Shown here one piece after another: positions 1 through 64,000 of a DNA stretch of 64,000 bases (within the stretch, counting starts at the first letter, position 1; each line of letters starts with the position of its first letter). Made by a program: the position numbers and the translations under genes. The stretch comes from Ranitomeya imitator (Eukaryota). The stretch lies in contig NW_027193546.1 in assembly GCF_032444005.1 (NCBI RefSeq), positions 744,001 through 808,000 on the forward strand, in the 5' to 3' direction. Under the pieces are notes generated by a model. The model made no database searches, was not told where the DNA came from, and was given only the letters and a program-made list of their open reading frames with translations.

Positions 1-1881
1 TTGACACTGTAATTCGCATTTTATATAAAATATGCATAAAAAATCTTCACATTCTCACGGGAATATTATATATATATTTTGTGCTCTGCATCATTATTTG
101 ACACTGTAATTCGCATTTTATATAAAATCTGCATAAAAAATCTTCTTGGCTGCACCAAAACACGTAAGAAACAAATGTATAACTTTTAGCGCTGTCGCAT
201 CCGCAGATATTATTCCAGCGTTCTTTAATTCTATATTATTTTATCACATATTAATTTCACAACTTTTATATGATATTTATAACACTCATTTTATATGAGT
301 TTTCTAACACATTCTCACGGGAATATTATATATATATATTTTGTGTTTTGCGCAATTATTTGACACTGTAATTCGCATTTTATATAAAATATGCATAAAA
401 AATCTTCACATTCTCACGGGAATATTATATATATATTTTGTGCTCTGCATCATTATTTGACACTGTAATTCGCATTTTATATAAAATCTGCATAAAAAAT
501 CTTCTTGGCTGCACCAAAACACGTAAGAAACAAATGTATAACTTTTAGCGCTGTCGCATCCGCAGATATTATTCCAGCGTTCTTTAATTCTATATTATTT
601 TATCACATATTAATTTCACAACTTTTATATGATATTTATAACACATTCTCATTTATAAGGGATTTATAACACAATATTGTAAAATCATTTATTGGTTCGC
701 GGCCTTACTAATATCCTTTGAAAATAAATTCAGCATTATTATTCCATGCTGTAACATTTCTATTCTGCAGCCTCCTGTTTAGTAAAAATTCAGCATTCTT
801 TTTATATCTTTGGTTTATATTATATTAGCTTTTTGATAATCCCGGGAGTGCCATCTATCTAGCCCTAGTATTTTTGTTATCTCAAAAGGGTGTGACACAG
901 TCCCATATATTATTCCAGCATTCTTTAATTCTACATTATTTTAGCACATATTAATTTCACAACTTTTATATGATATTTATAACACTCATTTTATATGAGT
1001 TTTCTAACACATTCTCACGGGGATATTATATATATATATATATACGGTATATATTTTGTGTTATGCACCATTATTTGACACTGTAATTCGCATTTTATAT
1101 GCCGCTGCTTTTTCTTGTTTTTGTGTAAAATCTCTGGCAGACAGGCACAGCTGTATCTCTACAAGACATGCGGGACACACCAGAGACATTGGAAATTGGG
1201 GGTTATAATGTCGAATTCAGAAAATAACCATTTTATATTGAATGACTAATGATTTCTATAGGCCTACTTTACTATGAAATTATGCATAAAAAATCTTCTT
1301 GGTTAACCCAAAACCGTAAGAAACAAACGCATAACTTTTAGCTCGAACACATCAGCATATATTATTACAGTTTTTTGCTGAATTAAAAATTATACAGTTA
1401 TTTCATATTTTTGGGGCTTCATGACAGGAGAAATTATTGATAGAAACCCAGAGTTTTGATACGTGTATGAAAATACACCAATATTAACTATTTGTGCTAT
1501 TTTAGGCACAAATTTGGTCTATATGCATAACAGGCAGGAGTTGGGGCGAAGAAATATGTGTTACATGCGTAGTGAATTGCAAATATATTCTGAAGTGTAT
1601 GGCATTTTGAGAAATGTGTAGCATAACCAATTACCTATCACGGTCACTAGATGGCAGAATATCATATTAATTATACATTGGGGTTTACTTTTGGAAGCTT
1701 ATAAAGGCGGTGTGTATGTGCACAGGATGACTTATTTTGTTTTTATAGTCACTAATATCCATATTAAATGACTCTTTAGCTTTATGAGTAAGAGACAACA
1801 TACAAATAGAATCCTTTTCCCTAGTAGTTTTATATTCTATGTCTGATATATTTCTACACAAAGCTACAAAACTATTTTGTA
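1..1881. repeat. Left arm (outer part) of a large inverted repeat; continues at 6137-6611 after the Penelope insertion
   Basis: Reverse complement of about 7858-9622; ORF 1685..1912(-) reappears as 7842..8054(+). Contains 359-bp tandem subunits (1-60 equals 360-419) and probably runs off the window start. Confidence 0.92.
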
Positions 1882-2068
1882 TAAACACATATCCTGGTGT
1901 GGTATCCCACAACAGAAAAGAAGTGAAAGGAATTATTTTTTATATTAAAAAGGTAAATTTTTATTACATAATTAAATCAGAATACAACAATAATAAAATA
2001 AGTGAAAAAGAGCAAAATAGACAGGGGGGTGGTGACAAAAACACCAGATTACAACGGGAGAAAAAACC

Positions 2069-3571
2069 ACATCAGCTTTACAGAAGCTCAATAACTTATC
2101 CCTGGAAAAACATATGGTTATGGTCACAGCCGACGTGGAGGCCTTGTACACCTCCATTAAACATCAGGATGGACTTAAGGCAGCAGAATGGTTTTTGAGA
2201 TCTAGCAATATGGATCAAGCTCTAATCCCCTTGATTATCTCCCTCTTGGAGTTTGTATTGACTCATAACATCTTCACTTTCAATAAACATATTTATTTGC
2301 AGACACAAGGCACCGCCATGGGTGCTTCCTGTGCCCCGTCATATGCTAACTTATTTTTAGGGGCATGGGAAAGGGAGATTTTTCAGGGGGACTTGTATCC
2401 AGAAGCACAGTTGGCACACGGATGGATGAGATATATCGACGATGTGTGGTTTGTCTGGGAAGGCACAATTAATGAACTCCATAATTTTGTGACAAAATTA
2501 AATGATAACAATTTAAATATATACCTGACTTATCAATTTGGCCGGGAACTAGAGTTTCTAGACATCAAAATTGATGTCCTATATGATGGCATGATTCGTA
2601 CCAACCTCCACAGAAAACCCACTTCCACTAATTCCATTTTACATGCAGCCTCCTCACATCCTTCAAATACAATCAAAGGTATACCAGTGGGCCAATTTTT
2701 ACGAGCAAAACGTATCTGCTCCGAAGAACAGGATTTTGAAAACCAGGCTGTCGACCTCACCAATAGATTTCTTGACCGGGGTTATAGCAAACGGTACATA
2801 AGAAATGGATATAGGAGAGCAAAGACAATCACTAGAGACAAACTGCTTTTTTCCTCCAATAAAAACAACAAAAAATCCAAAACAAACAATGACCAGGTTA
2901 GATATATTTCAACATATAACAACCGCTGGAATGACCTCAAAACCTTATTTAAGAAACATTGGAATATCCTGATGACGGACCCTGTCCTACAGAAAATTCT
3001 CCCCGATGGCCCTTTACTAATATCAAGAAGAAGCAAAAACTTACGTGACTTATTGGTTCATAGTCATTACGAGCCAGCATCTAAATTAACTCAAAAATCA
3101 TCACAGCAAGGTTTTTTCCCCTGTGGCATGTGTAAGGCATGCCTGAATACAGAGAGGGCCCATTCATTCACGAATTTTGATGGATCTAAAACTTTTGAAA
3201 TCCGTAAATACCTCACTTGTTCCTCCAAGGGAATTATTTATCATGCCACTTGTCCATGCGGGCTGATTTATATTGGCCTAACAACTCGCGAGGCAAAAAT
3301 TCGGGTCCGTGAACACGTTCGGGATATTGAAAAGGCCAAAACTATAGACGATTTATCTTTATTGAAATCTGTACCACGTCACTTCAAAACTCATCATAGC
3401 TGTAATCCCAGAGGCCTTTTATTTAAAGTCATTGATCAGATCAATTTGGGTCTACGTGGAGGTGATCTGGCCAAGTCTCTAGCACAACTAGAGAGCAAAT
3501 GGATATATAGACTTGGCACAATCACACCACGTGGCCTAAATGAAAGCTTCGGCTTTAATTCTTTTTTGTAA
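2069..3571 (+). CDS. Penelope-like reverse transcriptase + GIY-YIG endonuclease (N-terminally truncated, no internal stops)
   Basis: RT motifs DVEALYTSI, QTQGTAMGASCAPSYANLF and RYIDD; Cys-rich linker FFPCGMCKAC; GIY-YIG GIIYHATCPCGLIYIGLT..R.REH. The frame is open from the inversion junction at 2068/2069; the ORF track starts at 2114. Confidence 0.93.
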   Translation, partial: TSALQKLNNLSLEKHMVMVTADVEALYTSIKHQDGLKAAEWFLRSSNMDQALIPLIISLLEFVLTHNIFTFNKHIYLQTQGTAMGASCAPSYANLFLGAWEREIFQGDLYPEAQLAHGWMRYIDDVWFVWEGTINELHNFVTKLNDNNLNIYLTYQFGRELEFLDIKIDVLYDGMIRTNLHRKPTSTNSILHAASSHPSNTIKGIPVGQFLRAKRICSEEQDFENQAVDLTNRFLDRGYSKRYIRNGYRRAKTITRDKLLFSSNKNNKKSKTNNDQVRYISTYNNRWNDLKTLFKKHWNILMTDPVLQKILPDGPLLISRRSKNLRDLLVHSHYEPASKLTQKSSQQGFFPCGMCKACLNTERAHSFTNFDGSKTFEIRKYLTCSSKGIIYHATCPCGLIYIGLTTREAKIRVREHVRDIEKAKTIDDLSLLKSVPRHFKTHHSCNPRGLLFKVIDQINLGLRGGDLAKSLAQLESKWIYRLGTITPRGLNESFGFNSFL

Positions 3572-4229
3572 ACTGTATCTCTTCAATTTTATATTTAGGT
3601 TTTTAAGGCATTTTAATTACTAGTTATCTTTAGTGTATAGGCAACTATATCTATTTTTAGTATGTAGTTAGTATTCTTCGTATGTAGTTTTTAGAACCCT
3701 TGTTTTTAATTGTTGTAATTTATATTGTTGTCCCTATATTCATACTAACCTCTGTTTCAACTTATAGGATTATGTATTTATGCTGCTATACCTGTATAAT
3801 ATTCAGCATGAACATCTGGGATGCTCGCAGGATTGAATGGAATTCAGTTATATTTACCTTCTTCTTCATCTCCACGAAATATACTTGATGCATCAAAAGT
3901 CTTCTATGCGTCCATACGACTGAAATCCGCCTAGATTGGGAGTGGACATTTTGGGATAAGGGATCTCTGAGGACTTTCTGGGGAGAGGTGATATGATGCC
4001 TTGGGTGCAGAAATCCGGAACTGAAAAGAGGCAAAGGAGATATATTGATTGTTATTCATTATAGTGTTCATTCTTCTTCCTGCAGTCACATGAACCCTTA
4101 TGTATGCTTAATCTGCACATATTTAGGTGTTTAATCATGTTTAACATGCATTCGCATGTCCCTCACCCTTGCCGACAAAATATGTTTTGCCTAGGCATAA
4201 CTATAGGCTTTCAACAGCATTTTTTCTTA

Positions 4230-4700
4230 CAATACTGCCACGTAACTCTCTCCCTCTGTCACACCTGCACCCTACCTATATATGTATACATATTGCTTGT
4301 AACAACATTTCTCTTATAATAGCTGTTATAATAGTTAGCCCCTCCCTATTGTCACATTAGCACTTTATTTATGCATATTTTGCACATATGCAGTCATTAA
4401 ATCCTTCCCCATTGCCACTCCAGCACTTTACTTTCTGTATATATATATGTTTGCTACAACATTTCCCCCTCCCTATTGTCTCATTAGCACTTTATTTATG
4501 CCTATTTTTGCACTAACGCAGTCATCAAATCCTCCTCCACCGTTACACCAGCATTTTACTTTCTGCATATATATATATGTTTGTAACAACATTTCCTTTA
4601 CAAATGCGGTCATAACATTTAGTTCCTCCCCTTTGTCACTTCAGCACCCTATTTATGTCTATTTGGCACATACCTTAGTGTATCCTTAACATTTTTATTC
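4230..4700. repeat. Imperfect 130-160 bp tandem repeats in the Penelope 3' region
   Basis: Recurrent tatatgtttgtaacaacatttc and ccctccctattgtcacattagcactttatttatg motifs near 4280/4340, 4440/4470 and 4570/4630. Confidence 0.6.
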
Positions 4701-5414
4701 CTTAGAATCATTCAACAAATATATTATTAGACCCTTACAATCAATATTTCCCCTATTAATATTATAATAATATTCGGCTTTTTTCACATAGTCACATATG
4801 CACTTTACTTTTGTGCAGCTTTGCACTTGTCCATGGTTGTCAACCAATATATATATTTTTTACTATGCCCAATTTCTCTCAACATGTATCAATATATATT
4901 GGGTTCAGTAGTCCAAACATTTGGTTTTTATTCCCTTTACGGGGGTTTCTTCTATAATTTCCCCTTCAATGCGGCACAGTCTCAGTCCCAGTGTCTGCAA
5001 CAATTCGGTCATCTGGCCCGCCCCCTTCCTTTCCTCCCCCTTTTTTTACTAGCGATCCACTCTTTCAATATGACTCCCCCTCTTTATCTATCCGCTGCAC
5101 TAGATACACGCACCAACAACAAACCCAGTCCCGTGGTCTCACCCTCTCCCTCTCATCTCTTTCTTCGCCGGCATCTCTGGAGTTCTCGCGCGCGTGCGCG
5201 GGGTCCGTTGGCTCCGCCTCTGACCTCCTGATGGCGCCGCCTCACGTGACCGCAGTGCGTTCCACTGCGTGTCACGGAGCGCCCTCGGGGGGTTCCCTTG
5301 GCAACGGTGGGACGGCCCTGCATGCGCGCGCACATTTGAACTTCCTCTGTATGCTTCCGGTGCAATCATCCAGCAGTGATATATAATCCCCCATGCCTGA
5401 CCATTCCTCCACAC

Positions 5415-5456
5415 GCCCCAGTTGAAGAAGCTTGTGCGAAACGGCGCTCGTCGGGC
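5415..5456 (+). ncRNA. Minimal type-I hammerhead ribozyme-like motif (variant core)
   Basis: gccc-C(agt)TGAAGA-a-gc ttgt gc-GAAAC-ggcgctc-GTC-gggc. Stem I is gccc/gggc, stem II gc/gc, stem III acg/cgt. Located in a Penelope pLTR, where small hammerheads are expected. Confidence 0.6.
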
Positions 5457-6136
5457 TCGGGACCATAGCACCGGCTATCCTGCACGCTACACAGTCGGTC
5501 TTTTCATGACATAGCAGTCACACTACAGGTAACCAGAACTGTCACTTTGGAATTTCTCTCTACATTGGGTATACTACATTGCAGGCTTTGGATCAGTGCT
5601 TAGCGCACACACCAGATATATTAGCAATTTCTGCATTATTCTGGCATAAAAGTCATGCACAGTTAGTCCCTATACTATGTAGGTAGTTGCTTGATTCCAG
5701 GACAATATATTCCTTTGAAGGTTTCTGGTTGCTATCTATATATATTCTTTACATCTTGATACCCGTTAGCACTTTGCTGTAGTTGTCATGACCTTATGGT
5801 AATATTACCGGTGCATTATATTTGGTTTCACGGTACTGTGCTGTGTTGACTCTATGTAGCTACATAGCTCTTATACCCCTGTGTACAGGAACCATTTTCG
5901 GTGCTGTTTTTTCTCCCGTTGTAATCTGGTGTTTTTGTCACCACCCCCCTGTCTATTTTGCTCTTTTTCACTTATTTTATTATTGTTGTATTCTGATTTA
6001 ATTATGTAATAAAAATTTACCTTTTTAATATAAAAAATAATTCCTTTCACTTCTTTTCTGTTGTGGGATACCACACCAGGATATGTGTTTATGTATATCG
6101 AAGTGACCATAAGCAATATTGTGGACTATGGGTATA

Positions 6137-6611
6137 AAAACTATTTTGTAGTTTATAATGTATCACAGTAGTTTCATGTGAAGTTACATCTTAGGTTCTG
6201 TTCAGACTATTGTAATATCTATAGCTTAAAATAGAGCCAAATAGCTACTTTCAAACACGGACATACACCATTGATTTTCGGCACAAATGGATCCAATATA
6301 TCTCGTGTCACGGTTTATTTTTACCGCGTTGCGGTTTAAAGTTATAAGCATTTAAATAATAATTTTCTCATTAGATATGTGACTCGCGATATTTATTTGC
6401 TTAGGTTAGATCATTTTCAGTTTAACAATACATTTTATCACAAAAATGACCTTATCTGGGGCCCTAGAAACAACATAGCAGCATTAGTAAGCCCCTTTCT
6501 TTTTACATTATCAAGAATCCTTGGGTTAAGATAACGTAAGTTTATATGCATAAAGCATTTAATATAGTGCACCAAACATGATATGGTTTTTGATTTCTAT
6601 GAACTGTCGCG
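6137..6611. repeat. Left arm (inner part) of the inverted repeat
   Basis: Reverse complement of 7397-7871; coordinates sum to 14008 at both ends, so there is no net indel. Confidence 0.95.
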
Positions 6612-6837
6612 AACAAATCATATAAGGTTAAAAATATGAATATTATTGAATATAATGTTTTACTATTGTTTACAGTATTTTATTTTCCGGGTGTTACTTT
6701 TGTTCATGTACTACTGGTTTCTTCCTCAGTTGTGATTTTTACCTTTTCTATATAAATATGGGTAAATGAATTGGCCATTATAGATTTATGGCGCTGTAAA
6801 GAGAGAGGAGAATTACAGAAAGGAGATGGCTGCAGGC

Positions 6838-7370
6838 AAACACACACACACAACAAACACACATAACATACAGAAAACACACAACACATACAACAAACAT
6901 ACATACACAACATACAGAACACACACACACACACAACACAGAACCCACACACCACAAACACACATAACATACAAAACACACACACACACAACACATACAA
7001 CAAACATACATACACAACATACAGAACACACACACACAACAAACACACATAACATACAAAACACAACATAACATACAGAAAACACACAACACATACAACA
7101 AACATACATACACAACATACAGAACACACACACACACACACACACACACAACACAGAACCCACACACCACAAGCACACATAACATACAAAACACACACAC
7201 ACACAACACATACAACAAACATACATACACAACATACAGAACACACACACACACAACAAACACACATAACATACAAAACACACACAACACATACAACACA
7301 CACGACAAACATACACACACACACAACACACAGAACACATACAACACATGCATCACACACAACACACATA
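6838..7370. repeat. Degenerate (CA)-rich simple repeat in the palindrome spacer
   Basis: acacacaacacatacaacaaacatac-type low-complexity tract. Confidence 0.95.
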
Positions 7371-7396
7371 GTGTATAGTGCGATTACATTTTAGAC

Positions 7397-9622
7397 CGCG
7401 ACAGTTCATAGAAATCAAAAACCATATCATGTTTGGTGCACTATATTAAATGCTTTATGCATATAAACTTACGTTATCTTAACCCAAGGATTCTTGATAA
7501 TGTAAAAAGAAAGGGGCTTACTAATGCTGCTATGTTGTTTCTAGGGCCCCAGATAAGGTCATTTTTGTGATAAAATGTATTGTTAAACTGAAAATGATCT
7601 AACCTAAGCAAATAAATATCGCGAGTCACATATCTAATGAGAAAATTATTATTTAAATGCTTATAACTTTAAACCGCAACGCGGTAAAAATAAACCGTGA
7701 CACGAGATATATTGGATCCATTTGTGCCGAAAATCAATGGTGTATGTCCGTGTTTGAAAGTAGCTATTTGGCTCTATTTTAAGCTATAGATATTACAATA
7801 GTCTGAACAGAACCTAAGATGTAACTTCACATGAAACTACTGTGATACATTATAAACTACAAAATAGTTTTGTAGCTTTGTGTAGAAATATATCAGACAT
7901 AGAATATAAAACTACTAGGGAAAAGGATTCTATTTGTATGTTGTCTCTTACTCATAAAGCTAAAGAGTCATTTAATATGGATATTAGTGACTATAAAAAC
8001 AAAATAAGTCATCCTGTGCACATACACACCGCCTTTATAAGCTTCCAAAAGTAAACCCCAATGTATAATTAATATGATATTCTGCCATCTAGTGACCGTG
8101 ATAGGTAATTGGTTATGCTACACATTTCTCAAAATGCCATACACTTCAGAATATATTTGCAATTCACTACGCATGTAACACATATTTCTCCTGCCTGTTA
8201 TGCATATAGACCAAATTTGTGCCTAAAATAGCACAAATAGTTAATATTGGTGTATTTTCATACACGTATCAAAACTCTGGGTTTCTATCAATAATTTCTC
8301 CTGTCATGAAGCCCCAAAAATATGAAATAACTGTATAATTTTTAATTCAGCAAAAAACTGTAATAATATATGCTGATGTGTTCGAGCTAAAAGTTATGCG
8401 TTTGTTTCTTACGGTTTTGGGTTAACCAAGAAGATTTTTTATGCATAATTTCATAGTAAAGTAGGCCTATAGAAATCATTAGTCATTCAATATAAAATGG
8501 TTATTTTCTGAATTCGACATTATAACCCCCAATTTCCAATGTCTCTGGTGTGTCCCGCATGTCTTGTAGAGATACAGCTGTGCCTGTCTGCCAGAGATTT
8601 TACACAAAAACAAGAAAAAGCAGCGGCATATAAAATGCGAATTACAGTGTCAAATACTGGTGCATAACACAAAATATATACAGTATATATATATATATAT
8701 ATATAATATCCCCGTGAGAATGTGTTAGAAAACTCATATAAAATGAGTGTTATAAATATCATATAAAAGTTGTGAAATTAATATGTGCTAAAATAATGTA
8801 GAATTAAAGAATGCTGGAATAATATATGGGACTGTGTCACACCCTTTTGAGATAACAAAAATACTAGGGCTAGATAGATGGCACTCCCGGGATTATCAAA
8901 AAGCTAATATAATATAAACCAAAGATATAAAAAGAATGCTGAATTTTTACTAAACAGGAGGCTGCAGAATAGAAATGTTACAGCATGGAATAATAATGCT
9001 GAATTTATTTTCAAAGGATATTAGTAAGGCCGCGAACCAATAAATGATTTTACAATATTGTGTTATAAATCCCTTATAAATGAGAATGTGTTATAAATAT
9101 CATATAAAAGTTGTGAAATTAATATGTGATAAAATAATATAGAATTAAAGAACGCTGGAATAATATCTGCGGATGCGACAGCGCTAAAAGTTATACATTT
9201 GTTTCTTACGTGTTTTGGTGCAGCCAAGAAGATTTTTTATGCAGATTTTATATAAAATGCGAATTACAGTGTCAAATAATGATGCAGAGCACAAAATATA
9301 TATATAATATTCCCGTGAGAATGTGAAGATTTTTTATGCATATTTTATATAAAATGCGAATTACAGTGTCAAATAATTGCGCAAAACACAAAATATATAT
9401 ATATAATATTCCCGTGAGAATGTGTTAGAAAACTCATATAAAATGAGTGTTATAAATATCATATAAAAGTTGTGAAATTAATATGTGCTAAAATAATGTA
9501 GAATTAAAGAACGCTGGAATAATATCTGTGGATGCGGTAGATCTAAAAGTTATACATTTGTTTCTTACGTGTTTTGGTGTAGCCAAGAAGATTTTTTTTA
9601 TGCAGATTTTATATAAAATGCG
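7397..9622. repeat. Right arm of the large inverted repeat (uninterrupted)
   Basis: Matches 6137-6611 plus about 111-1881 in reverse complement, with scattered substitutions and a short deletion near 8190. Confidence 0.92.
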
Positions 9623-10102
9623 GGCGAATACAAAAAAGGCTTCTTTATTTCCAAATAACATGCTGCAGATACACTATCATCATGACCTGTGTGACTTGTG
9701 GCTGTCAAATAAAATACAATGCTCTGATAACTGCAGTAAACCCATTTCCGCTACCTTAGTAAATATTGTAAGTTGCTCTCTGTGTACGTTCTACACCGGT
9801 TTATTGGGTCAACAGAACCTCTGTTAGTATATCTCCCCCACAGAAACTCTGGCTGTCTAGTGACCAGCATGTCCTGTAGAGACACAGGTGTGCTTGTCTG
9901 TCAGTTTCACACTTATATTAATGAAATGTCTTTGTAAGCCACGTTGTCCTGTAGAGACACAACTGTGATTATTATATAAACGACATGGTGTGTTATAAAA
10001 TACAATATATAAAAATGAGAATACCTTACACATTACAGTCTGCAGCCAGAAACACTGGTTCTAAAATACACTGCATAGAAATGTGGCCGTAATAGGTAAT
10101 TA

Positions 10103-10744
10103 GTTATGCCACACATTTCTCAAAATGACATACACTGTAGAATATATCTGCAATTCACTACACTTGTAACACATATTTCATCGCCCCAACTCCTGACTGC
10201 TATACATATAGGACAAATTTACGCCTAAAATAGCACAAATAGTTAATATTGGTGTATTTTCATACACTTATCAAAACTTTGGGTTTCTACATAATTTTCT
10301 ATTTATATGGCCTAATTAGCAATACTATTCAGTTGCATTCTGAGATATATATATATATATATTAATGTACACTCTGCACGCCATCATGCCTGAACAAAAC
10401 AGAAATGTAGATTTTTTGCGAATTTATTAAAAAGAAAACTGAAATATCACACGGTCATAAGTATTCAGACCCTTTGCACAGTATTGAGTGCAATATTACA
10501 CTCAGTCATTCCGCCTGTTACTGTATACATTGGTTATGCCACACATTTCTCAAAATGACATACACTGTAGAATATATCTGCAATTCACTACGCTTGTAAC
10601 ACATATTTCATCGCCCCAACTCCTGACTGCTATACATATAGGACAAATTTACGCCTAAAATAGCACAAATAGTTAATATTGGTGTATTTTCATACACTTA
10701 TCAAAACTTTGGGTTTCTACATAATTTTCTATTTATATGGCCTA
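10103..10744. repeat. Two near-identical 212-bp direct repeats (10103-10314, 10533-10744), diverged paralogs of about 8112-8300
   Basis: gttatgccacacatttctcaaaatg...atttatatggccta occurs twice, 430 bp apart. Confidence 0.88.
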
Positions 10745-12486
10745 AAAAAAACAGTAATACATGTGCAGATGTAACTTAAAATGTGTTCCCAGAATCAAAT
10801 TACCAATATCAAACATGGTGTGTTATAAATGCATGAATAAAACTGATAGAAATGCCCAAAGAGTGCAGAAGTGTTATTTCTATAAAGATATATTGCCCGG
10901 TTTCTTATGTATGTCCAGTTATTTTCAACAAAACAAGGATAGAGTCAAATTATAGGCAGCACAGGCAACATGCATAAAGATAATAACATAAATAAGTCCT
11001 AAATGTCTATTTCATGTTAAAATTTGAGCTGTTGTTTTATTGTGAGAAATAAATCTTTTTCTATTTTTACAATATCGTGTCTTTGGTTTTTATTCGTATA
11101 AAACACGCCGCTTCTTACTTGTGTTGTAACATTGGGTCATATTATAACTTGTGTTGTGACATTGGTGCATATCTCTTCTGTGTATATAAGGCAGCCACAA
11201 GGATAAAACCTGCTACAATGTGAATAAACACAACTTGCAATGGCCTCAGTAGATAACAAATAACTTTGCAGATGCCATCTTCAGGACACAAAAAAGAGAA
11301 AGCAAATATCAATTCAGGTACAATACAAGTACAAATGTGTTATAAAACAAAGTTCTGCTTCACAAAGATCACCAAACAGCATGAGTTTGTACAAAAATAT
11401 CTGAACCTCAGATAACACAGCTGTTTTCTGAGAAAGCTAATACAAAAAACAAATAACCTCAGATGCCATCTTCAGGACACAATAACTTTTCTGTTTGTGA
11501 AAATAAACATTTATGGGGTACGCAAATACAACAACAATTGCTTGACCTAGGTGCTATAAACCTCTGACCCACAGTTAACCTAATTTAGGTAATGTTCACC
11601 ATTTAGTTAGTGTTTGAGAATACTTTTCACATAACAGGATGTAGGATTGCATACAGAAACATCAGCCCTATTCACTATATGGATACACTGTGAATAAAAC
11701 AAAAGCTTACAGAATCAAACTCGGGGCTACGTATAAAATCTATTATAAAACAAATGAGAAAGGTGTTATAAACCACGTGTAAAATAAATACACGACTAGG
11801 CTATAATTATAAACATGTGTTATTCCACAAAATACGGGAATAATATCAAAACTACAACAAATTAAACTATATTAAACTATATCAAAAGGGGAAATCAAAC
11901 AAGGAGGGACAGCTGGATACCAGCCGTCAGACAAGGGGAGGGGAGGGGTTACACATTTTGATACACTTTGATAGGGGCGGGGCACCTGTCAGATTGAGTT
12001 TGACGGATCATGGCTATTATACACTACTTCTATTTCTTCTCTCTCTACTTATCTCCCTCTTTCTTTCTCTTTGTCTTTATCTCTCTTTCTTTCTCCTTTG
12101 CTTTCTCTCTCGTTCACTCTCTCTCTTTGTCTTTATCTCTCTCTCTCCTTCTCTCTCCCAGGGAGAGATGATCAATCCTTCATGTCAGCAGTGCACCTCT
12201 CCAAAATGAGGCAGATGTACTAGATTTTCCAGGCACCGCCATCTGTACGTGCGGTGCTGCTGTAATCCCTGTCATCATCCTCGTTTTTCCTCTCCACGTT
12301 TCCATATCCAGCCAAGTGATCGCTGGGCCCAGTATTCTCATCAGCATTGCCGATACTTCGAGCTATAGCTAAGGAGAAGGCACAAGTGATGATAACCCGC
12401 CTCTATGTGCCCTCAAGTGTCTCCGCTGTGGTGCGGGATGATGTGCTATGGAAGGTTAATAATCAATAATTGTGTCCTTCCTACAG

Positions 12487-13164
12487 GCTCTGGTGCCCCA
12501 TGTAATGAAAGTTTTCCCCAGGAGGGCGGTGGTAAAGATGTTTACTAACTTGCTAAGGAATGGTCGCATGCAAAAACTCCAAGACTCGGACACCGTGCTG
12601 TCCCAGATTTTGGAGATGACGTGCAATGACTTGGATTGGGAGGTGAAGGTGAACGCATTGGACCTGGCACATTCCTATATGTCCCACACATTGGAGATGG
12701 GACCGTCCCTAACGTGCCCTTACACTATAGGGCTGCCATCTAGCAGAAGCTCAGGTTCCATCTCCGACGCTCTGGTTACATGTGAATGAGTCGGGCTTTT
12801 TCCGGCCTTATTGACTTGTCTGTGTGACTGTGACCGGTCAGTGGCATCAAAGGCGTGTGAAATCCTTCTCGCTGTGAAGCCCAAACTGTGCAATGGGGAC
12901 ACTGATCCCTCCGAAGAGTATGGAAGAGACTGGCTGGAGCACACGATAAAAGAGAAGCAAATGGCAGGCGGGGACGGTGCTGGGGACCGGCAGGGTCGCC
13001 CACCAGAATGGGCCACTGGGGTCATAAAGAAGATGGATTTGGATAACATAAAATGTTCCCTGCCGAAATACAGCGATTATGTACACGAGACTCCCCTGTC
13101 ACTGCTGCAGGACGTCAAAGCCACCTTATGGGGGGAAGAAATGCACGATGCAGATTGCTACTGA
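12487..13164 (+). pseudogene. BRAT1: BRAT1 terminal coding exon, pseudo-copy type a
   Basis: Translates GFPRRAV (here VFPRRAV)..DLDWEV..CPY..LP..VGLF..DCDR.VA..SLLQD..ADCY*, matching the BRAT1 C-terminus as recalled. Preceded by acceptor tgtgtccttcctacag; in-frame TGA at 12787-12789. Confidence 0.88.
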
Positions 13165-13799
13165 TGCGGAAGTTTAAGGGACTTTTCTGCTGCAGATCTC
13201 ATTGCGGAAATGCCTTTTGTGCTGTGATTTGTAGTGGATCCAACCTGTTTTTTTCCTACAGTGTCCTACTGGGACCCAGAAGCCCTCCTGGCCATCCGAC
13301 AGCTACTCAGGCCCCAATTTCGAAGAAGCACGTCCTGGTTATAAGAAAGCAAATGCCTTTGGCACTATAGAGGGTGATGTAGTAGGGATTATTTTTCTAT
13401 TTTGGTTTGCTTCCAGTACAGTTTTCACATTAAATCAGAACAATTAAAGAAAACAAACAAAAAAAAAAACACGGCACATTAACGTAATTTTGAATTAAAG
13501 CATAACATTTTATATAAACAATGCATAAAAATGTGTCTTTCTGGGTTGTGATTGGTACATGAGGTAATGGCATAAATTAACATTCAATCACCTGATGTTG
13601 ATATGATGAAAAATCTCTCCTAATTTCACTTGCTGCTTTCAACCGTGTATTGGGATTAACTGTGGGGGCATCATACATTGTGGAGAGTATGATCCACTCT
13701 GATCTGGCATGGTCATGACAATAGTCGGGATACCTGCCGCTACAGGGAAGGAAATTGTATATAATAAAGAAGCTGGAAAAATAATTGCAGAAACTGTAC

Positions 13800-13945
13800 A
13801 ATGGGCGGGAAATTCAAACTTCCCAACAGTTCTGTGTTCAGCCAATCAGCAGAGGAAGGGAGGAGCTAATGATTCTGTAAGCCCCGCCCCGGATAGCGTC
13901 ATCTCTCCAGTTCTCTCTCTGGTCCATTCTTCCTCCATATAAAGG
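13800..13945 (+). promoter_or_regulatory. H4 promoter: GCGGGAAATTCAAA element, CCAAT, GC box, GGTCC, TATA
   Basis: gcgggaaattcaaa 13805-13818, ccaat 13842, GC box about 13881-13890, ggtcc 13921, tataaa 13938. Repeated upstream of the H4 copies at 27430 and 42015. Confidence 0.75.
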
Positions 13946-13985
13946 AGCAGTCCCTGAGGCTCAGGAATCAGTTTTTGCTCATTGA

Positions 13986-14306
<321 letters not shown>

Positions 14307-14336
14307 TTGTGTTCTCTTCTGTCCTCACAACCCAAA

Positions 14337-14352
14337 GGCTCTTTTCAGAGCC
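14337..14352 (+). terminator. Histone 3' stem-loop (H4) followed by ACCCA and a purine-rich HDE
   Basis: GGCTCTTTTCAGAGCC-ACCCA...AAGTGAGGGCTG. Confidence 0.97.
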
Positions 14353-14946
14353 ACCCACATCTTCTAAGTGAGGGCTGCACCTGACTGCTAGGATCTGATT
14401 TCTCTGCTTTGGTGATGTCGCTGTAATGTTAGAACACTCATCGGTGCCAACGTTACGCTCCGAATACTGAATAGTCCCAAGGATATCCTGACGTGGAAAG
14501 ATTAAACGGCTTACCCGAAGCAGATCCCTCTACAGCTCTAATCAGGGGGGTGTTCAGGGCGGTTTCCAAATGTAGGTTAATATTCTGTCTAGACATTTAA
14601 TATCCTGTTCTTATTGGGCGCTGATTAGTAGATTTATGGGGGATATATATCCGCACTGGGCCGCAGTGATAATTTCCTGATCAGATCCGTGTACAGGGAA
14701 TGTGGCTGTAGGAGGCAGCTGGATAGATGGACGCCCTGTGTGTCATCACATAGGGTACGGCGACTCCTATGTGATGACCACGTCCTGGACACTAATGTTT
14801 CGGGTGGATGGCGCCTCTGAAGACTATTATAACCTCCTCAGAATAATGATGGGCTGTTTGAGGTCTGATAGCCACGGCTGCGCGTTTTGAGGTCCTGTCA
14901 TGTATTTATATATATCCGGTGTGTGCAGTGTATGGGGGGACACAGG

Positions 14947-17466
14947 TGTACTCTCTCTAGTTCCATTATATCCTTCCTGAGCACCGGTGCCCAAAACTGG
15001 ACACAGTACTCCATGTGCGGTCTAACTAGGGATTTGTACAGAGGCAGTATAATGCTCTCATCATGTGTATCCAGACCTCTTTTAATGCACCCCATGATCC
15101 TGTTTGCCTTGGCAGCTGCTGCCTGGCACTGGCTGCTCCAGGTAAGTTTATCATTAACTAGGATCCCCAAGTCCTTCTCCCTGTCAGATTTACCCAGTGG
15201 TTTCCCGTTCAGTGTGTAATGGTGATATTGATTCCCTCTTCCCATGTGTATAACCTTACATTTATCATTGTTAAACCTCATCTGCCACCTTTCAGCCCAA
15301 GTTTCCAACTTATCCAGATCCATCTGTAGCAGAATACTATCTTCTCTTGTATTAACTGCTTTACATAGTTTTGTATCATCTGCAAATATCGATATTTTAC
15401 TGTGTAAACCTTCTACCAGATCATTAATGAATATGTTGAAGAGAACAGGTCCCAATACTGACCCCTGCGGTACCCCACTGGTCACAGCGACCCAGTTAGA
15501 GACTATACCATTTATAACCACCCTCTGCTTTCTATCACTAAGCCAGTTACTAACCCATTTACACACATTTTCCCCCAGACCAAGCATTCTCATTTTGTGT
15601 ACCAACCTCTTGTGCGGCACGGTATCAAACGCTTTGGAAAAATCGAGATATACCACGTCCAATGACTCACCGTGGTCCAGTCTATAGCTTACCTCTTCAT
15701 AAAAACTGATTAGATTGGTTTGACAGGAGCGAGTTCTCATAAACCCATGCTGATATGGAGTTAAACAGTTATTCTCATTGAGATAATCCAGAATAACATC
15801 CCTCAGAAACCCTTCAAATATTTTACCAACAATAGAGGTTAGACTTACTGGCCTATAATTTCCAGGTTCACTTTTAGAGCCCTTTTTGAATATTGGCACC
15901 ACATTTGCTATGCGCCAGTCCTGCGGAACAGACCCTGTCGCTATAGAGTCACTAAAAATAAGAAATAATGGTTTATCTATTACATTACTTAGTTCTCTTA
16001 GTACTCGTGGGTGTATGCCATCCGGACCTGGAGATTTATCTATTTTAATCTTATTTAGCCGGTTTCGCACCTCTTCTTGGGTTAGATTGGTGACTCTTAA
16101 TATAGGGTTTTCATTGTTTCTTGGGATTTCACCTAGCATTTCATTTTCCACCGTGAATACCGTGGAGAAGAAGGTGTTTAATATGTTAGCTTTTTCCTCG
16201 TCATCTACAACCATTCTTTCCTCACTATTTTTTAAGGGGCCTACATTTTCAGTTTTTATTCTTTTACTATTGAACAGTTTGGGATTAGTTTTACTCTCCT
16301 TAGCAATGTGCTTCTCTGTTTCCTTTTTGGCAGCTTTAATTAGTTTTTTAGATAAAGTATTTTTCTCCCTATAGTTTTGTAGAGCTTCAATGGTGCCATC
16401 CTGCTTTAGTAGTGCAAATGCTTTCTTTTTACTGTTAATTGCCTGTCTTACTTCTTTGTTTAGCCACATTGGGTTTTTCCTATTTCTAGTCCTTTTATTC
16501 CCACAAGGTATAAACCGCTTACACTGCCTATTTAGGATGTTCTTAAACATTTCCCATTTATTATCTGTATTCTCATTTCTGAGGATATTGTCCCAGTCTA
16601 CCAGATTAAGGGCATCTCTAAGCTGTTCAAACTTTGCCTTCCTAAAGTTCAGTGTTTTTGTGACTCCCTGACAAGTCCCCCTAGTGAAAGACAGGTGAAA
16701 CTGCACAATATTGTGGTCGCTATTTCCTAAATGCCCAACCACCTGCAGATTTGTTATTCTGTCAGGTCTATTAGATAGTATTAGGTCTAAAAGTGCTGCT
16801 CCTCTGGTTGGATTCTGCACCAATTGTGAAAGATAATTTTTCTTGGTTATTAGCAGAAACCTGTTGCCTTTATGGGTTTCACAGGTTTCTGTTTCCCAGT
16901 TAATATCCGGGTAGTTAAAGTCCCCCATAACCAGGACCTCATTATGGGTTGCAGCTTCATCTATTTGCTTTAGAAGTAGACTTTCCATGGTTTCTGTTAT
17001 ATTTGGGGGTTTGTAACAGACCCCAATGAGAATTTTGTTACCATTTTTCCCTCCATGAATTTCGACCCATATGGACTCGACATCCTCATTCCCTTCGCTA
17101 ATATCCTCCCTTAAAGTGGACTTTAGACAAGACTTTACATAGAGACAAACCCCTCCTCCTCTCCGATTTTTACGATCCTTTCTAAACAGACTGTAACCCT
17201 GTAAGTTAACTGCCCAGTCATAGCTTTCATCTAACCATGTCTCGGTTATTCCCACTATGTCAAAGTTACCTGTAGATATTTCTGCTTCTAGTTCTTCCAT
17301 CTTGTTTGTCAGGCTTCTGGCGTTTGCGAGCATGCAGTTTAGAGGATTTTGTTTTGTTCCAATCTCCTCACTGTGGATTGTTTTAGAAATGTTCTTACCT
17401 CCCTTCTGAGTATGTTTTCCTGGGTCGTCTTTGTTCGAGTCTAATGTTTTTCTTCCCGTCCCCTCT
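14947..17466 (-). mobile_element. CR1-type LINE ORF2 (APE endonuclease + RT), lacking ORF1 and the 3' end
   Basis: ANARSL, ITETWL, MGDFN.PDI, LDLIL, SDHN endonuclease motifs; SGVPQGSVLGP and FADD RT motifs. Stops at ELERV and is joined to host sequence through a tgt microhomology. Confidence 0.93.
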
Positions 17467-17469
17467 TCT

Positions 17470-20400
17470 GGTGGTGGCACTGATCATACAGCTCTGCGGG
17501 GAGGAGGAGGTGGCTCTGATCATACAGCTCTGCGGGGAGGAGGAGGTGGCACTGATCATACAGCTCTGCGGGGAGGAGGTGGTGGCACTGATCATACAGC
17601 TCTGCGGGGAGGAGGTGGTGGCACTGATCATACAGCTCTGCGGGGAGGAGGTGGTGGCACTGATTATACAGCTCTGCGGGGAGAGGGTGGTGGCTCTGAT
17701 CATACAGCTCTGCGGGGAGGAGGTGGTGGCTCTGATCATACAGCTCTGCGGGGTGGAGGTGGTGGCACTGATTATACAGCTCTGCGGGGAGGAAGTGGTG
17801 GCTCTGATCATACAGCTCTGCGGGGGAGAAGGTGGTGGCACTGATCATACAGCTCTGCGGGGTGGAGGTGATTTCTCTGATCATACAGCTCTGCAGGGAG
17901 GAGTAGGTGGTGGCACTGATGATACAGCTCTGCGGGGAGGAGGTGGTGGCACTGATCATACAGCTCTGCGGGGTGGAGGTGATTTCTCTGATCATACAAC
18001 TCTGCGGGGAGGAGGAGGTGGCACTGATCATACAGCTCTGCAGGGAGGAGGTGTTGGCACTGATCATACAGCTCTGCGGGGAGGAGGTGGTGGCACTGTT
18101 CATACAGCTCTGCGGGGAGGAGGTGGTGGCACTGATTATACAGCTCTGCGGGGAGAGGGTGGTGGCTCTGATCATACAGCTCTGCGGGGAGGAGGTGGTG
18201 GCTCTGATCATACAGCTCTGCGGGGTGGAGGTGATTTCTCTGATCATACAGCTCTGCGGGGTGGAGGTGGTGGCACTGATTATACAGCTCTGCGGGGAGG
18301 AAGTGGTGGCTCTGATCATACAGCTCTGCGGGGGAGAAGGTGGTGGCACTGATCATACAGCTCTGCGGGGTGGAGGTGATTTCTCTGATCATACAGCTCT
18401 GCAGGGAGGAGTAGATGGTGGCACTGATGATACAGCTCTGCGGGGAGGAGGTGGTGGCACTGATCATACAGCTCTGCGGGGTGGAGGTGATTTATCTGAT
18501 CATACAGCTCTGCAGGGAGGAGTAGGTGGTGGCACTGATGATACAGCTCTGCGGGGAGGAGGTGGTGGCACTGATCATACAGCTCTGCGGGGAGGAGGTG
18601 GTGGCTCTGATCATACAGCTCTGCGGGGAGGAGGTGGTGGCTCTGATCATGCAGCTCTGCGGGGAGGAGGTGGTGGCACTGATCATACAGCTGTGCGGGG
18701 AGGAGGTGGTGGCACTGATCATACAGCTCTGCGGGGAGGAGGTGGTGGCTCTGATCATACAGCTCTGCGGGGAGGAGGTGGTGGTACTGATCATACAGCT
18801 GTGCGGGGAGGATGTGATTTCTCTGATCATACAGCTCTGCAGGGAGGAGGTGGTGGCTCTGATCATACAGCTCTGCGGGGAGGAGGAGGTGGCACTGATC
18901 ATACAGCTCTGCGGGGAGGAGGTGGTGGCACTGATCATACAGCTCTGCGGGGAGGAGGTGGTGGCACTGATCATACAGCTCTGCGGGGAGGAGGTGGTGG
19001 CACTGATCATACAGCTCTGCGGGGAGGAGGAGGTGGCACTGATCATACAGCTCTGCGGGGAGGAGGTGGTGGCACTGATCATACAGCTCTGCGGGGAGGA
19101 GGTGGTGGCACTGATCATACAGCTCTGCGGGGAGGAGGAGGTGGCACTGATCATACAGCTCTGCGGGGAGGAAGTGGTGGCACTGATCATACAGCTCTGC
19201 GGGGAGGAGGTGGTGGCACTGATCATACAGCTCTGCGGGGAGGAGGTGGTGGCACTGATCATACAGCTCTGCGGGGAGGAGGTGGTGGCACTGATCGTAC
19301 AGCTCTGCGGGGAGGAGGTGGTGGCACTGATCATACAGCTCTGCAGGGAGGAGGTGGTGGCACTGATCATACAGCTCTGCGGGGAGAAGGTGTTGGCACT
19401 GATCATACAGCTCTCCGGGGAGGAGGTGATTTCTCTGATCATACAGCTCTGCAGGGAGGAGGAGGTTATGGCTCTGATCATACAGGTCTGAGGGGAGTAG
19501 GTGGTGGCTCTGATCATACAGCTCTGCGGGGAGAGGGTGGTGGCACTGATCATACAGCTCTGCGGGGAGGAGGTGATGGCTCTGATCCTACAGCTCTGCG
19601 GGGAGAATGTGGTGGCTCTGATCATACAGCTCTGCGGGGAGAAGGTGGTGGCACTGATCATACGGCTCTCCGGGGAGGAGGTGATTTCTCTGATCACACA
19701 GCTCTGCAGGGAGGAGGTGGTGGCTCTGATCATACAGCTCTGCGGAGAGGAGGTGGTGGCTCTGATCATGCAGCTCTGCGGGGAGGAGGTGGTGGCACTG
19801 ATCATACAGCTCTGCAGGGAGGAGGTGGTGGTACTGATCATACAGCTCTGCGGGGAGGAGGTGGTGGCTCTGATCATACAGCTCTGCGGGGAGGAGGTGG
19901 TGGTACCGATCATACAGCTGTGCGGGGAGGAGGTGATTTCTCTGATCATACAGCTCTGCAGGGAGGAGGTGGTGTCTCTGATCATACAGCTCTGCGGGGA
20001 GGAGGTGGTGGCTCTGATCATACAGCTCTGCGGGGAGGAGGAGGTGGCACTGATCATACAGCTCTGCGGGGAGGAGGTGGTGGCACTGATCATACAGCTC
20101 TGCGGGGAGGAGGTGGTGGCACTGATCATACAGCTCTGCGGGGAGGAGGTGGTGGCACTGATCATACAGCTCTGCGGGGAGGAGGAGGTGGCTCTGATCA
20201 TACAGCTCTGCGGGGAGGAGGAGGTGGCACTGATCATACAGCTCTGCGGGGAGGAGGTGGTGGCACTGATCATACAGCTCTGCGGGGAGGAGGTGGTGGC
20301 ACTGATCATACAGCTCTGCGGGGAGGAGGTGGTGGCACTGATTATACAGCTCTGCGGGGAGAGGGTGGTGGCTCTGATCATACAGCTCTGCGGGGAGGAG

Positions 20401-21858
20401 GTGGTGGCTCTGATCATACAGCTCTGCGGGGTGGAGGTGATTTCTCTGATCATACAGCTCTGCGGGGTGGAGGTGGTGGCACTGATTATACAGCTCTGCG
20501 GGGAGGAAGTGGTGGCTCTGATCATACAGCTCTGCGGGGGAGAAGGTGGTGGCACTGATCATACAGCTCTGCGGGGTGGAGGTGATTTCTCTGATCATAC
20601 AGCTCTGCAGGGAGGAGAAGGTGGTGGCACTGATGATACAGCTCTGCGGGGAGGAGGTGGTGGCACTGATCATACAGCTCTGCGGGGTGGAGGTGATTTC
20701 TCTGATCATACAGCTCTGCAGGGAGGAGTAGGTGGTGGCACTGATGATACAGCTCTGCGGGGAGGAGGTGGTGGCACTGATCATACAGCTCTGCGGGGAG
20801 GAGGTGGTGGCTCTGATCATACAGCTCTGCGGGGAGGAGGTGGTGGCTCTGATCATGCAGCTCTGCGGGGAGGAGTTGGTGGCACTGATCATACAGCTGT
20901 GCGGGGAGGAGGTGGTGGCACTGATCATACAGCTCTGCGGGGAGGAGGTGGTGGCTCTGATCATACAGCTCTGCGGGGAGGAGGTGGTGGTACTGATCAT
21001 ACAGCTGTGCGGGGAGGAGGTGATTTCTCTGATCATACAGCTCTGCAGGGAAGAGGTGGTGGCTCTGATCATACAGCTCTGCGGGGAGGAGGAGGTGGCA
21101 CTGATCATACAGCTCTGCGGGGAGGAGGTGGTGGCACTGATCATACAGCTCTGCGGGGAGGAGGTGGTGGCACTGATCATACAGCTCTGCGGGGAGGAGG
21201 TGGTGGCACTGATCATACAGCTCTGCGGGGAGGAGGAGGTGGCACTGATCATACAGCTCTGCGGGGAGGAGGTGGTGGCACTGATCATACAGCTCTGCGG
21301 GGAGGAGGTGGTGGCACTGATCATACAGCTCTGCGGGGAGGAGGTGATTTCTCTGATCATACAGCTCTGCAGGGAGGAGGTGGTGGTACTGATCATACAG
21401 CTGTGCGGGGAGGAGGTGATTTCTCTGATCATACAGCTCTGCAGGGAGGAGGTGGTGGCACTGATCATACAGCTCTGCGGGGAGGAGGTGGTGGCACTGA
21501 TCATACAGCTCTGCGGGGAGGAGGTGGTGGCACTGATCATACAGCTCTGCGGGGAGGAGGTGGTGGCACTGATCATACAGCTCTGCGGGGAGGAGGTGAT
21601 TTCTCTGATCATACAGCTCTGCAGTGAGGAGGTGGTGGCTCTGATCATACATCTCTGCGGGGAGGAGGTGGTGGCTCTGATCATACAGCTCTGCGGGGAG
21701 GAGGAGGTGGCACTGATCATACAGCTCTGCGGGGAGGAGATGGTGGCTCTGATCATACAGCTCTGCGGGGAGGAGGTGGTGGCACTGATCATACAGCTCT
21801 GCGGGGAGGAGGTGGTGGCACTGATCATACAGCTCTGCGGGGAGGAGGTGGTGGCTCT
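17470..21858 (-). repeat. 36-bp minisatellite derived from the H1 3'-processing signal (about 120 units by length/36)
   Basis: Plus-strand unit ggcactgatcatacagctctgcggggaggaggtggt; contiguous with the H1 stem-loop. Confidence 0.97.
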
Positions 21859-21868
21859 TATAAGAGCC
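21853..21868 (-). terminator. Histone 3' stem-loop (H1)
   Basis: AAA-GGCTCTTATAAGAGCC-ACCAC on the minus strand, about 30 nt after the stop codon. Confidence 0.97.
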
Positions 21869-21896
21869 TTTGTGGTAACAGAACAGGGGCTGCAGC

Positions 21897-22532
21897 TTAT
21901 TTCTTAGCCGCGGGCTTCTTGGCTTTCGCAGCCTTCTTAGCCGGACTCTTGGCGGGTTTGGCCGCCTTCTTAGCCGGACTCTTCGTCACCTTCTTGGGCT
22001 TGGGAGCGGCTTTCGGCTTTTTGGGGCTCTTGGCCGCTTTCTTGGCCGCTGCGGGCTTCTTGGCCGTTTTCGGGCTCTTCTTGGCCGCAGTCGGAGCCTT
22101 CTTGGGCTTCTTCGGAGATTTGGCGGCTTTCTTGGCAGCAGCGGGTTTCTTAGGTTTGGCCGCAGCTGCTGGCTTCGTCTTGGCCACTTTGTCCTTCGTC
22201 TCCTGCTTCTTGTTCAGCTTGAAGGACCCGGAGGCGCCGCTGCCTTTCACCTGGAGGAGGGCGCCCTTGGTGACCAGAGCCTTGACGGCCAGCTTCAGGC
22301 GGCTGTTGTTCTTCTCTACATCGTATCCTCCAGCAGACAGAGCCTTCTTCAGGGCGGCCAGAGACACCCCGCTGCGCTCCTTGGAGGCGGACACGGCTTT
22401 CACGATCAGCTCGGAGACGCTGGGGCCGGAGGGTTTATTGCTCTTCTTGGCAGCAGATTTCTTCGGCTGCTTCTTGGATTTGGCGGCCGGTTCTGCGGGA
22501 GGGGGAGCGGCGGCTGGCGCGGTCTCTGCCAT
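21897..22532 (-). CDS. H1: Linker histone H1 (211 aa)
   Basis: MAETAPAAA; globular domain [47 protein letters not shown]; K/A/P-rich tail. CCAAT and GC boxes upstream. Confidence 0.98.
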
Positions 22533-23536
22533 CATATGCTGCTGACGCAAAATGAAAATATTTCCTGATAGGAAGGAAAACACTGAGGCCGGAGCTGGAG
22601 GCGCCTGTTATATGTACAGGCTTACTGCGCACTGATTGGCTGCTGAGCAGCACCGTCCTGAGCTTCTATTGGCTGACACTGGACACAGGCCCCGCCCCCT
22701 CCCAGCTGAGTCCGAGTGAAGCTCCGCTCTCCCCTTGTGCTTCCCTGCCCTGGATAAAAGCCCTTTACCGGCTAACACCGGACAGCAGAGCGCGATTCCT
22801 CCGTCGCCTCCCCTTCTCCAACATCTCCACCGGCCATTTGTAGCCGTCACTAGCAGAGATGCCGGGAAAGAGCGGAGAGGAAATCCCGGGATCATCGCCG
22901 CCGTCCTCCCGATCTGCACATCACTGTGTATCCGGGGAGATAAATCTGCTGCGGGAGCTCGTTCCTCCTATTCCCGGCTCCTGTCACCATCACAGGGATC
23001 TTTACTCCTATGTCTATCGCACAGGAAGCTGATTGTACGATGTGGGGACGAGCTGGAGCTGCTGACAACCCAGAAGGGTAACACAGGCGACGGCCTCCGC
23101 TGACTGCCACCTCCCTGACCTGTGGTGTCACTGTACCCCGTATGTGCAGAGGATTGGGGGGACACGTGTTCCACACCAGTAGATGATCCACATCGGTGGC
23201 TGATTGCAATCACCTGCCTGATATCGTGTCTTACCCAGTGTGAAGCTGTGACCGCTGCGGCATGTCATGGTGCGAAGAGCTCTGATGAGGCGACAGCTGC
23301 ACACTGCGACTCCCCAACCAAACACATAAACATCTCCGGGGAGAAAACTGAAATATTAATGGATTTATGTGACCCCCACTATTGTGTAAAAGGGGAATAT
23401 TGGGAGAAAAGCGGAGACACAAAATCCAGCGTCTACACAGAGAACACAGCTGTACATAGTATATATAGTGCACAACATCACATCTGCACAGCCCAGATCA
23501 GCAGTGTAATAAGTGTCACTGATACTAGAGGAGAGG

Positions 23537-23744
23537 GTACAGTATATACAGCAGAGTGTACAGTATATACAGCAGAGTACACAGTATATAGAGCAGAGTG
23601 TACAGTATATACAGCAGTGTGCACAGTATATAGAGCCAGTGTGTACAGTACATACAGCAGTGTGTACAGTATATAGAGCAGTGTGTAAAGTATATACAGC
23701 AGTGTGTACAATTTATAGACCAGAGTGTACAGTATATAGAGCAG
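23537..23744. repeat. 21-bp minisatellite (about 10 units) followed by a CT-rich tract to about 24122
   Basis: Unit gtacagtatatacagcagagt. Confidence 0.9.
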
Positions 23745-24449
23745 TCTCCCCTCTCTTCTTCTTTCTCTCTCTCTCCCTCTTTCTTAATCTCTATTTCTCT
23801 CTCCTCTCTTTCATTATTTCCTTCTCTCCTTTCTCTCTTCGCTCTCCTCTCTTTCTCTCTTCTTTTTTCTCTAAATCTTTCTCTCACTCTTACTCTTTCT
23901 TCCTTTCTATTTCTCTCTCTCCCTCTCTTTCCCTTGCTTTCTCTTTTTCTTACTTTATATCTATCTCTCTCCTTCTCTCTTTCTTTATCTCTCTTCTCTC
24001 TACTTCTCTATCTCTCTCTTTATGTCTTTTTGTCTCTCTCTCTCTCTTTCTCCCTTTCTTTCTCTCTATCTCCTTCTTTCTCATTCTCTCTCTTTCACTT
24101 TATCTCTCTCTTTCTCTCTCTCAGGGAGAGATTATCAATCCTTCATGTCAGCAGTGCACCTCTCCAAAATGAGGCAGATGTACTAGATTTTCTAGGCACC
24201 GCCATCTGCACGTGGGGTGCTGCTGTAATCCCTGTCATCATCCTCGTTTTTCCTCTCCACGTTTCCATATCCAGCCAAGTGATCGCTGGGCCCAGTATTC
24301 TCATCAGCATTGCCGATACTTCGAGCTGTAGCAAAGGAGAAGGCACAAGTGATGATAACCCGCCTCTATGTGCCCTCAAGTGTCTCCGCTGTGGTGCGGG
24401 ATGATATGCTATGGAAGGTTAATAATCAATAATTGTGTCCTTCCTACAG

Positions 24450-25126
24450 GCTCTGGTGCCCCATGGAATGAAAGGTTTCCCCAGGAGGGCGGTGGTAAAG
24501 ATGTTTAATGACTTGCTAAGGAATGGTCGCATGCAAAAACTCCAAGACTCGGACACCGTGCTGTCCCAGATTTTGGAGATGACGTGCAGTGACTTGGATT
24601 GGGAGGTGAAGGTGAACGCAGTGGACCTGGCACATTCCTATATGTCCCAAACATTGGAGATGGGACCGTCCCTAACGTGCCCTTACACTATAGGGCTGCC
24701 ATCTAGCAGAAGCTCAGGTTCCATCTCCGACGCTCTGGTTACATGTGAATGAGTCGGGCTTTTTCCGGCCTTATTGACTTGTCTGTGTGACTGTGACCGG
24801 CCAGTGGCATTAAAGTTTTGTGAAATCCTTCTTGCTGTGAAGCCCAAACTGTGTAATGGGGACACTGATCCCTCCGAACAGCATGGAAGAGACTGGCTGG
24901 AGCACACGATAAAAGAGAAGCAAATGGCAGGCGGGGACGGTGCTGGGGCCGGCAGGGTCGCCCACCAGATTGGGCCACTGGTGTCATACAGAAGATGGAT
25001 TTGGATAACATAAAATGTCCCCTTCCGAAAAACAGCGATCATGTACACGAAACTCCCCGGTCACTGCTGCAGGACGTCAAAGCAACCTTATGGGGGGAAG
25101 AAATGCACGATGCAGATTGCTACTGA
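24450..25126 (+). pseudogene. BRAT1: BRAT1 terminal exon, pseudo-copy type b (premature stop plus frameshifts)
   Basis: Same motifs as type a including DCDRPVA; same TGA (24750-24752); frame disrupted near 24945-25040. Confidence 0.87.
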
Positions 25127-25921
25127 TGCGGAAGTTTATGGTACTTTTCTGCTGCAGATTTCACTGCGGAAATGCCTTTTGTGCTGTAATTTGTAGTGGA
25201 TCCAACCTGTGTTTTTCTTTTTTTACTACAGTGCCCTACTGGGACCCAGAAGCCCTTCTGGCCATCCAACTGCTACTCAGGCGCCAATTTCTAAGAAAGA
25301 TTTATCTCCTCTCTTTCTTTCTCTTTTCTTTCTCTAAATCTTTCTCTCACTCTTACCCTTTTCCCCTTTCTATTTCTCTCTCACCCTCTCTTTCTCTTGC
25401 TTTCTCTTTCTCTTTTTTCTCACTTTATCTCTATCTTTCTCTCTCCTTGTCTCTTTCTTCATCTCTATTTCTTCTCTCTCTACTTATCTCCCTCTTTCTT
25501 TCTCTTTGTCTTTATCTCTCTTTCTTTCTCCTTTGCTTTCTCTCTCGTTCACTCTCTCTCTTTGTCTTTATCTCTCTCTCTCCTTCTCTCTCCCAGGGAG
25601 AGATGATCAATCCTTCATGTCAGCAGTGCACCTCTCCAAAATGAGGCAGATGTACTAGATTTTCCAGGCACCGCCATCTGTACGTGCGGTGCTGCTGTAA
25701 TCCCTGTCATCATCCTCGTTTTTCCTCTCCACGTTTCCATATCCAGCCAAGTGATCGCTGGGCCCAGTATTCTCATCAGCATTGCCGATACTTCGAGCTA
25801 TAGCTAAGGAGAAGGCACAAGTGATGATAACCCGCCTCTATGTGCCCTCAAGTGTCTCCGCTGTGGTGCGGGATGATGTGCTATGGAAGGTTAATAATCA
25901 ATAATTGTGTCCTTCCTACAG

Positions 25922-26599
25922 GCTCTGGTGCCCCATGTAATGAAAGGTTTCCCCAGGAGGGCGGTGGTAAAGATGTTTACTAACTTGCTAAGGAATGGTC
26001 GCATGCAAAAACTCCAAGACTCGGACACCGTGCTGTCCCAGATTTTGGAGATGACGTGCAATGACTTGGATTGGGAGGTGAAGGTGAACGCATTGGACCT
26101 GGCACATTCCTATATGTCCCACACATTGGAGATGGGACCGTCCCTAACGTGCCCTTACACTATAGGGCTGCCATCTAGCAGAAGCTCAGGTTCCATCTCC
26201 GACGCTCTGGTTACATGTGAATGAGTCGGGCTTTTTCCGGCCTTATTGACTTGTCTGTGTGACTGTGACCGGTCAGTGGCATCAAAGGCGTGTGAAATCC
26301 TTCTCGCTGTGAAGCCCAAACTGTGCAATGGGGACACTGATCCCTCCGAAGAGTATGGAAGAGACTGGCTGGAGCACACGATAAAAGAGAAGCAAATGGC
26401 AGGCGGGGACGGTGCTGGGGACCGGCAGGGTCGCCCACCAGAATGGGCCACTGGGGTCATAAAGAAGATGGATTTGGATAACATAAAATGTTCCCTGCCG
26501 AAATACAGCGATTATGTACACGAGACTCCCCTGTCACTGCTGCAGGACGTCAAAGCCACCTTATGGGGGGAAGAAATGCACGATGCAGATTGCTACTGA
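25922..26599 (+). pseudogene. BRAT1: BRAT1 terminal exon, pseudo-copy type a
   Basis: As 12487-13164; stop at 26222-26224. Confidence 0.88.
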
Positions 26600-27420
26600 T
26601 GCGGAAGTTTAAGGGACTTTTCTGCTGCAGATCTCATTGCGGAAATGCCTTTTGTGCTGTGATTTGTAGTGGATCCAACCTGTTTTTTTCCTACAGTGTC
26701 CTACTGGGACCCAGAAGCCCTCCTGGCCATCCGACAGCTACTCAGGCCCCAATTTCGAAGAAGCACGTCCTGGTTATAAGAAAGCAAATGCCTTTGGCAC
26801 TATAGAGGGTGATGTAGTAGGGATTATTTTTCTATTTTGGTTTGCTTCCAGTACAGTTTTCACATTAAATCAGAACAATTAAAGAAAACAAACAAAAAAA
26901 AAAACACGGCACATTAACGTAATTTTGAATTAAAGCATAACATTTTATATAAACAATGCATAAAAATGTGTCTTTCTGGGTTGTGATTGGTACATGAGGT
27001 AATGGCATAAATTAACATTCAATCACCTGATGTTGATATGATGAAAAATCTCTCCTAATTTCACTTGCTGCTTTCAACCGTGTATTGGGATTAACTGTGG
27101 GGGCATCATACATTGTGGAGAGTATGATCCACTCTGATCTGGCATGGTCATGACAATAGTCGGGATACCTGCCGCTACAGGGAAGGAAATTGTATATAAT
27201 AAAGAAGCTGGAAAAATAATTGCAGAAACTGTACAATGGGCGGGAAATTCAAACTTCCCAACAGTTCTGTGTTCAGCCAATCAGCAGAGGAAGGGAGGAG
27301 CTAATGATTCTGTAAGCCCCGCCCCGGATAGCGTCATCTCTCCAGTTCTCTCTCTGGTCCATTCTTCCTCCATATAAAGGAGCAGTCCCTGAGGCTCAGG
27401 AATCAGTTTTTGCTCATTGA

Positions 27421-27741
<321 letters not shown>

Positions 27742-28381
27742 TTGTGTTCTCTTCTGTCCTCACAACCCAAAGGCTCTTTTCAGAGCCACCCACATCTTCT
27801 AAGTGAGGGCTGCACCTGACTGCTAGGATCTGATTTCTCTGCTTTGGTGATGTCGCTGTAATGTTAGAACACTCATCGGTGCCAACGTTACGCTCCGAAT
27901 ACTGAATAGTCCCAAGGATATCCTGACGTGGAAAGATTAAACGGCTTACCCGAAGCAGATCCCTCTACAGCTCTAATCAGGGGGGTGTTCAGGGCGGTTT
28001 CCAAATGTAGGTTAATATTCTGTCTAGACATTTAATATCCTGTTCTTATTGGGCGCTGATTAGTAGATTTATGGGGGATATATATCCGCACTGGGCCGCA
28101 GTGATAATTTCCTGATCAGATCCGTGTACAGGGAATGTGGCTGTAGGAGGCAGCTGGATAGATGGACGCCCTGTGTGTCATCACATAGGGTACGGCGACT
28201 CCTATGTGATGACCACGTCCTGGACACTAATGTTTCGGGTGGATGGCGCCTCTGAAGACTATTATAACCTCCTCAGAATAATGATGGGCTGTTTGAGGTC
28301 TGATAGCCACGGCTGCGCGTTTTGAGGTCCTGTCATGTATTTATATATATCCGGTGTGTGCAGTGTATGGGGGGACACAGG

Positions 28382-30901
28382 TGTACTCTCTCTAGTTCCA
28401 TTATATCCTTCCTGAGCACCGGTGCCCAAAACTGGACACAGTACTCCATGTGCGGTCTAACTAGGGATTTGTACAGAGGCAGTATAATGCTCTCATCATG
28501 TGTATCCAGACCTCTTTTAATGCACCCCATGATCCTGTTTGCCTTGGCAGCTGCTGCCTGGCACTGGCTGCTCCAGGTAAGTTTATCATTAACTAGGATC
28601 CCCAAGTCCTTCTCCCTGTCAGATTTACCCAGTGGTTTCCCGTTCAGTGTGTAATGGTGATATTGATTCCCTCTTCCCATGTGTATAACCTTACATTTAT
28701 CATTGTTAAACCTCATCTGCCACCTTTCAGCCCAAGTTTCCAACTTATCCAGATCCATCTGTAGCAGAATACTATCTTCTCTTGTATTAACTGCTTTACA
28801 TAGTTTTGTATCATCTGCAAATATCGATATTTTACTGTGTAAACCTTCTACCAGATCATTAATGAATATGTTGAAGAGAACAGGTCCCAATACTGACCCC
28901 TGCGGTACCCCACTGGTCACAGCGACCCAGTTAGAGACTATACCATTTATAACCACCCTCTGCTTTCTATCACTAAGCCAGTTACTAACCCATTTACACA
29001 CATTTTCCCCCAGACCAAGCATTCTCATTTTGTGTACCAACCTCTTGTGCGGCACGGTATCAAACGCTTTGGAAAAATCGAGATATACCACGTCCAATGA
29101 CTCACCGTGGTCCAGTCTATAGCTTACCTCTTCATAAAAACTGATTAGATTGGTTTGACAGGAGCGAGTTCTCATAAACCCATGCTGATATGGAGTTAAA
29201 CAGTTATTCTCATTGAGATAATCCAGAATAACATCCCTCAGAAACCCTTCAAATATTTTACCAACAATAGAGGTTAGACTTACTGGCCTATAATTTCCAG
29301 GTTCACTTTTAGAGCCCTTTTTGAATATTGGCACCACATTTGCTATGCGCCAGTCCTGCGGAACAGACCCTGTCGCTATAGAGTCACTAAAAATAAGAAA
29401 TAATGGTTTATCTATTACATTACTTAGTTCTCTTAGTACTCGTGGGTGTATGCCATCCGGACCTGGAGATTTATCTATTTTAATCTTATTTAGCCGGTTT
29501 CGCACCTCTTCTTGGGTTAGATTGGTGACTCTTAATATAGGGTTTTCATTGTTTCTTGGGATTTCACCTAGCATTTCATTTTCCACCGTGAATACCGTGG
29601 AGAAGAAGGTGTTTAATATGTTAGCTTTTTCCTCGTCATCTACAACCATTCTTTCCTCACTATTTTTTAAGGGGCCTACATTTTCAGTTTTTATTCTTTT
29701 ACTATTGAACAGTTTGGGATTAGTTTTACTCTCCTTAGCAATGTGCTTCTCTGTTTCCTTTTTGGCAGCTTTAATTAGTTTTTTAGATAAAGTATTTTTC
29801 TCCCTATAGTTTTGTAGAGCTTCAATGGTGCCATCCTGCTTTAGTAGTGCAAATGCTTTCTTTTTACTGTTAATTGCCTGTCTTACTTCTTTGTTTAGCC
29901 ACATTGGGTTTTTCCTATTTCTAGTCCTTTTATTCCCACAAGGTATAAACCGCTTACACTGCCTATTTAGGATGTTCTTAAACATTTCCCATTTATTATC
30001 TGTATTCTCATTTCTGAGGATATTGTCCCAGTCTACCAGATTAAGGGCATCTCTAAGCTGTTCAAACTTTGCCTTCCTAAAGTTCAGTGTTTTTGTGACT
30101 CCCTGACAAGTCCCCCTAGTGAAAGACAGGTGAAACTGCACAATATTGTGGTCGCTATTTCCTAAATGCCCAACCACCTGCAGATTTGTTATTCTGTCAG
30201 GTCTATTAGATAGTATTAGGTCTAAAAGTGCTGCTCCTCTGGTTGGATTCTGCACCAATTGTGAAAGATAATTTTTCTTGGTTATTAGCAGAAACCTGTT
30301 GCCTTTATGGGTTTCACAGGTTTCTGTTTCCCAGTTAATATCCGGGTAGTTAAAGTCCCCCATAACCAGGACCTCATTATGGGTTGCAGCTTCATCTATT
30401 TGCTTTAGAAGTAGACTTTCCATGGTTTCTGTTATATTTGGGGGTTTGTAACAGACCCCAATGAGAATTTTGTTACCATTTTTCCCTCCATGAATTTCGA
30501 CCCATATGGACTCGACATCCTCATTCCCTTCGCTAATATCCTCCCTTAAAGTGGACTTTAGACAAGACTTTACATAGAGACAAACCCCTCCTCCTCTCCG
30601 ATTTTTACGATCCTTTCTAAACAGACTGTAACCCTGTAAGTTAACTGCCCAGTCATAGCTTTCATCTAACCATGTCTCGGTTATTCCCACTATGTCAAAG
30701 TTACCTGTAGATATTTCTGCTTCTAGTTCTTCCATCTTGTTTGTCAGGCTTCTGGCGTTTGCGAGCATGCAGTTTAGAGGATTTTGTTTTGTTCCAATCT
30801 CCTCACTGTGGATTGTTTTAGAAATGTTCTTACCTCCCTTCTGAGTATGTTTTCCTGGGTCGTCTTTGTTCGAGTCTAATGTTTTTCTTCCCGTCCCCTC
30901 T
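28382..30901 (-). mobile_element. CR1-type LINE ORF2 fragment (duplicate of 14947-17466)
   Basis: Identical 860-aa ORF in the track and the same junctions. Confidence 0.93.
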
Positions 30902-30904
30902 TCT

Positions 30905-33900
30905 GGTGGTGGCACTGATCATACAGCTCTGCGGGGAGGAGGAGGTGGCTCTGATCATACAGCTCTGCGGGGAGGAGGAGGTGGCACTGATCATACAGCT
31001 CTGCGGGGAGGAGGTGGTGGCACTGATCATACAGCTCTGCGGGGAGGAGGTGGTGGCACTGATCATACAGCTCTGCGGGGAGGAGGTGGTGGCACTGATT
31101 ATACAGCTCTGCGGGGAGAGGGTGGTGGCTCTGATCATACAGCTCTGCGGGGAGGAGGTGGTGGCTCTGATCATACAGCTCTGCGGGGTGGAGGTGGTGG
31201 CACTGATTATACAGCTCTGCGGGGAGGAAGTGGTGGCTCTGATCATACAGCTCTGCGGGGGAGAAGGTGGTGGCACTGATCATACAGCTCTGCGGGGTGG
31301 AGGTGATTTCTCTGATCATACAGCTCTGCAGGGAGGAGTAGGTGGTGGCACTGATGATACAGCTCTGCGGGGAGGAGGTGGTGGCACTGATCATACAGCT
31401 CTGCGGGGTGGAGGTGATTTCTCTGATCATACAACTCTGCGGGGAGGAGGAGGTGGCACTGATCATACAGCTCTGCGGGGAGGAGGTGTTGGCACTGATC
31501 ATACAGCTCTGCGGGGAGGAGGTGGTGGCACTGTTCATACAGCTCTGCGGGGAGGAGGTGGTGGCACTGATTATACAGCTCTGCGGGGAGAGGGTGGTGG
31601 CTCTGATCATACAGCTCTGCGGGGAGGAGGTGGTGGCTCTGATCATACAGCTCTGCGGGGTGGAGGTGATTTCTCTGATCATACAGCTCTGCGGGGTGGA
31701 GGTGGTGGCACTGATTATACAGCTCTGCGGGGAGGAAGTGGTGGCTCTGATCATACAGCTCTGCGGGGGAGAAGGTGGTGGCACTGATCATACAGCTCTG
31801 CGGGGTGGAGGTGATTTCTCTGATCATACAGCTCTGCAGGGAGGAGTAGATGGTGGCACTGATGATACAGCTCTGCGGGGAGGAGGTGGTGGCACTGATC
31901 ATACAGCTCTGCGGGGTGGAGGTGATTTATCTGATCATACAGCTCTGCAGGGAGGAGTAGGTGGTGGCACTGATGATACAGCTCTGCGGGGAGGAGGTGG
32001 TGGCACTGATCATACAGCTCTGCGGGGAGGAGGTGGTGGCTCTGATCATACAGCTCTGCGGGGAGGAGGTGGTGGCTCTGATCATGCAGCTCTGCGGGGA
32101 GGAGGTGGTGGCACTGATCATACAGCTGTGCGGGGAGGAGGTGGTGGCACTGATCATACAGCTCTGCGGGGAGGAGGTGGTGGCTCTGATCATACAGCTC
32201 TGCGGGGAGGAGGTGATGGTACTGATCATACAGCAGTGCGGGGAGGATGTGATTTCTCTGATCATACAGCTCTGCAGGGAGGAGGTGGTGGCTCTGATCA
32301 TACAGCTCTGCGGGGAGGAGGAGGTGGCACTGATCATACAGCTCTGCGGGGAGGAGGTGGTGGCACTGATCATACAGCTCTGCGGGGAGGAGGTGGTGGC
32401 ACTGATCATACAGCTCTGCGGGGAGGAGGTGGTGGCACTGATCATACAGCTCTGCGGGGAGGAGGAGGTGGCACTGATCATACAGCTCTGCGGGGAGGAG
32501 GTGGTGGCACTGATCATACAGCTCTGCGGGGAGGAGGTGGTGGCACTGATCATACAGCTCTGCGGGGAGGAGGAGGTGGCACTGATCATACAGCTCTGCG
32601 GGGAGGAAGTGGTGGCACTGATCATACAGCTCTGCGGGGAGGAGGTGGTGGCACTGATCATACAGCTCTGCGGGGAGGAGGTGCTGGCACTGATCATACA
32701 GCTCTGCGGGGAGGAGGTGGTGGCACTGATCGTACAGCTCTGCGGGGAGGAGGTGGTGGCACTGATCATACAGCTCTGCAGGGAGGAGGTGGTGGCACTG
32801 ATCATACAGCTCTGCGGGGAGAAGGTGTTGGCACTGATCATACAGCTCTCCGGGGAGGAGGTGATTTCTCTGATCATACAGCTCTGCAGGGAGGAGGAGG
32901 TTATGGCTCTGATCATACAGGTCTGAGGGGAGTAGGTGGTGGCTCTGATCATACAGCTCTGCGGGGAGAGGGTGGTGGCACTGATCATACAGCTCTGCGG
33001 GGAGGAGGTGATGGCTCTGATCCTACAGCTCTGCGGGGAGAATGTGGTGGCTCTGATCATACAGCTCTGCGGGGAGAAGGTGGTGGCACTGATCATACGG
33101 CTCTCCGGGGAGGAGGTGATTTCTCTGATCACACAGCTCTGCAGGGAGGAGGTGGTGGCTCTGATCATACAGCTCTGCGGAGAGGAGGTGGTGGCTCTGA
33201 TCATGCAGCTCTGCGGGGAGGAGGTGGTGGCACTGATCATACAGCTCTGCAGGGAGGAGGTGGTGGTACTGATCATACAGCTCTGCGGGGAGGAGGTGGT
33301 GGCTCTGATCATACAGCTCTGCGGGGAGGAGGTGGTGGTACCGATCATACAGCTGTGCGGGGAGGAGGTGATTTCTCTGATCATACAGCTCTGCAGGGAG
33401 GAGGTGGTGTCTCTGATCATACAGCTCTGCGGGGAGGAGGTGGTGGCTCTGATCATACAGCTCTGCGGGGAGGAGGAGGTGGCACTGATCATACAGCTCT
33501 GCGGGGAGGAGGTGGTGGCACTGATCATACAGCTCTGCGGGGAGGAGGTGGTGGCACTGATCATACAGCTCTGCGGGGAGGAGGTGGTGGCACTGATCAT
33601 ACAGCTCTGCGGGGAGGAGGAGGTGGCTCTGATCATACAGCTCTGCGGGGAGGAGGAGGTGGCACTGATCATACAGCTCTGCGGGGAGGAGGTGGTGGCA
33701 CTGATCATACAGCTCTGCGGGGAGGAGGTGGTGGCACTGATCATACAGCTCTGCGGGGAGGAGGTGGTGGCACTGATTATACAGCTCTGCGGGGAGAGGG
33801 TGGTGGCTCTGATCATACAGCTCTGCGGGGAGGAGGTGGTGGCTCTGATCATACAGCTCTGCGGGGTGGAGGTGATTTCTCTGATCATACAGCTCTGCGG

Positions 33901-36416
33901 GGTGGAGGTGGTGGCACTGATTATACAGCTCTGCGGGGAGGAAGTGGTGGCTCTGATCATACAGCTATGCGGGGGAGAAGGTGGTGGCACTGATCATACA
34001 GCTCTGCGGGGTGGAGGTGATTTCTCTGATCATACAGCTCTGCAGGGAGGAGAAGGTGGTGGCACTGATGATACAGCTCTGCGGGGAGGAGGTGGTGGCA
34101 CTGATCATACAGCTCTGCGGGGTGGAGGTGATTTCTCTGATCATACAGCTCTGCAGGGAGGAGTAGGTGGTGGCACTGATGATACAGCTCTGCGGGGAGG
34201 AGGTGGTGGCACTGATCATACAGCTCTGCGGGGAGGAGGTGGTGTCTCTGATCATACAGCTCTGCGGGGAGGAGGTGGTGGCTCTGATCATACAGCTCTG
34301 CGGGGAGGAGGAGGTGGCACTGATCATACAGCTCTACGGGGAGGAGGTGGTGGCACTGATCATACAGCTCTGCGGGGAGGAGGTGGTGGCACTGATCATA
34401 CAGCTCTGCGGGGAGGAGGTGGTGGCACTGATCATACAGCTCTGCGGGGAGGAGGAGGTGGCTCTGATCATACAGCTCTGCGGGGAGGAGGTGATTTCTC
34501 TGATCATACAGCTCTGCAGGGAGGAGGTGGTGTCTCTGATCATACAGCTCTGCGGGGAGGAGGTGGTGGCTCTGATCATACAGCTCTGCGGGGAGGAGGA
34601 GGTGGCACTGATCATACAGCTCTGCGGGGAGGAGGTGGTGGCACTGATCATACAGCTCTGCGGGGAGGAGGTGGTGGCACTGATCATACAGCTCTGCGGG
34701 GAGGAGGTGGTGGCACTGATCATACAGCTCTGCGGGGAGGAGGAGGTGGCTCTGATCATACAGCTCTGCGGGGAGGAGGAGGTGGCACTGATCATACAGC
34801 TCTGCGGGGAGGAGGTGGTGGCACTGATCATACAGCTCTGCGGGGAGGAGGTGGTGGCACTGATCATACAGCTCTGCGGGGAGGAGGTGGTGGCACTGAT
34901 TATACAGCTCTGCGGGGAGAGGGTGGTGGCTCTGATCATACAGCTCTGCGGGGAGGAGGTGGTGGCTCTGATCATACAGCTCTGCGGGGTGGAGGTGATT
35001 TCTCTGATCATACAGCTCTGCGGGGTGGAGGTGGTGGCACTGATTATACAGCTCTGCGGGGAGGAAGTGGTGGCTCTGATCATACAGCTATGCGGGGGAG
35101 AAGGTGGTGGCACTGATCATACAGCTCTGCGGGGTGGAGGTGATTTCTCTGATCATACAGCTCTGCAGGGAGGAGAAGGTGGTGGCACTGATGATACAGC
35201 TCTGCGGGGAGGAGGTGGTGGCACTGATCATACAGCTCTGCGGGGTGGAGGTGATTTCTCTGATCATACAGCTCTGCAGGGAGGAGTAGGTGGTGGCACT
35301 GATGATACAGCTCTGCGGGGAGGAGGTGGTGGCACTGATCATACAGCTCTGCGGGGAGGAGGTGGTGGCTCTGATCATACAGCTCTGCGGGGAGGAGGTG
35401 GTGGCTCTGATCATGCAGCTCTGCGGGGAGGAGTTGGTGGCACTGATCATACAGCTGTGCGGGGAGGAGGTGGTGGCACTGATCATACAGCTCTGCGGGG
35501 AGGAGGTGGTGGCTCTGATCATACAGCTCTGCGGGGAGGAGGTGGTGGTACTGATCATACAGCTGTGCGGGGAGGAGGTGATTTCTCTGATCATACAGCT
35601 CTGCAGGGAAGAGGTGGTGGCTCTGATCATACAGCTCTGCGGGGAGGAGGAGGTGGCACTGATCATACAGCTCTGCGGGGAGGAGGTGGTGGCACTGATC
35701 ATACAGCTCTGCGGGGAGGAGGTGGTGGCACTGATCATACAGCTCTGCGGGGAGGAGGTGGTGGCACTGATCATACAGCTCTGCGGGGAGGAGGAGGTGG
35801 CACTGATCATACAGCTCTGCGGGGAGGAGGTGGTGGCACTGATCATACAGCTCTGCGGGGAGGAGGTGGTGGCACTGATCATACAGCTCTGCGGGGAGGA
35901 GGTGATTTCTCTGATCATACAGCTCTGCAGGGAGGAGGTGGTGGTACTGATCATACAGCTGTGCGGGGAGGAGGTGATTTCTCTGATCATACAGCTCTGC
36001 AGGGAGGAGGTGGTGGCACTGATCATACAGCTCTGCGGGGAGGAGGTGGTGGCACTGATCATACAGCTCTGCGGGGAGGAGGTGGTGGCACTGATCATAC
36101 AGCTCTGCGGGGAGGAGGTGGTGGCACTGATCATACAGCTCTGCGGGGAGGAGGTGATTTCTCTGATCATACAGCTCTGCAGTGAGGAGGTGGTGGCTCT
36201 GATCATACATCTCTGCGGGGAGGAGGTGGTGGCTCTGATCATACAGCTCTGCGGGGAGGAGGAGGTGGCACTGATCATACAGCTCTGCGGGGAGGAGATG
36301 GTGGCTCTGATCATACAGCTCTGCGGGGAGGAGGTGGTGGCACTGATCATACAGCTCTGCGGGGAGGAGGTGGTGGCACTGATCATACAGCTCTGCGGGG
36401 AGGAGGTGGTGGCTCT
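30905..36416 (-). repeat. 36-bp H1-processing-signal minisatellite (about 150 units by length/36)
   Basis: Same unit; contiguous with the stem-loop at 36411-36426. Confidence 0.97.
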
Positions 36417-36454
36417 TATAAGAGCCTTTGTGGTAACAGAACAGGGGCTGCAGC

Positions 36455-37090
36455 TTATTTCTTAGCCGCGGGCTTCTTGGCTTTCGCAGCCTTCTTAGCC
36501 GGACTCTTGGCGGGTTTGGCCGCCTTCTTAGCCGGACTCTTCGTCACCTTCTTGGGCTTGGGAGCGGCTTTCGGCTTCTTGGGGCTCTTGGCCGCTTTCT
36601 TGGCCGCTGCGGGCTTCTTGGCCGTTTTCGGGCTCTTCTTGGCCGCAGTCGGAGCCTTCTTGGGCTTCTTCGGAGATTTGGCGGCTTTCTTGGCAGCAGC
36701 GGGTTTCTTAGGTTTGGCCGCAGCTGCTGGCTTCGTCTTGGCCACTTTGTCCTTCGTCTCCTGCTTCTTGTTCAGCTTGAAGGACCCGGAGGCGCCGCTG
36801 CCTTTCACCTGGAGGAGGGCGCCCTTGGTGACCAGAGCCTTGACGGCCAGCTTCAGGCGGCTGTTGTTCTTCTCTACATCGTATCCTCCAGCAGACAGAG
36901 CCTTCTTCAGGGCGGCCAGAGACACCCCGCTGCGCTCCTTGGAGGCGGACACGGCTTTCACGATCAGCTCGGAGACGCTGGGGCCGGAGGGTTTATTGCT
37001 CTTCTTGGCAGCAGATTTCTTCGGCTGCTTCTTGGATTTGGCGGCCGGTTCTGCGGGAGGGGGAGCGGCGGCTGGCGCGGTCTCTGCCAT
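36455..37090 (-). CDS. H1: Linker histone H1 (211 aa)
   Basis: Same protein as 21897-22532; stem-loop at 36411-36426. Confidence 0.98.
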
Positions 37091-38094
37091 CATATGCTGC
37101 TGACGCAAAATGAAAATATTTCCTGATAGGAAGGAAAACACTGAGGCCGGAGCTGGAGGCGCCTGTTATATGTACAGGCTTACTGCGCACTGATTGGCTG
37201 CTGAGCAGCACCGTCCTGAGCTTCTATTGGCTGACACTGGACACAGGCCCCGCCCCCTCCCAGCTGAGTCCGAGTGAAGCTCCGCTCTCCCCTTGTGCTT
37301 CCCTGCCCTGGATAAAAGCCCTTTACCGGCTAACACCGGACAGCAGAGCGCGATTCCTCCGTCGCCTCCCCTTCTCCAACATCTCCACCGGCCATTTGTA
37401 GCCGTCACTAGCAGAGATGCCGGGAAAGAGCGGAGAGGAAATCCCGGGATCATCGCCGCCGTCCTCCCGATCTGCACATCACTGTGTATCCGGGGAGATA
37501 AATCTGCTGCGGGAGCTCGTTCCTCCTATTCCCGGCTCCTGTCACCATCACAGGGATCTTTACTCCTATGTCTATCGCACAGGAAGCTGATTGTACGATG
37601 TGGGGACGAGCTGGAGCTGCTGACAACCCAGAAGGGTAACACAGGCGACGGCCTCCGCTGACTGCCACCTCCCTGACCTGTGGTGTCACTGTACCCCGTA
37701 TGTGCAGAGGATTGGGGGGACACGTGTTCCACACCAGTAGATGATCCACATCGGTGGCTGATTGCAATCACCTGCCTGATATCGTGTCTTACCCAGTGTG
37801 AAGCTGTGACCGCTGCGGCATGTCATGGTGCGAAGAGCTCTGATGAGGCGACAGCTGCACACTGCGACTCCCCAACCAAACACATAAACATCTCCGGGGA
37901 GAAAACTGAAATATTAATGGATTTATGTGACCCCCACTATTGTGTAAAAGGGGAATATTGGGAGAAAAGCGGAGACACAAAATCCAGCGTCTACACAGAG
38001 AACACAGCTGTACATAGTATATATAGTGCACAACATCACATCTGCACAGCCCAGATCAGCAGTGTAATAAGTGTCACTGATACTAGAGGAGAGG

Positions 38095-38302
38095 GTACAG
38101 TATATACAGCAGAGTGTACAGTATATACAGCAGAGTACACAGTATATAGAGCAGAGTGTACAGGATATACAGCAGTGTGCACAGTATATAGAGCCAGTGT
38201 GTACAGTACATACAGCAGTGTGTACAGTATATAGAGCAGTGTGTAAAGTATATACAGCAGTGTGTACAATTTATAGACCAGAGTGTACAGTATATAGAGC
38301 AG
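38095..38302. repeat. 21-bp minisatellite followed by a CT-rich tract
   Basis: Copy of 23537-23744. Confidence 0.9.
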
Positions 38303-39009
38303 TCTCCCCTCTCTTCTTCTTTCTCTCTCTCTCCCTCTTTCTTAATCTCTATTTCTCTCTCCTCTCTTTCATTATTTCCTTCTCTCCTTTCTCTCTTCGC
38401 TCTCCTCTCTTTCTCTCTTCTTTTTTCTCTAAATCTTTCTCTCACTCTTACTCTTTCTTCCTTTCTATTTCTCTCTCTCCCTCTCTTTCCCTTGCTTTCT
38501 CTTTTTCTTACTTTATATCTATCTCTCTCCTTCTCTCTTTCTTTATCTCTCTTCTCTCTACTTCTCTATCTCTCTCTTTATGTCTTTTTGTCTCTCTCTC
38601 TCTCTCTTTCTCCCTTTCTTTCTCTCTATCTCCTTCTTTCTCATTCTCTCTCTTTCACTTTATCTCTCTCTTTCTCTCTCTCAGGGAGAGATTATCAATC
38701 CTTCATGTCAGCAGTGCACCTCTCCAAAATGAGGCAGATGTACTAGATTTTCTAGGCACCGCCATCTGCACGTGGGGTGCTGCTGTAATCCCTGTCATCA
38801 TCCTCGTTTTTCCTCTCCACGTTTCCATATCCAGCCAAGTGATCGCTGGGCCCAGTATTCTCATCAGCATTGCCGATACTTCGAGCTGTAGCAAAGGAGA
38901 AGGCACAAGTGATGATAACCCGCCTCTATGTGCCCTCAAGTGTCTCCGCTGTGGTGCGGGATGATATGCTATGGAAGGTTAATAATCAATAATTGTGTCC
39001 TTCCTACAG

Positions 39010-39686
39010 GCTCTGGTGCCCCATGGAATGAAAGGTTTCCCCAGGAGGGCGGTGGTAAAGATGTTTAATGACTTGCTAAGGAATGGTCGCATGCAAAAAC
39101 TCCAAGACTCGGACACCGTGCTGTCCCAGATTTTGGAGATGACGTGCAGTGACTTGGATTGGGAGGTGAAGGTGAACGCAGTGGACCTGGCACATTCCTA
39201 TATGTCCCAAACATTGGAGATGGGACCGTCCCTAACGTGCCCTTACACTATAGGGCTGCCATCTAGCAGAAGCTCAGGTTCCATCTCCGACGCTCTGGTT
39301 ACATGTGAATGAGTCGGGCTTTTTCCGGCCTTATTGACTTGTCTGTGTGACTGTGACCGGCCAGTGGCATTAAAGTTTTGTGAAATCCTTCTTGCTGTGA
39401 AGCCCAAACTGTGTAATGGGGACACTGATCCCTCCGAACAGCATGGAAGAGACTGGCTGGAGCACACGATAAAAGAGAAGCAAATGGCAGGCGGGGACGG
39501 TGCTGGGGCCGGCAGGGTCGCCCACCAGATTGGGCCACTGGTGTCATACAGAAGATGGATTTGGATAACATAAAATGTCCCCTTCCGAAAAACAGCGATC
39601 ATGTACACGAAACTCCCCGGTCACTGCTGCAGGACGTCAAAGCAACCTTATGGGGGGAAGAAATGCACGATGCAGATTGCTACTGA
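39010..39686 (+). pseudogene. BRAT1: BRAT1 terminal exon, pseudo-copy type b
   Basis: Copy of 24450-25126. Confidence 0.87.
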
Positions 39687-40507
39687 TGCGGAAGTTTATG
39701 GTACTTTTCTGCTGCAGATTTCACTGCGGAAATGCCTTTTGTGCTGTAATTTGTAGTGGATCCAACCTGTGTTTTTCTTTTTTTACTACAGTGCCCTACT
39801 GGGACCCAGAAGCCCTTCTGGCCATCCAACTGCTACTCAGGCGCCAATTTCTAAGAAAGATTTATCTCCTCTCTTTCTTTCTCTTTTCTTTCTCTAAATC
39901 TTTCTCTCACTCTTACCCTTTTCCCCTTTCTATTTCTCTCTCACCCTCTCTTTCTCTTGCTTTCTCTTTCTCTTTTTTCTCACTTTATCTCTATCTTTCT
40001 CTCTCCTTGTCTCTTTCTTCATCTCTATTTCTTCTCTCTCTACTTATCTCCCTCTTTATTTCTCTTTGTCTTTATCTCTCTTTCTTTCTCCTTTGCTTTC
40101 TCTCTCTCTCCTTCTTTCTCATTCTCTCTCGTTCACTCTCTCTCTCTTTGTCTTTATCTCTCTCTCTCCTTCTCTCTCCCAGGGAGAGATGATCAATCCT
40201 TCATGTCAGCAGTGCACCTCTCCAAAATGAGGCAGATGTACTAGATTTTCCAGGCACCGCCATCTGTACGTGCGGTGCTGCTGTAATCCCTGTCATCATC
40301 CTCGTTTTTCCTCTCCACGTTTCCATATCCAGCCAAGTGATCGCTGGGCCCAGTATTCTCATCAGCATTGCCGATACTTCGAGCTATAGCTAAGGAGAAG
40401 GCACAAGTGATGATAACCCGCCTCTATGTGCCCTCAAGTGTCTCCGCTGTGGTGCGGGATGATGTGCTATGGAAGGTTAATAATCAATAATTGTGTCCTT
40501 CCTACAG

Positions 40508-41185
40508 GCTCTGGTGCCCCATGTAATGAAAGGTTTCCCCAGAAGGGCGGTGGTAAAGATGTTTACTAACTTGCTAAGGAATGGTCGCATGCAAAAACTC
40601 CAAGACTCGGACACCGTGCTGTCCCAGATTTTGGAGATGACGTGCAATGACTTGGATTGGGAGGTGAAGGTGAACGCATTGGACCTGGCACATTCCTATA
40701 TGTCCCACACATTGGAGATGGGACCGTCCCTAACGTGCCCTTACACTATAGGGCTGCCATCTAGCAGAAGCTCAGGTTCCATCTCCGACGCTCTGGTTAC
40801 ATGTGAATGAGTCGGGCTTTTTCCGGCCTTATTGACTTGTCTGTGTGACTGTGACCGGTCAGTGGCATCAAAGGCGTGTGAAATCCTTCTCGCTGTGAAG
40901 CCCAAACTGTGCAATGGGGACACTGATCCCTCCGAAGAGTATGGAAGAGACTGGCTGGAGCACACGATAAAAGAGAAGCAAATGGCAGGCGGGGACGGTG
41001 CTGGGGACCGGCAGGGTCGCCCACCAGAATGGGCCACTGGGGTCATAAAGAAGATGGATTTGGATAACATAAAATGTTCCCTGCCGAAATACAGCGATTA
41101 TGTACACGAGACTCCCCTGTCACTGCTGCAGGACGTCAAAGCCACCTTATGGGGGGAAGAAATGCACGATGCAGATTGCTACTGA
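40508..41185 (+). pseudogene. BRAT1: BRAT1 terminal exon, pseudo-copy type a
   Basis: Copy of 25922-26599. Confidence 0.88.
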
Positions 41186-42005
41186 TGCGGAAGTTTAAGG
41201 GACTTTTCTGCTGCAGATCTCATTGCGGAAATGCCTTTTGTGCTGTGATTTGTAGTGGATCCAACCTGTTTTTTTCCTACAGTGTCCTACTGGGACCCAG
41301 AAGCCCTCCTGGCCATCCGACAGCTACTCAGGCCCCAATTTCGAAGAAGCACGTCCTGGTTATAAGAAAGCAAATGCCTTTGGCACTATAGAGGGTGATG
41401 TAGTAGGGATTATTTTTCTATTTTGGTTTGCTTCCAGTACAGTTTTCACATTAAATCAGAACAATTAAAGAAAACAAACAAAAAAAAAACACGGCACATT
41501 CCAGTAATTTTGAATTAAAGCATAACATTTTATATAAACAATGCATAAAAATGTGTCTTTCTGGGTTGTGATTGGTACATGAGGTAATGGCATAAATTAA
41601 CATTCAATCACCTGATGTTGATATGATGAAAAATCTCTCCTAATTTCACTTGCTGCTTTCAACCGTGTATTGGGATTAACTGTGGGGGCATCATACATTG
41701 TGGAGAGTATGATCCACTCTGATCTGGCATGGTCATGACAATAGTCGGGATACCTGCCGCTACAGGGAAGGAAATTGTATATAATAAAGAAGCTGGAAAA
41801 ATAATTGCAGAAACTGTACAATGGGCGGGAAATTCAAACTTCCCAACAGTTCTGTGTTCAGCCAATCAGCAGAGGAAGGGAGGAGCTAATGATTCTGTAA
41901 GCCCCGCCCCGGATAGCGTCATCTCTCCAGTTCTCTCTCTGGTCCATTCTTCCTCCATATAAAGGAGCAGTCCCTGAGGCTCAGGAATCAGTTTTTGCTC
42001 ATTGA

Positions 42006-42326
<321 letters not shown>

Positions 42327-43153
42327 TTGTGTTCTCTTCTGTCCTCACAACCCAAAGGCTCTTTTCAGAGCCACCCACATCTTCTAAGTGAGGGCTGCAC
42401 CTGACTGCTAGGATCTGATTTCTCTGCTTTGGTGATGTCGCTGTAATGTTAGAACACTCATCGGTGCCAACGTTACGCTCCGAATACTGAATAGTCCCAA
42501 GGATATCCTGACGTGGAAAGATTAAACGGCTTACCCGAAGCAGATCCCTCTACAGCTCTAATCAGGGGGGTGTTCAGGGCGGTTTCCAAATGTAGGTTAA
42601 TATTCTGTCTAGACATTTAATATCCTGTTCTTATTGGGCGCTGATTAGTAGATTTATGGGGGATATATATCCGCACTGGGCCGCAGTGATAATTTCCTGA
42701 TCAGATCCGTGTACAGGGAATGTGGCTGTAGGAGGCAGCTGGATAGATGGACGCCCTGTGTGTCATCACATAGGGTACGGCGACTCCTATGTGATGACCA
42801 CGTCCTGGACACTAATGTTTCGGGTGGATGGCGCCTCTGAAGACTATTATAACCTCCTCAGAATAATGATGGGCTGTTTGAGGTCTGATAGCCACGGCTG
42901 CGCGTTTTGAGGTCCTGTCATGTATTTATATATATCCGGTGTGTGCAGTGTATGGGGGGACACAGGTGTTGGTTCTGTTCCCTACAGCTCCTGTCCTGTA
43001 TATGTATATACAAAGCGTATACATTGTGTGCAGTGTATGGGGGACACAGCGCTGCCGGGGCCTGGGGTGAAGGTGCCGCATCTGTGGATACTCTGGTAAA
43101 GAAAAGATCAGCTGGAAAACGGCACGTAAGGAGTTAAACGGGAGAGGAAAGCC

Positions 43154-43630
43154 GGGCAACAAAATTAATAAAGGGGATGGGAGAACTACAATACCCAGAT
43201 AGATTAGCGAAATTAGGATTATTTAGTCTAGAAAAAAGACGACTGAGGGGCGATCTAATAACCATGTATAAGTATATAAGGGGACAATACAAATATCTCG
43301 CTGAGGATCTGTTTATACCAAGGAAGGTGACGGGCACAAGGGGGCATTCTTTGCGTCTGGAGGAGAGAAGGTTTTTCCACCAACATAGAAGAGGATTCTT
43401 TACTGTTAGGGCAGTGAGAATCTGGAATTGCTTGCCTGAGGAGGTGGTGATGGCGAACTCAGTCGAGGGGTTCAAGAGAGGCCTGGATGTCTTCCTGGAG
43501 CAGAACAATATTGTATCATACAATTAGGTTCTGTAGAGGGACGTAGATCTGGGGATTTGTTGTGATGGAGTGTGGGCTGAACTGGATGGACAGATGTCTT
43601 TTTTCGGCCTTACTAGCTATGTTACTATGT
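43154..43630 (+). mobile_element. CR1 3'-terminal fragment
   Basis: LGLFSLEKRRLRGDLI...GHSLRL...FFTVRAVRIWN.LP; ends in a ctatgtta-type octamer tail. Confidence 0.9.
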
Positions 43631-44023
43631 ACATCACTGAAGGCTGAGCGTTACCAAGGTTTCTCGCTCATTGTCTGATCACAGAATCCGTTGGGGAATT
43701 TGAATTCCCCGCTCATAATCTCCGGAGGATTGTTACAGGTCACTGATAGCGACAACCATCCCCCACCCCCTTACTGCGGGACCTGCTAACTACATGTAGA
43801 CCTCACCGCGGAGTATCAGACACTAAGGAGGGGACATTTCCTGCGAGCTTGGCAGACGACACTCCACCTGAGGGTCTGAGACTTCATGTGGGATTGACCC
43901 ATTCATCTCCTGTTATTCTGTGGATATGTGCACCAACAATGGCGGCAATGGTGTATGTACCATCAGCCTCATGCGAGGACCCCCGAGATAGGCGGCGCCG
44001 GCTCTTGTGGTGACGGTGTGGGT

Positions 44024-44039
44024 GGCTCTTAGAAGAGCC
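44024..44039 (-). terminator. Histone 3' stem-loop (H2A)
   Basis: GGCTCTTCTAAGAGCC-ACCCA, HDE-like ACAAGAGCC. Confidence 0.96.
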
Positions 44040-44068
44040 TTTGGTTTTGTAGAGATTGGCGGCAGCGC

Positions 44069-44461
44069 TCACTTGCTCTTGCTCGCCTTGCTGCTCTCGG
44101 TCTTCTTGGGCAGCAGCACGGCCTGGATGTTGGGCAGGACGCCCCCCTGGGCAATGGTCACCCCACCCAGCAGCCTGTTCAGCTCCTCGTCATTGCGCAC
44201 CGCCAGCTGCAGGTGACGGGGGATGATGCGGGTCTTCTTGTTGTCCCGGGCAGCATTGCCGGCCAATTCCAGGATCTCAGCGGTCAGATACTCCAGCACA
44301 GCGGCCAGATAGACCGGAGCGCCGGCGCCGACTCTCTCAGCGCAGTTGCCCTTGCGGAGAAGCCTGTGCACACGGCCGACTGGGAACTGCAGTCCTGCCC
44401 GGGATGAGCGGGTCTTGGCCTTAGCACGGACCTTTCCTCCTTGTTTGCCGCGTCCAGACAT
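44069..44461 (-). CDS. H2A: Histone H2A (replication-dependent type; Cys at position 39)
   Basis: 130-aa [27 protein letters not shown]; TATA (ttatatag) at about 44518. Confidence 0.98.
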
Positions 44462-45252
44462 GATGCCGATAACTAATGACGGAAAATCGTGTAGAGAAGA
44501 GTCTGTGCTGTGTCGCCTTATATAGTCCGTTGCTCCGCCCTCCTCTCCTGTCGTTGGACGGATCTGAAGATGAAAATGGAGAAGAGTATTGGAGATCCAC
44601 CAATGAGCTACAGAGGGCGGAGCTTATTATTGCTCCTTTCTCAAATGAGTTTCTCACCCAATAGAAAACGTTCGCTTTGGACAGAATAGATAAGGGGTGA
44701 AAACAGATATCTGTCCTGGAGCAGAAGGAAATGCAGAAATATTCTGTTGACTTGTTGTTTGCACTTGTTGGACTTGTGTCTTCTATCAGCCATATATTGC
44801 ACTGACAGTCTGGCGGGTGAGGGGTTAATTCCTGTCAGGAGGAGGCTCCTCACTCACCCGCTTATTATCCTGTGCAGATCCCCTGTGGTGTCCGCGCTTA
44901 TACTATCACAGCCTGACTGAGACAAGTCTCCTATGTTCTGCCCGGAGCCTGATGTGACGCTGCCGGGTCTCGGGTGGGGGAAGTCGCCGCTTCTGTAAAG
45001 CGAGTGTGTAGTGGGGGGTCAGCACACACGGACACTGAGGAGTTAAATGGAGGCGGATATTCCTGTATCTGGGATTGGTCGGCGCCTGCGGATGTCTCTC
45101 GCTCATTGGCTGATTACAGATCCGTTGCTGGTTTTGAATTCCCCGCTCAGTTTCTGCTCTTTGTCCGTCGGGTTTATTACCGGCCCCTTTGCTGGAGCGG
45201 CGATCGCTGATAATACCGGGTCCTGTCATCCCAGCTGTCTGCCCCCAAACAC

Positions 45253-46145
45253 CTCCGTGTCCTTGACCTGAGTGCACACCATTATCCTTGTTCATGTGAT
45301 TTTTTGCTTGGTGTAGCACCGGTTTACCAGATGACGTCTGACATCTTCGCATACGACGACGCAACCAGTTCCAGCATCTTATCGCAAGTTTCAAACTCAA
45401 GTGAATTCTTGAAAACCCCTCCCCATGAGTTGAGGACGAGGGACTACGAGAATTAGCGACGAAAATTAATCTCATATGATTTACACTGCATAACTTTGGC
45501 AGAACATCATAAACAGGGCAAGATCCCGAGAGGTCTTAGGTGCAACCTGCGCCCAACACTTTTTTCTGAAGATCCCGATTACTGTGACAAATACAAGAGA
45601 ATACTAAATAAATGTTCTTTAGACATCATTATTCTGACCATTGAATTTCTACAAAAGGCTATTACGGAAACAAAGGACAGTATTAGAGCAATTGAAACAC
45701 AACTATCTTCTACATTGGCATCCACAGACTCTTACTTTTCGCTGCTCCGGACAGTATTCCCTTCATCGCCTCTGGTTGCCTTGTAAATATTGTACATATT
45801 ATATTTTATATTTTGGTGTATGTTTATTATTTTGTCTTTTTTGTTCTTATTCGTTTTCTATTACATATAATGTTATGTCACATACAGTTACTTATACTGT
45901 TTATTTGCTTTCCTAGTAACCCCATGAATAAGACCCGGGAGGGTCGAAACGTCGGGTTTCTATCTACGAATTATCACAGTGGCAATTGTTGACTTGTTTT
46001 CGTGAATAAATCTGGCATATACCTTTTGCATCATACCAGTTTCGAGTGTGCGGTATTTTTTCTTCTACTATTAACTTGACCACACGGTCTGTTTTACCAG
46101 CACCTCCGTGTCCTTGACCTGAGTGCACACCATTATCCTTGTTCA
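45253..46145 (+). mobile_element. Internally deleted non-autonomous Penelope-like element
   Basis: 13-bp TSD tgcccccaaacac (45240-45252, 46146-46158); empty paralogous site at about 50556; 47-bp terminal direct repeats (45250-45296, 46101-46147); ORF N-terminus from ATG 45331 with TAG at 45454 and the GKIPRGLRCNLRPT motif. Confidence 0.85.
45918..45958 (+). ncRNA. Minimal hammerhead-like motif (degenerate core)
   Basis: aaccc-C(a)TGAATA-a-gacc cgggag ggtc-GAAAC-GTC-gggtt. Stems I and II pair perfectly; the G8 position is T. Confidence 0.6.
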
Positions 46146-46659
46146 TGCCCCCAAACACGGGCGGGGATCGGTCGCCATTATTACTCTGGGGAGGTTATAA
46201 TAACCTTCATAGGCGCCATCCATCCGAAACATTAGTGTCCGGGACGTGGTCATCACATAGGAGTCTCCGTACCCGGTACACAGGGCGTCCATCTATCCAG
46301 CTGCCTCAGACAGCCACATTCCCTGTGAATATTCGCTGCCCTATTCACCCCACACGGATCTGATCAGGAGAATATTACTGTACAGCCCATTTCCCTGTAA
46401 TTCCGTGTTCTATTTATTTTATATATCAATAAGAAAAAACCGCATTTGTGCTGTGATGGGAGTCACCAGTACTTGGGGCATCTTACAGTCAGACTTGTGA
46501 TCGGATCTCTCTGCACTGCAGTGGTTTTATCTCACGTCATATTAACCCTATGAGATCTATGGCATTCGTTTTACATTATTACATCTAGTGCTAGAGGATC
46601 CTATCCTGCAATTGTATTGGGATATTTCTCCCATGATTCGTTGTTCCCCTCCACATTCT

Positions 46660-47592
46660 CGGAACTTCTACATGTGGGCAAAACAGAATTCATTGTCTTT
46701 CCCACATCACACGCAACCCCCCAACGAACCTATCCATTACAGGAAACGGCTGCCCACTCTCCTCAGTCCAAGTTCGCTGCCTCGGGGTAATCCTTGACAC
46801 TCATCTCTCCTTCAAACCTCATATCCAAGCCCTTTCCACTTCCTGCCGCCTTCAACTCAAAATATTTCAAGGATCTGTAGATTTCTAAACCAAGAATCTG
46901 CAAAAACCCTAGTCTATGCCCTCATCATCTCCCGCCTGGACTACTGTAACCTCCTGCTCTGTGGCCTCCCCTCTAACACTCTCGCACCCCTCCTATCTAT
47001 TCTAAACTCTCCTGCCCGACTAACCAACCTGTCCCCCGCTATTCCCCGGCCTCTCCCCTCTGTCAATCCCTTCACTGGCTCCCCATTACCCAGAGACTCC
47101 AGTACAAAAGCCTAACCATGACATACAAAGCCATCCACAAAATGTCTCCTTTATACATCTGTGACCTCCTCTCCCGGTACTTTCCTGCAACCTCCGATCC
47201 TCACAAGATCTCCTTCTCTACTCCCCTCTTATCTCCTCTTCCCACAATCGCATACAAGATTTCTCTTGCGCATCACCCCTACTCTGGAACCCTCTACCAC
47301 AACACATCAGACTCTCACCTACCATGGAAACCTTCAAAAAGAGCCTAAAGACCCACCTCTTCCGACAAGCCTACAACCTGCAGTACCCACCACTGATCGA
47401 CCAGCTCTACCTTCACCTACTGTATCCTCATCCATCCATTGTAGATTGCGAGCCCTCGTGGGCAGGGTCCTCTCTCCTCCTGTACCAGTTATGACTTGTA
47501 TTGTTCAAGATCATTGTACCTGTTATTATGTATACCCCTCCTCACATGTAAAGCGCCATGGAATAAATGGCGCTATAATAATAAATAATAAT
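46660..47592 (+). mobile_element. L2-clade LINE 3' fragment, frameshifted
   Basis: Pieces read KTEFIVFP, CLGVILD, ALIISRLDYCN.LL.GLP, LHWLP, LWNPLP, FKKSLKTHLFRQAY; (AAT)n-like tail. Confidence 0.88.
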
Positions 47593-48621
47593 ATTGCCCG
47601 AGAGCCGCCAGTCCTGACACTAGATGAAGCGGGGGAAGAAAAGTGATAGAACAGAAGGACGATCAGTAACTGAGCAGGGATCCTGTGAGGAGGATGTGAC
47701 GGCCGATAATGTAACTGCCTGACCTGTGAGATCCTGACACCACAGGGTAATGTTCTGAGCAGGGACACTCCGCAATCTTCTACACATGATCCTACATTTC
47801 CCATCACAGACCTCCTGCCTGCAGCCGTAGGACTGATCTGTAATGGGGAGACATGGTGGGATCTGCTGGGAAGGGCAGAATTGGTCTTCCCTGAAATGTC
47901 TCTTGTAGGATATGTCCCTGACCAGTATATCGTCTCCACAATACGGATTGTGACGGGAAAGGGACGATCTGATCGTCTCCAGGTCAGACACACGGGAACA
48001 TCACAGCATGTGGAGAACACGAATCATTCTCTATATCCATGAGAGGAAACCGGAGCGGATACAGCGCCGCTAACCTGGAAATCTGCAGATTCCTGTGTGG
48101 GATGTAAGAGACCAATGATCGCTCAACACAAGCAGATTTCCCGATATCGGTCCTGGGACCAGGTGTTATATGAAGACAAAAGACGGAAAAAAGCGGGAAC
48201 CGTAAACGTGTTACCATTGGAAACATTAGCTCCTCCCTCTGCTGATTGGCTGAACACAGGACGGTTGGGGGTTTGAATTTCCCGCCGCTTCTAAATGTAA
48301 TGACGTCACTTACACTGTAAAAAGAATCCAGATTAGGCTCTAGATCAACTCCACCACAAATGGCTCCTGTTACCTGAGAAACGAGAGTAATGAACTAATA
48401 AACGAGACCCCAGAATGCCGAGATCTGTGCAGCAAGGAGTTAAATAAGAAGTCCCTGAATACACATCAACTCGCTGAGCAATGCCCAGATTATTCCTGAG
48501 ATTTTCTCACCATCTCCCTCGTCACCAGGCGCAGAGCCCCGGGCGGAGCGAGCAGACACCTCGGGGAGACGGGAGAGGACACCGGAGCAGTGTGGGTGGC
48601 TCTTATAGTGAGGGTGTGGGT

Positions 48622-48637
48622 GGCTCTTAGAAGAGCC
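48622..48637 (-). terminator. Histone 3' stem-loop (H2B)
   Basis: GGCTCTTCTAAGAGCC-ACCCA. Confidence 0.96.
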
Positions 48638-48667
48638 TTTGGGGTGAGGAGCGGAGCACGGANNNNN

Positions 48668-49066
<399 letters not shown>

Positions 49067-49115
49067 TCAGCACAAGTGAGAAGAATAATGATCCTGCGCC
49101 TCCAAGAGCGGCGGA

Positions 49116-49170
49116 ATTTATAGCCCGGCCATGCAGATGAGCACTGCTGTCAGACCGCCGTTCTATTGGG
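49116..49170 (-). promoter_or_regulatory. H2B promoter: TATA, octamer-like ATCTGCAT, CCAAT
   Basis: Minus strand reads CCAAT...CTCATCTGCATGGCCGGGCTATAAAT. Confidence 0.75.
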
Positions 49171-49824
49171 TGATGAAGTCATGTGACCAACGAGAACGTT
49201 AGACCACTGCAGCTGATTGGTGGTTTCCCAAATCATTGCTTCATCTTTGCAGCGGGGATGCTGTATAGCGATGTAAAACCCTGTATAATGCTCTATACAT
49301 CTAAATAGTGCTGTGAAGCTCCATATACCGCAGTGCACCCTCATATAGCGCTGTATGTGTTCATGTTCTATTTACCCTTCATAGTGCTGTTATTCATCTG
49401 AATAGTGCAGAGTACCCCCATATACTGCAACCTACTGACAAATGACTGTGCCACATTATGCAGGCAGTTACAGTACAGCGCCCGACATGTTACACTCCGT
49501 ATAGTGCAGTAATATCTCCAGATGGTGCTGGAAACCCCAGCTAGTCAGCTGTGCCAGGACTGCAAACCCTGTGAATTCAGTGAGATGTTTCGGTAGTAGC
49601 CGCACCCAGTTTTCTAGGAAGAGCCGGCTTCCCTCAGGAGCTGTGTCCCCTGTATAAACTGCACTTATCCCTCCTGTGTGTGATCTCAGTAACATGAAGC
49701 CGGATCAGTCACTTCAGCCACGAATCTCTGCTCTGTGGTGACCGCAGTACAGTGGAGCACGGATCGTGTATAGTGACCTCTATATACCGCCTGGTGCAGT
49801 GTGAACCATCAGTGTGATCAGCGG

Positions 49825-49947
49825 TGCGGCTCTTAGGAGGAGGATGTGGGGGCTCTTAGAAGAGCCTTTGAGTGTGTGGACAGATGTGGAGGAGCGGAGT
49901 TTACAGTCCTGGCACAGCAGACTAGCCGCTTCCTGGATCTACGAGGA
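49825..49947 (-). pseudogene. Degraded H2B 3' remnant with intact orphan stem-loop (49851-49866) and HDE-like element
   Basis: Minus strand tcc tcg tag atc cag gaa gcg gct agt ctg ctg -tg cca gga resembles SREIQTAVRLLLPG; shares ctccgctcctc with the H2B 3' UTR; GGCTCTTCTAAGAGCC then CTAAGAGCC. Confidence 0.6.
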
Positions 49948-51475
49948 AACGGCCATTATCTGTCCCAATCACTGCACAAAGTCCTCCTTCAATAAGGGCT
50001 AATTTCCAGCTATCTGCAGATTATTCCGAGGCTGAGTTCTGCGAGCGACACTCAATTTGCACTGACAGTCTGGCGGGTGAGGGGTCAATCCCTGTCAGTG
50101 TTTCTCCTCCGCTCCATCTGCACAGGAGGCGGCTCCTCACTCACCCGCGTATTATCCTGTGCAGATCCCCTGTGGTGTCCGCGCTGATCCTATCACAGCC
50201 TGACTGAGACAAGTCTCCTATGTTCTGCCCGGAGCCTGATGTGACGCTGCCGGGTCTCGGGTGGGGGAAGTCGCCGCTTCTATAAAGCGAGTGAGTAGTG
50301 GGGGTCAGCACACACGGACACTAAGGAGTTAATGGGGGCGGATGTTCCTGTATCTGGGATTGGTCGGCGCCTGTGGATGTATCTCGCTCATTGGCTGATT
50401 ACAGATCCGTTGCTGGTTTTGAATTTCCCGCTCAATCGCTTTTCTTTGTCCGTCGGATTATTACCGGCCCCTCTGCTGGAGCGGCGATCGCTGTGTATAC
50501 CGGTGGGAGCAGCTCTACCCCGCTGATAATACCGGGTCCTGTCCTCCCAACTGTCTGCCCCCAAACACGGGGATCAGTCGCCATTATTATTCTGAGGAGG
50601 TTATAATAGTCTTCAGAGGCGACATCCATCCGACACATTAGTGTCCAGGACTTGGTCATCACACAGGAGCCTCCGTACCCGGTACACAGGGCGTCCATCT
50701 ATCCAGCTGCCTCTTACAGCCACATTCCCTGTACACGGATCTGATCAGGAAATTATCACTGCGGCCCAGTGCGGATATATATCCCCCATGAATCCATGTT
50801 ATCTTTGTAGGTCAATGAGAAGAAACCGCATCACCCGAAGTCCGCGGTGAAAGACGGGGGAGCAGACACGGCCCCAGTATGTCAGGACCCGGGAGCATAC
50901 AACTAGCACGTCCCAGGCTGAGGCCGGTACTACAGGCAGCCGCACAGGGGATATTTTGCCCTGCAGAGACGCTGAGCCGGATACTAATCAATCAGCGCCC
51001 AATAAGAACAGGATCTTAAATGTCTAGACAGAATATTAACCTACATTTGGAAACCGCCCGGAACACCCCCTGATTAGAGCTGTAGAGAGATCTGCTTCCA
51101 ATAAGCCTTTCCACGTCAGGATATCCTTCGGAAACTGAATGTGTGGGAATATGGTTAAAGAGACCCTACTCCCAGATCATACACACACGGAATCCGTCGG
51201 GTAAAAAACAGGATTTGCAAATAGGTCTCACAACCAAAAGCAGCGACAGAACCATCCGCCCAAAAACGGCATCAGAGGACGTTACCGAACTGCGGATCAG
51301 GGTCAGAATTACCATTCCCCACAATTATTTGGCCGATGGTAGTTTTCGACTATTCAGTATTCGGAGCGTAAATTCGGCACCGATGAGTGTTCTACTAACA
51401 TTACAGCGACATCACCACAGCAGAGAAATGAGATCCTAGCAGTCAGGTGCAGCCTCTCACTTAGAAGATGTGGGT

Positions 51476-51491
51476 GGCTCTGAAAAGAGCC
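51476..51491 (-). terminator. Histone 3' stem-loop (H4)
   Basis: GGCTCTTTTCAGAGCC-ACCCA. Confidence 0.97.
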
Positions 51492-51521
51492 TTTGGGTTG
51501 TGAAGACAGAAGAGAACACAA

Positions 51522-51842
<321 letters not shown>

Positions 51843-52356
51843 TTAATGAGCAAAAACTGATTCCTGAGCCTCAGGGACTGCACCTTTATATGGAGGGAGA
51901 ATGGACCAGAGAGAGAACTGCAGAGATGACGCACTTCCGGGACGGGGCTTACAGAATCTACATTAGCTCCTCCCTTTCTCTGCTGATTGGCTAAATACTA
52001 AACTGTAGGGAAGTTTGATTTTCCCGCTCATTGCTCAGTTTCTGCAATTATCTTTCCAGCTTCTATTATGTGTAATTTCCTTCCCTTATGATTGAGGGTA
52101 TCCTAAATATTGTCATTACTGTTCCAGATCATGGTGGATCATATCTTCCACAACAGATGATGCCCCCAGTTACCCTCCACACAGTATGATGCCTCCTACA
52201 CAGTAAGATACCCACACAGCAGGATGTCCCCACAGTTACTGTGTGGGGGTATAATACCCCCAGTAACTCCCCAAACAGTATGATGCCCTAAGTCCCCCCC
52301 CCCCCACACACACACACACACACACTTTGATGCACCCACAGTTATCCCCTATACAA

Positions 52357-52868
52357 TGTAACATAGTAACATAGTAACATAGTTAGTAAGGCCGAAAAAA
52401 TACATTTGTCCTTCCAGTTCAGCCTATATTCCATCATAATAAATCCCCAGATCTACGTCCTTCTACAGAACCTAATAATTGTATGATACAATATTGTTCT
52501 GCTCCAGGAAGACATCCAGGCCTCTCTTGAACCCCTCGACTGAGTTCGCCATCACCACCTCCTCAGGCAAGCAATTCCAGATTCTCACTGCCCTAACAGT
52601 AAAGAATCCTCTTCTATGTTGGTGGAAAAACCTTCTCTCTTCCAGACGCAAAGAATGCCCCCTTGTGCCCGTCACCTTCCTTGGTATAAACAGATATTTG
52701 TATTGTCCCCTTATATACTTATACATGGTTATTAGATCGCCCCGTCTTTTTTCTAGACTAAATAATCCTAATTTCGCTAACCTATCTGGGTATTGTAGTT
52801 CTCCCATTCCCTTTATTAATTTTGTTGGCCTCCTTTGTACTCTCTCTAGTTCCATTATATCCTTCCTG
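52357..52868 (-). mobile_element. CR1 3'-terminal fragment with (CTATGTTA)n tail
   Basis: KDIMELERVQRRPTKLIKGMGELQY...; taacatag x3 at 52359-52383; small deletions relative to the 43154 copy. Confidence 0.9.
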
Positions 52869-53293
52869 TGGATGTGATACCCCCAGAGCGTCCCAACCTC
52901 AGCGTAATGCAATGATAGACATTTGTTCATTTTCTGATGAAGAACTTCCATAAATGGAGATTTGGAAGGACGAAAGAAGCAAGTGAAATTAGAAGAGATT
53001 TCCCATCATTTAATCACCAGATGATGGTACTTCATTTATGCCGTTACCTCATGTACCAATTACAACCCAGAAAGACATTTTTATGCATTTTTTTTATATA
53101 TAAAATATCATGCTTTAATGCAAAATTACAGGAACCTGCTCATAATTGTAAAGTACAAATTAGTTTGTTGGTGTTTTTTTTTAATTCATTGCTTTAATGT
53201 AAAAACTGTACAGGCAGCAAGAGGGTTAAACACCAGTGTAACTGAAAAATAATCCTTACTACATCGCCCTCTATAGTGCCAGAGGCATTTACC

Positions 53294-53600
53294 TTATACA
53301 TTCGAGTATAATCTGAGATTTGCAGCCATTTTTTTTAGGCTGAAAGTGCCCCTCTCGTCTTATACTGGAGTCATTGTACCAGGGGGTCGGCGGCTGGCAC
53401 ATCATACTCACCTCATACTGGCGCGGTCTCTGCTTCTCAGATAGTCTCTGGCGCCTGCATCTCTTCCTGTAATGAGTGGTACCACGTGACCACTAAACAA
53501 AGTAATGAATACATACGTGGCTCCACTCCCACAGGCGTGGAGCGCATATTCATTACTTTAATGAGCGGTACCATGACGAACACAGGAACAAGTTGCCGGC
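53294..53600. mobile_element. Possible degenerate MITE fragment with internal hairpins
   Basis: Imperfect inverted repeat attcgagtataatctgag / ctcgtcttatactggagt; perfect 13-bp inverted repeat at 53499-53511 / 53547-53559. Confidence 0.35.
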
Positions 53601-54451
53601 ACCAGAGACCATCGGAGAAGCAGGGACTTGCAGAGACGCTGCCAGGAGGGTGAGTATGACGGGGGAGGGTGAGCCATGCATATTCACCTGTTCCGACGCG
53701 TATCCGGGGGAGATTGCTAGTAGAAATTTTGCAATTAGCTCCTATCTCCTCCCTTTCGTCTGATTGGTTGAGCACAGAACGGTTGGAGATTTTGAATTTT
53801 CCACTTATTGTGCTCTTCTTTTCCCGCTTCTCTATTCTTCTCATCTCAGCGTCGCTTAGATCTGTTGGTTATTTTGATTTTTACTTCCATTGTAGTTTCG
53901 GTTGTTATTTTCCAGCTTGTTATAAAGTAGAATAAAAAATACATTTTAAGGACACTGATCTACAGATAACTCATCTGATCCCCGGCAGTCACTCATCATT
54001 ACACGTGGTGCCCGACTGGTGGCCATTACCGGTCACTGCAGAGCAGGGAGCTGTATGTAACCAGACCCCCGGCGGCACCAGCCACAGATAAGATGAGAAA
54101 ACTCAAATATATGATAATTACAACCTAAAGCCGCAAGACTGCAGAGGCGGCACTAGGACCCCATTTACGTCTGCGCTGTACAGAAACCGCGCCTCCACCA
54201 CCAAAGACCCGGGCTGTGCACAGCGCACACTTTACCCTGTCCTTATAAAACGTCAGTCATGTAATTGATGTCGCACTTTTGGACTTGGTGAGAATAAAGG
54301 ATGCGCGGAGCGGTAACTGGAATATCGCGGATCACCTACAATATCGGACACAGCAGCCGGCTATTACCTTTCCTGACCGCGCTCCGTATATGGAGAATAC
54401 GCGCAGAAGAGAGACCGTTCAGGACTCGGCTCATTTGTGGGAGGATTTGGT

Positions 54452-54467
54452 GGCTCTGAAAAGAGCC
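54452..54467 (-). terminator. Histone 3' stem-loop (H3)
   Basis: GGCTCTTTTCAGAGCC-ACCAA, HDE-like AAATGAGCC. Confidence 0.96.
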
Positions 54468-54496
54468 TTTGTGTTGTGGTCGCAGCCGGGGCAGAT

Positions 54497-55081
<585 letters not shown>

Positions 55082-55310
55082 TTATTCCCGCCCAGTAACC
55101 CCGCCCCCTGAAGTCCCCGCCTCTTCCGTGATGCGTCTGTCCTCAGATCACTCATTTGCCGCTGCTGGAGCAGCTGATGTATCTGCGTTGAAATGTCCCC
55201 GTGTATAGCGCTGTACAGTGCAGCTCCCGCATTATCGTCAGATCACACCAACCCCCCATCCTGAGACTGCGCCCAGCATCAGTTATATTAAAAACATTAC
55301 AAGTAGGAAA

Positions 55311-58300
55311 ACTGATCATACAGCTCTGCGGGGAGGAGGTGGTGGCACTGATCATACAGCTCTGCGGGGGAGAAGGTGGTGGCACTGATCATACAGCTCT
55401 GCGGGGTGGAGGTGATTTCTCTGATCATACAGCTCTGCAGGGAGGAGTAGGTGGTGGCACTGATGATACAGCTCTGCGGGGAGGAGGTGGTGGCACTGAT
55501 CATACAGCTCTGCGGGGAGGAGGAGGTGGCACTGATCATACAGCTCTGCGGGGAGGAGGTGGTGGCACTGATCATACAGCTCTGCGGGGAGGAGGTGGTG
55601 GCACTGATCATACAGCTCTGCGGGGAGGAGGTGGTGGCACTGATCGTACAGCTCTGCGGGGAGGAGGTGGTGGCACTGATCATACAGCTCTGCAGGGAGG
55701 AGGTGGTGGCACTGATCATACAGCTCTGCGGGGAGAAGGTGTTGGCACTGATCATACAGCTCTCCGGGGAGGAGGTGATTTCTCTGATCATACAGCTCTG
55801 CAGGGAGGAGGAGGTTATGGCTCTGATCATACAGGTCTGAGGGGAGTAGGTGGTGGCTCTGATCATACAGCTCTGCGGGGAGAGGGTGGTGGCACTGATC
55901 ATACAGCTCTGCGGGGAGGAGGTGATGGCTCTGATCCTACAGCTCTGCGGGGAGAATGTGGTGGCTCTGATCATACAGCTCTGCAGGGAGGAGGTGGTGG
56001 CACTGATCATACAGCTCTGCGGGGAGGAGGTGGTGGCACTGATCATACAGCTCTGCGGGGAGGAGGTGGTGGCACTGATCATACAGCTCTGCGGGGAGGA
56101 GGTGGTGGCACTGATCATACAGCTCTGCGGGGAGGAGGTGGTGGCTCTGATCATACAGCTCTGCGGGGAGGAGGTGGTGGCTCTGATCATACAGCTCTGC
56201 GGGGAGGAGGTGGTGGTACTGATCATACAGCTGTGCGGGGAGGAGGTGATTTCTCTGATCATACAGCTCTGCAGGGAGGAGGTGGTGGCTCTGATCATAC
56301 AGCTCTGCGGGGAGGAGGTGGTGGCTCTGATCATACAGCTCTGCGGGGAGGAGGAGGTGGCACTGATCATACAGCTCTGCGGGGAGGAGGTGGTGGCACT
56401 GATCATACAGCTCTGCGGGGAGGAGGTGGTGGCACTGATCATACAGCTCTGCGGGGAGGAGGTGGTGGCACTGATCATACAGCTCTGCGGGGAGGAGGAG
56501 CTGGCTCTGATCATACAGCTCTGCGGGGTGGAGGTGATTTCTCTGATCATACAGCTCTGCGGGGAGGAGGAGGTGGCACTGATCATACAGCTCTGCGGGG
56601 AGGAGGTGGTGGCACTGATCATACAGCTCTGCGGGGAGGAGGTGGTGGCTCTGATCATGCTGCTCTGCGGGGAGGAGGTGGTGGTACTGATCATACAGCT
56701 GTGCGGGGAGGAGGTGATTTCTCTGATCATACAGCTCTGCAGGGAGGAGGTGGTGGCTCTGATCATACAGCTCTGCGGGGAGGAGGTGGTGGCACTGATC
56801 ATACAGCTCTGCGGGGAGGAGGTGGTGGCACTGATCATACAGCTCTGCGGGGAGGAGGTGGTGGCACTGATTATACAGCTCTGCGGGGAGAGGGTGGTGG
56901 CTCTGATCATACAGCTCTGCGGGGAGGAGGTGGTGGCTCTGATCATACAGCTCTGCGGGGTGGAGGTGATTTCTCTGATCATACAGCTCTGCGGGGTGGA
57001 GGTGGTGGCACTGATTATACAGCTCTGCGGGGAGGAAGTGGTGGCTCTGATCATACAGCTCTGCGGGGGAGAAGGTGGTGGCACTGATCATACAGCTCTG
57101 CGGGGTGGAGGTGATTTCTCTGATCATACAGCTCTGCAGGGAGGAGTAGGTGGTGGCACTGATGATACAGCTCTGCGGGGAGGAGGTGGTGGCACTGATC
57201 ATACAGCTCTGCGGGGTGGAGGTGATTTCTCTGATCATACAGCTCTGCGGGGAGGAGGAGGTGGCACTGATCATACAGCTCTGCGGGGAGGAGGTGGTGG
57301 CACTGATCATACAGCTCTGCGGGGAGGAGGTGGTGGCACTGATCATACAGCTCTGCGGGGAGGAGGTGGTGGCACTGATTATACAGCTCTGCGGGGAGAG
57401 GGTGGTGGCTCTGGTCATACAGCTCTGCGGGGAGGAGGTGGTGGCTCTGATCATACAGCTCTGCGGGGTGGAGGTGATTTCTCTGATCATACAGCTCTGC
57501 GGGGTGGAGGTGGTGGCACTGATTATACAGCTCTGCGGGGAGGAAGTGGTGGCTCTGATCATACAGCTCTGCGGGGGAGAAGGTGGTGGCACTGATCATA
57601 CAGCTCTGCGGGGTGGAGGTGGTGGCACTGATCATACAGCTCTGCGGGGAGGAGGTGATTTCTCTGATCATACAGCTCTGCAGGGAGGAGTAGGTGGTGG
57701 CACTGATGATACAGCTCTGCGGGGAGGAGGTGGTGGCACTGATCATACAGCTCTGCGGGGTGGAGGTGATTTCTCTGATCATACAGCTCTGCAGGGAGGA
57801 GTAGGTGGTGGCACTGATGATACAGCTCTGCGGGGAGGAGGTGGTGGCACTGATCATACAGCTCTGCGGGGAGGAGGTGGTGGCACTGATCATACAGCTC
57901 TGCGGGGAGGAGGAGGTGGCACTGATCATACAGCTCTGCGGGGAGGAGGTGGTGGCACTGATCATACAGCTGTGCGGGGAGGAGGTGATTTCTCTGATCA
58001 TACAGCTCTGCAGGGAGGAGGTGGTGGCACTGATCATACAGCTCTGCGGGGAGGAGGTGGTGGCACTGATCATACAGCTCTGCGGGGAGGAGGTGGTGGC
58101 ACTGATCATACAGCTCTGCGGGGAGGAGGTGGTGGCACTGATCATACAGCTCTGCGGGGACGAGGTGGTGGCACTGATCGTACAGCTCTGCGGGGAGGAG
58201 GTGGTGGCACTGATCATACAGCTCTGCAGGGAGGAGGTGGTGGCACTGATCATACAGCTCTGCGGGGAGAAGGTGTTGGCACTGATCATACAGCTCTCCG

Positions 58301-61300
58301 GGGAGGAGGTGATTTCTCTGATCATACAGCTCTGCAGGGAGGAGGAGGTTATGGATCTGATCATACAGGTCTGAGGGGAGTAGGTGGTGGCTCTGATCAT
58401 ACAGCTCTGCGGGGAGAGGGTGGTGGCACTGATCATACAGCTCTGCGGGGAGGAGGTGATGGCTCTGATCCTACAACTCTGCGGGGAGAATGTGGTGGCT
58501 CTGATCATACAGCTCTGCGGGGAGAAGGTGGTGGCACTGATCATACGGCTCTCCGGGGAGGAGGTGATTTCTCTGATCATACAGCTCTGCAGGGAGGAGG
58601 TGGTGGCTCTGATCATACAGCTCTGCGGAGAGGAGGTGGTGGCTCTGATCATGCAGCTCTGCGGGGAGGAGGTGGTGGCACTGATCATACAGCTCTGCGG
58701 GGAGGAGGTGGTGGTACTGATCATACAGCTCTGCGGGGAGGAGGTGGTGGCTCTGATCATACAGCTCTGCGGGGAGGAGGTGGTGGTACTGATCATACAG
58801 CTGTGCGGGGAGGAGGTGATTTCTCTGATCATACAGCTCTGCAGGGAGGAGGTGGTGTCTCTGATCATACAGCTCTGCGGGGAGGAGGTGGTGGCTCTGA
58901 TCATACAGCTCTGCGGGGAGGAGGAGGTGGCACTGATCATACAGCTCTGCGGGGAGGAGGTGGTGGTACTGATCATACAGCTGTGCGGGGAGGAGGTGAT
59001 TTCTCTGATCATACAGCTCTGCAGGGAGGAGGTGGTGTCTCTGATCATACAGCTCTGCGGGGAGGAGGTGGTGGCTCTGATCATACAGCTCTGCGGGGAG
59101 GAGGAGGTGGCACTGATCATACAGCTCTGCGGGGAGGAGGTGGTGGCACTGATCATACAGCTCTGCGGGGAGGAGGAGGTGGCTCTGATCATACAGCTCT
59201 GCGGGGAGGAGGTGGTGGCACTGATCATACAGCTCTGCGGGGAGGAGGTGGTGGCACTGATCATACAGCTCTGCAGGGAGGAGGTGGTGGCACTGATCAT
59301 ACAGCTCTGCGGGGAGAAGGTGTTGGCACTGATCATACAGCTCTCCGGGGAGGAGGTGATTTCTCTGATCATACAGCTCTGCAGGGAGGAGGAGGTTATG
59401 GCTCTGATCATACAGGTCTGAGGGGAGTAGGTGGTGGCTCTGATCATACAGCTCTGCGGGGAGAGGGTGGTGGCACTGATCATACAGCTCTGCGGGGAGG
59501 AGGTGATGGCTCTGATCCTACAGCTCTGCGGGGAGAATGTGGTGGCTCTGATCATACAGCTCTGCGGGGAGAAGGTGGTGGCACTGATCATACGGCTCTC
59601 CGGGGAGGAGGTGATTTCTCTGATCATACAGCTCTGCAGGGAGGAGGTGGTGGCTCTGATCATACAGCTCTGCGGAGAGGAGGTGGTGGCTCTGATCATG
59701 CAGCTCTGCGGGGAGGAGGTGGTGGCACTGATCATACAGCTCTGCGGGGAGGAGGTGGTGGTACTGATCATACAGCTCTGCGGGGAGGAGGTGGTGGCTC
59801 TGATCATACAGCTCTGCGGGGAGGAGGTGGTGGTACTGATCATACAGCTGTGCGGGGAGGAGGTGATTTCTCTGATCATACAGCTCTGCGGGGAGGAGGT
59901 GGTGGCACTGATCATACAGCTCTGCGGGGAGGAGGTGGTGGCACTGATCATACAGCTCTGCGGGGAGGAGGTGGTGGCACTGATCATACAGCTCTGCGGG
60001 GAGGAGGTGGTGGCACTGATCATACAGCTCTGCGGGGAGGAGGTGGTGGCACTGATCATACAGCTCTGCGGGGAGGAGGAGGTGGCACTGATCATACAGC
60101 TCTGCGGGGAGGAGGTGGTGGCACTGATCATACAGCTCTGCGGGGAGGAGGTGGTGGCACTGATCATACAGCTCTGCGGGGAGGAGGTGATTTCTCTGAT
60201 CATACAGCTCTGCAGGGAGGAGGTGGTGGTACTGATCATACAGCTGTGCGGGGAGGAGGTGATTTCTCTGATCATACAGCTCTGCAGGGAGGAGGTGGTG
60301 GCACTGATCATACAGCTCTGCGGGGAGGAGGTGGTGGCACTGATCATACAGCTCTGCGGGGAGGAGGTGGTGGCACTGATCATACAGCTCTGCGGGGAGG
60401 AGGTGGTGGCACTGATCATACAGCTCTGCGGGGAGGAGGTGGTGGCTCTGATCATACAGCTCTGCGGGGAGGAGGAGGTGGCACTGATCATACAGCTCTG
60501 CGGGGAGGAGGTGGTGGCACTGATCATACAGCTCTGCGGGGAGGAGGTGGTGGCACTGATCATACAGCTCTGCGGGGAGGAGGTGGTGGCTCTGATCATA
60601 CAGCTCTGCGGGGAGGAGGAGGTGGCACTGATCATACAGCTCTGCGGGGAGGAGGTGGTGGCACTGATCATACAGCTCTGCGGGGAGGAGGTGGTGGTAC
60701 TGATCATACAGCTCTGCGGGGAGGAGGTGGTGGCTCTGATCATACAGCTCTGCGGGGAGGAGGTGGTGGTACTGATCATACAGCTGTGCGGGGAGGAGGT
60801 GATTTCTCTGATCATACAGCTCTGCGGGGAGGAGGTGGTGGCACTGATCATACAGCTCTGCGGGGAGGAGGTGGTGGCACTGATCATACAGCTCTGCGGG
60901 GAGGAGGTGGTGGCACTGATCATACAGCTCTGCGGGGAGGAGGTGGTGGCACTGATCATACAGCTCTGCGGGGAGGAGGTGGTGGCACTGATCATACAGC
61001 TCTGCGGGGAGGAGGAGGTGGCACTGATCATACAGCTCTGCGGGGAGGAGGTGGTGGCACTGATCATACAGCTCTGCGGGGAGGAGGTGGTGGCACTGAT
61101 CATACAGCTCTGCGGGGAGGAGGTGATTTCTCTGATCATACAGCTCTGCAGGGAGGAGGTGGTGGTACTGATCATACAGCTGTGCGGGGAGGAGGTGATT
61201 TCTCTGATCATACAGCTCTGCAGGGAGGAGGTGGTGGCACTGATCATACAGCTCTGCGGGGAGGAGGTGGTGGCACTGATCATACAGCTCTGCGGGGAGG

Positions 61301-61601
61301 AGGTGGTGGCACTGATCATACAGCTCTGCGGGGAGGAGGTGGTGGCACTGATCATACAGCTCTGCGGGGAGGAGGTGGTGGCTCTGATCATACAGCTCTG
61401 CGGGGAGGAGGAGGTGGCACTGATCATACAGCTCTGCGGGGAGGAGGTGGTGGCACTGATGATACAGCTCTGCGGGGAGGAAGTGGTGGCACTGATCATA
61501 CAGCTCTGCGGGGAGGAGGTGGTGGCACTGATCATACAGCTCTGCGGGGAGGAGGTGGTGGCACTGATCATACAGCTCTGCGGGGAGGAGGTGGTGGCTC
61601 T
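55311..61601 (-). repeat. 36-bp H1-processing-signal minisatellite (about 175 units by length/36)
   Basis: Same unit; contiguous with the H1 stem-loop at 61596-61611; ends about 400 bp upstream of the H3 ATG. Confidence 0.97.
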
Positions 61602-61639
61602 TATAAGAGCCTTTGTGGTAACAGAACAGGGGCTGCAGC

Positions 61640-62242
61640 TTATTTCTTAGCCGCGGGCTTCTTGGCTTTCGCAGCCTTCTTAGCCGGACTCTTCGTCACC
61701 TTCTTGGGCTTGGGAGCGGCTTTCGGCTTCTTGGGGCTCTTGGCCGCTTTCTTGGCCGCTGCGGGCTTCTTGGCCTTTTTCGGGCTCTTCTTGGCCGCAG
61801 TCGGAGCCTTCTTGGGCTTCTTCGGAGATTTGGCGGCTTTCTTGGCAGCAGCGGGTTTCTTAGGTTTGGCCGCAGCTGCTGGCTTCGTCTTGGCCACTTT
61901 GTCCTTCGTCTCCTGCTTCTTGTTCAGCTTGAAGGACCCGGAGGCGCCGCTGCCTTTCACCTGGAGGAGGGCGCCCTTGGTGACCAGAGCCTTGACGGCC
62001 AGCTTCAGGCGGCTGTTGTTCTTCTCTACATCGTATCCTCCAGCAGACAGAGCCTTCTTCAGGGCGGCCAGAGACACCCCGCTGCGCTCCTTGGAGGCGG
62101 ACACGGCTTTCACGATCAGCTCGGAGACGCTGGGGCCGGAGGGTTTATTGCTCTTCTTGGCAGCAGATTTCTTCGGCTGCTTCTTGGATTTGGCGGCCGG
62201 TTCTGCGGGAGGGGGAGCGGCGGCTGGCGCGGTCTCTGCCAT
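61640..62242 (-). CDS. H1: Linker histone H1 (200 aa, short-tail version)
   Basis: Same as the other H1 copies but lacks 11 aa ([11 protein letters not shown]) and has a T-to-K change; stem-loop at 61596-61611. Confidence 0.98.
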
Positions 62243-63246
62243 CATGTGCTGCTGACGCAAAATGAAAATATTTCCTGATAGGAAGGAAAACACTGAGGCC
62301 GGAGCTGGAGGCGCCTGTTATATGTACAGGCTTACTGCGCACTGATTGGCTGCTGAGCAGCACCGTCCTGAGCTTCTATTGGCTGACACTGGACACAGGC
62401 CCCGCCCCCTCCCAGCTGAGTCCGAGTGAAGCTCCGCTCTCCCCTTGTGCTTCCCTGCCCGGGATAAAAGCCCTTTACCGGCTAACACCGGACAGCAGAG
62501 CGCGATTCCTCCGTCGCCTCCCCTTCTCCAACATCTCCACCGGCCATTTGTAGCCGTCACTAGCAGAGATGCCGGGAAAGAGCGGAGAGGAAATCCCGGG
62601 ATCATCGCCGCCGTCCTCCCGATCTGCACCTCACTGTGTATCCGGGGAGATAAATCTGCTGCGGGAGCTCGTTCCTCCTATTCCCGGCTCCTGTCACCAT
62701 CACAGGGATCTTTACTCCTATGTCTATCGCACAGGAAGCTGATTGTACGATGTGGGGACGAGCTGGAGCTGCTGACAACCCAGAAGGGTAACACAGGCGA
62801 CGGCCTCCGCTGACTGCCACCTCCCTGACCTGTGGTGTCACTGTACCCCGTATGTGCAGAGGATTGGGGGGACACGTGTTCCACACCAGTAGATGATCCA
62901 CATCGGTGGCTGATTGCAATCACCTGCCTGATATCGTGTCTTACCCAGTGTGAAGCTGTGACCGCTGCGGCCTGTCATGGTGCGAAGAGCTCTGATGAGG
63001 CGACAGCTGCACACTGCGACTCCCCAACCAAACACATAAACATCTCCGGGGAGAAAACTGAAATATTAATGGATTTATGTGACCCCCACTATTGTGTAAA
63101 AGGGGAATATTGGGAGAAAAGCGGAGACACAAAATCCAGCGTCTACACAGAGAACACAGCTGTACATAGTATATATAGTGCACAACATTACATCTGCACA
63201 GCCCAGATCAGCAGTGTAATAAGTGTCACTGATACTAGAGGAGAGG

Positions 63247-63826
63247 GTACAGTATATACAGCAGAGTGTACAGTATATACAGCAGAGTACACAGTATATA
63301 GAGCAGAGTGTACAGTATATACAGCAGTGTGCACAGTATATAGAGCCAGTGTGTACAGTACATACAGCAGTGTGTACAGTATATAGAGCAGTGTGTAAAG
63401 TATATACAGCAGTGTGTACAATTTATAGACCAGAGTGTACAGTATATAGAGCAGTCTCCCCTCTCTTCTTCTTTCTCTCTCTCTCTCCCTCTTTCTTAAT
63501 CTCTATTTCTCTCTCCTCTCTTTCATTATTTCCTTCTCTCCTTTCTCTCTTCGCTCTCCTCTCTTTCTTTCTCTCTTCTTTTTTCTCTAAATATTTCTCT
63601 CACTCTTACTCTTTCTTCCTTTCTATTTCTCTCTCCCTCTCTTTCCCTTGCTTTCTCTTTTTCTTACTTTATATCTATCTCTCTCCTTCTCTCTTTCTTT
63701 ATCTCTCTTCTCTCTCTCTCTCTTTATGTCTCTTTGTCTCTCTTTCTCTCTTTCTCCCTTTCTTTCTCTCTATCTCCTTCTTTCTCATTCTCTCTCTTTC
63801 ACTTTATCTCTCTCTTTCTCTCTCTC
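63247..63826. repeat. 21-bp minisatellite plus CT tract; leads into another BRAT1-b module cut by the window end
   Basis: Copy of 23537-24122; 63827-64000 matches 24123 onward. Confidence 0.9.
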
Positions 63827-64000
63827 AGGGAGAGATTATCAATCCTTCATGTCAGCAGTGCACCTCTCCAAAATGAGGCAGATGTACTAGATTTTCTAGG
63901 CACCGCCATCTGCACGTGGGGTGCTGCTGTAATCCCTGTCATCATCCTCGTTTTTCCTCTCCACGTTTCCATATCCAGCCAAGTGATCGCTGGGCCCAGT

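What the first reader, a model, noticed from the sequence alone, without database searches (positions are those of the whole stretch)
17470..21868. Minisatellite built from the H1 3'-processing signal: hundreds of tandem U7 snRNA binding sites, each with a correctly spaced cleavage site
Seen: on the H1 sense strand the gene ends AAA-GGCTCTTATAAGAGCC-ACCAC-CTCCTCCCCGC-AGAGCTGTA-TGATC-AGTGCC-ACCAC-CTCC... The 36-bp unit is therefore hairpin 3' arm (AGAGCC or AGTGCC, 6) + ACCAC (5) + spacer (11) + AGAGCTGTA (9) + TGATC (5), and unit 1 is H1's own signal. The same array follows all three H1 genes (17470-21858, 30905-36416, 55311-61601; about 450 units by length/36). Established: replication-dependent histone pre-mRNAs are cut about 5 nt after the hairpin, at a distance measured from the HDE paired to U7. 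The vertebrate U7 5' guide, as I recall it, contains UACAGCUCU, the exact complement of AGAGCUGUA, and strong HDEs can support SLBP-independent cleavage in vitro. Inference: H1 read-through RNA would carry one SLBP hairpin plus over 100 HDE/cleavage cassettes. It could act as a reiterated U7-directed cleavage/termination array giving 36-nt-phased products, or as a multivalent U7 snRNP sponge or histone-locus-body scaffold (amphibian oocyte lampbrush loops read through histone genes into flanking satellite). I know of no described satellite of this origin, but could not search.
Basis: partly seen in the sequence, partly recalled or inferred. Interest (0 to 1): 0.95.

Follow-up and report, generated by a model that had tools for sequence, protein, structure and literature searches.

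The report
Minisatellite grown from histone H1 cutting signal
Behind each of three frog histone H1 genes, the 36-base signal that tells the cell where to cut the H1 messenger RNA has been copied head-to-tail 121 to 174 times; the origin is clear and unusual, but the extra copies look like a tolerated by-product, not a proven device.

Summary
Three 36-bp tandem arrays (121, 152 and 174 units, 447 in all, a quarter of the window) start inside the 3' arm of the H1 stem-loop. Unit 1 is H1's own processing signal: 3' arm, ACCAC, 11-nt spacer, AGAGCTGTA, TGATC.

AGAGCUGUA is the exact complement of UACAGCUCU in the human and mouse U7 5' ends printed in PMC7026596. The predicted duplex is 9 bp at -14.0 kcal/mol, within the range of the other histone downstream elements in this window. 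The frog's own U7 could not be obtained.

The functional reading is not supported by what could be tested:
- The 9-mer is no better protected than the rest of the unit when independent mutation events are counted (12 of 66, p = 0.13; 12 of 36 windows are as low).
- Units with a broken 9-mer have themselves been amplified.
- Array length varies freely and grows by block duplication.
- A bare 9-bp element without a hairpin is a weak U7 substrate by published in vitro data.

One RNA-like run holds a contig that crosses the cleavage site into unit 2, so uncleaved or read-through RNA probably exists.

The scan flagged the same array at other places in this genome, and also an H2B-signal array. Verdict: real, of unusual origin, most likely near-neutral.

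The parts
21897..22535 (-). Histone H1 coding sequence, copy 1
   Evidence: ORF; Pfam Linker_histone PF00538, E = 1e-22; sequence read
21853..21868 (-). H1 3' stem-loop (GGCTCT / TATA / AGAGCC), copy 1. Its 3' arm (21853-21858) is the first 6 nt of array unit 1
   Evidence: Rfam RF00032 at 29.9 bits, E = 1e-6, below the gathering score of 34; the hairpin forms in the RNA fold
17470..21858 (-). 36-bp array A1: 121 full units plus a partial one. Unit = 3' arm remnant (AGAGCC, AGTGCC or AGAGAA) + ACCAC + 11-nt C-rich spacer + AGAGCTGTA (U7-complementary core) + TGATC
   Evidence: Tandem Repeats Finder; segmentation; unit types
21823..21858 (-). Unit 1 of A1, which is H1's own cleavage site and downstream element (AGAGCTGTA at 21828-21836)
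   Evidence: duplex with mouse U7 5' region of 9 bp, -14.0 kcal/mol
36455..37093 (-). Histone H1 coding sequence, copy 2 (identical protein to copy 1)
30905..36416 (-). 36-bp array A2: 152 units. Same as A1 apart from a 31-unit internal block duplication; stem-loop at 36411-36426
61640..62245 (-). Histone H1 coding sequence, copy 3 (11 residues shorter in the C-terminal tail)
55311..61601 (-). 36-bp array A3: 174 units, stem-loop at 61596-61611. It shares higher-order blocks with A1 and A2 but in a different arrangement. Its far end abuts the H3 promoter region
14898..17480 (-). LINE ORF (endonuclease + reverse transcriptase, 860 aa) joined directly to the far end of A1, on the same strand as H1. 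A second copy lies at 28333-30915 behind A2; there is none behind A3
   Evidence: Pfam RVT_1 5e-34 and Exo_endo_phos 3e-16; junction read

Best explanation
This is a lineage-specific minisatellite born from a tandem duplication of a 36-bp segment of the H1 gene's 3' end. The segment runs from the 3' arm of the stem-loop, through the cleavage site and the U7-complementary downstream element, to 5 nt beyond it. The array then grew and shrank by unequal exchange or slippage of single units and multi-unit blocks. It spread to all H1 copies with the concerted evolution of the tandem histone cluster. Only unit 1, the one preceded by a complete hairpin, serves as H1's processing signal. The other units are carried along as near-neutral DNA. 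As a by-product, any polymerase that runs past the first site makes RNA with a U7-complementary 9-mer every 36 nt. That RNA can probably bind U7 snRNP weakly and be degraded, but nothing indicates the copies are kept for that purpose. Shown: anatomy, origin, block-wise growth, and absence of element-specific constraint. Inferred: the neutrality and the fate of read-through RNA.
For: - Origin: unit 1 is the gene's own signal, and the array boundary lies inside the stem's 3' arm behind all three genes.
- Homology: the unit aligns in register with the other histone 3' flanks of the window (21 of 36 with H3).
- U7 match: 9 contiguous pairs with the mammalian U7 5' region at -14.0 kcal/mol, reached by 0.2% of shuffles. 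The other downstream elements here give -6.6 to -14.7.
- No element-specific constraint: inferred independent events are 12 of 66 in the 9-nt core against 25% expected (p = 0.13). Events per site are 1.33 in the core, against 1.40 in the functionless TGATC tail and 1.50 in the arm remnant. Twelve of 36 circular 9-nt windows are as low, and low-frequency alleles per site are as frequent in the core as elsewhere.
- Broken units persist: 13 unit types (46 of the 416 units that are 36 nt long) with an altered 9-mer, one of them amplified to 15 copies.
- Ordinary minisatellite dynamics: 60 unit types in repeated higher-order blocks. A1 and A2 differ by one 31-unit duplication, and copy number is 121, 152 and 174.
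- RNA structure: the array RNA folds no better than shuffles (z = 0.02).
- Recurrence: unchecked scan notes report the same array with 26 to about 800 units elsewhere in this genome, plus a separate H2B-signal array. The H2B gene here already carries a 2-copy seed of that kind.
Against: - The arrays sit behind every H1 gene seen, and 89% of units keep the exact 9-mer. By raw frequency the core is the best-kept segment (0.987 against 0.87-0.98). With only 66 inferred events, the test has little power to detect moderate constraint.
- Two different histone 3' signals expanding in one genome could also mean selection for extra U7 sites, not only a repeat-prone locus.
- One RNA-like run (X8) has a 205-nt contig running from the H1 coding region across the cleavage site into unit 2. 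That run has no coverage of the H1 promoter, which has the same copy number. So uncleaved or read-through RNA probably exists and could have an effect.
- The species' own U7 sequence was not examined.
Confidence: 0.6

Rival explanations
1. Selected fail-safe processing and termination array. Polymerases that miss the first site meet further U7 sites every 36 nt. U7 snRNP binds one, CPSF73 cuts at the ruler distance upstream, and the downstream RNA is degraded 5' to 3'. Transcription therefore ends before it reaches the neighbouring LINE or histone gene, and the extended H1 RNA is trimmed back to the SLBP-protected hairpin.
For: - Each unit keeps an A-containing ACCAC at the same distance from the 9-mer as in unit 1.
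- 90% of units give a predicted U7 duplex of -12 kcal/mol or better.
- There is no hairpin in the array RNA to hide the sites.
- A contig in run X8 shows that RNA does cross the first cleavage site.
- PMC7026596 documents U7-guided cleavage of hairpin-less substrates and 5' to 3' degradation of the downstream product.
Against: - Internal units lack the hairpin and hence SLBP.
- The duplex is only 9 bp. In PMC7026596 SLBP-independent cleavage needed a 16-bp duplex, and a 9-bp substrate gave below 5% product.
- A fail-safe needs a few copies, not 121 to 800.
- There is no excess constraint on the 9-mer or on ACCAC (only 71% intact).
Confidence: 0.17
2. Multivalent U7 snRNP sponge or histone-locus-body scaffold. 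Read-through array RNA, for example on oocyte lampbrush loops, concentrates U7 snRNP at the locus or buffers its free level.
For: - There are hundreds of U7-complementary 9-mers per transcript.
- Amphibian oocytes show read-through into satellites, and U7-containing bodies sit at histone loci (PMC12046345; PMC2114352).
- Array k-mers are present in RNA-like runs X8 and X4 at depths like that of H1.
Against: - Array k-mers are two to three orders of magnitude more abundant than H1 in genomic DNA (run X1). Traces of DNA could therefore explain them in RNA libraries, and run X7 has H1 but no array.
- Contigs give no strand or level.
- There is no element-specific constraint.
- Array size varies about 30-fold between loci according to the scan notes, which is odd for a dosed buffer.
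Confidence: 0.08
3. DNA-level role or cause. The G-rich complementary strand carries GGGGAGGAGGTGGTGG once per unit, a two-tetrad quadruplex-type motif on the template strand of H1 transcription. It could act as a polymerase pause or boundary element, or simply make the locus unstable and drive the expansion.
For: - One G2-run motif is found per unit.
- Most inferred mutations and all the length variants (37- and 39-nt units) fall in the C-rich spacer.
- From memory, and as a lead only, GGAGGTGG resembles the classical hypervariable minisatellite core.
Against: No structural or binding data exist. Two-tetrad quadruplexes are weak. As a cause of instability, this fits within the best explanation instead of competing with it.
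Confidence: 0.1

Closest known systems
Newt (Notophthalmus) histone clusters embedded in satellite DNA, with read-through transcription on lampbrush loops
   Same: An amphibian histone cluster flanked by kilobases of tandem repeat downstream of histone genes. Read-through from histone promoters into satellite is the classical observation (cited in PMC13525598, PMC2114352 and PMC12046345).
   Different: From my own knowledge, the newt satellite has a unit of a few hundred bp and is not described as derived from a processing signal. Here the unit is 36 bp and is itself the H1 cleavage site plus U7-complementary element. Read-through is not demonstrated here beyond one contig.
Canonical replication-dependent histone 3' processing signal (stem-loop, ACCCA, downstream element paired to U7)
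   Same: Unit 1 has all three parts in the normal order. Its spacing is within 1-2 nt of the mouse H2a substrate printed in PMC7026596.
   Different: Units 2 to n have only the 3' arm of the hairpin, so they have no SLBP site. The element pairs over 9 bp only, and the loop is UAUA.
GC-rich hypervariable minisatellites
   Same: A 36-bp unit with strand-asymmetric G/C content, interspersed variant units, block duplications and copy number that differs between paralogous loci.
   Different: The founding unit is a recognisable functional RNA-processing signal, and the array is fixed behind every member of a gene family.
Repeat-derived RNAs that sequester RNA-binding factors (for example short-tandem-repeat lncRNAs)
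   Same: A transcript of this array would carry hundreds of identical short binding motifs.
   Different: No evidence here for an abundant transcript, for binding or for sequestration. This is an analogy from general knowledge only.
H2B 3'-signal arrays in the same genome (scan notes s1-271769, s1-279616)
   Same: The same kind of event: a hairpin 3' arm plus cleavage site plus downstream element, reiterated behind a histone gene. The H2B gene in this window has two copies of AAGAGCCACCCACAC 24 nt apart.
   Different: A different gene, unit and period. Those arrays lie outside this window and I did not inspect them.

Membership tests
Histone 3' processing signal (stem-loop + downstream element) | 6-bp stem and 4-nt loop hairpin with an A-rich 5' flank | tested here: met
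   Unit 1 only: AAA-GGCTCT-TATA-AGAGCC, with U at loop positions 1 and 3. RF00032 gives 29.9 bits, E = 1e-6, below the gathering score of 34. Internal units have only the 3' arm.
Histone 3' processing signal (stem-loop + downstream element) | ACCCA-type cleavage site 4-5 nt after the stem | tested here: met
   ACCAC follows the arm in unit 1 and in 319 of 447 units. The actual cut site was not determined.
Histone 3' processing signal (stem-loop + downstream element) | Downstream element complementary to the U7 snRNA 5' end, about 10-15 nt past the cut | tested here: inconclusive
   AGAGCUGUA forms 9 perfect pairs with the human and mouse U7 printed in PMC7026596, at -14.0 kcal/mol, 11 nt after ACCAC. 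The species' own U7 was not available. The H4 and H1 elements both extend GAGC with a downstream GCUG, which fits a U7 containing CAGCUC.
Histone 3' processing signal (stem-loop + downstream element) | U7- and SLBP-dependent cleavage | not testable with these tools
   Needs extract or in vivo assays.
Minisatellite | Head-to-tail array of a 10-100 bp unit, tens to hundreds of copies | tested here: met
   36-bp period, 121-174 copies, 90-91% matches.
Minisatellite | Variant units interspersed; growth by unequal exchange; copy number differs between loci | tested here: met
   60 unit types, recurring multi-unit blocks, and a 31-unit block that separates A1 from A2.
Transcribed amphibian histone-cluster satellite (newt type) | Read-through transcription from the histone gene into the repeat | tested here: inconclusive
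   Run X8: a 205-nt contig at 21815-22019 crosses the cleavage site, with no promoter coverage in that run. Run X7: H1 contig only. These are contigs, so there is no strand or level, and the runs' RNA status is itself a guess.
Multivalent RNA sponge or scaffold | Abundant transcript that binds and sequesters its factor | not testable with these tools
   No binding or abundance data.
Selected cis-element array | The functional motif is better protected from mutation than its flanks | tested here: not met
   12 of 66 inferred events fall in the 9-nt core (p = 0.13). 12 of 36 windows are as low. The tail and arm remnant have the same rate.

The most novel reading that the evidence does not exclude
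The array is a natural, selected multi-site U7 device. Read-through H1 RNA carrying hundreds of U7-complementary sites either gives repeated backup cleavage and termination with 36-nt phased products, or concentrates U7 snRNP at the histone locus. This would be a satellite recruited from an RNA-processing signal to serve that same processing pathway. The parallel H2B-signal arrays in the same genome would then be a second instance.
Probability: 0.15. Interest if true: 0.85.

Novelty: new variant of a known kind. Interest (0 to 1): 0.45.

Why it matters
Satellites whose founding unit is a recognisable RNA-processing signal are unusual. I found no description of one made from the histone cleavage site and U7 element.

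If the arrays are neutral, they show that the 3' ends of highly transcribed histone genes can seed kilobase repeats, and that a genome tolerates thousands of decoy U7 sites next to the real ones. That in itself limits how readily U7 snRNP is titrated.

If they are used, they offer a natural system for open questions in histone mRNA biogenesis: how cleavage is coupled to termination, how much a downstream element can do without SLBP, and what nucleates the histone locus body.

The arrays also matter practically. They fill a quarter of this window, they generate spurious ORFs of up to 1701 codons, and they will confuse gene callers and assemblers.

Tried and rejected
- **Species' own U7:** Rfam at gathering thresholds found six histone stem-loops in the window and no U7. 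The scan's notes list no U7 gene. Two older Xenopus U7 papers were not held, and the U7 survey (PMC5054213) gives the frog sequence only in a figure. I therefore used the human and mouse U7 from PMC7026596 as a proxy.
- **Frequency-based conservation:** The 9-mer looks best kept by raw frequency (0.987). I rejected this as evidence because the units are not independent; a few old variants were amplified in blocks. Event counts remove the signal.
- **Array RNA structure:** No more stable than shuffles. The Rfam low-threshold hits inside the array (ar14 and others) are far below their cut-offs and are driven by the CCUCCUCCC run.
- **Pre-existing satellite capturing the H1 gene:** Rejected, because the unit matches the stem arm, the ACC flank and the spacer of other histone genes in register.
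- **Assembly artefact:** Rejected, because the DNA run X1 holds array words at a summed depth of about 1e5, against about 200 for H1. Exact array lengths remain as good as the assembly.
- **Coding potential of the long array ORFs:** Rejected. They are periodic open frames of a stop-free 36-bp (12-codon) unit.
- **Cross-species presence:** Runs of organisms B to E hold parts of the H1 region, but the single read-laying run was already spent, so it is unknown whether they carry the array.
- **The far flank of A3** has no second copy in the window.
Full report
**1. What is there**

The window is part of a tandemly repeated histone cluster. It holds:
- H4 genes at 13995, 27430 and 42015 (+) and at 51522 (-).
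- H2A at 44069-44461 (-).
- H2B around 48440-49048 (-), with a masked N run that I left alone.
- H3 at 54497-54907 (-).
- Three H1 genes on the minus strand at 21897-22535, 36455-37093 and 61640-62245 (Pfam).

Tandem Repeats Finder finds a 36-bp array immediately 3' of each H1 gene: 17470-21855, 30905-36413 and 55311-61598. They have 121, 152 and 174 copies at 90-91% matches. My segmentation gives 447 full units of 60 sequence types. Together the arrays fill about a quarter of the window.

**2. Anatomy**

Read on the H1 sense strand, each gene ends with a 28-nt 3' UTR followed by the hairpin GGCTCT-TATA-AGAGCC, then ACCAC, CTCCTCCCCGC, AGAGCTGTA and TGATC. Next comes AGTGCC-ACCAC-..., and so on.

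The repeat therefore begins inside the 3' arm of the hairpin, and unit 1 is the gene's own processing signal. The hairpin matches Rfam RF00032 at 29.9 bits (E = 1e-6), under the gathering score of 34 because of the UAUA loop and the ACCAC flank. It forms in the predicted fold. The internal units carry AGTGCC (252 units), AGAGCC (107) or AGAGAA (58) in place of the arm, and have no 5' arm, so they cannot bind SLBP.

**3. Origin**

The other histone genes of the window have the same layout: arm, ACCCA or ACCAA, a spacer, then a GAGC-containing element. The H1 unit aligns in register with them, at 21 of 36 positions with the H3 flank, including the spacer core TCCTCCC.

A satellite of unrelated origin would not be expected to match the arm, the flank and the spacer in register. 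The array was therefore made from the H1 signal, not the reverse.

The three arrays share multi-unit blocks. A1 and A2 differ by one 31-unit internal duplication, and A3 has the same blocks in other numbers and orders. So the array predates the divergence of the cluster's repeat types, and it grows by unequal exchange of blocks.

**4. Is AGAGCTGTA a U7 site?**

PMC7026596 prints the human and mouse U7 snRNAs; both contain GUGUUACAGCUCUUUUAG. AGAGCUGUA is the exact complement of UACAGCUCU.

| Target | Predicted duplex with mouse U7 5' region |
|---|---|
| H1 unit | 9 contiguous pairs, -14.0 kcal/mol (0.2% of shuffled units do as well) |
| H2B | -14.7 kcal/mol |
| H4 | -13.2 kcal/mol |
| H2A | -11.8 kcal/mol |
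| H3 | -6.6 kcal/mol |
| Mouse H2a-type element | -16.9 kcal/mol |

Ninety per cent of the array units reach -12 kcal/mol or better. The element sits 11 nt after ACCAC, within 1-2 nt of the spacing in the mouse H2a substrate.

The frog's own U7 could not be obtained. The survey PMC5054213 states only that UCUUU is universally conserved in the histone-binding region.

**5. Is the element kept by selection?**

By raw frequency the 9-mer is the best-conserved segment:

| Segment | Mean consensus frequency | Inferred events per site |
|---|---|---|
| Arm remnant (1-6) | 0.87 | 1.50 |
| ACCAC (7-11) | 0.94 | 2.40 |
| Spacer (12-22) | 0.965 | 2.36 |
| 9-mer core (23-31) | 0.987 | 1.33 |
| TGATC tail (32-36) | 0.977 | 1.40 |

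The units are not independent, however. A few old variants, such as the AGAGAA-ATCAC type, were amplified in blocks. I therefore linked each unit type to its nearest more frequent type and counted the changes as events.

- The 9-nt core holds 12 of 66 events against 25% expected (p = 0.13).
- The whole 3' half of the unit is equally quiet. Twelve of 36 circular 9-nt windows have as few events.
- The functionless tail and arm remnant have the same rate as the core, and low-frequency alleles are as common in the core as elsewhere.
- Thirteen types with an altered 9-mer persist (46 of the 416 units that are 36 nt long), one of them at 15 copies.
- The excess of events lies in the C-rich part, where the 37- and 39-nt length variants also arise.

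The test has modest power, so moderate constraint is not excluded.

**6. Could internal units be cut?**

Published in vitro work bears on this (PMC7026596). SLBP-independent processing was seen with an improved element that forms a 16-bp duplex. A substrate left with 9 uninterrupted pairs, admittedly lacking the purine core, gave under 5% product. Hairpin-less RNAs were cut or degraded efficiently only with a U7 matched over 15 pairs.

The internal units here offer 9 pairs and no hairpin. I infer that they are weak substrates. U7 may bind transiently, especially at the high local concentration of a histone locus body, but efficient phased cleavage is not expected.

**7. RNA evidence**

The public runs that hold the H1 region are stored as contigs, and their RNA or DNA status is a guess.
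- **X1 (DNA):** array words reach a summed depth of about 1e5, against about 200 for H1. The arrays are therefore real and very abundant.
- **X8 (RNA-like):** a 205-nt contig (21815-22019, no mismatches) runs from the H1 coding region through the hairpin and the cleavage site into unit 2. The H1 promoter, which has the same copy number as that junction, has zero coverage in this run. Molecules uncut at the H1 site are therefore more likely RNA than contaminating DNA.
- **X7 (RNA-like):** the H1 contig stops at 21912, and no array words are seen.
- **X4:** holds array words but also promoter sequence, so it may contain DNA.

Contigs give no strand, ends or level, and array-only words could come from traces of DNA. 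The fair statement is that some uncleaved or read-through H1 RNA probably exists. That is expected for any histone gene.

**8. Context**

The scan's own unchecked notes report the same 36-bp array behind H1 genes on other pieces of this genome, from 26 to about 800 units. They also report arrays made from the H2B 3' signal (82 copies; 38 kb or more). Another agent read the H2B case as a tolerated by-product in a poison-frog histone cluster.

In this window the H2B gene already has two copies of AAGAGCCACCCACAC 24 nt apart. The hairpin arm and the downstream element resemble each other (AAGAGCC in both), which gives a built-in direct repeat. Recurrence at two genes points either to a repeat-prone kind of site or to a shared advantage. 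I cannot separate the two here.

The G-rich complementary strand carries GGGGAGGAGGTGGTGG once per unit. That is a plausible source of instability.

**9. Comparison with what is known**

The nearest precedent is the newt histone cluster embedded in satellite DNA with read-through on lampbrush loops (cited). That satellite is not described as derived from a processing signal.

A 2026 survey of histone gene organisation in over 250 species contains neither 'satellite' nor 'HDE'. Searches combining U7 snRNP, satellite DNA, minisatellite, histone H1, frog and poison frog found no description. The library covers open-access papers only, so absence is not proof.

**10. Verdict**

I place the functional readings as follows:

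| Reading | Probability |
|---|---|
| Fail-safe cleavage and termination | about 0.17 |
| U7 sponge or scaffold | about 0.08 |
| DNA-level role | about 0.1 |
| Near-neutral minisatellite | about 0.6 |

It is a new variant of a known kind: a minisatellite in an amphibian histone cluster, distinguished by its founding unit. Interest is moderate, 0.45. It would rise sharply if stranded RNA or U7-binding data showed that the copies are used.

Noticed in passing
window 48590-48628 (-): The H2B 3' end carries two copies of AAGAGCCACCCACAC 24 nt apart: the hairpin 3' arm plus cleavage site, then the downstream element with the same 15 nt. H2A (about 43990-44040, -) shares only AAGAGCC at that spacing. 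This looks like the two-copy seed of the H2B-signal arrays that scan notes report elsewhere in the genome.
   Followed up: partly
window 14898-17480 and 28333-30915 (-): An 860-aa LINE ORF (endonuclease + reverse transcriptase, Pfam) is joined directly to the far end of arrays A1 and A2, on the same strand as H1. Read-through from H1 would run into it in sense. It is absent behind A3, whose far end abuts the H3 promoter region.
   Followed up: partly
window 17395-21907, 30830-36465, 55201-62255 (both strands): The stop-free 36-bp (12-codon) unit yields open frames of up to 1701 codons in several frames. One of them runs antisense through the H1 gene. These are periodic artefacts that gene callers may report as proteins.
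   Followed up: yes
window 23532-24122, 38090-38682, 63242-63826: About 1 kb upstream of each H1 gene lie ten copies of a 21-bp repeat (AGAGTGTACAGTATATACAGC), followed by about 370 bp of imperfect (CT)n. Further CT-rich tracts lie at 12036-12157, 25309-25592 and 39869-40178. Their function is unknown. GA/CT repeats matter for histone locus body formation in Drosophila (from memory), which may be worth a look.
   Followed up: no
window 61640-62245 vs 21897-22535 (-): H1 copy 3 lacks 11 residues of the lysine-rich C-terminal tail present in copies 1 and 2, and differs at one nearby residue. Copies 1 and 2 encode identical proteins.
   Followed up: no
window 12472-13164, 24435-24752, 25907-26599, 38995-39312, 40493-41185 (+): ORFs of 105 and 117 aa recur in every cluster repeat and have no Pfam hit. 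Another scan note calls this a BRAT1 C-terminal fragment carried in each histone repeat; I did not test that.
   Followed up: no
window 48663-48947: A run of 285 N lies inside the H2B coding region.
   Followed up: no
window 22558 (-): In run X7 the H1 contig ends at 22558 and continues into Illumina adapter sequence. This is consistent with an mRNA 5' end about 23 nt upstream of the ATG and about 30 nt downstream of the TATA-like CATATAA.
   Followed up: no
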